Assembly: GCA_963745835.1 (NCBI GenBank)
Contig: CAVUZH010000016.1
Span: forward strand, 384,001 to 448,000
Length of the DNA stretch: 64,000 nt
Reading direction: 5' to 3'
Source: an uncultured delta proteobacterium
Lineage (GTDB): Bacteria > Desulfobacterota > Binatia > UBA9968
Shown here: piece after piece, positions 1 through 64,000 of the stretch
How positions within the stretch are numbered: the stretch's first letter is position 1
How the letters are laid out: each line of letters opens with the position of its first letter
Notes under the pieces: generated by a model
The model's database searches: none
Seen by the model: only the letters and a program-made list of their open reading frames with translations
What the model was told of the DNA's origin: nothing
Program-made: the position numbers and the translations under genes

Positions 1-209
1 GGCGCCTTCAGTCGCTTGCCCAGAAAGGTTGTCTCGGTGTCGATTTCGTCTATGTCGAGATCGGGCAATGCGTTGTGAACAAACCTATAGGAACCGAGAC
101 CGGATCCTGTTGGACTCAAAATCGTTTTGCTGTCGAGACACAGCTCGAGATGTTCTTTTTTTCGCTGTTGGGTCTTGGTGAGAGCTTTATTCTCTCGGCG
201 ACTTGGCAT
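1..209 (-). CDS. fni: Type 2 (FMN-dependent) isopentenyl-diphosphate delta-isomerase, 5' part; runs off the window edge
   Basis: Not in the ORF track. Manual translation from ATG at 209 gives MPSRRENKALTKTQQRKKEHLELCLDSKTILSPTGSGLGSYRFVHNALPDLDIDEIDTETTFLGKRLKAP. This matches the IDI-2 N-terminal pattern RKxEHLxxCL...FVHxALPxLxxxEIDxxTxFLGxxLxAP. Confidence 0.88.
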   Translation of the reverse strand, partial: MPSRRENKALTKTQQRKKEHLELCLDSKTILSPTGSGLGSYRFVHNALPDLDIDEIDTETTFLGKRLKA

Positions 210-227
210 GTCGAGCAAAGCAGGGCT

Positions 228-881
228 TTACGACTGCTTTTTGATCCGCTGGCTGACCTTGGCGGCCGCCAGCGTGGTGGTTTTTCCGGCATCAGGATGA
301 CGACTCATTCCTTCGTCATCCCATCGATGAAATAGTTTCACATCGATGCCGAACTGATCCAGGATACGAGTGACTGTCTGATTGATTACGTCATCCAATG
401 TTTTAGGACGGTGATAAAAAGCCGGCACCGGTGGAAAGATAACCGCCCCCATTCGGGTCAGCGACACCATTGCCTCGAGATGGCCCAAGTGGAGCGGGGT
501 TTCCCGTACTACGAGGACAAGCTTTTTGCGCTCCTTTAATACCACATCAGCGGCGCGCACTAGGAGGTCGCCCCCGAGCGAATGCGCAATACCGCTCATC
601 GACTTCATCGAGCACGGCGCGATGACCATGCCTTCGGTGCGAAAGGAACCACTCGAGATGCTGGCTCCGACATTGTTAACGTCGTGAACGACATCCGCCA
701 TCGCCTCGACATCCTTAGACGAGTACGGAGTCTCCACCTGGATCGTCATTCGACCCGCTTTGCTCAAAACCAGATGAGTTTCGATCTCAGCCAATTTCGC
801 CAGGATCTCGAGCATGCGAACGCCATAAACGGCGCCGGTCGCGCCGGAAATGCCAACGATCAGTCGCTTTTTGTTATTCAA
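228..881 (-). CDS. ubiX: Flavin prenyltransferase UbiX
   Basis: Motifs IVGISGATGAVYG, ISSGSF, IAPCSMKS, RAADVVLKE, RETPL and PPVPAFY. Confidence 0.96.
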   Translation of the reverse strand: MNNKKRLIVGISGATGAVYGVRMLEILAKLAEIETHLVLSKAGRMTIQVETPYSSKDVEAMADVVHDVNNVGASISSGSFRTEGMVIAPCSMKSMSGIAHSLGGDLLVRAADVVLKERKKLVLVVRETPLHLGHLEAMVSLTRMGAVIFPPVPAFYHRPKTLDDVINQTVTRILDQFGIDVKLFHRWDDEGMSRHPDAGKTTTLAAAKVSQRIKKQS

Positions 882-1292
882 TCGTCAAACTCCAAGACCA
901 AGCGGTCACCATCCTTGACAGAGAGCGCATCTTTTATTCGAACTTGGGCAACGACTTCGATCTTGTCTTTTGGATAATCGACCACAGCAGGAAGTAGTAC
1001 AGCTCCCCTGACCGTTTCCTCGCCGTCGACCAATCGTTGTAAGCTGACACAAATAAAGCCCGGCGCTACAGAAGCCGGTCGGGACCGGCGCCAGTGGCAC
1101 AGCCGCAACCTCTCTCTGGATTTGCTGCCACAGCCGCGCATCCGGCGGCGTTGATGGCCGCAAATTGAGAGTAGCCGGGTACGGCGCAAATCCTAAACTT
1201 TCCCGAAGCGCTTCCTGCACCCAGTCTAGCGCCATAAATTTGGACGCTTGGCCCAGGTCCGAAAAAATCACACCTTCGATTCTGCGCGACAC
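878..1292 (-). CDS. CTP-dependent (archaeal-type, DUF120) riboflavin kinase; one frameshift near 1040-1060
   Basis: N-half (ORF 906..1292) reads GVIFSDLGQASKF...LGFAPYPATLNL. C-half (ORF 878..1189) reads YPKDKIEVVAQVRIKDALSVKDGDRLVLEF. Both match archaeal RibK patterns (LGFxPYPGTLN; EIIAPxxLRxxLxLKDGD). The stop overlaps the ubiX start. Confidence 0.8.
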
Positions 1293-1319
1293 TGCGCGTC
1301 CAATAAACCAAGTGCCGGC

Positions 1320-2482
1320 TCAATGGCCGGAGAGTGATGCCGCCTTGCCGCCGCGACGAACCTTGACCACCTCAGCCAGAATTGACAATGCAATTTCGGG
1401 CGGTGTCTCGGTCGCGATATCCAGACCTATCGGAGCGTACACCCGCTCGATGACTTCCTCGGCGATTTTCTCCTCGTCACGGAATCTTTGAAAACACGCC
1501 TTGATTCGCCGCCGGCTACCGATCATACCGATGTATTTCGCTTTACTGTGAAGGATCTGCGCGCAGACAAGGTTCATCATATTTATGTCCGCGGGTAATA
1601 AGGACGATATAACAGGATGGAGTAATCGTCATCTCCTTCAACATTTGCGCCATATCGCCAACCAGCACTTCATCAGCCGCGGGAAACCTGTCGCGATTGG
1701 CATAAAGGAGGCGATCGTCAATGACAGTAACGTGAAAATCTAGAACCTTGGCGATTTGAACCAGAGGCACTGCGATATGGCCGGCGCCGACAACAATCAG
1801 CTTGGGCGGCGCCAACATGACTTCAAAAAAAACCTGAAGCCTTCCGCCCTCGGGTATTTCAATTGCCACGAGCTTGGACTTCTCCCCGCTTGATATCGCC
1901 TCGCTCTCACGAACGATCCGCTCAACCGCGCGCGAATCGCCGATCGTCTCGGTTTCGCTTTTGCCGTCCACTACCAGGCATTTAGCGCCGGCTTGAATAC
2001 GGTCGCTTCCCTCCGCTTCGACGATCGTCGCAAGAACAGCGGATAGGCCTTGCTCGCTGATCCGCACCAATTCTTCAGAAAGGGCGCTCATTCCTTGCCA
2101 GTGGCTCCCCGTCGCGCTCTTCCCACCAGGGATCGACAAAAATATTCATGATCCCGCCGCAAACAGCCGGGCTGTCGGACGATATGTCATCGAGCAGATC
2201 TACACGCACCATTCGCGGTTTGCGCGTACGGATGACTTCAATAGCTTCGCGCTTGACGTCTGCCTCGCCGCAACCACCGCCGATGGTGCCGAGAATTTCT
2301 CCCCAGGCCGTGACCACCATTTTCGCGCCGACTTCTCGCGGAGTCGAGCCTTTGGCCGAGACGATAGTCGCCACCGCGACTGTTTCGCCTTTGTCGAGAA
2401 ACTCTTTTACCTGATGATAAACCGAGTCTTTCTTTTTGGCTTCCAAAGCCGGGTCCTCAAAGCACGTTCCTTGACCTGACAT
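1320..2482 (-). CDS. xdhC: XdhC/CoxI-family molybdenum-cofactor insertion chaperone; split over three frames (breaks near 2090 and 1565)
   Basis: ATIVSAKGSTPREVGAKM, GTIGGGCGE and CGG lie in 2075..2482. LIVVGAGHIA and VLITRGHKYD lie in 1543..2139. YIGMIGSRRR and APIGLDIATETPPEIALSILAE lie in 1320..1580. Confidence 0.88.
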
Positions 2483-2505
2483 GATTTTCCTCCGTGGAGA
2501 CGATT

Positions 2506-3718
2506 TCAAGCCACCATCTTCTGTAAAGTGCGCCCCAATGCAACCAAACTGTTAAGATTATGAACCGACAAGAATAGATCGATGTACGGCAAGGCCGCCT
2601 GCATTCCCTTGCACAAGGGCTCGTAATTTTCGCTGGCAAGCAGCGGATTGAGCCAGATCACTTTCTTACATCGACGCTTTAGATCCTGCATCTGCCGCTC
2701 TAGTAGGCTAACGTCGCCCCGGTCCCAACCGTCACTAATGATAACGACGATGGTCCGGGAGGTCACCATGGCCGGAGCAAAATTTCGGTTGAAGGTTTGC
2801 AGAGAACGGCCGATGTTGGTGCCACCGGACCAGCCCAAAATACTGCCGGAGATCTGCTCCAGCGCATTGGCAATATCCTTGGTGCGAATCAAATGGGTGA
2901 TACGGGTAAGCGAAGTGCTAAAAACAAACGTCTCAACACCCCATAGCTCATTCTGCAATCCGTACATGAATTGAATCAAAAATCGACTGTAACAATCCAT
3001 CGAGCCGCTGACATCACAAAGCAGCACCACCTTGGTTTTTTTGATGCGGCGCTTGCGGTTGACCAACTCGACCACGATCGCCGCCGTATTTGATGTTTTT
3101 GCGCAAGGTCCAACGGGGGTCCACCGTGGCCCCTTTGCGCGAGTGTTTCTTGCGCCGGCTGATCTGGGTGGCGATTTTCGTGGCAATCAGCAAGATTGCG
3201 CGGGCGATCGCGCGACTCTCCTCGACACTCATTTCGCTAAAATCTTTGCGGTTGAGCAACTCTTGGGCGCTGTAGGTAGGAATCGAAAACTCGTCCAGAT
3301 TCTCCAACTCGACATTCTCTTTCGCCGGCATTTCAGCAAATGCTTCATCCAACCCCTCCTCCTCGCCGCCTTCTTGCGCCTGAGATTCGGTGGGCGTTCC
3401 TTGAATCTCGAGCGTTTCCATCGGCACCCGCTCGTAGTTCTGTTCGCGCCAGAAGCAATCGAAGACCATGTCGAAGACGGGGAAATCCTCCACTTGAGAA
3501 ATCAAATTGGACCGCAGAAGAGCGCGAAAATCCTCCTTCTCGCCGATATCCACCAGATCAAGCGAGCGGGACGTGTCGATGATTTGGCTCAAACTTACCT
3601 TCACCCCCAATTGCTTCAGAGCGCGCCCGAAGGCGAGTAAATTGGCCACAGTACCGTGCCCACGCACCGCCGCAAAATTGTTGACTGCAGCTGCAACGAT
3701 TTCCGAAGTGATTTCCAT
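2506..3718 (-). CDS. CoxE-like vWA-domain protein; frameshift near 3075
   Basis: N-part reads LLAFGRALKQLGVKV...VDPRWTLRKNIKYGG. C-part has the MIDAS motif LLCDVSGSM plus WSGGTNIG, IISDGWDRG and IWLNPL. Confidence 0.88.
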
Positions 3719-3723
3719 ATCCG

Positions 3724-4686
3724 CTAACTCATCAATTCGGGCGAAGACCTGAGCAACGCATCCAAATTGAGATGTTTTCCTTCGATTTGCTCTTTCAGAT
3801 GGTGTAGATCTTCTCGATATTTGAATACACAGCCCATCGTTTCAACGACGGTCTTGTCGTCCAGTCCCTTTCGGTTGAGGGCAATCAGAGCTGTCGCCCA
3901 ATCCAATGTTTCGGCCACACCCGGCCTCTTGTAAAAATTCATCTCGCGAACCCGCTGCATAAATGCGCAGATCTGCTTGGCCATTGCCGGCGCGACCTCT
4001 GGAAACTTGGTCGAAATGATCTCCAGCTCCTTTTCAAAGGTTGGATACTCAATCCAATGATAAAGACAACGTCGCTTTAGGGCATCATGAATTTCGCGGG
4101 TCCGATTGGAAGTCAAAAAGACGTAAGGACGCTGCTTCGCTTGTACGGTGCCAATCTCGGGGATGGTGATTTGGAAGTCGGACAGTACTTCGAGCAAGAA
4201 GGCTTCAAACTCGACGTCGGCGCGGTCGATTTCGTCGATAAGCAGAACTGGCGGATTCTCCTCCTCGCTGATAATGGCCTCCAACAGAGGGCGCTTGAGC
4301 AAGTAATCCTGGTTGAAGATCTCGGTTTCGACCGCCTTCTTATCTCCTCTTTGAACTTCCTCCAGTTTGATCCGCAACATTTGCTTGGGATAATTCCACT
4401 CGTAGAGTGCCGTGTTGGCATCCAAGCCCTCGTAGCATTGGAGCCGGATCAGTTTGGCGTTCAACACTTTCGCAAGCACCTTGGCGATTTCAGTTTTACC
4501 GACTCCGGCCTCTCCTTCGAGCAGCAATGGTTTACCCATTGCCAATGAAAGATAGACAACGGTAGCCAATGAGCGGTCGCAAACATATTCCTCTTTGAGC
4601 AGAATCTCTTGAACCTCGTCGATCGTCAGCTGTTTTGGATTCACGCCAGCCTCACCGTTTGAGATTTTAGAATTTAGTTTCGCCAT
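3724..4686 (-). CDS. MoxR-family AAA+ ATPase (CoxD-like)
   Basis: Walker A LLEGEAGVGKT, RLQCYEGLD, Walker B LLIDEIDRAD, TSNRTREIHDALKRRC. Confidence 0.93.
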   Translation of the reverse strand: MAKLNSKISNGEAGVNPKQLTIDEVQEILLKEEYVCDRSLATVVYLSLAMGKPLLLEGEAGVGKTEIAKVLAKVLNAKLIRLQCYEGLDANTALYEWNYPKQMLRIKLEEVQRGDKKAVETEIFNQDYLLKRPLLEAIISEEENPPVLLIDEIDRADVEFEAFLLEVLSDFQITIPEIGTVQAKQRPYVFLTSNRTREIHDALKRRCLYHWIEYPTFEKELEIISTKFPEVAPAMAKQICAFMQRVREMNFYKRPGVAETLDWATALIALNRKGLDDKTVVETMGCVFKYREDLHHLKEQIEGKHLNLDALLRSSPELMS

Positions 4687-5500
4687 GAATTTTTAAATCT
4701 CCGAGAGAATGAAGAACCGCTTCCAAAACGCCGCCGGCGATCGCCCGCGACTTATCGGAAATCGAATCACAATAACCCCTTTCACCGCGCGGATCAATGT
4801 CGCCGGCTTTGATGCCTTGCTGGACCTGAATGCCATTGCGCAGCAGACCGCGAATCTGACCTGAGATCTCCGCTTTGATCAATTCACCATTCACGTTTGC
4901 GACCGGCTCACCCTTCGCGATCACATCACCGATAGTTCGCAGCGCATTAAAGATCCCGCTTTGCGGCACCCGCAGAACCCTGGACGCCGTATAGCCATCC
5001 ACCGAAGCGGGTATGCCGGTGTCGGATTCGGCGGCCCCATCCCAGATGACACGCCCTAAATGATGACCCCGATTACTTTCAACCACCGCATGCACATTAA
5101 ACCCCGCCGTGAAGCCCGGACCCACACCAATCACTAGCGGCGCGTCCGTGAGTCTTGCAACGCCATTCTTCTTAGCCATGATGGCGTCGACAACGACAGC
5201 GGGCTTGAGAATTTCTCGAATCGAGGCTTCGGGATCTACAAAGACCGGAATTTGATTTCGCTTCCAAGCCATATAAGCTTCATCGCAAGAAGCAGCGCGA
5301 ACAGCCTCGACTCCTTCGACGGTGTGAGCGCCTTCGTAAACCGCTTCGGCAAACGCAACATTTCTTCGGACCGACGTGGGCATGGTAATTTCAGTGATTA
5401 ACACCCGCATATGACAGCGGTGCAACCGATGCGCGATACCCGTAGCCATCTCGCCGCCACCACGGATGAGTACAATCAACTCAGAGATCGACAATGTCAT
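4667..5500 (-). CDS. yqeB: YqeB-family selenium-dependent molybdenum hydroxylase system protein
   Basis: Motifs LIRGGGEMATGIAHRL, VRRNVAFAEA, VVDAIMAKKN, IGVGPGF, ESNRGHHLGR, GDIDPRG and ISDKSRAIAGGVLEA. Start moved to ATG 5500. Confidence 0.88.
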   Translation of the reverse strand: MTLSISELIVLIRGGGEMATGIAHRLHRCHMRVLITEITMPTSVRRNVAFAEAVYEGAHTVEGVEAVRAASCDEAYMAWKRNQIPVFVDPEASIREILKPAVVVDAIMAKKNGVARLTDAPLVIGVGPGFTAGFNVHAVVESNRGHHLGRVIWDGAAESDTGIPASVDGYTASRVLRVPQSGIFNALRTIGDVIAKGEPVANVNGELIKAEISGQIRGLLRNGIQVQQGIKAGDIDPRGERGYCDSISDKSRAIAGGVLEAVLHSLGDLKIHGETKF

Positions 5501-5590
5501 ACAGACTACAAATATCATAACAAAGCGGTCCGGATTATGGAAAGCTTTGTAGATGGGTCCAGCGAATAAGGAAATCGACGTAGTGCTTAG

Positions 5591-5627
5591 CACCAGCACA
5601 GCGGCGAAATCCGCCGCTGTGCTGGTG
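5591..5627. terminator. Perfect 16-bp GC-rich stem-loop downstream of the T2SS operon
   Basis: caccagcacagcggcg-aaatc-cgccgctgtgctggtg has exactly complementary arms. There is no U-tract, so a terminator role is uncertain. Confidence 0.5.
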
Positions 5628-5684
5628 AGGGAAGATTTCTCTCTAGGAATTCGGGATGTGGCTATCTGGCGGAGATTTTTGCTG

Positions 5685-6059
5685 TTATCTAACCGTTACG
5701 CGCGAAATGTAGCTATCGGCAAACTTCTCATTTGCTTTGAGCGTATTGTTTAGTTCGACCGCTTCATTTCGGGTCGTCAATTGGCCGACACGAACGCGGT
5801 AACGCAACCGATTGTCGACCGCGGCCCGGATGACGCGCGCATCGTAGCCTTTTTGACGGAGCCGATCGGCCATCTGATCAGCATCTTTTTCTTCCGGCAG
5901 AGATGCAACCTGGACCATCCAAATGTGATTCACGTCGATGCCTGGAGTTGTTCGGTCGATTTTTTCTGCCCTTGTAATGACCCGCTCCGTAGGGGCGACC
6001 GGACTACCTAAGCTTGCTTGCACCGGAAACGGTCGTTCGAATTGCGCGCCTGCGATCAA
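5685..6059 (-). CDS. SPOR peptidoglycan-binding domain; probably the frameshifted C-terminus of GspD
   Basis: WMVQVASL..EKDADQMADRLRQKGY...YRVRVG is a SPOR signature. It has no signal peptide, a TTG start, and overlaps the gspD 3' end by 56 nt. Confidence 0.8.
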   Translation of the reverse strand: MIAGAQFERPFPVQASLGSPVAPTERVITRAEKIDRTTPGIDVNHIWMVQVASLPEEKDADQMADRLRQKGYDARVIRAAVDNRLRYRVRVGQLTTRNEAVELNNTLKANEKFADSYISRVTVR

Positions 6060-8877
6060 TGGAGCGAGCCGACAACGCCGAGGCTATGCTTTCAGCTTGT
6101 GGAGCCTGTGCGACTTGCATTGGATCATTGGGCGTAACTAAATCGGCTGGGAACTGGTGCACGGCCGGAGGCCACGGCAACGGCGGGTTGCGATTGGTTA
6201 ACTCGGTGACTGTCGCAACCTCCGCAGGACGATTCAGTGTGGCCGTCGCACTTGCGGCATCTATGGGGGGCGCATTTTTCCTGCCTCTTTTATCCAACGA
6301 TATGGATGGTTGGGGCGGAGGATTCTGCGGCGTGTGCTGAGGCAAGGCTGGTCCAGGCATACCGCTTGGGATCGACGACGTATTGGGAGTCGGACTTGGT
6401 AAATTCTCTCTCGGGCCCGGCACTGCAGGGACGTCAGCCGGCGGCACGGCAGGCTGTTGCCTTCTTGATTTCAATCGCTCCTGTTCCATCCAAAAACGTT
6501 CGAGTTCATTTCTTATTCCATAGAGCTTATCTTTGAACCCTTCTGTCACCTGCTGGGCTTCGTCTCGGTTTCGAACGACATGGGGCGTAATGAGCATGAC
6601 CAGCTCAGTACGATCCGAGGTGTCGTTGGTGGTGCCAAAAAGTCGGCCCAGTACTGGAAGGTCCATCAAATACGGAATTCCTGAGCGATCTCGCCTTGTG
6701 GTGTCGCTGATGATCCCGCCGATCGCCAGCGTATCGCCATCTTGCACGACTGCGGTGGTTTCCGCATCGCGGGTCGTGAACGACGGCGAATTGGTATTGC
6801 CAAACGACGGGGCGCCCACATCGCTAACCTCTTGTTTGACCTGTAGGTGAACCAAACCCTGTGAATTGACTTGTGGAATGATCGTGAGAATAACGCCTGT
6901 GTTCCGATACTGCACACTGTTCACGATAGGACTGTCGGCGGAGACAATTGATTGAGATTGCGAGGACAAAACAGGAATCTCGCGACCGACCTGGATTCGC
7001 GCCGGTCGGTTATCCGTCGCCAGGACACTTGGCGACGAAAGGATTTTAGCGCGATTGTCGGTCGCCAAGGCGGAGATAAACGCTCGAATAGTATTGCCAC
7101 GCCCGGCAACCCCACTGATGCCGTTCAAGAATTGAGCGAATGGCGAGTTTTCGGTGGCGGGACGAGTTGCTTGATTGAAAATCCCGCTTCTCACCGCCCC
7201 TTGGGACTCGAAACTTTGACCGAATATCGACGGGTTGTATTTGCGAAACAATTCATATTCAACGCCGAATGATTCAGACCCTGTCAAGCTTACTTCGGCC
7301 ACCATAACGTCCATGAGAACCTGGCGCGGGATAATGTCGAGTTCTTTCAGAATGTTTTTGATATTCTGAAATTCCTGGACGGTGCCGTAAATGATCAATG
7401 AGTTCGTTCCCGGATCAGGCACGATTCTTAGTTGTTCCTCTGGCTTGGCACCGGGAGCTGTAGGAGTCGCCGGTCTGGGAGCCCCCGGTACGGATGGTAA
7501 CCCGGGCGCCAATCCGGGGGTTGGCGCCGCGGGCGGCGCTTGAGTGGGCGCCGGCGCCGGAACGGTGGCAAACGCGCCCCCTAACGGCTGGGTTTGTTGC
7601 TGAAACCCTGAGCGCCCATACGATGGACTCATTGAACGACTGCCGCTATCGAACTGTCCGAATCCTCCAGGCGTTGAGCGGTGCAAGTCTTGAAGGGTCC
7701 TGGAACTATCCCTTCTGCCCGTCATCGGCTGACCGAGCGCCTGGGTCAAGACATCGGCCAGCTCCGTCGCTTTGCCATTTTCCACCGGGTATATAAAGAT
7801 TCGCCTACCTGGTCCTTCACCTGCAACGTCAACGCGCTCCAGCCACCTTTTGGCATAAGTCCACGCAGCCTCGCTGTGGCTGATTACCAAGAGCTGATTG
7901 ATGCGCGGCAATGGAACGAATTGAGAAGCGAAGTTCTCTTGTTGCGGCGCCGACGCGGCGTAATACTGCATCACTTTCGTCATTTCGGCGGCAAGTTCTT
8001 CAGCGCTGGCAACCTTCGGCTGATAGATCTCCATGCGCGTTCCAGCAAACACCTGAACGTCGATCATATCGGCGATTTCGACTAGGCGCTGGATGTTAGA
8101 AGGAAGATCGATAATGACCAGAAAATTTCCCCGCGGATAATCTACGAGCTCGCCGCCGGGGGTCAAAAAGGGAGTCAAGAGCTTCTTCATTTCCGCCGCT
8201 GAGAAAAATCGCACCGGAACAACCTGCAGCGCGAAACTGTCTTCACGGCCTTGCGTCAATGGCCGTACCAGACCCTTAGCATCCTTGATCGTCGTGATCC
8301 GGTACATGTTTCCGGTGCGCACCGCTACCGCATTGTTCATGCGCAGGACTTGATGAAAAATGGGCAGCAAATCTTCGGGGCGCAACGGCTCGGCGCTATG
8401 AATCGTAACGATTCCCTTAACCTCGGGATCAATGGTGTATGTCAGCCGAAGGTGCTGGGCCAAAATGTGAATGATCTCGACTAAATCGGCTCGGTTGAAA
8501 TTCAGCGAGACCATACCGCCCGCCGTGCTCGGCGGGGGCAACATTCTTCGTTCCGGCGGAATCGGCGTCGGAGCAGGGGCAGGCGCCGGTGCGGGTACAC
8601 CTTGGGGAACGCTTTCGTCCGATGCGCCAGGAGTTCCTGGCACCTGTTGCGCAGAGGAGGGGGGCCGTTGCGGCACTATAGGCGCGCGGCGCGGAAGCTG
8701 ACTGGGCGGTGGCTGACCCTGCCCCGGCGGCACCTGATTCGGTTCTGTAGGGGCGGGTTGCACGGGTACGGGTGTAAGCGGAGGCTGCGTGGGACCTTGC
8801 TGTGCAGCGAGCGGTAGCACACTGCTAGTGACGTACACCAACGTCACCAACCCTCTGAAACACTTTCCTGGCATCAA
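6004..8877 (-). CDS. gspD: Type II secretion secretin GspD with Pro-rich N- and C-terminal extensions
   Basis: Signal peptide; VSLNFNRADL N0 domain; IVPDPGTNSLII; QVLMDVMVAEV; ILSSPSVLATDNRPARIQVG; IGGII...SGIPYLMDLPVLGRLF; ELVMLITPHVV. Confidence 0.95.
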   Translation of the reverse strand: MMPGKCFRGLVTLVYVTSSVLPLAAQQGPTQPPLTPVPVQPAPTEPNQVPPGQGQPPPSQLPRRAPIVPQRPPSSAQQVPGTPGASDESVPQGVPAPAPAPAPTPIPPERRMLPPPSTAGGMVSLNFNRADLVEIIHILAQHLRLTYTIDPEVKGIVTIHSAEPLRPEDLLPIFHQVLRMNNAVAVRTGNMYRITTIKDAKGLVRPLTQGREDSFALQVVPVRFFSAAEMKKLLTPFLTPGGELVDYPRGNFLVIIDLPSNIQRLVEIADMIDVQVFAGTRMEIYQPKVASAEELAAEMTKVMQYYAASAPQQENFASQFVPLPRINQLLVISHSEAAWTYAKRWLERVDVAGEGPGRRIFIYPVENGKATELADVLTQALGQPMTGRRDSSRTLQDLHRSTPGGFGQFDSGSRSMSPSYGRSGFQQQTQPLGGAFATVPAPAPTQAPPAAPTPGLAPGLPSVPGAPRPATPTAPGAKPEEQLRIVPDPGTNSLIIYGTVQEFQNIKNILKELDIIPRQVLMDVMVAEVSLTGSESFGVEYELFRKYNPSIFGQSFESQGAVRSGIFNQATRPATENSPFAQFLNGISGVAGRGNTIRAFISALATDNRAKILSSPSVLATDNRPARIQVGREIPVLSSQSQSIVSADSPIVNSVQYRNTGVILTIIPQVNSQGLVHLQVKQEVSDVGAPSFGNTNSPSFTTRDAETTAVVQDGDTLAIGGIISDTTRRDRSGIPYLMDLPVLGRLFGTTNDTSDRTELVMLITPHVVRNRDEAQQVTEGFKDKLYGIRNELERFWMEQERLKSRRQQPAVPPADVPAVPGPRENLPSPTPNTSSIPSGMPGPALPQHTPQNPPPQPSISLDKRGRKNAPPIDAASATATLNRPAEVATVTELTNRNPPLPWPPAVHQFPADLVTPNDPMQVAQAPQAESIASALSARSIDRRRAIRTTVSGASKLR

Positions 8878-8889
8878 TCCTCCTGCTGG

Positions 8890-9537
8890 TTATGACTCGG
8901 GATTTGGATTTGGCGGAGCGGGAAGAGCTCCTCTTCTAGGCAGGTTGGGAACGACTCTCGGCGCGACCGCCGGCGCACCGCGTTGGCTTGGCGGTGTCGC
9001 TGCTCGACCGGGTGCCGGATCATCTCGCCGGAAATAATCTAAGAGAACCTCGACCCTCGACCCGCCCTTGGTAAAGACGACTCTCCGGTCGGCAATTTCA
9101 GTTAAGCGAAAGCCTTCTACGCTGTCACCAAGTTTTACGCGCATGGGCCCAACGGGCGCGGCTGGTCCATTGGGCGTAGTCGATTGGGTAGCCGGGTCTT
9201 GCAAAATCGCCGAGCGACTCTCGCCGAGAATTACCGTACCAAGCAGGACCATATTACGGATGCGTTGAAAAGAACGAGAATTAAATTCCGCTTCTCGAGT
9301 TGCACCTGCGCCTCGCTCCGGATCAAAGAGATTTTTGCTGATGATCAGGTCCGGATTTACCGCCGGCAGCGTCGGGTTGGCGTTGGTTGGCTGTTCATCA
9401 AGCGCTAACGGAGCCGCGGTCTTGGGCTGCTGCGGCAAACTCCACGGCTCCTCTTGCCAGACTTTGTAGATGCGCCAGCCGATCAAGCCTATGGCGACCA
9501 AAAGAAGAATGCTGAGCAGTGATGATCTTTTTAAAAT
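8890..9537 (-). CDS. GspC-like T2SS clamp protein (N-terminal TM plus HR domain); probable start at ATT 9537
   Basis: TM segment, KNLFDPERG, VLLGTVI and VKLGDSVEGFRLTEIADRRVVF. It lies directly before gspD. GGAGGA sits 7 nt upstream of an in-frame ATT. Confidence 0.7.
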   Translation of the reverse strand: MLKRSSLLSILLLVAIGLIGWRIYKVWQEEPWSLPQQPKTAAPLALDEQPTNANPTLPAVNPDLIISKNLFDPERGAGATREAEFNSRSFQRIRNMVLLGTVILGESRSAILQDPATQSTTPNGPAAPVGPMRVKLGDSVEGFRLTEIADRRVVFTKGGSRVEVLLDYFRRDDPAPGRAATPPSQRGAPAVAPRVVPNLPRRGALPAPPNPNPES

Positions 9538-9695
9538 TTCGAAATCCTCCAGGGGATTCTCAGGTAAACAAAAGACCTCACGCTAACCTCGTTCACCTTT
9601 AGCGTTAAGAAACGTGGGCTTCTTTTCTCGGAAATAATCGCCATCTTTCGAACGCAGTCCATGGCATGGAAAAAATCAGGTCAGTGCTCTGCTAC

Positions 9696-10346
9696 TCACA
9701 CGCCTTTTTCTACCATCGTCTTTGGCGCATCCGATTTTGCCGCAGCGGCCTGTCCGCGTGCGAAGCCCGCGACTGTGATACTAACCCGTAGATTTTGTGC
9801 CGTTGGCTGCGCTCCTTGTTGTTGCGGCAATCCAATAGGACGAAACAATGAACGGACATTGATTTCATCTATGACCAGAAGCTTGGGCGAAGTCTCAATG
9901 CCGCGAACAAGAGAAGCAACCTGCTCGACCTGCCCGCCGACTTCCATTTGAATCGCGATCTTGGAAAAAGCTCCCGTAGCTTCCGGATTGAGCACCCGTG
10001 TGGTAATCACCTGAGTACCTTCCTTGGCCGCTAGTCCTTGCACGGTTTCTTGCAAATCCGAGGCATTCACCGATGGTGTATCGCCCGTCAACAGCTTGGC
10101 CTCATGGGCCTTCACGTCGTTTCGTGCCGCTTCTAATGCAGCACTCAATTGTTCCTTTTGTCCAATATACCGCAAGTTTTTTTCCAGAAGCTGCGGCTGT
10201 ATTTCCAGCTGGGTTTGTACCCACTCACGATGAGCCATGTAGGGACTGACCACCGAAATACGCCCGAGCACGAGTAATAGGATCAGCAAGGTGGTTACAA
10301 CCAAGCCACGTTCCCGTTTCGATAATCTTGCCCAAAGCTGTCTCAT
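9696..10346 (-). CDS. gspM: T2SS GspM/PilO-like protein
   Basis: WARLSKRERGLV N-terminus, TM helix, coiled coil and ferredoxin-like C-domain (GIETSPKLLVIDEINV); position in operon. Confidence 0.8.
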   Translation of the reverse strand: MRQLWARLSKRERGLVVTTLLILLLVLGRISVVSPYMAHREWVQTQLEIQPQLLEKNLRYIGQKEQLSAALEAARNDVKAHEAKLLTGDTPSVNASDLQETVQGLAAKEGTQVITTRVLNPEATGAFSKIAIQMEVGGQVEQVASLVRGIETSPKLLVIDEINVRSLFRPIGLPQQQGAQPTAQNLRVSITVAGFARGQAAAAKSDAPKTMVEKGV

Positions 10347-11890
10347 AGCTTACCAGCCTTCTCTTTAGACTTATCGACGGGGGCCAATTTTCCGCTGTTA
10401 GGTTGTTTCTCCAACTCGGCTTTCAGCGAAAATGTTTCCCGATTGTCACGGCCGCGGTTTGAAGGGGCATTGAATGCAACATTCTCAAAAAGCGGCGACT
10501 TCTCTAATAGCGGAATCAATGTAGACGCATTCTCGGCATTGCCCTGGACTTCCAAGACGCCATTGCGGTAGCGGAAATTAGACAAATAAGCGCCGGTCGG
10601 TACCACCTTCGAAAGTTCATCAAGCACGCGCAGCACCTCGCCCTTACGTCGATCGATATCCGATAAAAATTGTACTTCCTTGCGCACCGTCTGTAGCTGG
10701 GCCTCCTCACGACGCAAAGCCTCCACAGAAGGTTCGGTTTTGTGATTCTCCTGCTGCAGTTGCTTTAGTCGTAATTCGTCCTTGATCGGGTAGCTAATTC
10801 CCCAGCCCAGAAGCAAGAGAACCAGCAAGCCGATCATCAATGAATTCATTCGCGAGAGATTGTTTCGTGCGCCGCGATCCGCCCCAGCTGGCCGAAGAAC
10901 GTTGGTCTCCAAGCGCGCTTCTCGAACGCCGCGCAGCGCCGCGCCAACGGCCGGCAAGGTCGCAGCGGATAACTGGTCTCTACCGCCAATTTTGTCGATT
11001 GCCAGAGTACAAAGATCCTCGCACTCAACCTTTTCCCCATTCGCAGAATGAAAGACGTGCTCCGCGTTTCCCCACCCGTAGAGTTTTGGGGTTTGACGTA
11101 AACATTCGGCAATGAGTTCCTTGCCGACGCCTTCGGCCCACTCAGCGTCGGGCAATCTGTGTGAGAAGAGCAGTTCCGGAGCTTGCGTCCAACCGGCGGG
11201 GCTAGCCCGAACTCCGATTAGTTCGCGATCATCGGCGTGGCCGCCAATGATCGCCGCGCAACCGGCCAAGTCTCTTTTGCAAAAAAGCAGATAATTCGCG
11301 AGAGCCGTCGCGGTCGTTTCAACTCCGCTCGGAAGGATACCAAACGATCCCAAGACGTCTAATACGCCGGCCAGATGTTTCTTGGGAATGGCGAACAGAT
11401 AAACGCCGATCTTATCGCCGCGTTTTCCCATGGGCAGGTAATCGTAAAAAATATCATCGCGATTGAAAGGTAATTGCCGTTCGATTTCGTATTCCAGCAC
11501 CTGTTGAAGATTAGCCTCGGCCGCTTGCGGCAGATAGATAGTTTGAACTATCGCCTGATCTTGTGGGACACAGATATAGAGCGAATCCCTACCGGCGCTG
11601 AAATGGGGCAAGAGCGAGAGAATCGCCTGACGCAACGCGCGCTCACGCGAATCATGTTCGGCTTTCAGCGCGATCTCACGCACGTCTTCAGCAATCCATC
11701 CGGTTAACTCCGAAATGGCTTGGCGGTTTTCACCGACTGGTAGATCTCTCAGCTCCTGTTCAAGCAGCGTGACGCTAAGAAAATTCTTGCGCAGCCGAAC
11801 CAACACCAGATTGTCGCGCATGATGTAAATTCCGACACTTCTGAGAAAGTCGGCGCGCGGAAGATTTCTAATAGAATTAGACAAGTTCAT
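10343..11890 (-). CDS. gspL: T2SS GspL (PilM/PilN-like) protein
   Basis: LPQAAEANLQQVLEYEIERQLPF, a TM helix, and a PilN domain VLDELSKVVP...LEVQG...LEKSPLFENV. Confidence 0.8.
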   Translation of the reverse strand: MNLSNSIRNLPRADFLRSVGIYIMRDNLVLVRLRKNFLSVTLLEQELRDLPVGENRQAISELTGWIAEDVREIALKAEHDSRERALRQAILSLLPHFSAGRDSLYICVPQDQAIVQTIYLPQAAEANLQQVLEYEIERQLPFNRDDIFYDYLPMGKRGDKIGVYLFAIPKKHLAGVLDVLGSFGILPSGVETTATALANYLLFCKRDLAGCAAIIGGHADDRELIGVRASPAGWTQAPELLFSHRLPDAEWAEGVGKELIAECLRQTPKLYGWGNAEHVFHSANGEKVECEDLCTLAIDKIGGRDQLSAATLPAVGAALRGVREARLETNVLRPAGADRGARNNLSRMNSLMIGLLVLLLLGWGISYPIKDELRLKQLQQENHKTEPSVEALRREEAQLQTVRKEVQFLSDIDRRKGEVLRVLDELSKVVPTGAYLSNFRYRNGVLEVQGNAENASTLIPLLEKSPLFENVAFNAPSNRGRDNRETFSLKAELEKQPNSGKLAPVDKSKEKAGKL

Positions 11891-11956
11891 GGTTTAACTT
11901 TTGGAAATTGCAGCTGAAAACTTTGCCATTTAGAGACAAAAGTTGCCTATCATACC

Positions 11957-12983
11957 TCATTGTCTCTCACTGGGATAGCCAATTTCTCGGTCCACCCAGC
12001 GGGTCAACTCGTAGCCGCGGTTGCCGCCGCCGGCGCGGATAACTCCTTTAACGCGTCGCGGCTGGCGGGACTCACTCGCATAACCTTCAGCCTCAACGGT
12101 CACGATTGCTGGGGTTAGCGAAGATAAACATCTGTAGCGCCGCATCACCTGATCCGACCCCAAGGAGCGGCAGCAGATCCGCGAGCGTCTTATCTCCAAT
12201 CTTGGCTCTTTCCTCAACGAATGCCTGACACTTCTCCAAAGGTATACCGAGCAAAACATGAATAACCGCCGCCGAGGCAGTCCGCAGATTGACGCGGTCA
12301 ATCGGACTGTCTACGCTAAAGATCTCTCGTAGACCGACGCGCGGGGAATCACCAGCCGGAGTTCCGCTGCTATCATAACCATAGTAAAGACTCGCGGTCA
12401 CACCTTTGACCCACAGCAGCTCTTCGAGGCTGTCGAAGGAGCCGTTCTTAGCGGTGTAGGGAAGACTAAGAGAAAGGTAATAGTCGTCTTCCGCACCGTT
12501 ACTCCGATGAAGATCATCCTGATCACGCCAATCCATGATCGAATCGATTAAGACTCCGATGAGAGGTTCTTCGACCCCGAGATTGGAAAAAATGCGGCGC
12601 AGCACATTCTCGTCTGCTCGATTGAGATTTATTTTGCTGCTCTCGTCCACCAGCCGGAGGCGGTAAGTACCGCTGCCGAGAGTCGCCTCGCGCCAGCCGG
12701 CATCGAAGATATCTTTTGGCTTGCCGACGGGCTGTAACTCAGGTCCCCGTGATTGACTTAGAAAGTCGTATAGGCCCTGTTCAAAGCCTGCCAGCGCCAG
12801 ATAGTAGCCTTGATTGTCGTCGCTGTAACGATGGGCTGCGGTGGCCTCCTCGCGCACACCGGTGCTGAAATCAAAGGCCACGACAAAAAGAAAGATAAAT
12901 ATCCATAGAACGATAAGAAGCGCGACGCCACGCTCGCTTGAGACGCCGGCTAATTTTGTTTTCAGAAACTCCACAATCTTCAC
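11957..12983 (-). CDS. gspK: T2SS minor pseudopilin GspK; frameshift near 12105
   Basis: ERGVALLIVLW, DESSKINLN, SIMDWRDQDD, GAEDDYY and EELLWVKG. The C-terminus IVTVEAEG...WVDR is in the adjacent frame. Confidence 0.9.
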
Positions 12984-13618
12984 TGCGCCAAAACACTAAT
13001 CATCAGCGGAAACACCCAGCGAATTTCCTTGCCATCATGATTACGATAGCTGACGCGAACGGCGCGCGGAAGCGCCAGCTTTTCTCTACCGTCCCAGCGT
13101 TCCTCCCATCGCTCGTCTTCACTCTTTGGGTCCAAATAGGCGAACCGAAAATCTTTCACTCGCTCTCGTATAATGACATCGTTTCGCAGACCGCCGGGAT
13201 CACGATCTTCGCTCAAGTTAAACCGCACCGGCACCTCTTCTTCGAGCTGAATCGCCCCCTCGCCCTCTTCAGCAGGCTCCCAGGCAACGCGAATCTTTGA
13301 CATCCCTCGACCACCCATAGCTAGAGAGATTGACGACACAAACGTTAGTTGGTCTTCCTGTCCATCAAAAAACACCGTCGTATCCTGAACAGATTGTCGA
13401 TACGGATACGCGGATCGGACATAGCTGCCTAACAAATCCGTAAACGATCGCAGTTTTTGATTATCTTCGAAGCTAGCCTGCGACTTTACAACAGCGCTAT
13501 GACTTAGCGAGAAAGCGCCATACAAGACAGCTCCTATGAGAGCAAAAATACTTAACGCGAGAACGACTTCAATTAACGTAAAGCCGAGCGAATTTTGGGG
13601 ACATCGCGATGTTTTCAT
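12980..13618 (-). CDS. gspJ: T2SS minor pseudopilin GspJ
   Basis: Prepilin site GFTLIEVVLAL; C-terminal W..RW....LPRAVRV motif. Confidence 0.88.
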   Translation of the reverse strand: MKTSRCPQNSLGFTLIEVVLALSIFALIGAVLYGAFSLSHSAVVKSQASFEDNQKLRSFTDLLGSYVRSAYPYRQSVQDTTVFFDGQEDQLTFVSSISLAMGGRGMSKIRVAWEPAEEGEGAIQLEEEVPVRFNLSEDRDPGGLRNDVIIRERVKDFRFAYLDPKSEDERWEERWDGREKLALPRAVRVSYRNHDGKEIRWVFPLMISVLAQ

Positions 13619-14031
13619 CAGCGATCTCCCTTCTTCACCAGACGCAGGGTTCTAAGCTCGACGCGCCTTTCGCGACCTGTTTCTGGTACAAACATCTCAA
13701 GGGTTATTTCTTTCAGCTCCCAATCGTTGCCCAACACCAGCGCGTCAATGGGTCTGACAGGCTGGACCTGAAGCTGCCACCGGTGGGAGTCGCCAATCGT
13801 GCCCTGTTCGGTACCTTCCGCAAGCGTGCGCCGCGCCAGGAACTGATCCATCACATGACGGGCATAAGCAACGGTTTGAGTTCTATCTCGACTTCGGGCA
13901 CCGAGTTGCAAACCCGAGGAGAAGATTTCCAGCAGGGTTACCACGCCAAGCCCAACGATGGCCATGGCTACCACGACCTCGAGCAGAGTGAAGCCTCGGC
14001 CTGAACCCAAGCATGATTTGATACGCGTCAC
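13618..14031 (-). CDS. gspI: T2SS minor pseudopilin GspI (in frame with gspH in this sequence)
   Basis: A second prepilin site GFTLLEVVVAMAIVG occurs inside ORF 13618..14541; GTG at 14031. Confidence 0.8.
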   Translation of the reverse strand: MTRIKSCLGSGRGFTLLEVVVAMAIVGLGVVTLLEIFSSGLQLGARSRDRTQTVAYARHVMDQFLARRTLAEGTEQGTIGDSHRWQLQVQPVRPIDALVLGNDWELKEITLEMFVPETGRERRVELRTLRLVKKGDR

Positions 14032-14505
14032 GAAGCTATCGCCCCGCATCACGTCGACAGTACCGGTGAGCGGGTGAAGTCGGATCGAGTAAAACGTTGA
14101 ATCAGCACCGCTAGTAAGATCAATTCGGCCGCCCAACGTGCTGCCATTAGGAAAGAACAAAAATTGACGACTTCCACCGTCCAAAACTTCAGCGCCGGCA
14201 ACTAAGGCGATCTTTACGTTGGAAGGAAAATGGATTTCATTGCGCGCGACCCGATAAGTGCTCTCTGACATATTGAGAACCAATCGCTGCGGCACCCCTT
14301 TATGAAGCGCTTGGCTGCGCAAATCGCGGGCAGCCGCGGCCAAAGCAAGCGCCGACCGCCGCAAATCCCGGTCTCGCAATCCTTTCTCAACGTTTGGCAG
14401 GACGATTAGCCCGCTCAGACCGAGAACCATCAGAACTAGAACCAGCTCGAGCAAAGAAAAGCCGCGACTATTTTTCCCAACTGGTAATGTCACGATTATC
14501 GCCAT
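14032..14505 (-). CDS. gspH: T2SS minor pseudopilin GspH (no stop before gspI in this sequence)
   Basis: Prepilin site GFSLLELVLVL and the FFPNGSTLGG motif; start ATG 14505 overlaps the gspG end. Confidence 0.8.
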
Positions 14506-14905
14506 CACCCCCGGGTGTACCATCAGCGCCGTAGGACACAATGTCGAAAGGGCCGTGCTCTCCAGGACTTCTGTAAGCGTACGGCTTACTCCACGGATCC
14601 AACGGCAGATCCTTTCTCAGATACGGACCATCCCAACGCTCCAATCCTCCGGGTTTTTGTCGGAGCGCCTGCAGGCCTTCATCGGTGGTCGGATAGCGTC
14701 CAACATCCAAACGAAAGGTATCGAGGGCAGTCCCAAAAAGCTCGATTTGCGCCTTGGTCGTCCTGAGCTTTGCCTTCTCTTCTTGACGGATGAACTGCGG
14801 CAGCACGAGCCCGGCAAGCAAACCGATGATAATCACGACGACGATCAGTTCGACGAGGGTGAACCCTCTGGCATCGTTAAGATATTTCTTAGAATGGTAA
14901 ATCAT
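14468..14905 (-). CDS. gspG: T2SS major pseudopilin GspG
   Basis: GFTLVELIVV, ALDTFRLDVGRYPTTDEGLQAL, WDGPYL, DPW and SYGADGTPGG. Confidence 0.96.
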   Translation of the reverse strand: MIYHSKKYLNDARGFTLVELIVVVIIIGLLAGLVLPQFIRQEEKAKLRTTKAQIELFGTALDTFRLDVGRYPTTDEGLQALRQKPGGLERWDGPYLRKDLPLDPWSKPYAYRSPGEHGPFDIVSYGADGTPGGDGDNRDITSWEK

Positions 14906-16112
14906 TGATACTAAAGATTGCCAGCAGCATGGAGATCACGACGACACCTATCACCAATCCCATCCCCAAAATCAATACCGGCTCGATAATGGACGTCAAT
15001 CTTTTTGTCGTTCGCTTTACCTCTTGATCATAGAAACCCGCCACTTCCCCGAGCATCGTTTCCAGTTTGCCAGTCTCTTCGCCCACAGCGATCATGTTAA
15101 GCGCCAGCGGTGGGAAAAAACCGCTTTCTGCCAAAGGCCGCGCCATGCCCTTTCCTTCCCGAACTCGGATCTGGACTTGGTTGATAGCCCGTGCCATCAA
15201 TCTATTACCCATAACACCCTGAACCGTGCCCAGTGCTTCGAGAAGCGGCACGCCGCCTTTTAGCAGGGCCGATAGAGTGCGGGAGAACCTAGCCGTCTCA
15301 AACTTCCGAACCAGATCGCCGACTAACCAGACGCGCAAAGAAACACGGTCCAACTCCGTTTTCGCTTCGGGGTTGCGCAAATAAAATACTGCCGCGGCAA
15401 CAGCGGCAATCGCCGCGATAGCGATTAGCCAACCATACTCGGTCAATAAAGTGCTCAGGCCAATGATGACTCGCGTAATCCAAGGAACCGCCTGGCCTAC
15501 ATCTTTAAAGATCACAGCAAAGCGCGGGATCACGTAAAGGAATAGCACTATCAACGAAACTCCGGCCGCGCTCGCGAGAATCACAGGGTAAATCAGCGCC
15601 GACTTGAGATCTTCCCTGAGCGCCAGCGAACGCTCCATGTACTCAGCTAAATAACGCAGGACTCCTTCGAGGATGCCCCCGGATTCCCCGGCTCGAATCA
15701 TATTTATGTAGATTTTTGGGAAGACATCCGAATGCTCTCCCATGGAAGCAGCCAGCGATTTTCCGGCGCGCACGGCCTCAAGGAGCGTGCGCATGACTTT
15801 GCTAAACTCTTCTCCTTCTATCAGGTTCCCGAGAATTGACAGGCTGCGGTCGAGCGGCAAGCCGGCAGCAAGCAATGTTCCCAGCTCCTGGGTGAATTGA
15901 AGCAATTGTTGTTGGCTGATTTTGCGCTTCGAAAACAGCGGCAAGCGCGCCTGTGAAGCCATCGCTCCACTCTCGGCGGAAGCACCGATGCGCAGCGGAA
16001 TGCAGCCCATCTCGTGGAGGCGCAAGACAACTCCCTGCTCGGCCTCAGCCTCCATGATACCCTCGACGATCTTGCCTGCGTGATCCGCGGCCCGATATTG
16101 GTAGAACGCCAT
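14889..16112 (-). CDS. gspF: T2SS inner-membrane platform protein GspF
   Basis: FTQELGTLLAAGLPL, AGESGG, ALIYP and VGEETGKL; two T2SSF repeats. Confidence 0.95.
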   Translation of the reverse strand: MAFYQYRAADHAGKIVEGIMEAEAEQGVVLRLHEMGCIPLRIGASAESGAMASQARLPLFSKRKISQQQLLQFTQELGTLLAAGLPLDRSLSILGNLIEGEEFSKVMRTLLEAVRAGKSLAASMGEHSDVFPKIYINMIRAGESGGILEGVLRYLAEYMERSLALREDLKSALIYPVILASAAGVSLIVLFLYVIPRFAVIFKDVGQAVPWITRVIIGLSTLLTEYGWLIAIAAIAAVAAAVFYLRNPEAKTELDRVSLRVWLVGDLVRKFETARFSRTLSALLKGGVPLLEALGTVQGVMGNRLMARAINQVQIRVREGKGMARPLAESGFFPPLALNMIAVGEETGKLETMLGEVAGFYDQEVKRTTKRLTSIIEPVLILGMGLVIGVVVISMLLAIFSINDLPF

Positions 16113-16164
16113 CTAATCTCAGACACTCTTGCGAAAGCCGACAGACACCTGACGAGTGAATCCG

Positions 16165-17865
16165 TTACGCCTCTTCCCTTGTCACTCTGAGCACTTCCGC
16201 AACTGTGGTGACGCCGTGACGCACCTTATCCCAGCCGTCATCTCTCAGCAGGCGCATTCCCTGTTGGACGGCAAGACTGCGAATCGTTCCGGCATCGGCG
16301 CGTTGAACGATGATTTTGCAGATCTCAGAAGTCACTGGCAGTAATTCAAATATTCCGACTCGGCCTAGATAACCGGTGCCGCTGCATGTGTTGCAACCAA
16401 CGGCTTCCCAAACCTGCTCCGGCAAATTTCCGCTGGGCAGACCAAGTTCCGGCTCATTGCTATCAAAGTTCGAGAATGAAACCTCTTTGCGGCACGTCTT
16501 ACATAGGCGACGCACCAATCTTTGCGCCAGTACACCTAGCAGAGAGGATGATAATAAGTAGTCTTGAACACCCATCTCCAGTAGCCTGGAAATTGCTCCG
16601 GCAGCATCGTTGGTGTGCAATGTCGAAAAGACTAAGTGGCCTGTTAGGGCCGCTTGCACCGCGATTTCCGCCGTCTCGGCATCGCGAATCTCACCGACCA
16701 TGATAACGTCTGGATCTTGTCGCACAATCGAACGAAGCCCATTGGCGAATGTCAACCCGATTTGCGGCTTGACCTGTATCTGATTGACTCCACTCAGTTG
16801 ATATTCAACGGGATCTTCGATGGTGATAATCTTCTTTCCCGGATCATTGATCTTCTGCAACGCGCCGTATAATGTCGTCGTTTTGCCGCTTCCCGTTGGT
16901 CCGGTGACGAGTATCATGCCATGCGGCTTAAGAATCATGCCGTTGAAATAGTTTAAGATATCCGAGGGAAATCCGATGGTCTCGAGCTGTGTAAAAATTT
17001 GTCCGCGCTCGAGAAGCCGGATCACCACGCTCTCGCCGTAAAGCGTCGGAACTGTAGCGATACGCAAATCAACGTCTTTTCCCGCTAATCTGATCTTGAT
17101 CCGGCCATCCTGCGGCAAGCGCCGTTCCGCAATATTGAGCTGAGCGAGGATCTTAAGACGGGAGACAACCGCAGCTTTAAGCTGCCGCGGCGGCGGCTCG
17201 ACTTCGTGCAAAATACCGTCTATTCGGTAACGAACTTTTAGCTGGTTTTCAAATGGCTCGATATGAACGTCCGATGCACGGCTCTCTAATGCGCGCACGA
17301 GCATTTGATTAACCAAACGGATCACCGGCACTTCTGATGCCATGTCGCGCAAATGAGCAACGTCCTCTTCGTCAACCGCGCCCTCGATTTCGCGGCCAAC
17401 GGCGCCTTGAGTGTTATCGGAGGTAGTAGTGCTGCCGAATAAGGCCTCGATACGGGCGGAGATTTCCTTTTCCTTTGCCAAAACTGGCGTCACTCGCAAT
17501 CCTGACGCGACTTCCAGAGCATGCAGCCGCGCTATATCCAACGGGTCGCTGGTGGCGACGATCAGATCGCGTCCTTCTACTTTCACCGGAACCATTCGCG
17601 CGGTTTTTAGGAATTCGCCCAAATTCGCGGAAAATTCGATTGGCAGCGGTACGGCTGGAATTTCGCGGAGAGCCACCAAGGGGATGTTGAAGTGATCGCG
17701 GAGCACAGGCAGAAGATCGTCCTCCGAAACAAATCCGAGCTCAACCATGAGACGCGTCAAAGAAGCTGGTTGTTCGTGTTGTAATTTCACAACGCGCTCC
17801 AACTCATCGTCAGAAAGCATTCGTCGTTCGACTAAACGTTCGGCAAGATTTAGGTAAGATTCCAT
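16165..17865 (-). CDS. gspE: T2SS ATPase GspE
   Basis: ASDVHIEP, Walker A GPTGSGKTT, TIEDPVE, RQDPDVIMVGEIRD, LSTLHTND-like (FSTLHTND) and CxxC...CxxC. Confidence 0.96.
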   Translation of the reverse strand: MESYLNLAERLVERRMLSDDELERVVKLQHEQPASLTRLMVELGFVSEDDLLPVLRDHFNIPLVALREIPAVPLPIEFSANLGEFLKTARMVPVKVEGRDLIVATSDPLDIARLHALEVASGLRVTPVLAKEKEISARIEALFGSTTTSDNTQGAVGREIEGAVDEEDVAHLRDMASEVPVIRLVNQMLVRALESRASDVHIEPFENQLKVRYRIDGILHEVEPPPRQLKAAVVSRLKILAQLNIAERRLPQDGRIKIRLAGKDVDLRIATVPTLYGESVVIRLLERGQIFTQLETIGFPSDILNYFNGMILKPHGMILVTGPTGSGKTTTLYGALQKINDPGKKIITIEDPVEYQLSGVNQIQVKPQIGLTFANGLRSIVRQDPDVIMVGEIRDAETAEIAVQAALTGHLVFSTLHTNDAAGAISRLLEMGVQDYLLSSSLLGVLAQRLVRRLCKTCRKEVSFSNFDSNEPELGLPSGNLPEQVWEAVGCNTCSGTGYLGRVGIFELLPVTSEICKIIVQRADAGTIRSLAVQQGMRLLRDDGWDKVRHGVTTVAEVLRVTREEA

Positions 17866-17889
17866 AAGCGAGTAACCTAGCGATTCGTT

Positions 17890-18255
17890 TTAGGTACCGG
17901 CGCGGCCATAGCGGTCTTCCAAACGAATTACATCGTCCAGTTCGGGCGTGGAGACTTCCAGTACATCGCATTCCTCCACCGCAGTCATGCGATGCTTCAT
18001 GCCAGGAGTTATATGGAGGCAATCGCCAGGGAAGAACCTCACAGTCGTTCTTCCGTTGTCGGTCTCCAGATCCATTTCGAGAACTCCGGTCAGCAAATAA
18101 ACGGTCTCGTCCTTAATACGATGATATTGGTAGCTCAGTGACTCCCCTTTATTGATATGGAGAATTTTCCCGACGTAACGCTCCGTGTGGGCCCATATGA
18201 GCTCGTGCCCCCAGGGTTTGTCGATTATTCTGCCTTTGTAGGTGACGGGCTGCAT
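17890..18255 (-). CDS. Small cupin-domain protein (mannose-6-phosphate isomerase-like cupin)
   Basis: DKPWGHELIWA, LSYQYHRIKDET, ITPGMKHRM and EVSTPELDDVIRLEDRYGR; start moved to ATG 18255. Confidence 0.8.
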   Translation of the reverse strand: MQPVTYKGRIIDKPWGHELIWAHTERYVGKILHINKGESLSYQYHRIKDETVYLLTGVLEMDLETDNGRTTVRFFPGDCLHITPGMKHRMTAVEECDVLEVSTPELDDVIRLEDRYGRAGT

Positions 18256-18338
18256 CTTCAGGGCGTCACTATAACAGATTCCCAACCGAGCGAAAACGTT
18301 TTGCGATTGAGGCTTTGATGGAACTTTTCTCACCGCCC

Positions 18339-18365
18339 AGTATACGAGCGTTACCCTATTCTCAA
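18339..18365 (-). promoter_or_regulatory. Possible sigma70-like promoter for the cupin-gsp operon
   Basis: Minus strand TTGAGA-N15-TATACT about 85 nt upstream of the cupin ATG; the spacer is short. Confidence 0.25.
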
Positions 18366-18449
18366 GATGTCGGAACCCAGTGGATGGATTGATCCGCAGC
18401 TATTTGCCGCATTGACATACTAGAGGCTTAGACCCCGGAGAGCCAGGAC

Positions 18450-19385
18450 TCACCGGGCTGCCGATCGGGTGGAGCGGATGTATTCCCAGTGATAGCGAAG
18501 ACTCCACTTTCTAAGGAGCATGGCCTGCTTATAAGCCGCCCTAGCCTTGGTTAACTCACCATTTCTTTCGTAGTATAAACCAAGCCGCAAGTATTTTCTT
18601 CCTAATTTTTTATTGAAAGCGCCCCTGCCAATGCGGCTATAGACATCCGGATAGTGATCGCGGATATGCTCGAGCTCGCGCACGCCAAACTCATAATGAG
18701 GGTTTACAGCTGTATTATTCAACGGATGGATTCGCTTCCTCACCCCGATGTAGTCGACATAGCGAACCGGGAAATAGGCAGTGACCCGATAAAACCAATG
18801 CAGATCACAATTAAGATAGATGTCTTTGTCATAACCTCCTACTGATTCGAAGACGGTCTTGGTTATCAGTGAAGAGGGCCCCGTCATAAAATTATCCTTA
18901 AGGATGTCGTGAACCGAAAGCCGCATCGATGTGAGCTTCTTACCGCGACCGTTTTTGACCATCGGGCCCAAAGTCAACTTCGGCTTCTCCTTGCCGAGAT
19001 TGGCAGGCTGATCGCTGAAGTATTCCGTATTGTCGAACGCTCCGCCAAGTGTTGCATCTTCTTCAAGAGCTTTCACCAGGACTTTTACGTGATCAACTTC
19101 ATAAATGTCGTCACTGTTCCAGGTACCTAAGTACTTTCCATGACACTGTTTCATGACCTCATTACTCGCCTGGAGGAACGGCAGAGCGCCCTGAGAAGCC
19201 AAAATACATCGAGGATCTTCCCTGAATTGCGCGAGAGCTTGCTCCAATTCTCTAGAACCATCCCCGAGCACAAAAACCTCCAGTGAACCATAGGACTGCT
19301 TCAGAATAGATCCTAGTGAGCTCGGGATGAACTTAGCGTAAGGGGCATGAGCAAAGAGAATGATGGAAACCAGCGGTGTGTCCAT
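18450..19385 (-). CDS. Family 2 glycosyltransferase with a C-terminal TPR-like helix pair
   Basis: PLVSII, SILKQSY, WNSDDIY and VGGYD....CDLHW; C-terminal YLRLGLYYERNGELTKARAAYKQA. Confidence 0.85.
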   Translation of the reverse strand: MDTPLVSIILFAHAPYAKFIPSSLGSILKQSYGSLEVFVLGDGSRELEQALAQFREDPRCILASQGALPFLQASNEVMKQCHGKYLGTWNSDDIYEVDHVKVLVKALEEDATLGGAFDNTEYFSDQPANLGKEKPKLTLGPMVKNGRGKKLTSMRLSVHDILKDNFMTGPSSLITKTVFESVGGYDKDIYLNCDLHWFYRVTAYFPVRYVDYIGVRKRIHPLNNTAVNPHYEFGVRELEHIRDHYPDVYSRIGRGAFNKKLGRKYLRLGLYYERNGELTKARAAYKQAMLLRKWSLRYHWEYIRSTRSAAR

Positions 19386-19807
19386 AGATAGACTGAGAAT
19401 AGAGTTAACAGATGATAGCAGGTATCTGCAAAAACTTCTCAAAAGTCAACAAACCTCGACCCATTCTAAGCGACAAATCAGCAGTGAGATCAACGATGCC
19501 CAACTGCCGCCAGCACTAAAATCCTCCGCTTAATTCTTCCCGATCAACGATCAAACAGCGTCGATCCGCATAACTGTATCGTGTTCGCATCAGGGCCTTC
19601 TATTCAGATTCTCGATGTGGTGCATGCTCGTTCTTTGATGCTCGTTTTTTCACGCCACGAGCCTCCGGCCTCAAGCACAAGAATGTACATTGCCAGTTCG
19701 GAGCAATCTTGTAAGGCAATGTCCAATTACGCCAATTTCTGTACAAGCCATGCAACGGCCGCATGGCATTCGGCATGCGTAGGTCCGGGTGCAGTGAGGC
19801 TCCATAC

Positions 19808-21331
19808 ATGAGGCAAATGAAACTACGGAAGTTCATAAATCAGCGGTTCATATCACTGCTGCTGCTGTCGCTTTCGTTCAGTCCTGAGGCGCTCGCGGCT
19901 CAACTTCAGCTGGCGTGGGTAGATAATTCCGCTAATGAGGACGGCTTTAAGATCGATCGATTGATCGGAGCAACTGGAGCCTTCGTGCCGATTGCAACGG
20001 TTGGCGCAAACGTAACCTCCTACACCGATCCAAACCTTTCCTACGGAACTAACTACTGTTATAGGGTCAGAGCTTTCAACAGCGCTGGAGATTCTCCCTC
20101 CGTCGAAGCCTGCAAAGCTACTGAAACATTGGCAACTTCTATTCTCTCGATTAGCAGGTCAGGAAATGGCAGTGGCACCGTCACCTCTAATCCAACAGCC
20201 GTAAACTGCGGCACAAGTTGCGATGCGACGTTGACCACCGGCGCTACCGTATCATTGGTGGCCACACCAGCCGCAGGTTCGACATTTACCGGCTGGAGCG
20301 GTCACGCAGATTGCATCGATGGTTCGGTTACGATGAACACAAATAAAAGCTGTATCGCGACGTTCAATAAACCCAGGGTCGACCTACGGGCGGAGTGGCT
20401 GCACGATAGCGCACAGCTTTTAACCAACCGGACCAAATACGCAGACGTCAATGGCGACGGAAAAATCGATGCAGTTTACTTTGATACTGCCGGAAGCCGA
20501 GGAATCTGGGTTAGTTTAGGCACTGAGAATGGGTTTGCACCGGCAGAGATGTGGCTGCAACACGGCGATTCCACCCCGGATCAAATTCAATATGCAGACG
20601 TCAATGGAGACGGAACAGCCGACGCACTCTACTTCGACACGTTACGCAGCCGCGGCGTATGGGTCAGCCTGTCTGAAGGAATCGGCTTTAAGCCGGCAGA
20701 GATGTGGGTCCAGTATGGCGAGTCTACCCCAAACCAAATCCAATACGCAGATATCAACGGAGATGGTAAGGCTGATGCGCTTTACTTTGACAGCGGTAAA
20801 TCGAACTGTGTCCACGTCAGTTTCTCGACTGGCATCGGCTTTACTTCTCCGAAATCCTGGATCTGCCATGGACCCTCGACGCCGGACCAGATCCAGTATG
20901 CAGACGTGAACGGGGATGGAAAAGTTGATGCAATATACTTTGATACATTTCGCAGCCGAGGCGTATGGGTGAGCCTATCCACAGGGACAGCCTTTAAGCC
21001 GGTGAAAAACTGGCTGCAACATGGCGATTCGACGCCCAATCAGATTCAGTATGCTGATGTGAACGGAGACGGCAAAGCAGACGCGCTTTATTTTGATACG
21101 TTCCGCAGCCGAGGCGTATGGGTGAGCTTATCTACCGGAACAGGTTTTACCCAAGGGCAGCTGTGGCTAGAACACGGAGAATCCGCACCAGACCAGATCG
21201 AATACTCCGATCTTAACGGGGATGGAAAAGCCGACGCTATTTACTACGATACTCTGCGCAGCGGAGGCGTGTGGGTCAGTTTATCCAACGGCGATAGTTT
21301 CGCTTCGGCTTTTCTTTGGTCAACTAACTGA
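19808..21331 (+). CDS. Secreted protein: Fn3-like domain, InlB B-repeat-like domain and six FG-GAP/VCBS repeats
   Basis: Signal peptide ending ALA; WVDNSANEDGFKIDR...YCYRVRAFNSAGDS (Fn3); GNGSGTVTS...LVATPAAGSTFTGWSG; six DxNGDGxxD repeats. Confidence 0.85.
   Translation: MRQMKLRKFINQRFISLLLLSLSFSPEALAAQLQLAWVDNSANEDGFKIDRLIGATGAFVPIATVGANVTSYTDPNLSYGTNYCYRVRAFNSAGDSPSVEACKATETLATSILSISRSGNGSGTVTSNPTAVNCGTSCDATLTTGATVSLVATPAAGSTFTGWSGHADCIDGSVTMNTNKSCIATFNKPRVDLRAEWLHDSAQLLTNRTKYADVNGDGKIDAVYFDTAGSRGIWVSLGTENGFAPAEMWLQHGDSTPDQIQYADVNGDGTADALYFDTLRSRGVWVSLSEGIGFKPAEMWVQYGESTPNQIQYADINGDGKADALYFDSGKSNCVHVSFSTGIGFTSPKSWICHGPSTPDQIQYADVNGDGKVDAIYFDTFRSRGVWVSLSTGTAFKPVKNWLQHGDSTPNQIQYADVNGDGKADALYFDTFRSRGVWVSLSTGTGFTQGQLWLEHGESAPDQIEYSDLNGDGKADAIYYDTLRSGGVWVSLSNGDSFASAFLWSTN
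20396..21328 (+). repeat. Six coding tandem repeats of 153 bp (51 aa)
   Basis: Consensus WLQHGxSTPDQIQYADVNGDGKADALYFDTxRSRGVWVSLSTGxGFxxxxx. Confidence 0.92.
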
Positions 21332-21441
21332 TCACCGATCTAAGCCGGATCATTTGCTTCATAACCGTTAGCTGAGCAACTTCTCTGGCCTGCGGCTACT
21401 AAGCGACACATTGGCAACGATCGAAATTTGCCGATACAGAA

Positions 21442-23754
21442 TCATGGGAGCCAAAGAAGGCCATTACCGAAAACAGCGCCGTTTGACAGGCTAACCCAGA
21501 CGCCCTTACTCCTTGAAGTGTCGAAATAGGATGCATCGGCTTTGCCATCTCCATTCACATCGATGTATTGAATCTGATCCGGAGTAGAGGCTCCGTGCCG
21601 CAACCACAACTCTCCAGCACCGAACGACGTTCCTGTTGAGCGACTTACCCACACTCCTCTACTGCGCAGTGTGTCAAAGTAGACTGCATCGACCCTACCA
21701 TCTCCGTCAACATCGGCATATTGGATCTGATCAGGGCTCGAAGGTCCGTGTTGAAGCCATAATTGCGCCCCTAAGAAACTGGTACCTGTTGATAGACTCA
21801 CCCAGACACCATTGCTCCTCAGGGTATCGAAATATAGTGCATCGACCTTTCCGTCTCCATTAACATCAACATACTGAAGTTGCTCGGATGTCGACGGTCC
21901 ATGCTGCAGCCAGATCGACGGAGTCGTGAAACCCGAGCCAGTCGATATTCCGACCCGTAGCGTTCCGCCGGTGTCAAAATGGAGCGCATCGGCTTTGCCG
22001 TCCCCGTTTACATCAAAATACTTGATCTGATCCGGCGTCGATGGCGGGTATTGAGCCCACATTTCCGGTGTCGCAAAGCCAGCGCCGCTGGATAGACTCA
22101 CCAATACTCCTCCAGTTTGAGAGGTATCGAAATACAGCGCATCGGCTTTGCCATCTCCATTGACATCAGCGTACTGGATTTGGTCAGGCGTCGATGGGCC
22201 GTGTTGAAGCCACATGTCCGGTGCTGTGAAACCGGTACCTGTCGACAACCCGACCCAAATCCCGTTACTTCTAAATGTATCGAAATACAATGCATCGGCC
22301 TTGCCATCGCCGTCTACGTCAGCATATTGGATCTGATCGGGAGTCGATGGCCCATGCTGCAACCACATTTCTGGAACCGTTGGATCAGTGCCTGTCGATA
22401 GACTCACCCAAACCCCTGCCCCGCCGGAAACGTCGAAATTTAGAGTATCGACCTTACCGTCTCCGTTTACATCAGCATATTGGATTTGACCTATAGAAAT
22501 GTTTTTTGGGTAGATAAAGTTTATGCCTGCAATGTCGTCAGTTTGTAGCGCGGCACCGCGACCGTCGAAGTGGGCAAAAGCATTCATAGTCGCAGTCGTG
22601 TCTGACGAATGGCCCAAACCAAGCACGTGTCCTAGTTCATGCGTTGCTACTTCGGCGAGATTGTTGAAATTTTCATAAAACCCGCAACCCTGCCAGCCGT
22701 CGGCGAATACAAGATCTCCTTCAAGGATCCGGAAAAACGTTTGACCATTGGCCACTCCGGTCTGGTTCGTACTTCGAAAGAATCCGCCGATAGCTAGTGT
22801 GCCACTGCAACCCTGTGGTGGATCGATCTGACCCAGTGGATCACCAAACGAAACCGCATTGATACCGTCAAACGCAAACCCTTGCGCAGAGGTAAAGCCA
22901 GCGTCATGAAATCTAAATGTTGTGCCTATAACGGTGCTCCAAGCCTGATAAGCATTACGGATCTGCTCAAATCCACCACCTGGAGCATTGGCTTCTCCCT
23001 GAGAATTCAAGAACATCGAGACCTGGCTGTTGCTGTCCGGTTCAAACCACCTTGACGCAGTGCCAAGAAAACTAAACTTTTCATGATTCTCGACGATGTC
23101 TCCCGGCAACGCGTGCAGAATAGAAAGAGCCGCAGACCGATTTGCTTGTTCTTGCGCGGCTTGAGCTGCTATTTCCGCTTTGAACCGGCTCAAGGCCCGC
23201 ATTTCGACAACCGCACTAGCTGAAGTTGGATTTGTACCTGAAGGCGCTAGACGTTGGACCCCTTCTGGCATCGAATATCTGGAGGCAAATTGTTCTCCGG
23301 TTCGTGAATCCGGCACGATCGAAAATTTTCCCTCGTACAAGTTTAGCACTCGTGGACTGCCATCGGAATTCGGCGTCAGAAATAGCAGAACTCGTTCGCC
23401 CATCGCAAATTCAGGGCTTCCGAAGATCCAGGACCGGAGCCCTCCAACGACTCCACCTAACTGCTTTATCGTTATCTCAGCGTCACCGAGTTCTCCTTTG
23501 AGGACTTCCTCGATCCTAATCCCGATATGGGTATAGATTTGCGTCTTTGCCGCATACCAATGGCCATCAATTCTTGTAACTTTCCCTACAACGATCATGC
23601 TTGCTTGTCGAATGAGGTTACGATCTTCAGTGGGTATGATAATAGTTGCATCGGCATTCCTCAGATGGCCCATGACGGAAATCAAAATAGCGCAAAGGAT
23701 CAGTAGCCTCGGGAGTCGGCGCGAAAATACTCTGGTCCGCTGTTGATGAATCAA
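21442..23754 (-). CDS. Secreted matrixin-like (metzincin) zinc metalloprotease with an N-terminal TIMP-like domain and seven FG-GAP repeats
   Basis: Signal peptide ending ADA; HELGHVLGLGHS zinc motif; Met-turn ATM; seven DVxGDG repeats. Confidence 0.88.
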   Translation of the reverse strand: MIHQQRTRVFSRRLPRLLILCAILISVMGHLRNADATIIIPTEDRNLIRQASMIVVGKVTRIDGHWYAAKTQIYTHIGIRIEEVLKGELGDAEITIKQLGGVVGGLRSWIFGSPEFAMGERVLLFLTPNSDGSPRVLNLYEGKFSIVPDSRTGEQFASRYSMPEGVQRLAPSGTNPTSASAVVEMRALSRFKAEIAAQAAQEQANRSAALSILHALPGDIVENHEKFSFLGTASRWFEPDSNSQVSMFLNSQGEANAPGGGFEQIRNAYQAWSTVIGTTFRFHDAGFTSAQGFAFDGINAVSFGDPLGQIDPPQGCSGTLAIGGFFRSTNQTGVANGQTFFRILEGDLVFADGWQGCGFYENFNNLAEVATHELGHVLGLGHSSDTTATMNAFAHFDGRGAALQTDDIAGINFIYPKNISIGQIQYADVNGDGKVDTLNFDVSGGAGVWVSLSTGTDPTVPEMWLQHGPSTPDQIQYADVDGDGKADALYFDTFRSNGIWVGLSTGTGFTAPDMWLQHGPSTPDQIQYADVNGDGKADALYFDTSQTGGVLVSLSSGAGFATPEMWAQYPPSTPDQIKYFDVNGDGKADALHFDTGGTLRVGISTGSGFTTPSIWLQHGPSTSEQLQYVDVNGDGKVDALYFDTLRSNGVWVSLSTGTSFLGAQLWLQHGPSSPDQIQYADVDGDGRVDAVYFDTLRSRGVWVSRSTGTSFGAGELWLRHGASTPDQIQYIDVNGDGKADASYFDTSRSKGVWVSLSNGAVFGNGLLWLP
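21445..22488 (-). repeat. Seven coding repeats of ~153 bp, same family as 20396..21328 but in inverted orientation
   Basis: Unit WLQHGPSTPDQIQYADVNGDGKADALYFDT..S.GVWVSLSTG; the first copy is partial and the fourth is 49 aa. Confidence 0.92.
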
Positions 23755-23795
23755 GTTGATCGATCCTTGTTTAAAAAACGTTAGACTACCTAGTA

Positions 23796-24269
23796 CTATG
23801 TGATTGCCTCTTGGACTTGCAACTTGAAGTTGTCGAGCGGGAATTGATCCAGTGGTTTACTAACTCCCGGAATTCTACGCACCGCCATCTCCCCTTCAGG
23901 ACGTCGTAGAATCGAGAACTTACCTTGAAAAGAGCCAACTAGTTGTAACCTGTCTCGGTTGTTTTTAAGCAGGAATACGGCGACTCTTTCTCCCTCTTCA
24001 AACGACGCCGCTTCGCCCACCGAACTAGCGATCTCCCCCGCGATGCCGCCAAGTTGATGGAAGCTGATTTTGCCATACTCAACCGTACCTTTGAAAATCT
24101 CTTCAACTTTCAAATCGATCCGAGTTTCAATCGCGGTTCGATTGAGGTTCCAATCACTTGCTATGAAACTTACCGTACCAAGAACAATGACATCCGACCG
24201 CTTCGCTAGCTCAGCGATTGAAAGTGCGCGTGTAAGGACAGAACTCGCTTGAACATTGCCAGCGCACAA
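23796..24269 (-). CDS. Small secreted protein paralogous to the N-domain of the adjacent protease (TIMP/NTR-like); true start lies upstream, 5' end disrupted
   Basis: SDVIVLGTV...IETRIDLKVEEIFKG...QLGG...FEEGERVAVFL...QGKFSI aligns with the protease segment ASMIVVGKV...IYTHIGIRIEEVLKG...QLGG...FAMGERVLLFL...EGKFSI. An in-frame hydrophobic stretch FLFILTLLCAGNVQA extends to ~24290. Confidence 0.75.
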   Translation of the reverse strand: MCAGNVQASSVLTRALSIAELAKRSDVIVLGTVSFIASDWNLNRTAIETRIDLKVEEIFKGTVEYGKISFHQLGGIAGEIASSVGEAASFEEGERVAVFLLKNNRDRLQLVGSFQGKFSILRRPEGEMAVRRIPGVSKPLDQFPLDNFKLQVQEAIT

Positions 24270-24490
24270 AAGGGTCAGGATAAACAGGAATCACTATGCG
24301 AGGAGTTGTGGATAGGTTTACGAGTTTGGCAAAACCTGCCGGTTTCTGAAGTTTCACTGGAGAGCATGAATGTCGGGTCGAGATTGTGGCGCCTACAATT
24401 GACCAAAATGGAACATATGTCAACTTAATTCATGGTAATTCGTTGCATGTGACATTCACGTTGGCTAGAATTATTGCTATTCGCGTCAAT

Positions 24491-24514
24491 TGAATTCGCT
24501 TCTGAATTCGCTTC
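24491..24514. repeat. 12-bp tandem duplication in an intergenic region
   Basis: tgaattcgcttc occurs twice, upstream of the TIMP-like/protease genes. Confidence 0.7.
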
Positions 24515-24604
24515 ACGCTTGTGTCTTCCAAATAGGTGGCGGACTTCATGTCAGCTAAGTCTGGGAGTAAGCGGACGCTTTCTCACGCGCGCCGCAATCT
24601 CCGC

Positions 24605-25600
24605 TCAGGCTAAAGCGCGGTCGAATGCTCGCGCTAGACCCAAGTTCCATGGCTCAAGCGAAAACTTCGTCTCAACATCTCTTCTGGCGGTCTCGCTCAA
24701 CTGGCGTCGCCTGCGTGAGTCCTTGATGAACATAGCAAGGACGTCCGTTAAGACGTCCGCTATCTTAGGGCTTGCCATCAAGAGCGGCCTGTAGTCTTCC
24801 ATAAGCATACCGTCTGGAGTCATCCACGAGGTCTCCCCATAACGACCGGCCACTATTAGGCCGTTTCTCTCATGATCGATATATTCCGCAATGCCCCAGC
24901 CATCGGAAGTGACGATTGTCAAACCGTGGGCCATCGCTTGTACAATCGAGACCACGTGCAGCCGGGCGGAAGGCAATAAGTAGATGTCCGCGCTTTCGAA
25001 CAGCAATTGAACTTCGTCTGCCGGAAGAAATCGATCGATCACCGTAACGTTGCAACGTTCGATAATTTGCCGATATCGCCCATTCAAGTCGTCCGGCAGC
25101 TTGCTTCTGACGATGAGTCGCAAGTTTTTGTATTCTGAATAAAGCATTGAGTAAGCTTCTAAGACATCGAGGCCGCCGCGCAGGTAAAAGCCTGTGGCTC
25201 CTTGATGCCAGGAGTTCGTAAACAATAGCGTAACCGCATCGATGTCGGTCCTCCTTTTTTTAATACGGCGGGACCTGAATACCCATCGGAATGTGTCTGA
25301 CCTTTTCGGCGAGATTGGGATTTCAGAACAAGATCGGAATACTCTGGGCAGTAGAGCGAACGTGGCAGATGATACCTCGACAGCTTTCATTTTCCAGTAA
25401 GGCTTTTATGCGTCGCAAGAAGCCGGAGTCGTAGATCCCATCCAATCCTAACAATCGCGGATAGAGTCTCTTGCCGTTGATTCTTGGAAAAGGCGCGAAC
25501 AAGGTCGTGGTATCGTCAATCTCAATCACCTAAGCGGTCTGCCCGACAACCAATTGGGTACTCGGAGGAAGAGCCAGCACATTGCCGTATAGTTAGCAAA
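24605..25600 (-). pseudogene. Degraded GT4 (GT-B) glycosyltransferase
   Basis: C-terminal ADIYLLPS...AMAHGLTIVTSDGWGIAEYIDHERNG is present. The upstream part lies in another frame (25323..25529) and is preceded by an in-frame TAG at 25530-25532. The 5' limit is approximate. Confidence 0.7.
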
Positions 25601-25883
25601 CGGATCTACGAGAAGAATCTGTCCGGATTTGATCCGCTCGCGTTCGCTTTGGTCGCAGATGTCCTTCTGACACAAGCGTGATGGCCTGCGCGATGAACAG
25701 GCTTAAACCATCTCAGGGCCTTGAGCGTTCGTGCTTTGGAATACTAGACTGGCTGGCAGCAACAAACTCATGAGCCGCCAGTGAATTAGGAACATCCTCG
25801 CATTGAGGATGCCTCGCAACATGCTTGACACTCACAATGGCCGGCGAAGACACTTCTTTTCCTTTACAAATCAGGCGGCACGG

Positions 25884-27857
25884 CTATCTTTGATCCGAAG
25901 TGTTTGTCTCTTGCGCCTCTCGTCTCAAAATGACAGCTCCCTCGGGAAAAATAGACCTTCTATAAAACCTCATTGTCGGCTCAATGACGTCGGTGATTCT
26001 AAAATTTTGCCGAAGATATTCTTTAAAAGGGTCCGTCGAAGGCATTAACTCTTCTTCAAGGACTTTCTCATCATAAAGGCTCATAACAATGACGTTTGTG
26101 TTGGACTGTTCTAGCCGTTCGACCGCCGCTTGACGCCAGCGATAAACCAAGCCAGGCCAGTTGAAGACGTCGGATGACTCCACACCATCTATTTTAATCA
26201 CGTCATCGTAAGACCATATCTTTCCTAACTGGATCATCAAATTTTCGCCTGCAAACGAGTCCGGCCACTGATAGATCAACGGAGTTAATTTGACATAGCG
26301 AGACGACAAAAATCCGTTAGGGTCTTCTTGCGGGAGCTGATAACGTTCTATCTGACGCCGGATATCTTCAAAGAGTTCGAACACGTCTTGTTCGACAAAG
26401 ATGCCGTTCACCGCACCTTGTTCCAGCTTAACCAACCGTCCGGTATTCAAATCTTGTAATTGCGTGTGAACAAGAAGCAGGTAGTTGGAACCTACCGAAT
26501 ACAGTATGAAGAAAATCGCCAATGCGGTCGTTAGCCGCCTACCCGTCGCAGCGAAGTAATTCATGACGGAAGGCAGTAGGCAACCCAAAAACACCGCTAT
26601 GGGAAAGACCCCAAGATAAAGCATGTTGTATGTGGGAAAAAAACGAGCAAAGGTAGCCGGAGTCAAGAGAAGAAGAAATAAAGCAATCTTTGCTTTTTCT
26701 TTCTGCAACCATCCATTCAGGTAAAAGTACAGAGTCGTTGCGGTTAAAGCTAGAAAAGCCGGGAGAATCCCTGCTGCGATTCCGCCGATTCGGCCGACCG
26801 CCCGGTGATCCGCAATGATATCGACGGGAAAGATAAAAAATAGTAGCTCCTGCCAAGAGTAGCCTACCGAGGCGGCGAGCACCACGAATAAAACCCCGAC
26901 AACCGCAAAGGGAAGAAATACGAACGACAACGTCCGCAGTTTGCGGAAACCTCCACGTCCATTTACGGGTGGAATAGCTATGTAAATTACAGCGAAACCG
27001 ATCACCAGTATCCACGCCCAGAAGGTTCTATTGACGCTTACTGAAGTAGAGACTAAATCATTAACATCGGAGTATTCGATCAATAGACGTCGGTACACCA
27101 CCTTCCTAAGAAATATCACTAGCCATATGGAACTAAATGTGGTTAAGACAACAACAGCAAGCGTGTTGAATAATCGCGCTCGACGATCTCGAGCAGTAAT
27201 GAAGTTGTAGATATCCGCGGCAGTATCGCGCAGCGAGACAAAATTTTGGTTCCAATTTTGTCGAATGATCCAATCGACGAGCAACAAACTCGACGGCAAA
27301 AGGAGAAGCAGAGCCGAACTATTGGGATGTCCCCTTGATGCAAACGCGAGAAATGCAAAAACAGCACTGCAGTAAACGTATATTCTACGACTGGTTTGTA
27401 AGAACTTAACGCCGAAATAGATCGCAAAGGAGGCGACGGCCCCCTCAATGAAATACTCCAGCCGCGGATGAGGAAAGGTGCTTAGAGAGTGGCACAATAG
27501 CGTCAAGGCAAACGCCATGAATGGTTCGGAGATTGTGCGCAGAGTGAGATAAATGGGAACTGTCGCCAACAGAATGAGTAAGCAAGTTACGAGTCGAAAA
27601 CCTAAAACCTCGTTGCCGAACCCGAGCGAATACAAGTAATACAGATAAGCCGCAAGCGGAGTGTAGGGCCATCCTGTAGATTTTCCGATGAGCTGACCGG
27701 CGCGAATCGTTTCAACTGCCGTTACCGCCTCGTAATCCTCAGTGGCCAAGTAAAAGCAAGAGGAGAATACAAAGACAACTCCGAGATAAAGAATCAATAT
27801 CGTCAAACAGAAAACATCCATGAAGATGCGCTTCTTAGTTTTAATGAAGTTCAACAA
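25884..27857 (-). CDS. Polytopic membrane protein, GT-C (ArnT/PMT-like) candidate
   Basis: Many TM segments; acidic loop TEDYE after TM1; WPYTPLAAYLY; soluble C-terminal domain. Confidence 0.6.
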   Translation of the reverse strand: MLNFIKTKKRIFMDVFCLTILILYLGVVFVFSSCFYLATEDYEAVTAVETIRAGQLIGKSTGWPYTPLAAYLYYLYSLGFGNEVLGFRLVTCLLILLATVPIYLTLRTISEPFMAFALTLLCHSLSTFPHPRLEYFIEGAVASFAIYFGVKFLQTSRRIYVYCSAVFAFLAFASRGHPNSSALLLLLPSSLLLVDWIIRQNWNQNFVSLRDTAADIYNFITARDRRARLFNTLAVVVLTTFSSIWLVIFLRKVVYRRLLIEYSDVNDLVSTSVSVNRTFWAWILVIGFAVIYIAIPPVNGRGGFRKLRTLSFVFLPFAVVGVLFVVLAASVGYSWQELLFFIFPVDIIADHRAVGRIGGIAAGILPAFLALTATTLYFYLNGWLQKEKAKIALFLLLLTPATFARFFPTYNMLYLGVFPIAVFLGCLLPSVMNYFAATGRRLTTALAIFFILYSVGSNYLLLVHTQLQDLNTGRLVKLEQGAVNGIFVEQDVFELFEDIRRQIERYQLPQEDPNGFLSSRYVKLTPLIYQWPDSFAGENLMIQLGKIWSYDDVIKIDGVESSDVFNWPGLVYRWRQAAVERLEQSNTNVIVMSLYDEKVLEEELMPSTDPFKEYLRQNFRITDVIEPTMRFYRRSIFPEGAVILRREAQETNTSDQR

Positions 27858-28464
27858 GTGTGCTCCGATCCGCTATTGAGTTCCTCTGTTCTCAACTTTC
27901 GTTCCTGGCATTTGCTCTCGAAAGTACCGGCAAAATTTATAAATATCCACTTGACCTAGTCGAAGTCGGCAAACTGGCAACCCTAGCGAGTCTTTCATCT
28001 GTTGAACCGAATTTCGAACGAACACCGCTAAATCAAAGGTCTTGGCGGGCAAATAGGCAACAACTATGCTGTGTCATTGCCAATCTCTATGCCGATACCG
28101 ACCAGGAGTCAGTGTTTTGACGTGGTCTTTCAATGATCTTTCAAATTAGGCGACCACGGATGGAAGGCGAACCTAAATGTCGGGGAAAGGCTAGAACGTA
28201 CTACTCTATATACACGATATACGCGAGATTTCGAATTTACTCACCAGGGTTTCTCGCAGTCAACTGCCTTTCCGTTGTCTTAGCCGTCGTAATTTGCCGT
28301 GATATAAGGCCGAGTCGAACCTTGCTTTAAGGGCTTGTCGCATGCCCTGGGCTCGTGGTCAGCGGTAAAAGACATTCTCAATCCTCACTCAAGATCGACT
28401 TACGGATTGTTCAATTATCGACCGCTAATCTATCGGACCCAGTCCTTGGAATCACCTCCCGGTA

Positions 28465-30881
28465 TTAAGATCGCTTTTTAGCAACGTATTGATCAATGAG
28501 GCGCTGTACCTCGTCTAAAGACCGGCCGGAGAACCAAGGGTTATATTCATTTCTATTGATCCGCTCGATTTCGAACGCCCCTTCACCTTGCGGAATGGCG
28601 TAGATCTCTTCTCCATACTGAATAATATTGAAGTTCCGATACCCGCTCTCAAGTAGAATAGGTTGTAGTTGGTATTGGTCAATGAGGCGCTGTACCTCAT
28701 CTAAAGACCGGCCGGAGAACCAAGGGTTATATTCATTTCTATTGATCCGCTCGATTTCGAACGCCCCTTGACCTTCCGGAATGGCATAGATCTGTTCTTC
28801 GTACCGAATAATGTTGAAGCTCCGATAACCGCCACGCACTAGAGTAGGTTCTGGTCGGCTATCAGAACGGGATTTCGAAGGAAATTTTGCCAAAAGGCTT
28901 TTAAGTTCGTCCAGTGAATTGCCAACAAAGAATGCATTCTTTGTTTTGTAGTCGTTCACGACCCGCGTGTTTAACCAATGCAAATCAATCGGTCCCAGAG
29001 CCTGAGCTAAAGCAAGATAACGATCCCCATACCGGAAGATGTTAAAGCCGTTGTAACCGTCTTCAACGAGAGTCCATGGTGTATCTGGATCCCATGGGGC
29101 AACCTCTGATCCGGTGACCTGATATACGTGATATTCTGCGTAAATCTCTCGCATGAAGGGTGTGCCGTCCTGTGCCGGACCGTGATAGAAATCGTTTTCT
29201 AAGTCCCCGCCTCCTAGGAAAAGGATGTAAGGTCTGGGCGTAAAAGCCCTGAGTGGGTCCAAGTAGGGATATCTAACCCGGGTCGCGTGCACAAGGCCGA
29301 TTTTCTTCATCGCCACATTCTCGTTCCGCACATACTTATGACTGTGGTAAAGGAGTTTGTCATCAGTGAACTTATAATCGACGTCTAAAAAATAGATGCT
29401 CAGTCGATTTTTATTTCGTGCGAGAAGTTCTTCTAGTTTTGCCGGTGTTTCAACAGCTCTTTTCAATTCGACAATACCGGTGTTTACCGTCCAATAAGGC
29501 ACAATGTGTCCATTTGAATAGAGGCGTATGTCTTCGATGTGCAAAGCATTGCAGATTACGATTGACCGCTCGCTTACGTGAGTCTTGAACCAATCTGCCA
29601 TAGCCAACGTCCCGTCTTCGATCGCATGAACAGTACGGTAACTTCCATATACATTGAGAAGGTGATCACCAATACCTATTGCCAGGATCAAAGCTAGAGA
29701 TCCGCGCAGAATCCGCCGGAAGCGGTCTTCTCTGCACGTCGTCTGCCATACCCGTTCGATACCAATGGCTATCAGAATCGAAAATGGCATAAGCGGATAG
29801 GCCAGATGCGCATGAAGCGTGAATATTCGCAAAAATGGAAGAAAAAATACGGCAAGCCAAAGACCCAAAAAAAGATAGCCGCCAGCATATTTGGCTGCTA
29901 AAACACTGCTTCTGTCCTTGTGCCAGCCGCTCGGCAACAGATAACCAATCAAAGATAGTCCAAGCAAACTCGGCGGCAACAACACTACAAAACTAAACAA
30001 CGCGCGCCACCTAATCGAATCTATCAAATGCCCTAGTGCTGATCCCTCCGCCGGAGCTGAGCTGAGTTGAACTTGTACACCCAATTGGCCCAGCGCGAAC
30101 ACCGGCTGCAACGGCAAGTCTGGAAAAGCGAGTAGCTTGATAAGTGCTGTTGGAAAGACAGCATGCATCAAGAACACTCCGGCCAACAACATCAGTGGCG
30201 TGGGACGACGTGCGCGTTGGAATTCAAGAAAAATTATCAGGATATTCAAACCACCGATAAACTCGCGATACCAAGGGCCGAGCAAGAGCACTCCACATAG
30301 CCCAGCTAAATACCAGGGGCGATCGACCCGGCCCCTCAACTATTTTCCAATAGGCTAGCAGCCCCAAGCATATCAGCAACAAAACAAGGGCATGAATACC
30401 GGAAAAAATCAGCCAACCGCCACCGACAACAGACGGAGAACAGAGTAACAGAACCACTGCCGAGAATAGCGGCAAGATCGCTTTGCGTATAGCGGCGGGC
30501 GACCAGAAAGAAGCATACGGCCAGGGCGCCAACAATAAGGCTTACCGCAGCAAACCAGAGATATGCGGATAGCGTCAGGCGTACTAAAAAAGGCTACACC
30601 AAGCTTATGAATAATGGCATTTACTGGCCGATAACCGGTCGTTGAAGTGCTCTGGAACGAATCGTAAAGGATCTTTTGAAGCAATCTTTCTTGACTCAAT
30701 GTCTGATTGCGAACCAAAACCAAACGAGCCATACAAATTCGCACTCAACTCGGGCGAGTCGGACCATACCAATAGAGTCGTAGAGGAACGAAACATGAAA
30801 AATCCTAGTGCAGACCACAAGCCAAAGAGAGGCAAACCCGACAATGTGCCGGGTGGCTGGCTGTTTGTAGGTATTTTTCAT
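28465..30881 (-). CDS. Polytopic GT-C-like membrane protein with three C-terminal ~62-aa repeats; 5' part broken by several frameshifts
   Basis: Overlapping hydrophobic ORF pieces (30696..30908, 30605..30844, 30409..30744 with GYRP, 30224..30535) lead into ORF 28465..30339. Confidence 0.6.
28486..28850 (-). repeat. 186-bp tandem coding duplication
   Basis: Copies are offset by 186 nt; a 70-bp stretch is identical (28514..28583 = 28700..28769). Confidence 0.92.
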
Positions 30882-31046
30882 TTTCGGAATGATAGTGATC
30901 TCCGTCACAGCAATCAGCAGTTTTTTTCGTCCAGGAGGCGCTCAAATGATTGTCGCTGCACGATGTTTTATAATCTATTACTATATTGCTTCCTCAGTGA
31001 AGCCATGAGCATGAATTCCAGACATTATACTGCAACAAGGCTCATC

Positions 31047-32237
31047 CTATTTTTTCTTGCCAGCTGCATCCACAAGGTTTCTAAGTTCCTCCAAAGAGTT
31101 TCCGCTAAACGATTGGCTATATTTATCTTTCAAAACCCGTTCTATCTCAAATGCTCCTTCACGCTGAGGAATTGCATAGATCTTCTCGCCGTATCGGACC
31201 AAGTTAAAACCTTTATAACCTTCTTCAACCAAAACAGGAGCAGGGGCTTTATCGGAAACCGGCGCTGTGGCGACTTGATCGACAAGTCTTTTAACTTCAT
31301 CCGTCGAGAGCGCGTTTACGTGGCCCTGGTAATTACTCATGTGGAGCCTTCGTAAACTGAATTCACCATCATCTTGCTTAACCCCATGAAAGTCTCGTCC
31401 GACACGGATGATGTTATAACCGCGGAATCCGTGCACGACTACCTCGGGTCCGATGAAACTATCGATATGCCGCTTGATCTCCTCCAATGAAGCGCCCTCG
31501 AACTGCTTGCCGGAATCACCAGTTGCAAACCGGTTCGGATCGAATCCAGCCTCAGTACGTTCCGCCCCATAGAACCGCTCTTTCGAGCGGATGATAGAAT
31601 AGCCGCGATACCATTCCGCTATCAAAGATGGCTCCGGGACCTCTTCCGATGGCGCAGTCATGGCTGAAATTCGATTTTGCACTTCGTTTAAAGACTCACC
31701 TTCGAGGATGCTTCTATATTCCCCCTTCTGAAGTCGTTCGAGGTTCAGTTCCGGCTCGCTTCGCGGAATTCCGAAAAAGAACCGCTGACCGATCTGGAAG
31801 ATGCTGTACCCATCATGGTCTCTCTCTACAAGCTTCGTGCTCAAGCTACGGAAGTGTTTCCAATTAGCAATGAAAATAAAACTACCATCGACTGAGACAT
31901 GACCATAATCCGCCAAGTACGGCCATTGAGTAACGAACTCATCACTCGTGACGATGATATCCCAGTCAAAATCATCCGGGAGAATAGACTTCTCGCCACT
32001 GAGATATACATACGGACCAGAGAGGTAAAAGTCGTTAGGACAGATTCTTGAGACTTCTTCGGAAAGCGTTCCCTTAGAATAACTGCTGTAGGTCCATCGG
32101 GCCAAACAAGGCGAATAGATGCCGCCGGACCAATTCCATACGATCCTCAAAGAATCTCGCGGTTTCCCTATCACAATTGCATATTCCGCAAAGAATTTTT
32201 CGAACCGTTCATTATTCGATTTGGTTGTCTGTGCCAT
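31047..32237 (-). CDS. Soluble region with four ~60-aa repeats; probably the frameshifted C-terminus of the upstream membrane protein
   Basis: Repeats of the form PxLVxxGYxGFNxxRY...YAIPQxEGAF...GxSLEE; overlaps the upstream ORF by 26 nt. Confidence 0.65.
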   Translation of the reverse strand: MAQTTKSNNERFEKFFAEYAIVIGKPRDSLRIVWNWSGGIYSPCLARWTYSSYSKGTLSEEVSRICPNDFYLSGPYVYLSGEKSILPDDFDWDIIVTSDEFVTQWPYLADYGHVSVDGSFIFIANWKHFRSLSTKLVERDHDGYSIFQIGQRFFFGIPRSEPELNLERLQKGEYRSILEGESLNEVQNRISAMTAPSEEVPEPSLIAEWYRGYSIIRSKERFYGAERTEAGFDPNRFATGDSGKQFEGASLEEIKRHIDSFIGPEVVVHGFRGYNIIRVGRDFHGVKQDDGEFSLRRLHMSNYQGHVNALSTDEVKRLVDQVATAPVSDKAPAPVLVEEGYKGFNLVRYGEKIYAIPQREGAFEIERVLKDKYSQSFSGNSLEELRNLVDAAGKKK

Positions 32238-33507
32238 ACCGAGTATAAACGTCCTGCCATCGTTTCAGATCAAGGATAAAGGCTGTCAGAATGATCAAAC
32301 TCACTGCGATGTATAGAGCTCTGAATTTCGAATTGGACGAGCCTAGTAGCCTATGCACTAAAGCAAGGAGGAGAGGCAAAATGGCTGCTAAAGCCAGGAG
32401 GTAGGTCGCACTATAATGCTTTAAAATAAGCACCATTGTCACTATGAGTTGCACGGTTAGCCCAACAACTAGAGCCTTTATGACGGGACCACAGTCGTAG
32501 TCACGCCGGCGTAACAACAACGCCACACCTATCATTGAAAGCACCAAAACGATGGCAATACATAACGGTGAGTTGTCAGCCCACATTCGCAATAAGTTCG
32601 CTTGAATCTGGGCAGTGGAGACGATTCCTGGGTCCCCTCTACCGTAAAGCCCCTGATGAAATAAGATTCCGTTGATCCAGGTTATAAACTCCGTTTTGCA
32701 AGTCGGAGTCGTAAATGGAACCGTGGATGCCACGAAGCCTAGCAATGAGGCCACTCCTATATAGCAGCAACGCAATATTATTTGGTTCCAGGAATGCCTT
32801 TGAATCAGAGACAGAGTTGTCACAGTAACGAGCAAGCCGATCACCCAGGTCACAAAATAGACTTGCGCCGCAGTGAGCACTCCTGCGGCAAAGCCTATAG
32901 CCGCGATTCGCCACCACACGGTTCGTTCAGAGAACAGCGCAACAAACAGCGCCAGCAACAATAGCGTCCCGCCTGGCAAATTTAGCGAATTATGATCCCA
33001 GAGAATAACCGATCGGAATCCCAAGAAAGGTGCCACTACGTAAAAGCACAAGGCCACCGCTACTGCGAAGAGAGCATCGACCCAGTGTTTAACTTGGACC
33101 GCGTGTTTGATCAAAAGGATGCCAGTAACTATATGCGCGATCGTTAACAGTCCGCGCGCGATGCTCATGAAAAGCTCGGGATTCTGCAGGTGATACAGCA
33201 AAAACTCGTTCTTAGCTCCCAAAAAGGGATAGGTGAGCGCGAACACAAAGGAACCGACCAAGGCCACGGGAGTGCCAGGGTGTTGGCAGAAATCGTACAG
33301 TTCTCCCTTAAAAAGCCCCAACGAATCAATCATGTAGGCCATTTCCGGATCATGGTAAAAATGATACGGCGACGGATGAATGTAGTGGACGAAAAGCCAC
33401 ACGTAAGCGAGTGCACAAGCAATTCCGAGGATGCCAATGTTTTGAATCCTTTCGGCAGCCTTAGTTTTCGAACTGCTGATGGGATTACTAAACGAGACGT
33501 GATCCAT
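32212..33507 (-). CDS. Polytopic membrane protein, GT-C-like
   Basis: About 11 TM segments; HDPEMAY and QHPGTP in the first loop. Confidence 0.6.
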   Translation of the reverse strand: MDHVSFSNPISSSKTKAAERIQNIGILGIACALAYVWLFVHYIHPSPYHFYHDPEMAYMIDSLGLFKGELYDFCQHPGTPVALVGSFVFALTYPFLGAKNEFLLYHLQNPELFMSIARGLLTIAHIVTGILLIKHAVQVKHWVDALFAVAVALCFYVVAPFLGFRSVILWDHNSLNLPGGTLLLLALFVALFSERTVWWRIAAIGFAAGVLTAAQVYFVTWVIGLLVTVTTLSLIQRHSWNQIILRCCYIGVASLLGFVASTVPFTTPTCKTEFITWINGILFHQGLYGRGDPGIVSTAQIQANLLRMWADNSPLCIAIVLVLSMIGVALLLRRRDYDCGPVIKALVVGLTVQLIVTMVLILKHYSATYLLALAAILPLLLALVHRLLGSSNSKFRALYIAVSLIILTAFILDLKRWQDVYTRYGTDNQIE

Positions 33508-33523
33508 TGGTCGAGAAGGTAGT

Positions 33524-34291
33524 TTACTGACGGATCAACAGGATCTGAGCAAACATTGCCAGATTATTTATTGCAGGCTGTAGCAGGTTTTCCAGACCGC
33601 GCCATAACCTAAAGCTCCAGCCTGGCATTAGGCTACGCAACGAAACGCCACCTGACACGAGGTAGCAGAAGGGCATCATTGGCTCAATTGCATGAATTCG
33701 CCACATGGGAAACTCACGCTCGAACTGTAGCCGATCTCTGGCAAAGACAATATGTGGCAACGCTCCATTGGCGCCGGATAATGGGCCACTGTTTGGAAAT
33801 TCCCACTGCTTTGCTTGTGGCTGAAATGGTTCATGATGCAGCCGCGTGTAAACAAGCCGCGACCAAACTGTAACCCAAGGCTCGATCATCAAAACGACAC
33901 CACCCGGACGGACACAGCGAGCCGCCTCTGTGAAAAAGCGGCGGGGTTTCGATATATGATGGAACACGTCGATCATAACAATTGCTTGCAAAGCACGGTC
34001 GGCAAATGGCAACTCTGTACCATTCAAGACAAGATCAATTCCGCGACAGTGAAAAACCTCGGACGTAATTAGGTCAGGTACGAAATCCTTCAGAAAGCCG
34101 GCCCCTGATCCTAACTCCAACACCGGCCCCTCTTTGGTTGAGAGCTTACTAGCTATCCCTGCATACCATTCATGATAGATCTGCCGTAGAAAGTTTTTTT
34201 CTCGAATAATCTGCCGTCTTAACTCTGTCGTATTTGGGTCGTCGATGTCCAACCCTCTCGTGAGAGGATGGGCGAGCAAGAACCTGATCAT
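33524..34291 (-). CDS. Class I SAM-dependent methyltransferase
   Basis: VLELGSGAG, LPFAD, DVFHH and VRPGG. Confidence 0.88.
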   Translation of the reverse strand: MIRFLLAHPLTRGLDIDDPNTTELRRQIIREKNFLRQIYHEWYAGIASKLSTKEGPVLELGSGAGFLKDFVPDLITSEVFHCRGIDLVLNGTELPFADRALQAIVMIDVFHHISKPRRFFTEAARCVRPGGVVLMIEPWVTVWSRLVYTRLHHEPFQPQAKQWEFPNSGPLSGANGALPHIVFARDRLQFEREFPMWRIHAIEPMMPFCYLVSGGVSLRSLMPGWSFRLWRGLENLLQPAINNLAMFAQILLIRQ

Positions 34292-34306
34292 CAGTTCACT
34301 AGCAAC

Positions 34307-35806
34307 TCAGACGAATTTGATTCGCCCAGCAGCAAACCGAACCATTTTCAAAAGGAGCCAAGCATGCTTCCAGCGCTGGATATTGGTCGTGCCATAGGTA
34401 CGCTCTCGGTAGCGAATTGGCATGTCGGCGATTTTAAGATTGAGTTTGGCCGCGCCAAACAAAAGGTCGAAGTCACCAAATGGATCAAAATCGCCGAAAT
34501 AAGCGCGGTTAGCCTTAATCAACTCATAATCCTTTTTCCAAAACACTTTCGTGCCGCATAGAGTGTCTTTAATGGATTGGCTGAGCAGCCAGGAAAATGC
34601 GAGGCTAAAAAACTTGTTCCCAATAAGATTAATGAAACGCATTGCCTGATCTTCCATTGGATATACCAGACGAACGCCGTTCACGAATTCTGCTTTACCG
34701 GATACGAGCAAGTCGTAAAACCGTGGCAAATCTTCAGGAGGAACCGTCAGGTCAGCGTCAAGAATCATTAAGATATCGCCGTCGGCCTGATCAAAGCCTA
34801 ATCTGACTGCATCACCTTTTCCTTCGCCTTCTTGTTTCATCAGTCTGCAGGACCGATCAGGATATTTTACCATTGCTCGTTCTATCGCTGCATAAGTATC
34901 ATCTCTGGAATGTCCCTCAACAAACACAAGTTCCGTGTTCGCACCTAGAGCCGGTGTCCGAACGAAAATACGCTCAATGTTACCGCTTTCATTCCGCGCT
35001 GGAACAACTATGGAGACGCGTGGCTGTTCACGAGCAGTTTTAGTTGCCGCTGAATTCATGGGCCGAGCAATGACAAAATTAGTCGTCGCCAACATAGAGA
35101 TTGGCCATACTTTGACCAAAAATCGATTGGCGAAATTAGCGGCCAGCGGCAAAGGAAGAGGGCACAAGATCTCCTGCGTATGTTTGATGACTTCGAAATC
35201 CGCCAAGCTGAGCAAGTTGGCAAGATCTTCGACGGTGAGCCAGTTTTGTTCTAGGGTTGGTTTGCTCAACCGCAATCGTTGCGACAATGCAAGCAACGGT
35301 TGCCAAACGTAACTATATGTATTTAGGATTAGGCGCGTGCGATGGTGACTGAGCGCCCGCAGTTGTTTAAAGGCTGCTTGAACATCCCACAAATCATTGA
35401 CCAAATCCGAAAGTACAATAACGTCGAATTGACCATCAAAAACGAGTTCGTGTGCATCAGCTTCTATAAAGTGCAGCTGCGGGTATTTCTCTCTCGCCTG
35501 TCTAATCATCCCTCTTGAAAAATCTACGCCGACGCCGAAACATGGGTTCAATGCGGCCAATAGGTCGCCCGTGCCACAGCCGACTTCCAGCACTCGCGTT
35601 CCGGGTGAGATCATAAGTGAATAATAGTGAGCGAGTTGCTTTTGGTAAAAGGCTCCCGAGCCGTTCCAACCGTCAGCAATGCTTCGAGCCACCTGATCCC
35701 AGTGAGCCATTCGAGCACTCTGGTAACCAAGCGCGCTCATGTCCACGTGCTCGACAACTGGAGCGAGATCTCGCGTTTTTTGATCCGCGTGAACCACATC
35801 TAGCAT
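34307..35806 (-). CDS. Bifunctional SAM-methyltransferase-like / GT2 (polyprenol-phosphate glycosyltransferase-like) protein
   Basis: N-domain VLEVGCGTG; C-domain VSIVVPARNE, GKGDAVRLG, ILDADL and DTLCGTK. Confidence 0.88.
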   Translation of the reverse strand: MLDVVHADQKTRDLAPVVEHVDMSALGYQSARMAHWDQVARSIADGWNGSGAFYQKQLAHYYSLMISPGTRVLEVGCGTGDLLAALNPCFGVGVDFSRGMIRQAREKYPQLHFIEADAHELVFDGQFDVIVLSDLVNDLWDVQAAFKQLRALSHHRTRLILNTYSYVWQPLLALSQRLRLSKPTLEQNWLTVEDLANLLSLADFEVIKHTQEILCPLPLPLAANFANRFLVKVWPISMLATTNFVIARPMNSAATKTAREQPRVSIVVPARNESGNIERIFVRTPALGANTELVFVEGHSRDDTYAAIERAMVKYPDRSCRLMKQEGEGKGDAVRLGFDQADGDILMILDADLTVPPEDLPRFYDLLVSGKAEFVNGVRLVYPMEDQAMRFINLIGNKFFSLAFSWLLSQSIKDTLCGTKVFWKKDYELIKANRAYFGDFDPFGDFDLLFGAAKLNLKIADMPIRYRERTYGTTNIQRWKHAWLLLKMVRFAAGRIKFV

Positions 35807-36025
35807 AGTAGACGCTCCTTAATGATAGCAGCAGTTACTTGAATGGACCCGTGGTGTCGCCTAGAGCAAGGCAAATGGCGCTAGCAGTAGCACAGGCCCA
35901 GAATAAAGAACTAAACGAATGCAATTCTATTCGAACAGTAGCATGGCACTGGACTCAGTTATCCTCTACCATCGAAACTCAAGTTTCGTTGAACTGCAAG
36001 CAAGTTTCATGAAGCCAACGACCTA

Positions 36026-36838
36026 TTAAGTCCAAAAAAATTTTTCCCGCAGGAATTGAAAATAGTACGCTCCACCCCATTGTATGACTCGAAGCTTTCT
36101 TTGGCCGCCTATCCGTGGTGGTTCGTCGGCCGGTATCTCGCCGACCTTCAGTCTTCGTTTAGCCGCCCTCACCGACATTAGAGGCTCCCAACTGATCGTG
36201 GTGTGGAAAAGCTTCTCAGCGGCGGAGTAGGCTTCATCGGTATGCAACTCGAGATCGTAGATCAATTGAGTTTTGTAAGCGCGGAAGATCACCATTGAAT
36301 CGGTATAGCACCCGCCATGCAGGACGTTGATAGTTTTAGTGAACAGCCAGTTGCCGAATGCTGTAATCACGTCATCATCATCGCTCTTAGCTCCGTCCAG
36401 ATAACGGGAGCCAATCACCATGTCGTATCCTTCTTTCATTTTCTCGGTCAATGCAGGAATTCGCTCCGGAACCGAGTTGCCGTCGGGGCTGAAGGTAACG
36501 ATCACGTCTCCTTCAATGTACGGCAATACTTCAGTATAAGCGTGGCGAAATCCGCGTCTTTTCTGGACGTACACGAAGTATCCCTGTTCTTTAGCATACT
36601 CGATAGTTCCATCGGTCGAGCCGCCGTCTAAAATGATGATCTGGTGATACCATTCTTTTTTCACCCGCGGCATGATCGCCTTCATCCCGTCGATTTCGTT
36701 TAACGTCAGAACTAAAAGTGTGACTTTCCCAATCGGGAATCCAGCGGCGTGTGTCAGTTCTTCTGCCCGACGATCGCTATAGGGGTGAAGGATTGTAGAT
36801 CCATCGGTGCTCATAGAGTTCACATGATTGCGGTTCAA
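36026..36838 (-). CDS. GT2, DPM-synthase-like glycosyltransferase
   Basis: TLNEIDG, LDGGSTDGT, FSPDG, GYDMVIGSRY and RIGG; start uncertain. Confidence 0.85.
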   Translation of the reverse strand: MNRNHVNSMSTDGSTILHPYSDRRAEELTHAAGFPIGKVTLLVLTLNEIDGMKAIMPRVKKEWYHQIIILDGGSTDGTIEYAKEQGYFVYVQKRRGFRHAYTEVLPYIEGDVIVTFSPDGNSVPERIPALTEKMKEGYDMVIGSRYLDGAKSDDDDVITAFGNWLFTKTINVLHGGCYTDSMVIFRAYKTQLIYDLELHTDEAYSAAEKLFHTTISWEPLMSVRAAKRRLKVGEIPADEPPRIGGQRKLRVIQWGGAYYFQFLREKFFWT

Positions 36839-37009
36839 AGTACGTCAGCTCCAGCTTGTGAAAGACCCTATTTTCTTAACTTGATGTGGCCTAAACTTCC
36901 AGCCCCCTCGTGACCCTATCAAAGTATTTCGGTCTATAGAAATGGACGGCAAAAATCATCGCCAAACATACACCACCCTAAGGTTCCCACCGCGACGTGA
37001 TTCATGCCT

Positions 37010-37726
37010 CTAAAGCGAATAGCCAGCCTTCACTGCATCCTCACGAAACATCTTCACCGTGTCTAATGAGTATTCTTTTAGATCCTTTCCCACTAAGCCT
37101 AGCTTACCGAGGATGTCATTAGTAGCAGTGATGATGTGACAGCCGACCGTGTGAGCTTGGAAAATATTCAGCAGCTCCCGTGGACTAGCCCAAATCAGTT
37201 CAATGTTCGGATACGGCCGCAACAGTTCTACCGCTGCTGCCATGAGCGGCATAGGATCGCGACCCGAATCAGCAATGCGTCCGGCGAAGACCGATATACA
37301 GCTCGCCGGGCCCTGTGCAAGCGCTGCACTGGTCTCTCGAACCTGGTCGAGCGTCATCAGCGCGGTCACGTTGACCTTTATGCCTATCCTCGCCAGACGG
37401 CGGATCAATTCGGTAGAAGATTGTCCGAGCGTGTTGGTCACTGGTATTTTTACATATACGTTGTCGCCCCATTCGGCAATTTGACAAGCTTGGCGCTGCA
37501 TCTCTTCGAAATCGTCGGAAAACACCTCAAACGAGATAAGTTTATCGGGAATTGCACGGAGTATATCGCGCGCGAAGGCGCGATAATCCGTTATACCCGC
37601 CTTGCGCATCAAAGTCGGATTGGTCGTAAAACCTTTGATTAAATCGTTACGATACATTTCAAGCATTCCAGCTTTGTCCGCACCATCCGCAAATATTTTC
37701 ACTCGCAACTCAGCCAAAGCTGTCAT
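37010..37726 (-). CDS. Transaldolase (short TalC/FSA type)
   Basis: IFADGAD, GFTTNPTL, VYVKIP (Schiff-base Lys), VNVT and SVFAGRIAD. Confidence 0.92.
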   Translation of the reverse strand: MTALAELRVKIFADGADKAGMLEMYRNDLIKGFTTNPTLMRKAGITDYRAFARDILRAIPDKLISFEVFSDDFEEMQRQACQIAEWGDNVYVKIPVTNTLGQSSTELIRRLARIGIKVNVTALMTLDQVRETSAALAQGPASCISVFAGRIADSGRDPMPLMAAAVELLRPYPNIELIWASPRELLNIFQAHTVGCHIITATNDILGKLGLVGKDLKEYSLDTVKMFREDAVKAGYSL

Positions 37727-38256
37727 TTGGAAGCCTCCTCCAGAATGATGGCCGCAGCGGTCGTGAGATCACTGACTACCCAATCTGCCTGACAACGTTC
37801 ACTACTGCTATAGCTGCGTTCGATGAGAATCGTGGAACACCCGCAGGCGTGACCGGCCTCCACATCACTCCAACGATCCCCGATCATAAAACTCTCGTCG
37901 AGATTAAGATGCCAGTGAACCGCCGCCTGAAGTAAAAGTCCAGGTTTCGGCTTCCGACAATCGCAATTATCATTATTATCGTGATAGCAGGTTAAAACTT
38001 CTTCCACGGGCAATTCACTTCGGACTCGGTCGTTAAGCGTCTCAACGCACTGGCGCGTCTGGGTTCCACGGGCGACATCAGGCTGATTGGTAACAACAAT
38101 CAACACATAACCGGCTGCGCGTAGTGCTTGACAGGCCTGCGCAACCCCAGGCAGAAACCTGAACTCTTCGAGGCTTAGTGGCGGGTGCGGCGTGCTCTCC
38201 CGGACAAAGACGGCATTGATAACCCCGTCTCGATCCAGGAACACGGCCCTATTCAT
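37723..38256 (-). CDS. HAD-IIIA sugar-bisphosphate phosphatase (GmhB-like)
   Basis: AVFLDRDGVIN, VTNQ, CYH...CDCRKPKPG and IGDR; the start overlaps the upstream stop (ATGA). Confidence 0.9.
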   Translation of the reverse strand: MNRAVFLDRDGVINAVFVRESTPHPPLSLEEFRFLPGVAQACQALRAAGYVLIVVTNQPDVARGTQTRQCVETLNDRVRSELPVEEVLTCYHDNNDNCDCRKPKPGLLLQAAVHWHLNLDESFMIGDRWSDVEAGHACGCSTILIERSYSSSERCQADWVVSDLTTAAAIILEEASK

Positions 38257-38849
38257 CCTATTGATTCCCATTTGGTTTGCGATGCTTTTAGAAGCGGGTG
38301 CGAAACCATGAGATGCCATATAATCGATTGGAAGGCTTCGGTATGCGGTGTGACGTTCTGTGAATTGACCGTCGGTACAATCAAGCAGGCATCAGCCACT
38401 TGAGCTGTATAACCACCGTCGCGACCCACCACACCAATAATGCGCGCCCCCACTTTCCGCGAATACTCGAGAGCCTTCACCAAATTGGGGCTGATATTTT
38501 TCTCTAGGCTGCCTCCCCCGACTGAAAATACGAAAACCAAGTCATCCTTTCCGAGATGGCTTACCGCCAACCAGCCTTCGAAAACGCCAGCCCAACCTTC
38601 ATCATTGATGCGGGCGGTTAACTCGGATACGTTATCTGTCGGTGCATAGGCTTCAATCCCGACTATTTTGCGAAAATCGTTGACAGCATGAGACGCGTTG
38701 CCCGCACTTCCCCCCAACCCTAAAATGAATAATCGACCGCCCCTTGAACGCGTACTTTTCACCAACTCGACCATGCGCTCCACCGCGTCTCCATCTAATT
38801 GCTCAATGATTTTCTTAGCCTCAGAAAGAAACTCTGCGATGAAAGTCAT
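38253..38849 (-). CDS. SIS-domain phosphosugar isomerase (GmhA-like)
   Basis: LFILGLGGSAGNASHAVNDF, TARIND, SVGGG, SPNLV, GRDGG and HTE. Confidence 0.88.
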   Translation of the reverse strand: MTFIAEFLSEAKKIIEQLDGDAVERMVELVKSTRSRGGRLFILGLGGSAGNASHAVNDFRKIVGIEAYAPTDNVSELTARINDEGWAGVFEGWLAVSHLGKDDLVFVFSVGGGSLEKNISPNLVKALEYSRKVGARIIGVVGRDGGYTAQVADACLIVPTVNSQNVTPHTEAFQSIIWHLMVSHPLLKASQTKWESIG

Positions 38850-38862
38850 ACGACCTCATATC

Positions 38863-39591
38863 CTAACGGACTCTGTCAGAACGTGAACGCAGATGGCGGC
38901 GCATTTCCTCGATCCCCTCAAAGGATCCGATCTCGTAAAAGCGGTGACGGACCTCAAGAGCAGCTAACTCGCGACTTGCCAACAACTCCTGATATACAGC
39001 TGCCAAGTCATAGGCTTGATTGTCCGGAATCTTTTCAAATGCAGACCTCCTAAAGACTCCTAAGCCATAGTCGATATGACGCATGGCTGAGGTCTGCCGT
39101 TGTTTGTCGTAGACGCAAAGAGCGCCATCCTTGTATTCAACATTACTTCTGTCCCAAAATCCGTCGTTTCTGTAGACCGTCATCAAAGCCGGTTTGCCGC
39201 TTGCCTCGAAAACCGACTGTACTTCGCGGTAGTCACAGTCCAGATATGAATCGCCGTACAAAACGAAGAAGGTGTCTCCCAACAAGGGCAATGCCTTTTT
39301 AATCGCCCCCGCGGTGCCGAGTAGGTTCGGTCCATCAAACGAGTACTGAATTTCGAGCTTAAACTCTTCCCCGCCACCGATTTTTTCGCGAATCATTTCA
39401 CCTAGATGCCCGACGCAGATGATGACCTTCTCAATCCCATGAGCACGTAATAAACGTAAATCGTGAGCTAGGAAGGGTTCTCCATCGATATCAATCAACG
39501 CCTTTGGAACAGTCTCAGTTAATGGTTGCAATCGTGTCGCCAAACCACCCGCGAGAACCGCAACTGGAAACATCCTCTGACTCACAATCAC
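38863..39591 (-). CDS. Sugar-1-phosphate nucleotidyltransferase (HddC-like)
   Basis: LAGGLATRL, PKAL, LGTAGA and YGDSY. Confidence 0.9.
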   Translation of the reverse strand: MIVSQRMFPVAVLAGGLATRLQPLTETVPKALIDIDGEPFLAHDLRLLRAHGIEKVIICVGHLGEMIREKIGGGEEFKLEIQYSFDGPNLLGTAGAIKKALPLLGDTFFVLYGDSYLDCDYREVQSVFEASGKPALMTVYRNDGFWDRSNVEYKDGALCVYDKQRQTSAMRHIDYGLGVFRRSAFEKIPDNQAYDLAAVYQELLASRELAALEVRHRFYEIGSFEGIEEMRRHLRSRSDRVR

Positions 39592-40565
39592 GCGATCACT
39601 TTTGTACCTTCAAAATCGAAACGGAAACGGACTTCTTCCAATCCCGCGCCTCTCATCGCTCGCCTTAAGGCCATTTTGTCTTCAGCATAAAACATCAAAA
39701 ACCCGCCTCCCCCAGCGCCGATCAATTTCCCACCCATCGCCCCATTCTCTCGGGCTACTTCATACCAATGATCAATTTGGTTATTAGTCATAACGCCGGA
39801 ACGCTTCTTCTTATGCTCCCAATGCACATTCATCAACTCCGCAAATTTTCTCAGATCTCCTCCCTCCAATGCTTCTTTGCTCTCTCGACCGATTTCTTTT
39901 ACAAAATGAAGGTTAGTGATCATCTCCTTATCGTTTTGCCTGCTTTTCACGTCCTGCTCTCTGAGAATTTCAGATGCAGATCTTGAGTAACCTGTAAAAA
40001 ATAGCAATAAATTTTCCTCAAGGTTGTACAGTGTATCTGTATCGATCTCCAGCGGAGAAGCTTCGACCTGACCGTTTGGCAAAAAACGAAAAAAAGTGAC
40101 ACCTCCGTATGCAGCGATATACTGATCCTGTTTTCCGATTGGTTCTTTCAAAACATCCATCTCGACGTAGCAGGCCTGCTGCGCCAGATCCTCCGGATGA
40201 ATAAGATTTTTTTTAAGAGTGTGCAGAGCCTTTAGCAAAGCTGTAGTGAAGCTGCCGGAGGAACCCAGACCCGTACCGGCCGGGATATCGGCCATACTCG
40301 TGATCTCTAGATAAGGCGCCTCTACTTTCGTTAATCTCAGGGTTTCCCGGATGAGAGGATGTTGTACTTCGTCTACTGATTTAACTCGCTCCATCTTTGA
40401 GTATTTAATGATCAGTTCTTCGACAAAGGTTTGATGGAGCGTGATATAAACGTGCTTGTCAATTGCCGCTGCAAGCACGAAACCGCTATGCTCGCGGTAA
40501 TAGGAGGGTAAGTCAGTTCCTCCGCCACCCAAAGAGACGCGCAAAGGGCTGCGAGTAATAATCAT
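39588..40565 (-). CDS. GHMP sugar-phosphate kinase (HddA-like)
   Basis: PLRVSLGGGGTD, PAGTGLGSSG, GKQDQY and GGKLIGAGGGGF. Confidence 0.92.
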   Translation of the reverse strand: MIITRSPLRVSLGGGGTDLPSYYREHSGFVLAAAIDKHVYITLHQTFVEELIIKYSKMERVKSVDEVQHPLIRETLRLTKVEAPYLEITSMADIPAGTGLGSSGSFTTALLKALHTLKKNLIHPEDLAQQACYVEMDVLKEPIGKQDQYIAAYGGVTFFRFLPNGQVEASPLEIDTDTLYNLEENLLLFFTGYSRSASEILREQDVKSRQNDKEMITNLHFVKEIGRESKEALEGGDLRKFAELMNVHWEHKKKRSGVMTNNQIDHWYEVARENGAMGGKLIGAGGGGFLMFYAEDKMALRRAMRGAGLEEVRFRFDFEGTKVIA

Positions 40566-41539
40566 AGAGCGGAAATTTTATAGATATGTTCGACGACCTG
40601 CAGGGCCGCTCGGGCATCATACAGATCAGCTGAGGGGCGACGTTGTAGCCGAATGTCTTCCAAAAAATCGGCAAACTCATTATTCCACGAGGTGTCCCGC
40701 ATCGGATATTCCCAACTGGTTATCTCCGGCGGTCCCATCTGAGGTAGCATCCGATAGTAGATGAGTCTTTCGACACCGTAACTACCACCCAAGCCTTCTA
40801 TTTGCAGTTTCCCTAAACGGCCAAAGATCTCGAACGAAAAAAGGTTCTTCCATTCTGTGCAACTGGCATGCAGAAAGGCAACCTGCTGCCGGGCACTCCT
40901 TAGAAGCATGAATCCGTTGTCCTCTACCGGCATATCCCAATAAAAAGTCGAAGCAAAGCCCTCGACATTTACAATGTCGCCTAGAAACCAACGTGCAAGG
41001 TCGATCAAGTGGACTCCCTGATCGATGAGTTCACCGCCGCCCGACTGTTCCGGATTGGCTCGCCATTCTTTTTCATAGCCGACGCGCCCGCCATGTCCAT
41101 AACGGCCGCGTATATACATGAGTTCACCAATCGCCCCGGATACGCACAATTCCTTAGCCTTGCAGAGCGCTGGGTGGTAGCGGTGATTAAACCCAACCCG
41201 CACTAATAGATTGAGGCGTTCTGCCATCTCTATTACAGGGTCGAGTTCTGCCACGGAACGCGCTGCCGGCTTCTCAACGAGCACATGCTTCCCCGCGGCG
41301 ATGGCGGCCAACATGATTTTTACGAGCAGATCGTTTGTCGCCGAGACGATGACAACGTCCACATTCTTTCGTTCAAGCACAACTCGCCAATCAGTCGCCG
41401 ACACCGCGCCTGATACCGTTCGCGCAAGCGCTTCCGCTCGCGTCGACAGAACGTCTGCGCACGCTACCAACCGACTGCCAGCGAGCGAAGATGCGCGCTT
41501 TTGTCCAACGCGGCCACAACCGATGATGGCAACGTTCAT
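40562..41539 (-). CDS. Gfo/Idh/MocA oxidoreductase
   Basis: IIGCGRVG, KHVLVEKP, VGFNHRY and GGGELIDQGVH. Confidence 0.92.
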   Translation of the reverse strand: MNVAIIGCGRVGQKRASSLAGSRLVACADVLSTRAEALARTVSGAVSATDWRVVLERKNVDVVIVSATNDLLVKIMLAAIAAGKHVLVEKPAARSVAELDPVIEMAERLNLLVRVGFNHRYHPALCKAKELCVSGAIGELMYIRGRYGHGGRVGYEKEWRANPEQSGGGELIDQGVHLIDLARWFLGDIVNVEGFASTFYWDMPVEDNGFMLLRSARQQVAFLHASCTEWKNLFSFEIFGRLGKLQIEGLGGSYGVERLIYYRMLPQMGPPEITSWEYPMRDTSWNNEFADFLEDIRLQRRPSADLYDARAALQVVEHIYKISAL

Positions 41540-42411
41540 GTTTTTGTTTTAGACCATTCTAACCCGCGATCTTTAGGAACAATGCGACGAAGTGTATAGA
41601 TGTCCGTTCCGCCGAACTCGGCGACTCGTTGTGCAAAGGTGTCCCAAGGATCCCAAACAGCGCTAATGAGTCTGCCGGTAATGCCGTCACTATCATTAGA
41701 GACTAAGAAAACACATAGCGCAGCACCCTTCTCTAGAGGCGTACCGCCGCGTTTTTTTTGTTCAAGAGCTTGTTCGTAGAAGGCGTTGCCAACCTTCTCT
41801 GGTCCAGCCTCCAAGACTTCATCGAGCAAGCGCGTATTGAGCGGCCCCGGTGCAACGGCATTAACATTAATACCGCAGTCCCGTGTCTCCTCAGCCATAG
41901 TTTCGGTAAGTCGCACCACGGCTGCCTTGGAAGCTGCATAGGCGCTGAAGCGGGGCAAAGGCGCCGTTGCCCCGCCGCCGGAAAGATTAACGATCTTGCC
42001 GTAGTTCTGCTTTCGGAAAACAGGAAGCAGAGCGCGGCAGAGAAGCGCCGTGCCCACCAGATTTATTTCAATAGCTCGTAGCCATTCTTGCAGATCTACT
42101 TCTTCAATAAGACCTTTTGGCCCGTATGCACCGGCATTGTTTATCAAACCATCGATTCGCGGCAGATTCTTCAGAGCGAATTCAACTAAGTTCCTGACAT
42201 CATCGGGCTTTGAAACGTCTGCCGATAGCGCCAACACCTGCTGCCCGGCTCGCGCCCGCAACCCTAATTCCGCTTGTGCTGCGGCTAATAAGAGCGGATC
42301 GCGGGCACAAACGACAATGTTGGCACCCTCCATTAAGCAGGCTTCAGCAATAGCTTTGCCTAAGCCCTGACTAGCACCCGTTATCAATATGCCACGGCGC
42401 TCTAGTTTCAC
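41536..42411 (-). CDS. Short-chain dehydrogenase/reductase
   Basis: ITGASQGLG, NNAG, YAASK and VNAVAPG. Confidence 0.92.
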   Translation of the reverse strand: MKLERRGILITGASQGLGKAIAEACLMEGANIVVCARDPLLLAAAQAELGLRARAGQQVLALSADVSKPDDVRNLVEFALKNLPRIDGLINNAGAYGPKGLIEEVDLQEWLRAIEINLVGTALLCRALLPVFRKQNYGKIVNLSGGGATAPLPRFSAYAASKAAVVRLTETMAEETRDCGINVNAVAPGPLNTRLLDEVLEAGPEKVGNAFYEQALEQKKRGGTPLEKGAALCVFLVSNDSDGITGRLISAVWDPWDTFAQRVAEFGGTDIYTLRRIVPKDRGLEWSKTKT

Positions 42412-42420
42412 GACAGTCCC

Positions 42421-43710
42421 CTATACTTTGCCAACAGCGATATAGCGCAAGCGAGAATCGGCGCCGAGTGTCGTACGCAGAAATCGATTGGGGTCTAACA
42501 CGACAGGTGTACGCATCTGGCGCACACAATCGTCAGACGATAAAGATTTAAAGGCCGGCCAATCATTTGTCACGATCAATGCGTCCGCCTGCTGTAAGGC
42601 TTCATTGGCTGTGGCGCAAAGGGTAATATACTGCTCTAGATCAGATGGGAGCTGAGACACACCTGGATCGTTAGCCCTAACTCGCACTCCCCGTTGGGCC
42701 AACCAGATGCATAGCTCAATTGCGCTGGAACGCCGCAGCGTGTCGGTCCCAGGCTTGTAGGTTAATCCCAGCACGACCACAGTCTTGCCTGATAACTCAC
42801 CAAAGAGTTCCTGTAGTTTACGTCTTGGCCAAGCCTTGTGCTCGTCATTACTAATGCGTATCGCGGTCATCAAATGAGCAGACACTCTTTTCTGTTGACC
42901 GAGCTGACTCAGAAAATTAACGTCGCGCGCCAACGTGCCTCCCGCAAAGGCGCTACCGGGACTCAGGTAAGCCGATGGTCCGATGCGACTATCACTCCTC
43001 AGACCCCGTTCGACTTCCTTGACGTCGGCACCTACATGCTCACACAATGTCGCCAGCTCGTTAACAAAGACTACAGACGCAGCTAAGAAGGCATTCAACG
43101 CGTGTTTGGTCATCTCGGCCGATTCGACCGACATCCATTCAAGTCGTCTACAAAACGGGCTCAGCAACTGACTCAGGCGCGCCTGGTCTGATTGGTGACG
43201 CACTCCGATAACGATGCGCTCCGGACAACGAAAAGCATCAAGCGCCTTTCCGACTCGAAGATTCTCTTGCGCGTAAGCGAAGCTGACACGCCGCTCCGAG
43301 CAATTTAAACGGAACCCTGCTTCGGCCGAAGCGGTAAAACCTACCGGGACCTGTGATGAAACCAAAACCATCGCTTTGTCTGACAAATGGGAAAACAAAG
43401 CTGCCATTTGACGTGACACAAAACCAACGTCAGCAATATCGTTGTCATCGACAGGCGTATCGAAAGTTATCCAAACAATATCTGCTCCATTGACAGCGGA
43501 TGCGATGTCGTTAGTGAAAGACAGCCTGCCGGCGGAGAACCCTGCGTGTATTAGTTCTGCAAGGCCCGTTTCAAAAACCGGTGGCTGACCGCGACTCAGA
43601 TTGGAAATTACATTCGCATCGGGATCATAGCCCACGGTTGTAAAATGCTCCGCCACAGAAGCTGCTATGACGGAACCGAGATGCCAAAGACCGCATACAC
43701 AAACCTTCAT
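42421..43710 (-). CDS. UDP-glucose/GDP-mannose dehydrogenase-family protein lacking the catalytic Cys
   Basis: GLWHLG, DTP, SQVPVG, ENLRVG, AEMTKHALN, GSAFAGGTLARD (canonical is GGxCxxKD) and GLTYKPGTD. Confidence 0.88.
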   Translation of the reverse strand: MKVCVCGLWHLGSVIAASVAEHFTTVGYDPDANVISNLSRGQPPVFETGLAELIHAGFSAGRLSFTNDIASAVNGADIVWITFDTPVDDNDIADVGFVSRQMAALFSHLSDKAMVLVSSQVPVGFTASAEAGFRLNCSERRVSFAYAQENLRVGKALDAFRCPERIVIGVRHQSDQARLSQLLSPFCRRLEWMSVESAEMTKHALNAFLAASVVFVNELATLCEHVGADVKEVERGLRSDSRIGPSAYLSPGSAFAGGTLARDVNFLSQLGQQKRVSAHLMTAIRISNDEHKAWPRRKLQELFGELSGKTVVVLGLTYKPGTDTLRRSSAIELCIWLAQRGVRVRANDPGVSQLPSDLEQYITLCATANEALQQADALIVTNDWPAFKSLSSDDCVRQMRTPVVLDPNRFLRTTLGADSRLRYIAVGKV

Positions 43711-44663
43711 GAACGCCGATCCAGCACCCAAGGATTCTCTTGCAAATAGCGAAGCGTGCGGAGGATTCCCTCCTGAATGCTCAGCTTAGGGCGCCAACCT
43801 AGAGTACGAATCCGGGAGCAGTCAAGAAAGATGAACGGATTGTCTCCAACCCAGCCACGTGAACCGCCAGAATATGTGATCTTGGGGTTAAGCCCCAAAT
43901 GAGCAGTAATCCAACGGAGTGAATCATTAACCGAACAATACTCTGCGGTACCTAGATTAAAAAGATTCACCTTTTCGTGAGCCCGCTCAATCGCCAGGAG
44001 CATAGCGTCGATACAGTCCTGAACATATAAGTACGACTTGCGTTGACTGCCGTCGCCAAGAACACACAATTCGTTAGGATTAGATCGAAGCTGCTTGTAG
44101 AAATCGAATATGTGTCCGTGCGTATAACGTTCCCCCAACATGGAGACGAAACGAAAAATCCATGCCTGAAAGTCAAACCCTTCGCAGTGGGCTTCAATGA
44201 ATCCTTCGCTCGCCAGTTTGGCCGCTCCATAAAGAGATGTTTGAATGGGAATGTTGGTTTCTTCCGGCGTAGGGATTATCTGAGCTTCCCCGTAAATGGA
44301 AGCAGTCGAAGTAAAAGCAATCTGTCTCACCCCATTGGCACGCATGGCGTCCAAAACATTAAACGTCACAATTGTGTTCTGCTCCAAGTCCCTCCGCGGA
44401 TGTTCCGTCCCAAAACGCACATCGGCATTGGCGGCTAGATGAAAAACAAAATTTGCGCCCGCCATAGCCCGGCTCAAGGATTCCAAATCCAGTGCATCGC
44501 CTCGGACCAGGCTGAAACTAGGATTCCTCAGACAGTCTTCGATGAACTCCATCTGACCTGTGCTGAAATTGTCATATCCAACCACTGAATGACCGTTGAG
44601 CAACAAACGGTCGGCCAGGTTGCTGCCAACATAGCCCGCACAGCCTGTTACAAAATAACGCAA
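43707..44663 (-). CDS. NAD-dependent nucleotide-sugar epimerase/dehydratase
   Basis: VTGCAGYVG, HLAA, YGAAK and GDGSQRKSYLYV. Confidence 0.92.
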   Translation of the reverse strand: MRYFVTGCAGYVGSNLADRLLLNGHSVVGYDNFSTGQMEFIEDCLRNPSFSLVRGDALDLESLSRAMAGANFVFHLAANADVRFGTEHPRRDLEQNTIVTFNVLDAMRANGVRQIAFTSTASIYGEAQIIPTPEETNIPIQTSLYGAAKLASEGFIEAHCEGFDFQAWIFRFVSMLGERYTHGHIFDFYKQLRSNPNELCVLGDGSQRKSYLYVQDCIDAMLLAIERAHEKVNLFNLGTAEYCSVNDSLRWITAHLGLNPKITYSGGSRGWVGDNPFIFLDCSRIRTLGWRPKLSIQEGILRTLRYLQENPWVLDRRS

Positions 44664-44684
44664 ACAAGTCTCCGTCCTTGAAGC

Positions 44685-45521
44685 TTATCTCTTTTGTTTT
44701 CGGTTCCGGGTTTGCCGAAATATCCCGGCGCTTCCTTTTTGGATCGTTCCGAATCTATCAGTTCCGCTTTGCTTAGAGACTGCAAGCGCATGACAATGTG
44801 CAAACCGGATTCTGAAAATGTCGAGCCCGTTGCGAATATTCCCGCTGACCAACCGCAGCCTGCTGTCCCCATCGTCGCGCCACCTTACTGGAACCTGCGC
44901 GATCCTATAGCCACGAAGGTGCGCTAAGTATAAAACCTCAACATCAAACATATAGCCGTCTATTATCTGTCGTCCAAAAAGATCGATTGCGACATGGCGT
45001 TTAAAAAATTTGAATCCGCATTGAGTGTCAACGATGTCACGAAGGCCCACCAACGCATGTACAAACAAGCGAAAGCCTTTTGAGCCGAGCCGTCGATAAA
45101 GTGGCTGAGATTGTTCGATGCTTGACTCGGAAAGGGCACGAGAACCAATCACGATATCGTAGCCGTTACGGATTACGTCCTCGATCTTGTCCAGCTCATC
45201 AATCGGAGTCTTGTTGTCCGCGTCGGCAAATCCTATCATTTCGCCGCTGGCCATAGCGATTGCATGGCGAATGCCGTATCCTTTGCCCCGACGTTCAACA
45301 TTGCCAGTGACCTTTAACGCCGGAAGAGACACGGCCATCTCAGTCACCAATTCACGCGTGCCGTCATCTCCATCGGCGGACACAATGATCTCATAGCTCA
45401 TATTTCGCTGCCGAAAATAAGATATCGCATCCTCGATGGTCTGCCCAATACTGCTGACTTCGTTATACGCAGGCAGGATCAAACTGATATGTGGATTGTT
45501 TCTCACCAGCGCCGTACTCAT
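44685..45521 (-). CDS. Dolichyl/polyprenyl-phosphate glycosyltransferase (Alg5/DPG-synthase-like GT2)
   Basis: SLILPAYNE, GKGYGIR, FADAD, IGSRA, DTQCGFK and FDVE; start moved to ATG 45521. Confidence 0.88.
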   Translation of the reverse strand: MSTALVRNNPHISLILPAYNEVSSIGQTIEDAISYFRQRNMSYEIIVSADGDDGTRELVTEMAVSLPALKVTGNVERRGKGYGIRHAIAMASGEMIGFADADNKTPIDELDKIEDVIRNGYDIVIGSRALSESSIEQSQPLYRRLGSKGFRLFVHALVGLRDIVDTQCGFKFFKRHVAIDLFGRQIIDGYMFDVEVLYLAHLRGYRIAQVPVRWRDDGDSRLRLVSGNIRNGLDIFRIRFAHCHALAVSKQSGTDRFGTIQKGSAGIFRQTRNRKQKR

Positions 45522-45544
45522 GAAGGCATTCGGGAACCGTTCTT

Positions 45545-48253
45545 TCAAGCCACGGAATTTTGTAATTGGTATTTCTCTGCAATTCTTGGATAAATCCAAA
45601 GAACCAACGTGATCAACAAAAACAACCCGATGGCCGTCTTAGCTACTATGACGCTTGCCGTAAACGTTACGGGTTCAAATTTAAAAATGATGCGGCTTTG
45701 GCCAGTGCCGACTGTCGTCGCCATAAACTGAAAATTTGCCGGGATAATCGTGCCTTGTTTCCCGTTTATAAACACCCTCCAGCCCTCGTCATACGAATCG
45801 CCAAAAAAAAGCACCGCCGGTTTTTTGGTGATGATATTCAGCTCCACTCTACTCGGGGTCGCGTGGGTGGTTTGAACCATAACAGCTTTCTCTGGATACT
45901 CCGACGAATCGATAGCTGGCTCATCTCGTAAAACAATCGTTGTCAGTGGATTGAACTCGACCGCTTTCAATCGCGCGAGAGCTGCGGTCTCGTTTTCGAT
46001 CGCCTCAAAATGAGTGAAAAGCATAAACCTGGATAGTGCGTTGGGGCGGATCGACACCTCGCCGGCTTTACCAACGTCGTATCGTGCACCAACGAGATCT
46101 AAAAAACGTGGGTCTTCAATGGTATGAGCGATGGAAGACGCTAAGGCCTGATCCCCATAATCGAAATTACGGATGAAAGAAGTGTATTTTTTTGAAAACT
46201 GTGAATTGAGTCCGCCGTATAATCTCACTCCATAATAATTAGGAATATTCGTCTCAATTTCGTTGCCCGATAACCCAAGCACTAAATGCGGATGATTGAC
46301 GCGGTAATTTTCGAGGTCCAATGCTACTTTAGATTCTGCTCCAAGGATCTCGCCTGGAGTCGTCAGAGCCGGATAGAGCGACTTTCTCTTAAAAAATGGT
46401 TCCGTAACAATGCGGCTGTATATCTTATTAAAGGGCAATAAATCGCCAAGCGAAACGAGCAAAAGCACCAAAAGAAAATATTTCGTTTCAAGCTTTCGCG
46501 TCTTAAGAGACGAAAGTAAAATTACCAATAGAACACTAACTAAAACGAATCGGGCTGAGCCCATCACTACCAACAGAAACGATTCAGGCATGGATGGATG
46601 CTTACTGAACCCGGTAAACGGGATTATCAGCACACCCAAGAGTACGAGCAACGCAACTGCCGTCGCAATACCAGAGACATTTCTAAAACGAGAATTCATC
46701 ACAAAAAATAGAACTGTCAGAAGGAGAGTTGAAATGAAGGCAAGGCTGGTCAGCAAATACATTGCGCCCAATCGAAATACGTATGAAGATCCTTTCTCTT
46801 GAAGAAAATTCTTCACCTCCTGCGGCAGAATTAGATAATAGATTCCAGCAACACTCAATAAGATAAGTGCTGCAACTAGTCTCTTGAGCGGTGGTCTAAC
46901 CAAGGCATTTTCAAACAGCAAATACGAAACAAACAGCAAAACAAGGGTTATGACGCCGGCGAGCCTGACATTACCCAATATATGCGGGTAGACCTTTAGC
47001 CAAACGGAAACTACTCCTAGCAGAACCAAGCCGCAGACAAGAAGAAAAATAAGAATTTTTTCTGTGCTTACCGAAGTTGGATGTTCTTCAATATGTTTAG
47101 CTATGTAACCGACCATCAGGCACATCCCCATCGGCAGCAAGTAGAGTGAACCCAATGGATGGAGTAACGGAAAGAATCCGATATTGAATACGCCGGCTAT
47201 CGGTTGAACATTCATTAACCACAGCCAAATGGGTAAGAACATGAGCGTGAGGATTTTTATTGGTTTGTTTTTTCGTATCGCTATCAATGACCAGATGACA
47301 AGCGATATAGAAGCAGCTCCCATGTAGAAACTTGCAGCACCGTGAATGTGACCCTTAAAGCCTAAAGCTGCAAGAACAGGTTCAGATGAAGCGAAGTTGA
47401 CGCCGAGAGTTTCGGGGATAAACGTAAAATAATGAAGAAAAATAACGTCTTGAAAACCCAAGTTTGCGATACTGTCAAGCAGCCGGGTGCCATCCCTGAG
47501 AGCTTCGGCAAACGGTAAAAGGCGTACGGCACCAATCGACGCACTAATCATCACTGCCAATGCAAAAACTCCCCAATACTTTGCCTGGCAGACGATTGCC
47601 GCAGGGTGAGTGAGCGTGAAGAACGCGTAGAGGAGCATGACGCTCAACATGATATATGCCACATAAACAATGTGGCCGGAGAGAAACATCGTTCCGATGC
47701 TAAGAGTCAACAAAGCGAAGGAAATGTAGAGTTTTCGCTGACCCATCGTGAACAGCAGGTATGTCGTGATCGTGGCAAGCAGCATGGTCGTCAGGGCGGG
47801 GTACAGTGTAGTCCCGAGGAACATAAGGCTACACAATTGATAGTTTAGTGACGAGAAAAAGGCCCATTTTCTGCTACCTAAGGCAGCAGTAAAAGCAAGA
47901 AAGCCAAACACACCGACGAGCCACATCTCAATGAAGATTCGAACAGTCAGTCCCAAGTGAAAGTACTGCTCCGGAAGCAGGAATAGGATCCAGTTGAACG
48001 GGGAATAGACGTAGTTATGCGTGCTGCCTGTAAAGTTAATTCCGCAGGCAATATAAGGGTTCCATAAACCGAGGTCCCCCTGAACTAAAGCTCGTAGAGA
48101 GAAGAAGTAGTTGGGCACGAGATGAAACTTATTATCACTACTGGCAATAAGCTTCATCCCCCTCAATAAAAAGGGCGAGAAGAAGAATGCGATTAGTGTC
48201 AGGTGTGCAACGATCACGAATCTCGTTTTAGACTCCGGTGATCGTACAAACAA
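45545..48253 (-). CDS. YfhO-family polytopic membrane protein (GT-C)
   Basis: LWNPYIACG, YSPF, many TM segments, and C-terminal DSYDEGWRVFING...AN...G...IIFKFEP. Confidence 0.82.
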   Translation of the reverse strand: MFVRSPESKTRFVIVAHLTLIAFFFSPFLLRGMKLIASSDNKFHLVPNYFFSLRALVQGDLGLWNPYIACGINFTGSTHNYVYSPFNWILFLLPEQYFHLGLTVRIFIEMWLVGVFGFLAFTAALGSRKWAFFSSLNYQLCSLMFLGTTLYPALTTMLLATITTYLLFTMGQRKLYISFALLTLSIGTMFLSGHIVYVAYIMLSVMLLYAFFTLTHPAAIVCQAKYWGVFALAVMISASIGAVRLLPFAEALRDGTRLLDSIANLGFQDVIFLHYFTFIPETLGVNFASSEPVLAALGFKGHIHGAASFYMGAASISLVIWSLIAIRKNKPIKILTLMFLPIWLWLMNVQPIAGVFNIGFFPLLHPLGSLYLLPMGMCLMVGYIAKHIEEHPTSVSTEKILIFLLVCGLVLLGVVSVWLKVYPHILGNVRLAGVITLVLLFVSYLLFENALVRPPLKRLVAALILLSVAGIYYLILPQEVKNFLQEKGSSYVFRLGAMYLLTSLAFISTLLLTVLFFVMNSRFRNVSGIATAVALLVLLGVLIIPFTGFSKHPSMPESFLLVVMGSARFVLVSVLLVILLSSLKTRKLETKYFLLVLLLVSLGDLLPFNKIYSRIVTEPFFKRKSLYPALTTPGEILGAESKVALDLENYRVNHPHLVLGLSGNEIETNIPNYYGVRLYGGLNSQFSKKYTSFIRNFDYGDQALASSIAHTIEDPRFLDLVGARYDVGKAGEVSIRPNALSRFMLFTHFEAIENETAALARLKAVEFNPLTTIVLRDEPAIDSSEYPEKAVMVQTTHATPSRVELNIITKKPAVLFFGDSYDEGWRVFINGKQGTIIPANFQFMATTVGTGQSRIIFKFEPVTFTASVIVAKTAIGLFLLITLVLWIYPRIAEKYQLQNSVA

Positions 48254-48486
48254 TTGCCTGGCACAAACGGTTGAAACGCATTTTATTGGACATGGATCGT
48301 ACTAACAAGATAACACTGTGATTCGGAATCCGTAGGATTAAACTAAATGATTGCTCGCCGCCATTGCGTTGGTTGCTCCATAAACTCGACAATGAAACGA
48401 CGATTCGGCCAGCTAGCCAACAAATGTTAAGGACTTCAGGACAATCAAAGGGATTCTACAGAGCAGAAAATCGGATCTGATGTTGC

Positions 48487-48589
48487 GTCTAAAATAATGA
48501 TGATACGCACATTCTCTTTTCACCCGCGGCATGATCGCCTTCATGCCCTCGACTTCATTCAGCGCTAAAACTAGCAGAGTCACTTTCAC
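48487..48589 (-). pseudogene. 5' remnant of a GT2 paralogous to 36026..36838
   Basis: GTG overlapping the NUDIX stop gives VKVTLLVLALNEVEGMKAIMPRVKRE, versus KVTLLVLTLNEIDGMKAIMPRVKKE in the intact gene. 28 bp are identical (48517..48544 = 36658..36685). Confidence 0.85.
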
Positions 48590-49221
48590 ACTGGACCGTC
48601 CAGAGCCTGGTTCTCAAATCGACTGTACATAAAGAATGCTATAACTGTTGATGGGTCCTGGACCTCAGAACGGAGTATCATTTCTTCGACTTCTTGAATA
48701 TTGAAAAACCGGAGTTCTCGGTGCCCGATTTCCGCGGGCGCATACTCCCGTTCCTTTACACACTCGGTCGCCGCAAACAGCTGCACTCTGGCCGCCAAAA
48801 TTCCCCCATCCGGAGTGATAAAGCCCAACGATCGAATTGCTTCGGATTTGCAATCGAGTCCTGTCTCTTCCTTTAGTTCTCGACCCGCTGCGCTCGCAGA
48901 CACCTCTTGCCGATCGATAAAACCTCGCGGAATCTCCCATGAGTATTGTCCAATGGGATGACGGTAAATACGGATTAGGCCGATTTTGCCGTCAACGATC
49001 GGCAGAACCGCCACTCCGGTGACGAGATTAGAGGCGACACGTTTTGGCGCAACCACCAGATAATCTCTGATGGTCATGCGGCCTTGTGAAGTCAGTTCGT
49101 CAAAGAAGATATTAAACTGGCTGTTCTCGCAGACAAGTTTTCGCTTTTTTTGCTCCGGCTGCTGAGGTTTCGCACCCATCGAATCAGCAGATCGTCGCTT
49201 TCGCACAGAATCGCGTCGCAC
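48586..49221 (-). CDS. NUDIX hydrolase (ADP-ribose/NDP-sugar pyrophosphatase-like)
   Basis: YRHP and the Nudix box WEIPRG.......AAGRELKEETG. Confidence 0.9.
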   Translation of the reverse strand: MRRDSVRKRRSADSMGAKPQQPEQKKRKLVCENSQFNIFFDELTSQGRMTIRDYLVVAPKRVASNLVTGVAVLPIVDGKIGLIRIYRHPIGQYSWEIPRGFIDRQEVSASAAGRELKEETGLDCKSEAIRSLGFITPDGGILAARVQLFAATECVKEREYAPAEIGHRELRFFNIQEVEEMILRSEVQDPSTVIAFFMYSRFENQALDGPV

Positions 49222-49232
49222 GCACTAAGGGT

Positions 49233-50747
49233 TCAGGCTGCAGCCAAGATTCTTCTGACTAATCGTTGTGACGCCATTTCGCGGATGTGCTCAGCCGTAA
49301 GCGAACCGTATTTTGCCTCGATCATCCGCAAATACTGTGGACTGCTGAAATACCGGTGAAAAGCCTCATCACGAAACTTCAGCACGGCCGCGCCTGATAG
49401 GTACTTCGTGGGCAAGGGCAAGGTGTCGATGGCATGCTGCGAATAGCCGGACCACTTCTCCGGGAGCGGCCAACTTTCTCTCATCGCCAGGTTGTATAAC
49501 TGGGATCCAGGATAGGCCATGGCAGAATAGAAGTTCGCGAATTCACAGTTGAGTTCGAGAGCTAAATTAAGCGTCGACTCCATGCTCTCCAGATCATCTT
49601 CCGGAAGACCAAAAATATAGTTGGCGATCACGTTAACATCGGCTGCTCTCACGTTCTCCAAAGTGCGAAAGATCACCTCCTGATCGAATCCTTTATCCAC
49701 GTCATCACGCACCCGATCGCTAGCCGCCTCGATGCCAAACGCCAGCCAGTTGAAGCCTGCGCGTTTGAGCTTTTCCAGCATCCCGTCCTTGACCGTGTCG
49801 ACGCGCGCGTAAGCCCAGATATTCAGGTCGTAACCGCGTTCGATAATCGCATCGCATATCCCAAGTATGTGACGTGAATTCAGGACGAACATCTCGTCGG
49901 CTATCTTAATATTACGAATGCCATACTGGTTGACAAGTTTATCGATCTGGGCGATCACCGCCTGCGCGCTCCAGAAGCGATAGCTATTGACGCTTTCCTT
50001 CCATCCCGCTTCCTTTTCTCCGGTCTTAAACGGCGCTTGAATACAGCAGAAACTGCAATGAAAAGGACAGCCGAAGGTTGTGTAGAACGAGGCATAGGGC
50101 TCTCGTTGAAGATCTCCGAAGCAGTGCCAGTTGTGCGCTCGGTACTTGTCCATAGGCAAAAGATCCCATGCGAGTTCCGGGATTTCGTCATCTAGATTTT
50201 TGACCAGTGGAGCTGCGGGTGTGGAGATGACAACGCCGTCTTTCCAATAACAGATTCCCCGCACCTTCGAATAGTCCGGTGATGTAGATTTTGCCGCCTG
50301 CAACAAATCGACGAGAGTATAGGGTCCTTCTCCGGTGCACACGAAATCCGCCGCTTCCTCCCGCAACGTACGCTCCGGAAGCGCCGCGACATGTCCGCCC
50401 ACCAGCGCTAATTTGCGATTCGGATTGAGTTCTTTAAGCGCATCGCAGATCAAGCCGGAGACCGTCATGTTTTGGGTAGAGGCCGATGGTTGATGGCCAT
50501 AAACGACAATCACCGCCAATCGAGGATCCATGTCCTCGATCCGCGTCGCGGTTTCTTCGGGTGTTAGATTCTCCGCTTCCGCATCTACGATTTGAACCGA
50601 GAAACCGTGTTTACGAACAAACGTTGCCAACAAGCTTGCCCATACCGGAGGCTCGATGGCCGCCAGCTTCGATCCCAAAGATTGATAAACCTGCATGCGG
50701 GTTCCGGGGTGAACCAGTACCAGGTCCAATTGGCCATTACGAGACAT
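49233..50747 (-). CDS. Cobalamin-binding radical SAM enzyme (class B methyltransferase-like)
   Basis: N-terminal B12-binding domain (EPP, GGHV, GEG); CPFHCSFC; GIEA; IFGLPED; YPGS. Confidence 0.9.
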   Translation of the reverse strand: MSRNGQLDLVLVHPGTRMQVYQSLGSKLAAIEPPVWASLLATFVRKHGFSVQIVDAEAENLTPEETATRIEDMDPRLAVIVVYGHQPSASTQNMTVSGLICDALKELNPNRKLALVGGHVAALPERTLREEAADFVCTGEGPYTLVDLLQAAKSTSPDYSKVRGICYWKDGVVISTPAAPLVKNLDDEIPELAWDLLPMDKYRAHNWHCFGDLQREPYASFYTTFGCPFHCSFCCIQAPFKTGEKEAGWKESVNSYRFWSAQAVIAQIDKLVNQYGIRNIKIADEMFVLNSRHILGICDAIIERGYDLNIWAYARVDTVKDGMLEKLKRAGFNWLAFGIEAASDRVRDDVDKGFDQEVIFRTLENVRAADVNVIANYIFGLPEDDLESMESTLNLALELNCEFANFYSAMAYPGSQLYNLAMRESWPLPEKWSGYSQHAIDTLPLPTKYLSGAAVLKFRDEAFHRYFSSPQYLRMIEAKYGSLTAEHIREMASQRLVRRILAAA

Positions 50748-51948
50748 AACGTTCGCCCTCACCGGAGACGCTGTTCAGGAGAGAACATAACTGAAGGATT
50801 TTTTCTCGCTCGAGATCCGGATAATTACCTATGTAGAAGCCGTAGAAATGAACATGATCGACGTTTGGATACTTTTCAAACTCGCGCTCGCCCATTATTC
50901 TTCTTAGATAAGGCTGCCTCAATTGATTTCCGCCGCCCGAGGTGCCGCGGCGGAATTCTACGTTGTAGCGCCGCATCATTTGCATCACGTTTTCACATAA
51001 CACCGGATCAGCGCGATTGAGCACCAACGTGAACGCATAATTGCAGCTTCCCGCCGTGACAAAATCGGTCTGGTACTTCTCAGGGTCTAGATGATCGAGA
51101 AACAAGTCTAAATTCTCCGATCTGATCCTGTTGTTGGCATCGAGCCGCTTGAGTTGAGAACGGCCAATGACAGCGTTGATTTCCGTGCTTCGAACATTGT
51201 ATGCCGGGAATGCGAATATGAAGTCGGGGTTCAGATCCGGGTAGTTTCGATAGAAACTCTCCTTAAGCTCGGGCGAACTCGACTCTCGTACCATGCCATG
51301 GGAACGAAGCATGCGCAGCGTTTCATATAGATCAGAATCGTTGGTGCAAATCATACCACCCTCGATGGTGCTCATATGATGCGCATAGTAGAAGGAAAAG
51401 TTGGACATCAGCCCGAAAGTTCCTAGCTTTTGCCCCCCGCAGGTCGCTCCATGTGATTCACAAACATCTTCGATAAGCGGAATACCTCGACCTTTAAGCT
51501 CGGCTAGAACCGACTTTTGCAAAGCATTGAAACCTAACACGTGAGTCATGAATACGGCTCTGGTGTTGGGCGAAATTTTTTCGAGGATCTGTTGGTTATC
51601 CATTCCAAGCGTGCGACGATCGATGTCGACGAATACGGGTTTAAACCCGGACTGGATGACCGAAGCAATATCGGACACCCAAGTCAATGGTGGCACGATT
51701 ATTTCTCCCGAGCCATAGCGCTCTTTTAGCGCGCACATAGTTAAGAGATTCGCCGAGGAACCGGAATTTACAAAGACGCTGTATTTGACACCCAGCCAAG
51801 CCGACCACTCTTTTTCAAACTCCTTGACGTGATCAGATTGCGTCAAGATCGGGTCCTGCTGATGCAGCAGCTCGACAACCCTGGCGAAATCCTCCTTAGC
51901 CAGATTGTTCTTCATTAATGGCCAAGCGAGATTTTGGATAGTATTCAT
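50737..51948 (-). CDS. PLP-dependent DegT-family enzyme, ColD-like NDP-4-keto-6-deoxysugar 3-dehydratase
   Basis: VNSGSSAN and EDVCESHG. FSFYYAHHMSTIEGG has His in place of the Schiff-base Lys. The RfbH-type Fe-S cysteine cluster is absent. Confidence 0.8.
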   Translation of the reverse strand: MNTIQNLAWPLMKNNLAKEDFARVVELLHQQDPILTQSDHVKEFEKEWSAWLGVKYSVFVNSGSSANLLTMCALKERYGSGEIIVPPLTWVSDIASVIQSGFKPVFVDIDRRTLGMDNQQILEKISPNTRAVFMTHVLGFNALQKSVLAELKGRGIPLIEDVCESHGATCGGQKLGTFGLMSNFSFYYAHHMSTIEGGMICTNDSDLYETLRMLRSHGMVRESSSPELKESFYRNYPDLNPDFIFAFPAYNVRSTEINAVIGRSQLKRLDANNRIRSENLDLFLDHLDPEKYQTDFVTAGSCNYAFTLVLNRADPVLCENVMQMMRRYNVEFRRGTSGGGNQLRQPYLRRIMGEREFEKYPNVDHVHFYGFYIGNYPDLEREKILQLCSLLNSVSGEGERYVS

Positions 51949-51955
51949 GGTTCGA

Positions 51956-53002
51956 CTAAAATGGCCCGCGAAATTCGAACTCCGCAAGGTCTTTCCGTTC
52001 CTGCGGCAACCAAGCGTTTTTGCCTCCTTTGACCAGATCATAGGCGGTCGATGCGATGGTGCGTGCGTTTGGATAATAGAGCTCCTCCAGAACCGGAGTC
52101 GGCGGGCAGGTCACCGGCGCATATCCTAGACGTTGGACAGCCACTTGCCTGTCGTGTTGCAGCCTTTCTATTACCTGGCTGACTATTTCCGCGCCAGCAC
52201 CGCAGATTGTCCATCCATTGTCGACGACACACAGACGGCCGGTTTTTCGCGCGGATTTTACGATCGTGTCGATGTCAAGCGGGCTAAGCCAGACGGGATC
52301 GATCACTTCCGCATCGATGCCGGTTGATGCAAGGTAATCACGCGCTCTCAGACATTCCAATACCATGTACGAAATTCCGACAAGTGTAATATCTTGGCCT
52401 TGCGCTAAAACGCGGGCTTTGCCAGCTGGAACGGCGTATTCGGATTCAGGAACCACGCCTTTTTGGAAATGGAGAATCCGATGCTCAACATAGATGACCG
52501 GATCACCATCGCGGATCGCCTGGATCAAGCATCCCTTTGCATCATAAGGATTGGCCGGCGCAACCACTTTCAGGCCGGGAATGTGCATGAAGAGCGAGTG
52601 TAATCCCTGGGAATGCTGAGCGCCCTGCCCCCAACTCTTCCCGATCATGCAGCGAACAACCATCGGGACATGAACTTGACCGCCGTACATGTAGCGACTC
52701 TTGGCCGCGATGTTCACCAATTGATTCATCGCCAACAGCATGAAATCCATGCGGATGTGAACGTGAATCGGCCGCAGTCCCGCTAAAGCCATTCCAATGG
52801 CGACTCCGGTCATGGCGTCCTCGGAAAGTGGAGTTCCGAAGACACGTTGCGGGCCATATTTTTCAAGCAGCCCGCGCGTGGTTCCTTGGATTGCCTTGGG
52901 ATCGTCGACATCGAGACCAAAAATCACCACTGATCCGTCTCGCGCCATCTCCTGATCCGTAGCTTCGCGAATCGCGTCGATATACGACAGAGTGCGTTCC
53001 AT
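51956..53002 (-). CDS. ThDP-dependent dehydrogenase E1 beta / transketolase C-terminal-like subunit
   Basis: TPLSE, GMALAGLRP, GAQHSQ, IPGLKVVAP and DAKG. Confidence 0.9.
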   Translation of the reverse strand: MERTLSYIDAIREATDQEMARDGSVVIFGLDVDDPKAIQGTTRGLLEKYGPQRVFGTPLSEDAMTGVAIGMALAGLRPIHVHIRMDFMLLAMNQLVNIAAKSRYMYGGQVHVPMVVRCMIGKSWGQGAQHSQGLHSLFMHIPGLKVVAPANPYDAKGCLIQAIRDGDPVIYVEHRILHFQKGVVPESEYAVPAGKARVLAQGQDITLVGISYMVLECLRARDYLASTGIDAEVIDPVWLSPLDIDTIVKSARKTGRLCVVDNGWTICGAGAEIVSQVIERLQHDRQVAVQRLGYAPVTCPPTPVLEELYYPNARTIASTAYDLVKGGKNAWLPQERKDLAEFEFRGPF

Positions 53003-53941
53003 TTAGTCGCCGATCACATCCATATATAACTCTTCCGGTTGTGGATACGGGCTTTCCTCCGCAAAGCGGATGGCCGCACTGATTTCCTCTTCCACTTCGG
53101 TTTTCAACCGGCTGCAAGCTTCCGCTGACAGAAGGCATTCTATCCGCGGCAACGCGTCGCGTTCGAGCCACGGGCTCGCTTCTTGCCGGCTCCGGTAACC
53201 CAAATCAAAATCTTCGTTCGGGCCGACGTGTTCTTTCCAACGATATGTAAGGCATTCAAAAAAATACGGCCCACTCCGGCCTGCGCGCATGAGGTCCGCC
53301 GCGGCATTAATCCGGTTATAAAGCCGCTGCGTATCGCCATCGCCGATCTGCTCCGCTACGATGCCATGGGCTTTGGCCTTGTCGCACGGGTTCGGAGCCT
53401 TCTGACGACGCGATATATGAGTATGGATGGCGTAGAAATTATTCTCGCAGACAAAAATCACCGGGAGCTCCTTCAGGGCGGCGAAATTAAGGCTCTCGTG
53501 AAAAACCCCCTCCTCGGTCGCTCCATCGCCAAAAAAACTCACGACGACATTTTTTCTCTTCTGTAGTTTCATGGCGTACGCATAACCGACCGCATTAGGG
53601 ATAGTCGTTCCGACGACTGCCGAGGCTCCCATGACACCGTGAGCGACATCAACGAGGTGCATCGACCCACCCTTTCCTTTCGCGCACCCTGTAGCCTTGC
53701 CGTAAAGCTCAGCGAACATTTTTTTTAAGTCACCGCCTTTAGCCAAATAGTACGCGTGACTTCGATAACTGCCAAAGACGGTGTCGTCGGACCGCAGAGC
53801 CTCGCACACCCCCACGGCTATCCACTCCTGACCGATTGAGAGATGCACGGGACTTTTGATCTTATCGGTGGGATAAATCCGGGCAATCTCTTCCTCCACC
53901 CGGCGGATCCGATATAGAGATCTAAAAATACGTTCGTTCAT
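53003..53941 (-). CDS. ThDP-dependent dehydrogenase E1 alpha-like subunit
   Basis: HLSIGQE, YRSH, GKGGSMH, the ThDP motif GDGA...CENN, and TYRW. Confidence 0.9.
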   Translation of the reverse strand: MNERIFRSLYRIRRVEEEIARIYPTDKIKSPVHLSIGQEWIAVGVCEALRSDDTVFGSYRSHAYYLAKGGDLKKMFAELYGKATGCAKGKGGSMHLVDVAHGVMGASAVVGTTIPNAVGYAYAMKLQKRKNVVVSFFGDGATEEGVFHESLNFAALKELPVIFVCENNFYAIHTHISRRQKAPNPCDKAKAHGIVAEQIGDGDTQRLYNRINAAADLMRAGRSGPYFFECLTYRWKEHVGPNEDFDLGYRSRQEASPWLERDALPRIECLLSAEACSRLKTEVEEEISAAIRFAEESPYPQPEELYMDVIGD

Positions 53942-53945
53942 GAGG

Positions 53946-54882
53946 TTATATATTCCTGTGACAAGTCTCGAGGTACCACTGGTAGGTTTTTTCCAGACCT
54001 AAACGCAGTGATATCTTTGGCTGCCATCCAAGAGCGAAAAGCTCGCTGGAATCCAGCGACTTCAACGGCATACCGTCCGGCTTCTTCGGGTCAAAGCGTA
54101 GCTCTCCGGAGTACCCGACTACTTCTTTAATCAGTTCGGCAATCTCCCTGATTGACGCGTCTGAGCCGCTTCCCAGATTGATCGGCACTGAGCTGCTATA
54201 ATGGTTCATCAAGAAAATGGCTGCATCAGCGACGTCGGCGACATAAATAAATTCCCGGCGCGGCGAACCCGATCCCCAGACTTCGACATTATCCGCTTGG
54301 GAAAGCTTTGCCTGATGCATTTTGCACCATCAAGGCGGCAATCACATGCGAGTCCTCGACGCCAAAGTCGTCGCCTGGTCCAAAGACATTGGCGGGAATG
54401 GCGCTGATCATATCGATGCCATGTTGCTGCCGATATGCTTGACTCAATTTGATCCCGGCAAGCTTAGCGGTCGCATAAGCCTCGTTAGTAGACTCCAGAA
54501 CTCCCGTCATCAAAGACGAAACCTGCATGGGTTGCAAGCAAGCTCGCGGATAGCAGCAGGAGCTGCCCATATAAAGCAATTTCTTAACGCCGCAACGACA
54601 CGCACTGTCGATGACATGGCAATCCACAAGCAAATTATTCAGCATCAGATCCGCCGGGAGTTTTTGATTAGCGCCGATGCCGCCCGACTTGCCGCCTACA
54701 GCAAAAACATATTCAGGCACAGTCCGTAAGAAAAAAGCTTCGACCTCTCGGGCATCGATTAACGAAGGTTTTCCAGGATCGCCGAGAAGATTCTCATAGC
54801 CGTCCGCTCTCAACCGTGTTCTGATGGCCTCTCCGATGAGTCCATGGTCGTCCGCAATAAAGATTCTCGCGTCCTTCTCCAT
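53946..54882 (-). CDS. GDP-L-fucose synthase-like epimerase/reductase (Fcl/ColC family); frameshift near 54322
   Basis: GGIGAN, GSSCCYP, TNEAYATAK and SHVIAAL; then WGSGSPRREFIYV and KPDGMP in the next frame. Confidence 0.88.
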
Positions 54883-54930
54883 TTATAAGCGAATAGAAAT
54901 CGAGGGTGCCAAGCTGTAGGGCTGGTCCGT

Positions 54931-56004
54931 CTACAAATCTCTGTCCAATCGGTCATTCAGTTCGCCGACAAAATCGTATTCCCGTGAATCGCGAATTTTT
55001 TCTTCGGCCGAGTAATCCTTTTCGTGATCGTAGAAAATGATTTGACTCCCAGAGAAATCAAAATGAAACGGGACCGATATAAACTTTTTGAGCGCCTCTT
55101 TAACTTGATTGTGTTTGCCCGGAGGCACAAACAGGAGCATAAAACCTCCGCCGCCGGCGCCCAGCAACTTTCCCCCGAGAGCGCCGTTCGCGATGGCGTG
55201 CGCATAGAGCTCATCGACGTAGCTGTTTGAAACTCTCGCGCTCAGGCTGCGCTTGGCTTGCCATCCCTCGTCGAGGAGAGTGCCAAAAGCAGTTATATCC
55301 CGCCCATTATTTAGAACTGCGAGGCTTTCTTCGACCAGACCTTTCATGATGCGCAATTGGCTTCTTTTTCCGTCGACATCGGCAACGTAACTGCCGGCAA
55401 CATCCGAGGCGGTGCGCTCTATGCCTGTATAGAAAAGCATTAGATGAGAGCTTAACTCGCGCAGGCGATCCCCTGATAACGTAATCGGTTTGACGGTGAT
55501 TTCACCGTCTTGGGAAAAAACCACATGATTGAATCCGCCAAATGCCGCCAAAACCTGATCCTGCGAACCGACGGTTTCCTTGATCATCTCCTGTTCGATC
55601 TGAATGCTTTCCGCCGCCAGTTGTCGCTTGGTCGGCATCTGTCCCTTGAGAGCGTACAAGGCGTGCAACAAACCCACCGTAAAGGCAGAACTTGAGCCCA
55701 TGCCGCTCCGAGCCGGAAGGTCACCATCGTGGTGAATCTCCACGCCTCGATCAATTTTTAAGTAACGCAGCACTTCACGCACGGCGGGATGAGCGATTTC
55801 ATCGACGATTTGGCAGTTCTCAATCTGCGAATAGACAACGCGAATCCTATGTTTAAAAAACGGCGGAAGGTAACGGCAGGTGAGATAGCAGTATTTGTCG
55901 ATGGTTGCGCCCAGCACCGTGCCGCCGTGGTCGCGGTACCATGCAGGGTAATCGGTGCCACCACCAAAGAAAGAAATACGAAATGGCGTCCTGCTAATGA
56001 TCAT
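54931..56004 (-). CDS. GHMP sugar-phosphate kinase (HddA-like), second copy
   Basis: TPFRISFFGGGTDY, DLPARSGMGSSS, GSQDQ and GGKLLGAGGGGF. Confidence 0.92.
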   Translation of the reverse strand: MIISRTPFRISFFGGGTDYPAWYRDHGGTVLGATIDKYCYLTCRYLPPFFKHRIRVVYSQIENCQIVDEIAHPAVREVLRYLKIDRGVEIHHDGDLPARSGMGSSSAFTVGLLHALYALKGQMPTKRQLAAESIQIEQEMIKETVGSQDQVLAAFGGFNHVVFSQDGEITVKPITLSGDRLRELSSHLMLFYTGIERTASDVAGSYVADVDGKRSQLRIMKGLVEESLAVLNNGRDITAFGTLLDEGWQAKRSLSARVSNSYVDELYAHAIANGALGGKLLGAGGGGFMLLFVPPGKHNQVKEALKKFISVPFHFDFSGSQIIFYDHEKDYSAEEKIRDSREYDFVGELNDRLDRDL

Positions 56005-56564
56005 TGATCACGCACCTTTCTAAAGATCCTGTCGATGACTTCCACGGCTGCGGGCAGATCATCGACGATGTAATCCGGCGCAACCTTCTGCTCAGAAGCT
56101 ACTTGAGCCCCATAGCCCGTGCGTACCAGCATCGTCATAGCTCCAACCCGGCAACCCATCTCGATATCGCTCAACTTGTCACCAATAACAATGCTGCCTG
56201 ACAAATCAAAGTTCAAATCGTCCGATGCCTTTTGGATTAATCCAGGGCGCGGTTTACGGCAGAAACATTGGTCTTGAGGAGTATGCGGGCAAAAATAGAG
56301 ACCATCGAGAGTTATCTCTTCAGCACGCAGCATCTCTAAAAACCTGTCATGAATCCGCGTCAACTGCGCTTCATCAAAATATCCCCGTCCGACCGCCGAT
56401 TGATTGGTAATGACAACCAGCCCGAGGCCCATGGCACCGAGATCCCGGAGCGCCTTGCCTGCCCCGGGAATCAGCGCAATCTGTTTCGGATCCGACAGGT
56501 AAGACACCTCTTCGATGATCGTGCCATCCCTATCGAGTACTACAAACCGCCGTTTCACGTTCAT
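56001..56564 (-). CDS. Heptose-bisphosphate phosphatase-like HAD-IIIA (GmhB-like), second copy
   Basis: LDRDGTI, TNQSAVGRG, CPH...CFCRKPRPG and IGDK; start moved to ATG 56564. Confidence 0.9.
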   Translation of the reverse strand: MNVKRRFVVLDRDGTIIEEVSYLSDPKQIALIPGAGKALRDLGAMGLGLVVITNQSAVGRGYFDEAQLTRIHDRFLEMLRAEEITLDGLYFCPHTPQDQCFCRKPRPGLIQKASDDLNFDLSGSIVIGDKLSDIEMGCRVGAMTMLVRTGYGAQVASEQKVAPDYIVDDLPAAVEVIDRIFRKVRDQ

Positions 56565-57282
56565 TGATCGCCGCAAAAAATTGTTCGGCGGCAGCAAAAT
56601 CCTCCGGCGTGCCGATATCGAGAAAACGTCCCCGCTCCTGATAACCATAAAGCCCGTGGTTCATCAGGGTGGGGAAAATGTCATGTTCCAGTGAAACAAC
56701 GGTATCTTCGGCGATCGAGCGGATAACCCGACGGCTAAGCAAATACACGCCGGCGTTAATCGACCCTGAACCGCCTTGTTTTTTTTCGACAAATTGGGTC
56801 ACAGTCCCGTCAGAATCAATCTTTACCGAGCCGTAACGCTCTGTGTTCGGCACCTCGGCCAACAACATCGTCGCTTGGGAACCGCGGTTACAATGCCAAG
56901 CCCACAAGCTGGTCAAATCCGTCGCGCAGAATGAGTCTCCGTTCATGACCAGAACAGGATCGGACAGAAGATAGGGCGAAGCCAATCGTAGAGCGCCGCC
57001 CGTGCCTAGAGGCCGCGTTTCGCGCGAATATGAAATCTGCAATTTTCGATATCTTTTTCCGAATGTTTGCTCGATCTGTTCTCCCATATGTCCGGTACAT
57101 AACACAACTCTAGAAGATCCTGCATTTGATAACTGGTCCAGCAAGTATGTCAAAAAAGGCCGCCCATGAATCTCCGCCAGTGCTTTTGGCCGGTCCGAGA
57201 CCACTGGAAGCAACCGTGTTCCTAATCCACCTGCGAGCACTGCCACGCTGAGATCTGAAAAAGCGTTGACGTCCTGCCCCAC
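56530..57282 (-). CDS. Sugar-1-phosphate guanylyltransferase-like protein (HddC-like), second copy
   Basis: LAGGLGTRL, PKAL, PLGTGGA, NGDS, FVEK, INAGVY and FLDIGTPED. Confidence 0.9.
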   Translation of the reverse strand: MGQDVNAFSDLSVAVLAGGLGTRLLPVVSDRPKALAEIHGRPFLTYLLDQLSNAGSSRVVLCTGHMGEQIEQTFGKRYRKLQISYSRETRPLGTGGALRLASPYLLSDPVLVMNGDSFCATDLTSLWAWHCNRGSQATMLLAEVPNTERYGSVKIDSDGTVTQFVEKKQGGSGSINAGVYLLSRRVIRSIAEDTVVSLEHDIFPTLMNHGLYGYQERGRFLDIGTPEDFAAAEQFFAAINERETAVCSTR

Positions 57283-57309
57283 TACGATTTCTCTTCGCCC
57301 TGAACAAAA

Positions 57310-58248
57310 CTAAATATTCGCGAACTCAGCCCGGCCCATCATGCGATATCCCTTCAGTAACTCCTGGATACCTGAGTCCAATGAGCGTTTGGCTTCGAAG
57401 CCAGCATCTCGCAGGCGTTGGTTGGAAACGATGTAATTGCGTTTATCCGGATCGGTTCCGACCTGGCCGAAGTGAATGTAAAAATTAGGCACGTATTCTT
57501 TTATCTTCAATGCCAGCGCTTCTTTGGAAAGGTTGGCGCTATCGAGTCCAGCATTATAGGGTCGACCCGCCATTTTCTTGCCGTTTTCTATGCAATGAAT
57601 GAAGCAATCCGCCACATCGCGTATATGGATGTAATTCCGTTTGAAATCTTTTTCGAAGATAACAATATAGCCGTCCGTGACGGCGGCATAGACAAAGTGA
57701 TTGACTAGCAGATCAAGACGCATGCGAGGCGACATGCCAAAAACCGTTGCAAGGCGCAGCGTAACCGTATTGGTCCTTTCCAGGATCTCCGCTTCAGCCT
57801 CGGTCTTTGTTTGGCCATAAAGCGAAATCGGCTCGAGCGGAGTGTCCTCGGTACAGAAGACATCTCCCGATTTGGTGCCATAGCCGCTGTTTGTGGTTGG
57901 ATAAACGATCAACTGATCGTTGCTGCGTAGACGCGCAAGCAGTCTGATAGCTTCAAGATTGACCGACCGAGCCAACCAGGGATCACGATCGCATGCCGGC
58001 GCGCCGACTATGGCCGCAAGAGGAATCAGCACGTCCGCATCTTTGACCAGACGACGTATAAGACCTTCGTCGCGAACGTCTCCGACGACGAAGTCAAACC
58101 GCGGATTGGCGCAGAGATGAAACAGGGTTCGTTGCCGATAGGTGAGGCTATCGGCTGCGGTAACGTGAAACCCGGCCGCGAGCAAATGCTCGCACAAAAC
58201 AGATCCTAGATATCCGGCGGCGCCGGTTACAACGACGTGGACTGGCAT
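57310..58248 (-). CDS. NAD-dependent nucleotide-sugar epimerase/dehydratase
   Basis: VTGAAGYLG, LAAIVG, YGQTK and LRLATVFGMSPRMRLDLLVN. Confidence 0.9.
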   Translation of the reverse strand: MPVHVVVTGAAGYLGSVLCEHLLAAGFHVTAADSLTYRQRTLFHLCANPRFDFVVGDVRDEGLIRRLVKDADVLIPLAAIVGAPACDRDPWLARSVNLEAIRLLARLRSNDQLIVYPTTNSGYGTKSGDVFCTEDTPLEPISLYGQTKTEAEAEILERTNTVTLRLATVFGMSPRMRLDLLVNHFVYAAVTDGYIVIFEKDFKRNYIHIRDVADCFIHCIENGKKMAGRPYNAGLDSANLSKEALALKIKEYVPNFYIHFGQVGTDPDKRNYIVSNQRLRDAGFEAKRSLDSGIQELLKGYRMMGRAEFANI

Positions 58249-58458
58249 TGGTGCTTGAAAGTTCCTTTGATTCGCAAATTACGGAGCCGCGTCATCTTAC
58301 TACCACATTAGAGTCATGTATTGAAACGGTTAGCGGACTTTTTTATGTCGCGAAAGTGACCCATTTAGTCTGAATGCCTTGAAGGAACGATTTTTCGGGT
58401 GTTAGTTCGCGGGAACAGGCGACCCCTGTCAAAACCGAGGGAACGTTCCCATTGCGGC

Positions 58459-60778
58459 TCACTTGAGTGAACTCTGCTCGGAGCCACCTAGGCCGAGCAA
58501 GCTCACAGCGAAGTTGAAAGTAGTCTTGGCAGGATTGATGTCGCGGTGTACGCCCACCGTTAAAGTCCAACACTCGCAGCGAGAGAGAAGCTTGGCGGCG
58601 GCTCGGACGTTTAAGAAGCGGTTTTCTCGCGCATCGTATGTCGTATTGACGTTAGTTAACAGGTGTTCAGTTAAATGATAGAGACCTCCCAAGACCAAAT
58701 TGCCAACGGTGGTCTTGTTCACAACTGATGGGCAAGCGGGATCGAATGGATTATCGACGCAGTCAATGTTGGCGTTCTCGGCCAAGAAGCCATTAACCCC
58801 CCTGCTCAGGTAATGGTAACCGATGCTGATTGAGTTAGGGCGGTTGAAATCTGCGTCCAAATAGAGACGCGTCGGCGGTCGAGGATCGCTAAACGTAACA
58901 TTCGCACGCGCTTGAGTTATCTCCCAGGGTCCGGGGTCAAATCCGCCATCAAAAGTAAAGCTGAGATAATTTGACGGGGTGAGATACAGGTTTATATCCA
59001 AGTCGGAGAGGGTATCACCGCCTTTTCGCTCTTTGTCGATGTCATACGTTAACGCAAATCTCAAAGATCCCATATTGCGCACATCTCCGCCGAGACCGAC
59101 ATTAAACGGTTCGACCCGTTGATCAGCGTCGAGAACTGTCAGGGGACTGATAGGTTTGCCTAAGAAGCGATTCGTTACGCCGAAGGTAACAACGTTCCTG
59201 CGGCGAACTCGATCGATGTCGTCCATGATTGGAATTCGACTCTGGTCCGTACCAGGAACAAACAGATAACTCAACTCAGGCTCAACCACATGCTTGATTC
59301 TGCTGAGTCCTAAGCCGCTCCATGGAAACACCCGACCAAGCGATGTGCCGATATTGCCGCGGATTTCAACAAGCTCACGGGACACGTTGTGGTCGGAAGA
59401 CTGGACCGTTTCATAGAGATGGTATAGCGTCTGGCGCGGCGCAACCGAGAAGGAACCAAACAGGGACGACATTCGCAGCGGCAGCAGAAGTTCCGGCCGA
59501 AGATCCAAACGCATGCCATCGCCGCCTTGTCTCCGGATGTAATTGACGCCTTCTGCTCGCCAGCGCATTTCCAACGGAAAATCTTCCAAGCCTTTTCTTC
59601 CCCAAAAAGAAATTTGTGGCGTTCGATGCAAAGTCGTCGCATCCGGCTGGACGAAATCCTGATAGAAATTCCATTCGCCTTGTAGATGAGTGTCTCCCCA
59701 GCTCCTGAAAACCCCGAATCTAGAAGTGGCATACCGGCTGCTTCGGATGTCGCCTTGCGCCGTCGGCGAAAGGTCGAAGCGTTCCACCAACTCTCTTGTA
59801 AATAGATCGTCTCCGTAAGCGGCAATGTCGCTATAGGTCAGCCAGTTTGAAGCGAAGTCATGCCGATGCGTTCCCATGACTCCCCAGCGATCAATAGGGA
59901 TCTCCGGGTCCGCGATAGTCGAATCGGCAATGGACCGCTGGTCGCGCAGTCGTTCGTTGAAATAACTGGTTTGTAAGAGGAAATCGGAGTCACGATCAAA
60001 GAGCGTGCGGAATTCGTTCAAAAAACCGTAGCGCGCCTCGCTCTGATAATCGAACGCCAATGTGGTATCGGTGCTTTTGGAGATAGCCCAGAAGAAAGGC
60101 TGCTGAAAACGGAAACCTTCTTCCGTCGAAGTGCCGAATTTTGGGAACAGGAAACCGGTTTGCCGCTCGGTTTTCAACGGGAAGAACCCGTAAGGGAGGT
60201 AAAAAACCGGGATGTCATAGATATAGAAATAGCCGTTTCTTGATCGTTCCCAGGCCACCCGCTGTGAGGTCGAGTTGTTCGGCCGAAAACCTCCATGGGG
60301 CCGGACCCGATTCGCACAGGCAGGTGGTAAAGAAGCCTTCATCAACGTGATAGGTCTGGCCGCCCAACTTCTGAAATCGGCGGCCGCTTATGCTGATGTG
60401 CCCTTGTTCAATAAACAGGTCGGCGTTGGTAATTTCGCCGGTTTCGTTGCCCAGGTTTAGCCGTATGGACTCTGCGGAATTTATTTTCCATTCGGGATCG
60501 TCCAGCGAAATCTTTCCTGTCGCCTCAATGTCTTGAGTGGTCCGGTTTACATTAATTTGCTCGGCCTTAAGTGTGGTTCCTTGGCGCTCGATCTCGACGT
60601 TGCCGCTGGCTTCGATCTGAGCGCCGCTTTCGCTGACCGTCAACTTGTCAGCCGTCATGTTGATTTGATCGTCCGAGCCGCTACCTCGCTGGGTTGTTTG
60701 TGCCTGCCCATAACCTGCGCCTGCGGACAAACACCACAGGGCGAAAATATTGATGAGAAGAATTTTTCTTGGCTTCAT
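58459..60778 (-). CDS. lptD: LPS-assembly outer-membrane protein LptD; frameshift near 60240
   Basis: Signal peptide; OstA-like N-domain; FTTC; RQTGFLFP; PFFWAI; HVVEP; C-terminal CECW barrel strands. Confidence 0.9.
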
Positions 60779-60798
60779 TTTCTACGGCCGGGGAGAAC

Positions 60799-62103
60799 TC
60801 AGTTGAAGTTACTGTGCCCAGATTGTCTTGTCTGCGCCATGGTTGTGAGCAGAGGGCGTACTTCGCCAAGCAGGTAAAGCGATCCTGTGATGACGATCAC
60901 TTCATTGGGTGCGGCGCCTTGGACGAGAGATTCGACAGCTAAACGGGGATCCGGAATAACTTGAGACTGCAGTTTGCCAGCCACTTGCTGTTGCAACTGA
61001 ACCGGGTCAGCGCTCCTTTCCAGTTGACTGACTCGAGTAAAAACGATCTCGTCCACGACTCCTGCCAGAGTGTCGAGCATGAATCGCCAGTCTTTATCCT
61101 CCATGACGGCAAACAACACTCTTATTCGTCGGCCACCCCGCAACTGGCGAAGTTCATCGATTAGAACGTCAATGCCTTCCCTATTATGCGCGCCATCAAT
61201 GATCACGGTCGGATCCGTTAAGATCACTTCCATCCGTCCAGGCCATGATACATTTTGCAAACCAGAACGTATTGCTACCTCGCTGGCGGGGAATCGATCG
61301 TCAACGACCTCCAGCGCCGCAGTGGCAACACCGGCGTTACGAATTTGATGCGCGCCGCGCAGCGCCACTGTGAGATCCGGCAAATTCCATTTCGCACTCT
61401 TATAGTCGAAAGCGCCGTTGCTTTTCAACTTTAAAGTGAAGTTTTGTCCCAATCGGTAGCTTGCAGCTTGGTTCTTATGAGCTATCTCCTCGATTACCTC
61501 CGTAGCTTCCGGCGGCAGAGAGCCACAGACGACCGGAACCCCTTTCTTGATGATGCCGGCCTTCTCCCGCGCGATGGAAGCTATATCAGAGCCGAGAAAA
61601 GCTTCATGGTCTTTAGAGATAGTCGTGATAACGGATACGATTGAGTGAACTAGATTAGTGGCATCGAATCGACCGCCAAGCCCCACTTCGATCACTGCCA
61701 GGTCAATCTGTCGGCGGGCAAAATATACCAATGCCATCACCGTTACGATTTCAAAAAACGTCAAGAGAATATTAGTCGCCTCTGTTCGGCGCCAAATTTC
61801 GTTGGCGAGCGCGACAACTTCATCCGGCGTAATTTCTTCGTCGCCAATGCGCATACGTTCGGTGAAGGAGACCAAATGCGGAGAGGTATACAGCGCGGTG
61901 CGATAACCGGCGCAGCAGAGGATTCGATGCAGCATCGCGGCAGTCGATCCTTTACCGTTGGTGCCGGCAATGTGAACAGAAGGAAATGTTTTCTCCGGAT
62001 GATCAAACAGCGCCAGCGCCCGTTCCATCCGCTCCAGGCGCAAATCGATAATGCCGCCGCGCAGGTTATAAATTCGATTCAGAGTTTCTAGGTAGGCATC
62101 CAT
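60799..62103 (-). CDS. folC: Folylpolyglutamate synthase/dihydrofolate synthase
   Basis: HIAGTNGKGS, YTSPHL, EVGLGGRFDATN, WPGRME, DGAHN and TGSLYL. Confidence 0.96.
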   Translation of the reverse strand: MDAYLETLNRIYNLRGGIIDLRLERMERALALFDHPEKTFPSVHIAGTNGKGSTAAMLHRILCCAGYRTALYTSPHLVSFTERMRIGDEEITPDEVVALANEIWRRTEATNILLTFFEIVTVMALVYFARRQIDLAVIEVGLGGRFDATNLVHSIVSVITTISKDHEAFLGSDIASIAREKAGIIKKGVPVVCGSLPPEATEVIEEIAHKNQAASYRLGQNFTLKLKSNGAFDYKSAKWNLPDLTVALRGAHQIRNAGVATAALEVVDDRFPASEVAIRSGLQNVSWPGRMEVILTDPTVIIDGAHNREGIDVLIDELRQLRGGRRIRVLFAVMEDKDWRFMLDTLAGVVDEIVFTRVSQLERSADPVQLQQQVAGKLQSQVIPDPRLAVESLVQGAAPNEVIVITGSLYLLGEVRPLLTTMAQTRQSGHSNFN

Positions 62104-62150
62104 AGGGTTTGATACTCATCCGGGAGAGGGTGCCTGTAGGAACCGGGGCT

Positions 62151-62972
62151 CTAGCGTTTTCGACCGTTACTGCGGGATCTTTTCATCGCGCGTTTGATCT
62201 TCGAGACAAAATCTGCGGCGGCTTGGGCCTTGGCCAAGCTCCCGCTGGCGCGCTCAATAGTTTCAACCAGTGCGCTGCCAATAACTACTGCATCGGCGAA
62301 TTCAACGATCCATGCGGCTTGCTGCGGGGTGGAAATGCCGAATCCAACACCGACTGGAATCGACGTCATCCGTCGCACTTGGGCTATCTGAGAACGCAGC
62401 TGCTCATCCAGGGATCGCCGCGCTCCAGTGACTCCGGTCACGGATACGTAGTAAATAAAACCGCGAGCCTTTCGAGCCACAAGTTCTAATCGCGCCTTGC
62501 CGCTGGCCGGAGACAAGAGAAAAATCAAGTCCATTCCTTCGGCGTCAGTCCACTGCTTCAACTCCTCGCCCTCTTCCGGCGGCAAGTCGACACAGAGAAC
62601 ACCGTCGGCTCCGGCTCGCGCCGACTGGCGGGAAAACTCTTCTAAGCCGAATCTAAAAAATGGATTGAAATAACCAAAGAGAATTACCGGAATCTCAGAA
62701 GTGGAGCGGAATCGCCGAAGCATTTGCAGGATCTGGGTGAGAGTAAGCTGATTTTTCAACGCGCGTTCGGACGCGCGTTGGATCGTAGGGCCGTCCGCAG
62801 TCGGATCGGAGAAAGGAATTCCCAGCTCGATGCAATCGGCTCCACCCGCTTCAAGGGCGCGCATGATTGCAAGCGTGGTCTGGAGATCCGGATCTCCGGC
62901 CGTGATAAACGGAATGAGCGCCGCTTCGTCGGCCTTTTTAAGCTCAGAGAATTTTTTTTGTATTCGACTCAT
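62151..62972 (-). CDS. trpA: Tryptophan synthase alpha chain
   Basis: ITAGDP, ELGIPFSDPTADGPTIQ, DLPPEE, GVTG and VGFGIS. Confidence 0.97.
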   Translation of the reverse strand: MSRIQKKFSELKKADEAALIPFITAGDPDLQTTLAIMRALEAGGADCIELGIPFSDPTADGPTIQRASERALKNQLTLTQILQMLRRFRSTSEIPVILFGYFNPFFRFGLEEFSRQSARAGADGVLCVDLPPEEGEELKQWTDAEGMDLIFLLSPASGKARLELVARKARGFIYYVSVTGVTGARRSLDEQLRSQIAQVRRMTSIPVGVGFGISTPQQAAWIVEFADAVVIGSALVETIERASGSLAKAQAAADFVSKIKRAMKRSRSNGRKR

Positions 62973-63061
62973 CCTGAATCAAGTTGTTAGCTTGAGCTGA
63001 AAGCTTACTGCGCGGCGATTCTGCGGCGCTAAGATCTGTGGCAAGCACGATCCACGGGTGC

Positions 63062-64000
63062 CTACAACTTCACTCCCAGGTAATCTCCCACGGTGCCCAT
63101 ATCTTTATCACCCCTGCCGGATAAATTAACCAAGATTGTCTTACGTTTCCCTAATCGCGGCGCGAGCTGCATCACGGCAGCGATGGCATGAGCGCTTTCC
63201 AGCGCGGGGATGATTCCTTCAACCTGAGCGAGAAACTGGATCGCCTCCATCGCCGCGCGATCGGTCGCCGACGCAAACTCCACTCGACCCAGATCCTTGA
63301 AATAGCTCAGCTCGGGTCCGACGCCCGGATAGTCCAGTCCGGCAGCGATCGAATGGGTCTCGCGGATTTGTCCGGCATCATCTTGCAAGATGTAGCTCTT
63401 GCTGCCATGCAACACACCGACCTCGCCGCCAAGGACCGAGGCGGCGTGCTTGCCGCTTCTCAGCCCGCGTCCGGCTGCCTCGACACCGACCATACGCACA
63501 TTTCGATCGTTGACGAACGGGTAAAACAATCCCATGGAGTTGCTGCCGCCGCCGACGCATGCAACCAGGCAATCAGGGAGTCTGCCTTCCTGTTTCAATA
63601 TCTGCCGGCGCGCTTCTTGTCCGATCACCGACTGAAAATCGCGCACCATCATCGGGTATGGATGAGGGCCGGCCACGGAACCGATCAAGTAATACGTGTG
63701 GAAAACATTTGTCACCCAATCGCGCAACGCTTCGTTCATCGCGTCTTTCAAGGTCTTGCTGCCGGATTCGACGACGCGCACCTTCGCGCCAAGAAGCTTC
63801 ATCCGAAAAACGTTGAGCGACTGCCGAGCGACGTCTTCCTTTCCCATGAAAATTTCGCATTGCATGCCGAATCGCGCGGCTACGGTTGCGGTGGCGACGC
63901 CGTGCTGCCCCGCGCCGGTTTCCGCGATGATTCGGGCCTTTTTCATTCGCCGGGCCAGCAGAATCTGGCCGATGGTATTGTTGATCTTATGGGCGCCGGT
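63062..64000 (-). CDS. trpB: Tryptophan synthase beta chain; 5' end lies outside the window
   Basis: The frame is open to the window edge: TGAHKINN (PLP Lys), [24 protein letters not shown] and NLSGRGDKD. Confidence 0.97.

Follow-up and report, generated by a model that had tools for sequence, protein, structure and literature searches.

A conserved nine-gene sugar cassette in an envelope glycan locus that may build a nucleotide-activated octose by lincosamide logic

Nine sugar genes at 37010-44663 of the window (the entire 64,000-nucleotide stretch of DNA that was analysed) form one conserved unit rather than a chance arrangement. We put it at about even that they follow lincosamide logic to make a higher-carbon sugar in nucleotide-activated form for envelope glycosylation, with an NDP-octose, probably carried by GDP, as the likeliest product. 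A check of the open reading frames of the window bears out the initial annotation, which had described a coupled run of named enzyme families here: eleven co-directional, mostly overlapping genes occupy the minus strand from 37010 to 48253, and Pfam and NCBIfam agree on their families (Table 1). A 4-nt start/stop overlap is possible at seven of the ten junctions, and the remaining three are gaps of 9-21 nt. Upstream of the nine lie a GT2 gene and then the gene for a YfhO-family protein. The true starts of the phosphatase and of the Ugd-like protein are probably 38256 and 43710, respectively, and that of the GT2 probably 45548 or 45521. Family calls rest on Pfam and NCBIfam profile scores relative to the model cut-offs and on sequence matches to the PDB.

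Table 1. Genes of the cassette and its two upstream neighbours, with the profile evidence for each call.
Feature	Coordinates	Strand	Evidence
YfhO-family polytopic membrane protein, 902 aa, candidate GT-C transferase	45545..48253	-	Pfam YfhO
GT2 glycosyltransferase, candidate polyprenol-phosphate sugar synthase	44685..45599	-	Pfam Glycos_transf_2, 73 bits
Extended-SDR epimerase, probably GDP-sugar 4-epimerase, LmbM-like role	43707..44663	-	Pfam Epimerase, 155 bits
Cys-less nucleotide-sugar dehydrogenase homologue, LmbL-like role	42421..43731	-	TIGR03026, 274 bits
Classical SDR oxidoreductase, candidate ketoreductase, Ugd-like partner	41536..42411	-	Pfam adh_short, 179 bits
Gfo/Idh/MocA oxidoreductase, LmbZ-like role	40562..41539	-	Pfam GFO_IDH_MocA N- and C-terminal domains
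GHMP anomeric sugar-phosphate kinase, HddA/WcbL/LmbP-like	39588..40565	-	NCBIfam HddA best match
Sugar-1-phosphate nucleotidyltransferase, HddC/LmbO-like role	38863..39591	-	Pfam NTP_transferase
SIS-domain ketose/aldose phosphate isomerase, GmhA/LmbN-like	38253..38849	-	Pfam SIS_2
HAD-IIIA sugar bisphosphate phosphatase, GmhB/LmbK-like	37723..38319	-	PRK08942 GmhB, TIGR01656
Small transaldolase, TIGR02134 type, LmbR-like role	37010..37726	-	TIGR02134

The nine-gene set, for which a search of other genomes had been suggested, recurs there as a unit. Among 80 loci retrieved through the transaldolase, 14 carry the complete set, and 12 of the 13 all-nine loci examined, which come from other phyla, keep the gene order of the window. 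The nine genes also stand in this order on two Rhizobium chromids, and plasmid 3 of Lawsonia carries eight of them. The three species that were reached through the Ugd-like protein, without recourse to the transaldolase, all encode the transaldolase, SIS, and HAD proteins as well. A second type of cassette, found in six of the 80 loci, has an HldE-like bifunctional enzyme in place of the GHMP kinase and nucleotidyltransferase; it retains the transaldolase, SIS, HAD, and Gfo/Idh/MocA genes together with a Cys-less Ugd-like protein that has Asn at the Cys column. Thus, the transaldolase module stays linked to the Ugd-like/Gfo pair even when the activation chemistry changes.

The transaldolase passes the curated TIGR02134 model (326 bits, cut-off 282), a model that NCBI reportedly describes as a pentose-phosphate transaldolase found in Staphylococcus and Coxiella. 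In an alignment with 1vpx, the Lys of VKIPVT, presumably the Schiff-base residue, is kept, as are the aligned stretches TTNP, SfEv, NVT, SvFaGR, and aSpR, which we assume to hold substrate-binding residues. Homologues with 58-80% identity occur in many phyla; relatives that are 47-53% identical are found in Staphylococcus, Lactobacillus, Treponema, and Streptomyces plasmids and lie outside such cassettes. Among 63 cassette-linked members, 88 columns reach a conservation of at least 90%, and only one of these differs, weakly, in eight unlinked ones. To judge from these alignments, the enzyme appears to be an ordinary TIGR02134 member with no sign of specialisation. It is an integral member of the cassette: in 62 of the 80 loci its neighbours are the SIS and HAD genes, and in two proteins (P0039 and P0060), whose HAD parts are 66-71% identical to that of the window, it is fused to the phosphatase. 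At locus L052, a gene for ribose-5-phosphate isomerase stands two places after that of the transaldolase, an adjacency seen in only 1 of the 80 loci.

An alternative that we consider somewhat unlikely is that the product is a modified NDP-heptose. The transaldolase would then boost sedoheptulose-7-phosphate (from F6P + E4P), a divergent GmhA/HddA/GmhB/HddC core would follow, and tailoring would comprise C7 side-chain oxidation or deoxygenation plus epimerisation before the same envelope transfer. The nearest curated or solved relatives of the kinase, isomerase, and phosphatase are indeed heptose enzymes. For the kinase these are NCBIfam HddA (167 bits, cut-off 600) and, as top PDB matches, the heptose kinases 3k85 (169 bits), WcbL 4usk (156 bits), and 4n3o (139 bits). 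The isomerase scores best on TIGR00441 gmhA (54 bits, cut-off 209) and GmhA 5ltz (45 bits), keeping the His of GGSAxxxxH while the next Glu aligns to Asp; the phosphatase gives 129 bits on PRK08942 GmhB (cut-off 178) and 128 bits on TIGR01656. The near-identity of cassette-linked and unlinked transaldolases and the TIGR02134 score also fit a heptose, the textbook product of transaldolase being sedoheptulose-7-phosphate, the heptose precursor. However, the HddA, gmhA, and GmhB scores all fall far under the equivalog cut-offs, as does that of the nucleotidyltransferase on HddC (79 bits, cut-off 300). Sedoheptulose-7-phosphate is, moreover, a central metabolite, and none of the 15 listed papers on the HddA/HddC/WcbL GDP-heptose genes uses the word 'transaldolase', in keeping with the initial annotation, which held that ordinary GDP-heptose clusters do without a dedicated one. 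The tie of the transaldolase clade to the SIS and HAD genes likewise argues against a heptose, and the window already has a second kinase/phosphatase/nucleotidyltransferase set, whose GmhB (172 bits) and HddC (143 bits) scores exceed those of the cassette. Finally, as far as the gene table of PMC4351081 and the pathway passages of PMC12945683 extend, the sole characterised pathway with the whole family set leads to an octose.

Two of the cassette proteins bear on the nucleotide. The nucleotidyltransferase scores 121 bits on NCBIfam MurU, higher than on HddC, and its PDB matches are 4y7t (87 bits), which we take to be MurU, and the HddC-type 5xhw (63 bits). MurU is a uridylyltransferase. The top PDB matches of the epimerase are 3ehe (283 bits) and 8rdg, 8rdh, and 8rdi (277-279 bits), with 3icp and 3aw9 next. 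Three of these, 3EHE, 8RDG, and 3AW9, are placed in a promiscuous GDP-sugar 4-epimerase subgroup in the relevant part of PMC12171764, and the cassette epimerase is, on this resemblance, probably a GDP-sugar 4-epimerase.

The Ugd-like protein (246 bits on TuaD, cut-off 700, besides its TIGR03026 match) belongs to a large Cys-less subfamily. The Cys of GGSCFPKD in UGDH 4a7p aligns to Thr in GGTLARD, and Thr occupies this column in 143 of 151 rows comprising the window protein and its 150 best representatives. GLWHLG and EMxKHAxNAFLA are conserved motifs. Since the catalytic Cys is replaced by Thr, this is not an ordinary uronic-acid-forming dehydrogenase. It is fused, in both orders, to an SDR in five proteins (P0128, P0129, P0157, P0207, and P0217) whose SDR domains are 35-49% identical to the window SDR; the fusion partner is thus the SDR, not the Gfo/Idh/MocA enzyme. 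The latter, 55-71% identical across the all-nine loci, matches 4h3v best (93 bits) and also levoglucosan dehydrogenase 6a3f and inositol dehydrogenases.

These tailoring enzymes leave some room for a different transaldolase acceptor, for example a hexose-6-phosphate that would yield a C9 sugar, or for an otherwise unusual higher-carbon or carbocyclic sugar in which an aldehyde from the Cys-less enzyme would feed further chemistry; we hold this to be improbable. Transaldolases pass their C3 unit to various aldose phosphates, a dehydrogenase that lacks the Cys should halt at the aldehyde or oxidise a secondary alcohol, and its fusion to the SDR suggests that tailoring may differ from the lincosamide route. 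On the other hand, no cassette gene suggests a hexose-phosphate acceptor, and the characterised lincosamide precedent reportedly uses ribose-5-phosphate, in work said to be that of Sasaki et al. from 2012. Still less probable, to the point of being very doubtful, is a pair of unrelated neighbours, in which a GDP-heptose module (transaldolase to kinase) would adjoin a UDP-glucuronic acid or UDP-2,3-diacetamido-uronic acid module (epimerase, Ugd, SDR, and Gfo/Idh/MocA). Ugd and Gfo/Idh/MocA pairs are known from WbpA/WbpB-type pathways, and the Pfam families alone are compatible with such a split. Against it, the Ugd-like protein lacks the Cys required for uronic acid formation, the Gfo/Idh/MocA enzyme reaches only about 50 bits on 3q2k and 3q2i, which we take to be WlbA, and a Pfam scan found no aminotransferase or acetyltransferase among the cassette genes; furthermore, the two halves stay together in the 14 complete loci and in the six with a different activating enzyme.

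The initial annotation had further proposed that the sugar is loaded on a lipid carrier and transferred by the GT-C protein. The first part is consistent with the GT2, which in NCBIfam comes closest to dolichyl-phosphate hexose transferase, AglJ, ArnC, and PpgS, each under its cut-off, and whose best PDB match is the P. furiosus Dol-P-Man synthase 5mlz (64 bits), followed by 6yv7 ('Glycosyl transferase, family 2') and ArnC and GtrB chains; no membrane helix is predicted in it. Relatives of this GT2 with 54-63% identity adjoin the cassette in five other loci (L008, L018, L022, L028, and L070), and a GtrB-like GT2 with GtrA lies directly upstream of it in three (L011, L082, and L083) and nearby in L016, L019, and L050. 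No flippase, including the GtrA type, was recognised in the window. The second part fared less well: at a query coverage of at least 50%, the YfhO protein matches none of the 80 loci, and its gene, specific to the present genome, is no constant companion of the cassette. Its Pfam match (44.4 bits, cut-off 28.5) covers the C-terminal 80 residues only, and PF09586 is found in 34 of 36 homologues, the nearest of which are 32-47% identical. A crude hydropathy scan gives approximately 15 hydrophobic segments in residues 10-609, then a soluble stretch of about 250 aa and a last helix at 861-890. The residue Asp40, which directly follows the first helix, is shared by 30 of the 36 aligned rows, and a sequence comparison with the PDB gives no match for the protein.

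The host, probably a member of the Binatia, is a diderm: the window encodes LptD and a type II secretion system, and glycosyltransferases, methyltransferases, and other envelope genes are also neighbours of the cassette there; in other genomes its surroundings include Wzz, ABC-2 transporters, GtrA, and a protein with an O-antigen ligase domain. Because the host is Gram-negative, LPS or another outer-surface glycan is more likely as the target than teichoic acid. These envelope neighbours, the failure of Pfam scans to find NRPS-like adenylation or carrier proteins in the window, and the position of its sole DegT-family gene (50737-52041) in the upstream set and not in the cassette make a lincosamide-type antibiotic cluster, with which only the sugar-pathway families are shared, the least likely reading of all.

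On the octose reading, the transaldolase would transfer the C3 unit of fructose-6-phosphate or sedoheptulose-7-phosphate to ribose-5-phosphate, giving octulose-8-phosphate, which the SIS isomerase would convert to the aldose 8-phosphate. The GHMP kinase would add a phosphate at C1, the HAD phosphatase would remove the terminal one, and the nucleotidyltransferase would activate the sugar. The 4-epimerase-like SDR, the Gfo/Idh/MocA enzyme, and the Cys-less Ugd-like protein with its partner SDR may then carry out oxidation, dehydration, and reduction on the ring and side chain to give a deoxy-octose bearing a hydroxyl at the position of the lincosamine amine. The GT2 would load this sugar onto polyprenol phosphate and, after flipping, the YfhO-family GT-C would pass it to an envelope glycan. 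What supports the octose proposal of the initial annotation is the family set, the operon structure, the conserved unit, the integral transaldolase, the fusions, and the Cys-less Ugd-like protein; its C8 chain, the GDP, and the final product, like the substrates and the acceptor, are what we infer from them. With lincosamide-type families, a location in an envelope glycan locus, and recurrence in many phyla, the cassette may produce a long-chain sugar for the cell surface that has not been described before.

The lincosamide octose pathway is the closest known counterpart. Its genes, as tabulated in PMC4351081, encode a transaldolase, isomerase, kinase, phosphatase, guanylyltransferase, epimerase, dehydrogenase, and oxidoreductase, and the cassette agrees with this table family for family, as originally proposed: eight of the nine cassette families are those of lmbR, N, P, K, O, M, L, and Z, the comparison being made by family. 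In the lincosamide route, according to the pathway passages of PMC12945683, GDP-octose is converted to GDP-lincosamide by LmbM, LmbL, CcbZ, and CcbS. The cassette differs in having no aminotransferase and hence does not encode the full lincosamine route.

Eleven open reading frames, all on the minus strand, fill positions 37010-48253. The initial annotation had read this stretch as an eleven-gene sugar run, and Pfam and NCBIfam searches recovered every family it had named, each in its place. Overlaps of 4 nt are possible at seven of the ten gene junctions, including that shared by the transaldolase and HAD genes, and at the remaining three the genes stand 9-21 nt apart; the transaldolase gene is followed by a 171-nt gap. 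Promoter and terminator scans of 35800-49300 returned counts at or below the shuffled expectation, and complete E. coli genomes gave no nucleotide match to 37010-40565.

Coordinates of the gene run, the neighbouring genes and other features of the window
Feature	Coordinates	Strand	Basis or content
YfhO-family membrane protein, 902 aa	45545-48253	minus	Pfam/NCBIfam
GT2	44685-45599	minus	Pfam/NCBIfam
Nine sugar genes (cassette)	37010-44663	minus	the nine rows that follow
Extended-SDR epimerase		minus	Pfam/NCBIfam
UDP-glucose/GDP-mannose dehydrogenase homologue (Ugd-like)	42421-43731	minus	Pfam/NCBIfam
Classical SDR		minus	Pfam/NCBIfam
Gfo/Idh/MocA oxidoreductase		minus	Pfam/NCBIfam
GHMP kinase		minus	Pfam/NCBIfam, top match HddA
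Nucleotidyltransferase		minus	Pfam/NCBIfam
SIS isomerase	38253-38849	minus	Pfam/NCBIfam, top match GmhA
HAD-IIIA phosphatase, GmhB-like	37723-38319	minus	Pfam/NCBIfam
Small transaldolase	37010-37726	minus	TIGR02134, 326 bits (curated cut-off 282)
Downstream glycan genes	24605-36838		GT1, methyltransferase, methyltransferase-GT2 fusion, second GT2, several membrane proteins without Pfam match
Four ORFs, 396-657 aa	25884-33507	minus	no Pfam match even at E = 0.5; 4-11 hydrophobic segments in three
Second sugar-nucleotide set	48586-58248	minus	NudE-like Nudix hydrolase, B12-binding radical SAM, RfbH-like DegT-family, PDH E1 beta and alpha homologues, Fcl-like gene, GHMP kinase, GmhB-like HAD, nucleotidyltransferase, epimerase
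Sole DegT-family gene	50737-52041	minus	part of the second set
GDP-L-fucose synthase-like (Fcl-like) gene	53946-54882	minus	two overlapping ORFs: 54289-54882 (Fcl profile 2-186) and 53946-54320 (186-305)
Two large repeat proteins	19763-23754		dockerin-type and FG-GAP repeats; matrixin (M10) peptidase domain in one
Type II secretion (GspD, M-like, PilN-like, K, J, G, F, E), LptD, LptA-like	6004-17865 and 58459-60778
Low G+C	26001-36000 and 46001-48000		0.45-0.49 (flanks 0.52-0.56)

A genome scan with the window transaldolase gathered 80 loci from many phyla, whose contents were sorted by tblastn with the window proteins. Transaldolase, HAD phosphatase and SIS isomerase occur together in 62 of them. 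All nine sugar genes are present, at 45-81% identity, in 14 loci; six lack the Ugd-like gene or the SDR; 15 carry, within the locus DNA fetched, only a five-gene core (transaldolase, HAD, SIS, nucleotidyltransferase and kinase); six hold a second cassette type, termed variant B; 21 combine transaldolase, HAD and SIS with other genes; five are partial; and in 13 the transaldolase stands alone, the upstream flank being shorter than 2 kb in five of these. The window's gene order is kept in 12 of the 13 all-nine loci that were checked (L007 was left out), the locus L022 being rearranged. As a set, the nine sugar genes form a single conserved unit. A quick tree of the transaldolases branches at odds with taxonomy, which points to horizontal spread of the gene.

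A sample independent of the transaldolase-based scan came from plasmid records queried by tblastn with the Ugd-like protein, in which only five records exceed 46% identity before a sharp fall to 34%, where the subfamily has its edge. Rhizobium jaguaris CCGE525 and Rhizobium sp. CB3060 both carry GT2-GtrA-epimerase-Ugd-SDR-Gfo-kinase-nucleotidyltransferase-SIS-HAD-transaldolase, in this order, and three records of Lawsonia intracellularis plasmid 3 hold eight of the nine cassette genes. Carriers that are cultured or cell-cultured are L. intracellularis (plasmid 3, NC_008014.1; L081), R. jaguaris (pRCCGE525c; L082), Rhizobium sp. CB3060 (pCB3060_1; L083) and Bradyrhizobium sp. 138 (L042). In Lawsonia, hypothetical proteins of ~1090 aa border the cassette, two in number, and a gene for an MprF-like membrane domain interrupts it; in R. 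jaguaris, an IS66 transposase comes next after it.

Alignment of the Ugd-like protein with the UDP-glucose dehydrogenase 4a7p places Thr (GGTLARD) at the position of Cys in GGSCFPKD. A search of 1.84 billion representatives supplied the best 150 matches (273-485 bits); in these and the window protein, 151 rows together, the Cys column holds Thr 143 times and Cys once. In common with UDP-glucose and GDP-mannose 6-dehydrogenases, the cassette protein has a three-domain architecture and the Asp of the (K/R)D motif, and its subfamily keeps the Lys and Asn of EMxKHAxNAFLA. Unlike them, it has Thr for the catalytic Cys, and it belongs to a distinct subfamily in which GLWHLG replaces the usual first glycine motif. 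On these motifs the protein is predicted not to be a uronic-acid-forming dehydrogenase. Five representatives (protein clusters P0128, P0129, P0157, P0207 and P0217) are fusions, in both orders, of a Ugd-like protein with a classical SDR whose sequence is 35-49% identical to the window SDR, indicating that the two neighbouring genes work together.

Variant B (L051, L060, L063, L066, L069 and L071; for example L063:8660-16600) joins SIS-HAD-transaldolase to two epimerase/dehydratase genes, an HldE-like cytidylyltransferase-PfkB fusion, a Gfo/Idh/MocA gene and a Ugd-like gene, whose product is also devoid of the Cys and has Asn in that column (GGNLERD). The transaldolase module thus stays linked to the Gfo/Ugd-like pair even where the activation chemistry differs, an argument for the tailoring enzymes acting on the sugar that derives from the transaldolase.

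Aligned to 1vpx, the transaldolase retains the VKIPVT Lys and the further transaldolase motifs, which we take to be catalytic. Clusters P0039 and P0060 are HAD-transaldolase fusions, 66-71% (HAD) and 79% (transaldolase) identical to the two window proteins, and the transaldolase belongs to the cassette pathway. Its lincomycin counterpart, LmbR, reportedly joins a C3 unit to ribose-5-phosphate, a finding attributed to Sasaki et al. in 2012. Among 88 columns at least 90% conserved in 63 cassette-linked transaldolases, only one differs, weakly, in eight unlinked ones, and no column separating the two groups was worth naming. Family members at 47-53% identity from Staphylococcus, Lactobacillus, Treponema and a Streptomyces plasmid sit outside cassettes. 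The retained motifs, the near-identical columns and these relatives count against specialisation of the enzyme. The Streptomyces plasmid gene (49% identical) was considered as a lincosamide-cluster gene and set aside, its flanks being a sugar-lactone oxidase and a hexitol phosphatase.

The initial annotation had also likened the run to the family set that makes the C8 sugar of lincomycin. This held for eight of the nine cassette families, with an SDR where the aminotransferase would be. The gene table in the accessible part of PMC4351081 lists lmbR (transaldolase), lmbN (C8 isomerase), lmbP (kinase), lmbK (phosphatase), lmbO (guanylyltransferase), lmbM (epimerase), lmbL (dehydrogenase), lmbZ (oxidoreductase) and lmbS (aminotransferase), and GDP-octose is converted to GDP-lincosamide via LmbM, LmbL, CcbZ and CcbS, according to the available text of PMC12945683. 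Compared with that table, at the level of family only, eight steps match the cassette, and both routes end in a nucleotide sugar. The LmbR role has an in-cluster transaldolase, the LmbN, LmbP, LmbK and LmbO roles have four adjacent genes of the corresponding families, and the epimerase, Ugd-like and Gfo/Idh/MocA genes that answer to LmbM, LmbL and LmbZ are co-conserved with the core in 14 of the 80 loci. No aminotransferase for the LmbS role lies within the cassette, the sole DegT-family gene being part of the upstream set. Searches of the PDB with nine of the eleven window proteins matched no Lmb or Ccb sugar enzyme. Lincosamide octose genes were not found outside the lincomycin and celesticetin literature; subscription journals and supplements lay beyond the search, so a prior description is possible. 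We consider a lincosamide-type NDP-octose route the best single reading of the cassette, with about an even chance of being correct.

The main rival, which we think unlikely, is a tailored NDP-heptose for which the transaldolase supplies a precursor. The pathway to GDP-D-glycero-alpha-D-manno-heptose, encoded in capsule, O-antigen and S-layer glycan clusters, uses the same four enzyme families. Among curated or solved proteins, the cassette kinase, isomerase and phosphatase come closest to heptose enzymes, and the nucleotidyltransferase matches MurU better than HddC. None of the four core enzymes reaches the curated equivalog score in NCBIfam: the SIS isomerase scores 54 bits against 209 for GmhA, the kinase 167 against 600 for HddA, the HAD phosphatase 129 against 178 for GmhB and the nucleotidyltransferase 79 against 300 for HddC. 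The second sugar-nucleotide set in the window also falls below the cut-offs (its HAD gives 172 bits against 178 for GmhB; its nucleotidyltransferase, 143 bits for HddC and 183 for mannose-1-phosphate guanylyltransferase), so the low core scores are weak evidence. Beyond what the GDP-heptose pathway contains, the cassette has a dedicated transaldolase, the Cys-less Ugd-like protein with its SDR, and the Gfo/Idh/MocA oxidoreductase. The word transaldolase occurs in none of 15 papers on the GDP-heptose genes HddA, HddC and WcbL, and among the papers listed on Coxiella LPS none ties a transaldolase to the LPS genes.

Two tailoring enzymes of the proposed NDP-octose route can be placed more closely. 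The top solved relatives of the epimerase (3ehe, 8rdg, 3icp and 3aw9; 188-283 bits) lie within a GDP-sugar 4-epimerase subgroup, as described in the accessible text of PMC12171764. Pyrococcus horikoshii PhGal4E_1 (8RDG) and Archaeoglobus fulgidus 3EHE, which match the cassette epimerase over its full length at 277-283 bits, are archaeal, promiscuous enzymes that, in the available part of the published account, were studied on GDP-L-fucose and GDP-glucose. These relatives hint that the epimerase substrate may be GDP-linked and inverted at C4. In the PDB the Gfo/Idh/MocA protein scores ~90 bits with inositol and levoglucosan dehydrogenases as against ~50 bits with 3q2k and 3q2i, presumably WlbA-type enzymes.

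In the searchable text of the literature, the octoses found in bacterial polysaccharides were branched only, and those named for Gram-negative O-antigens in the accessible part of PMC4753412 are likewise branched, yersiniose being an example in both. A MAG labelled Candidatus Kuenenia stuttgartiensis holds the five-gene core (L052:5166-9878), with ribose-5-phosphate isomerase A two genes past the transaldolase. The S-layer O-glycan of K. stuttgartiensis contains an unidentified 174.09-Da residue, read as a dimethyl-deoxyhexose in the accessible text of PMC5088730. By our arithmetic, a trideoxy-octose residue would equally have the formula C8H14O4, an assignment that offers only a speculative lead.

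Genes elsewhere in the window for LptD, an LptA-like protein and a complete set of type II secretion components mark the host as a diderm. Seven named relatives of its GspE, among the 120 listed, are all labelled 'Candidatus Binatia bacterium' (82-89% identity). No tRNA gene or Rfam family was detected across the whole window. The region is a locus for envelope glycans rather than an antibiotic cluster. Downstream of the cassette, the four ORFs without Pfam match are set among genes for glycosyltransferases and methyltransferases and could encode a polymerase, a flippase or a transferase; the dip in G+C spans the unannotated glycan genes and YfhO and fits horizontally acquired envelope genes. 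Farther along, partial TcdB_toxin_midN matches in the two large proteins overlie the stretch rich in FG-GAP and dockerin repeats.

Upstream, the second sugar-nucleotide set has no isomerase of its own, and its split Fcl-like gene reflects either a frameshift or a sequencing error. AviB1 and AviB2 are E1 alpha/beta-type proteins. In the biosynthesis of avilamycin A, a two-component complex of AviB1 and AviB2 adds a pyruvate-derived two-carbon branch, according to the accessible text of PMC4753412; by analogy, the second set may make a branched-chain deoxy sugar.

Delivery of the cassette product can be considered from the two genes that head the run. The top PDB match of the GT2 is the dolichol-phosphate-mannose synthase of P. 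furiosus (64 bits), with 6yv7 (described simply as a family-2 glycosyltransferase), ArnC and GtrB next in rank; every NCBIfam score is far below cut-off and no membrane helix is predicted. Its relatives (54-63% identity) adjoin the cassette in five loci. The 902-aa protein had been annotated as a YfhO-type transferase, and at the family level this was borne out: it matches Pfam YfhO above cut-off, 34 of the 36 relatives found carry PF09586, its topology fits the family, and Asp40, after the first helix, is conserved. It is thus a YfhO-family protein and, by homology, a candidate GT-C transferase. It accompanies the cassette in none of the 80 loci; other genomes instead have a GtrB-like GT2, GtrA and large membrane proteins, in some cases together with Wzz, ABC-2 transporters or a protein with an O-antigen ligase domain. 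Those large membrane proteins were considered as YfhO homologues and proved unrelated to the 902-aa protein. No GtrA/GtcA-type flippase was recognised within the window: no ORF of at most 220 aa has three or more hydrophobic segments, and tblastn with four GtrA proteins gave no match. The GT2 and YfhO genes here, with the GtrB-like GT2 and GtrA elsewhere, make a recurrent lipid-carrier glycosylation route plausible.

The cassette is real, conserved and uncharacterised, and its carriers span Acidobacteriota, Planctomycetota, Rhizobium and Lawsonia. Our fuller proposal, tentative and as a whole somewhat short of an even chance, is that a linear NDP-octose, probably deoxy and the hydroxy counterpart of lincosamine, would be a widespread envelope-glycan unit made by a mobile nine-gene cassette, of which the lincosamide sugar pathway would be a specialised offshoot. 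If the product is a C8 sugar, envelope glycobiology gains a new monosaccharide class, the lincosamide pathway an evolutionary source, the large Cys-less branch of the UDP-glucose dehydrogenase family a function, and a rare YfhO-type transferase in a Gram-negative its donor sugar. Dozens of lineages already carry the genetic marker of this would-be sugar, cultured rhizobia and a pig pathogen among them. If the product is a heptose, the cassette would still be an uncharacterised tailoring route, though far less surprising.

Like GtrA/GtrB/GtrC of enterobacterial O-antigens, CsbB/GtcA/YfhO of Gram-positive teichoic acids and ArnC/ArnT, the window pairs a GT2, a candidate polyprenol-phosphate enzyme, with a polytopic membrane protein, here of the YfhO family, and elsewhere the cassette is headed by a GtrB-like GT2 and GtrA, as in the three-component systems. 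Unlike those systems, the window has no recognised flippase, its GT2 lacks C-terminal membrane helices, its YfhO homologue is rare (36 relatives found) and occurs in a diderm, and the donor sugar would be new. Where the lincosamide pathway has an aminotransferase, the cassette has a classical SDR, and it is without the carrier-protein fusions, NRPS and thiol-conjugation genes of lincosamide clusters. Unlike the lincosamide genes, it resides in diderm envelope-glycan loci of many phyla, beside candidate polyprenol-phosphate GT2, GtrA and GT-C-like genes.
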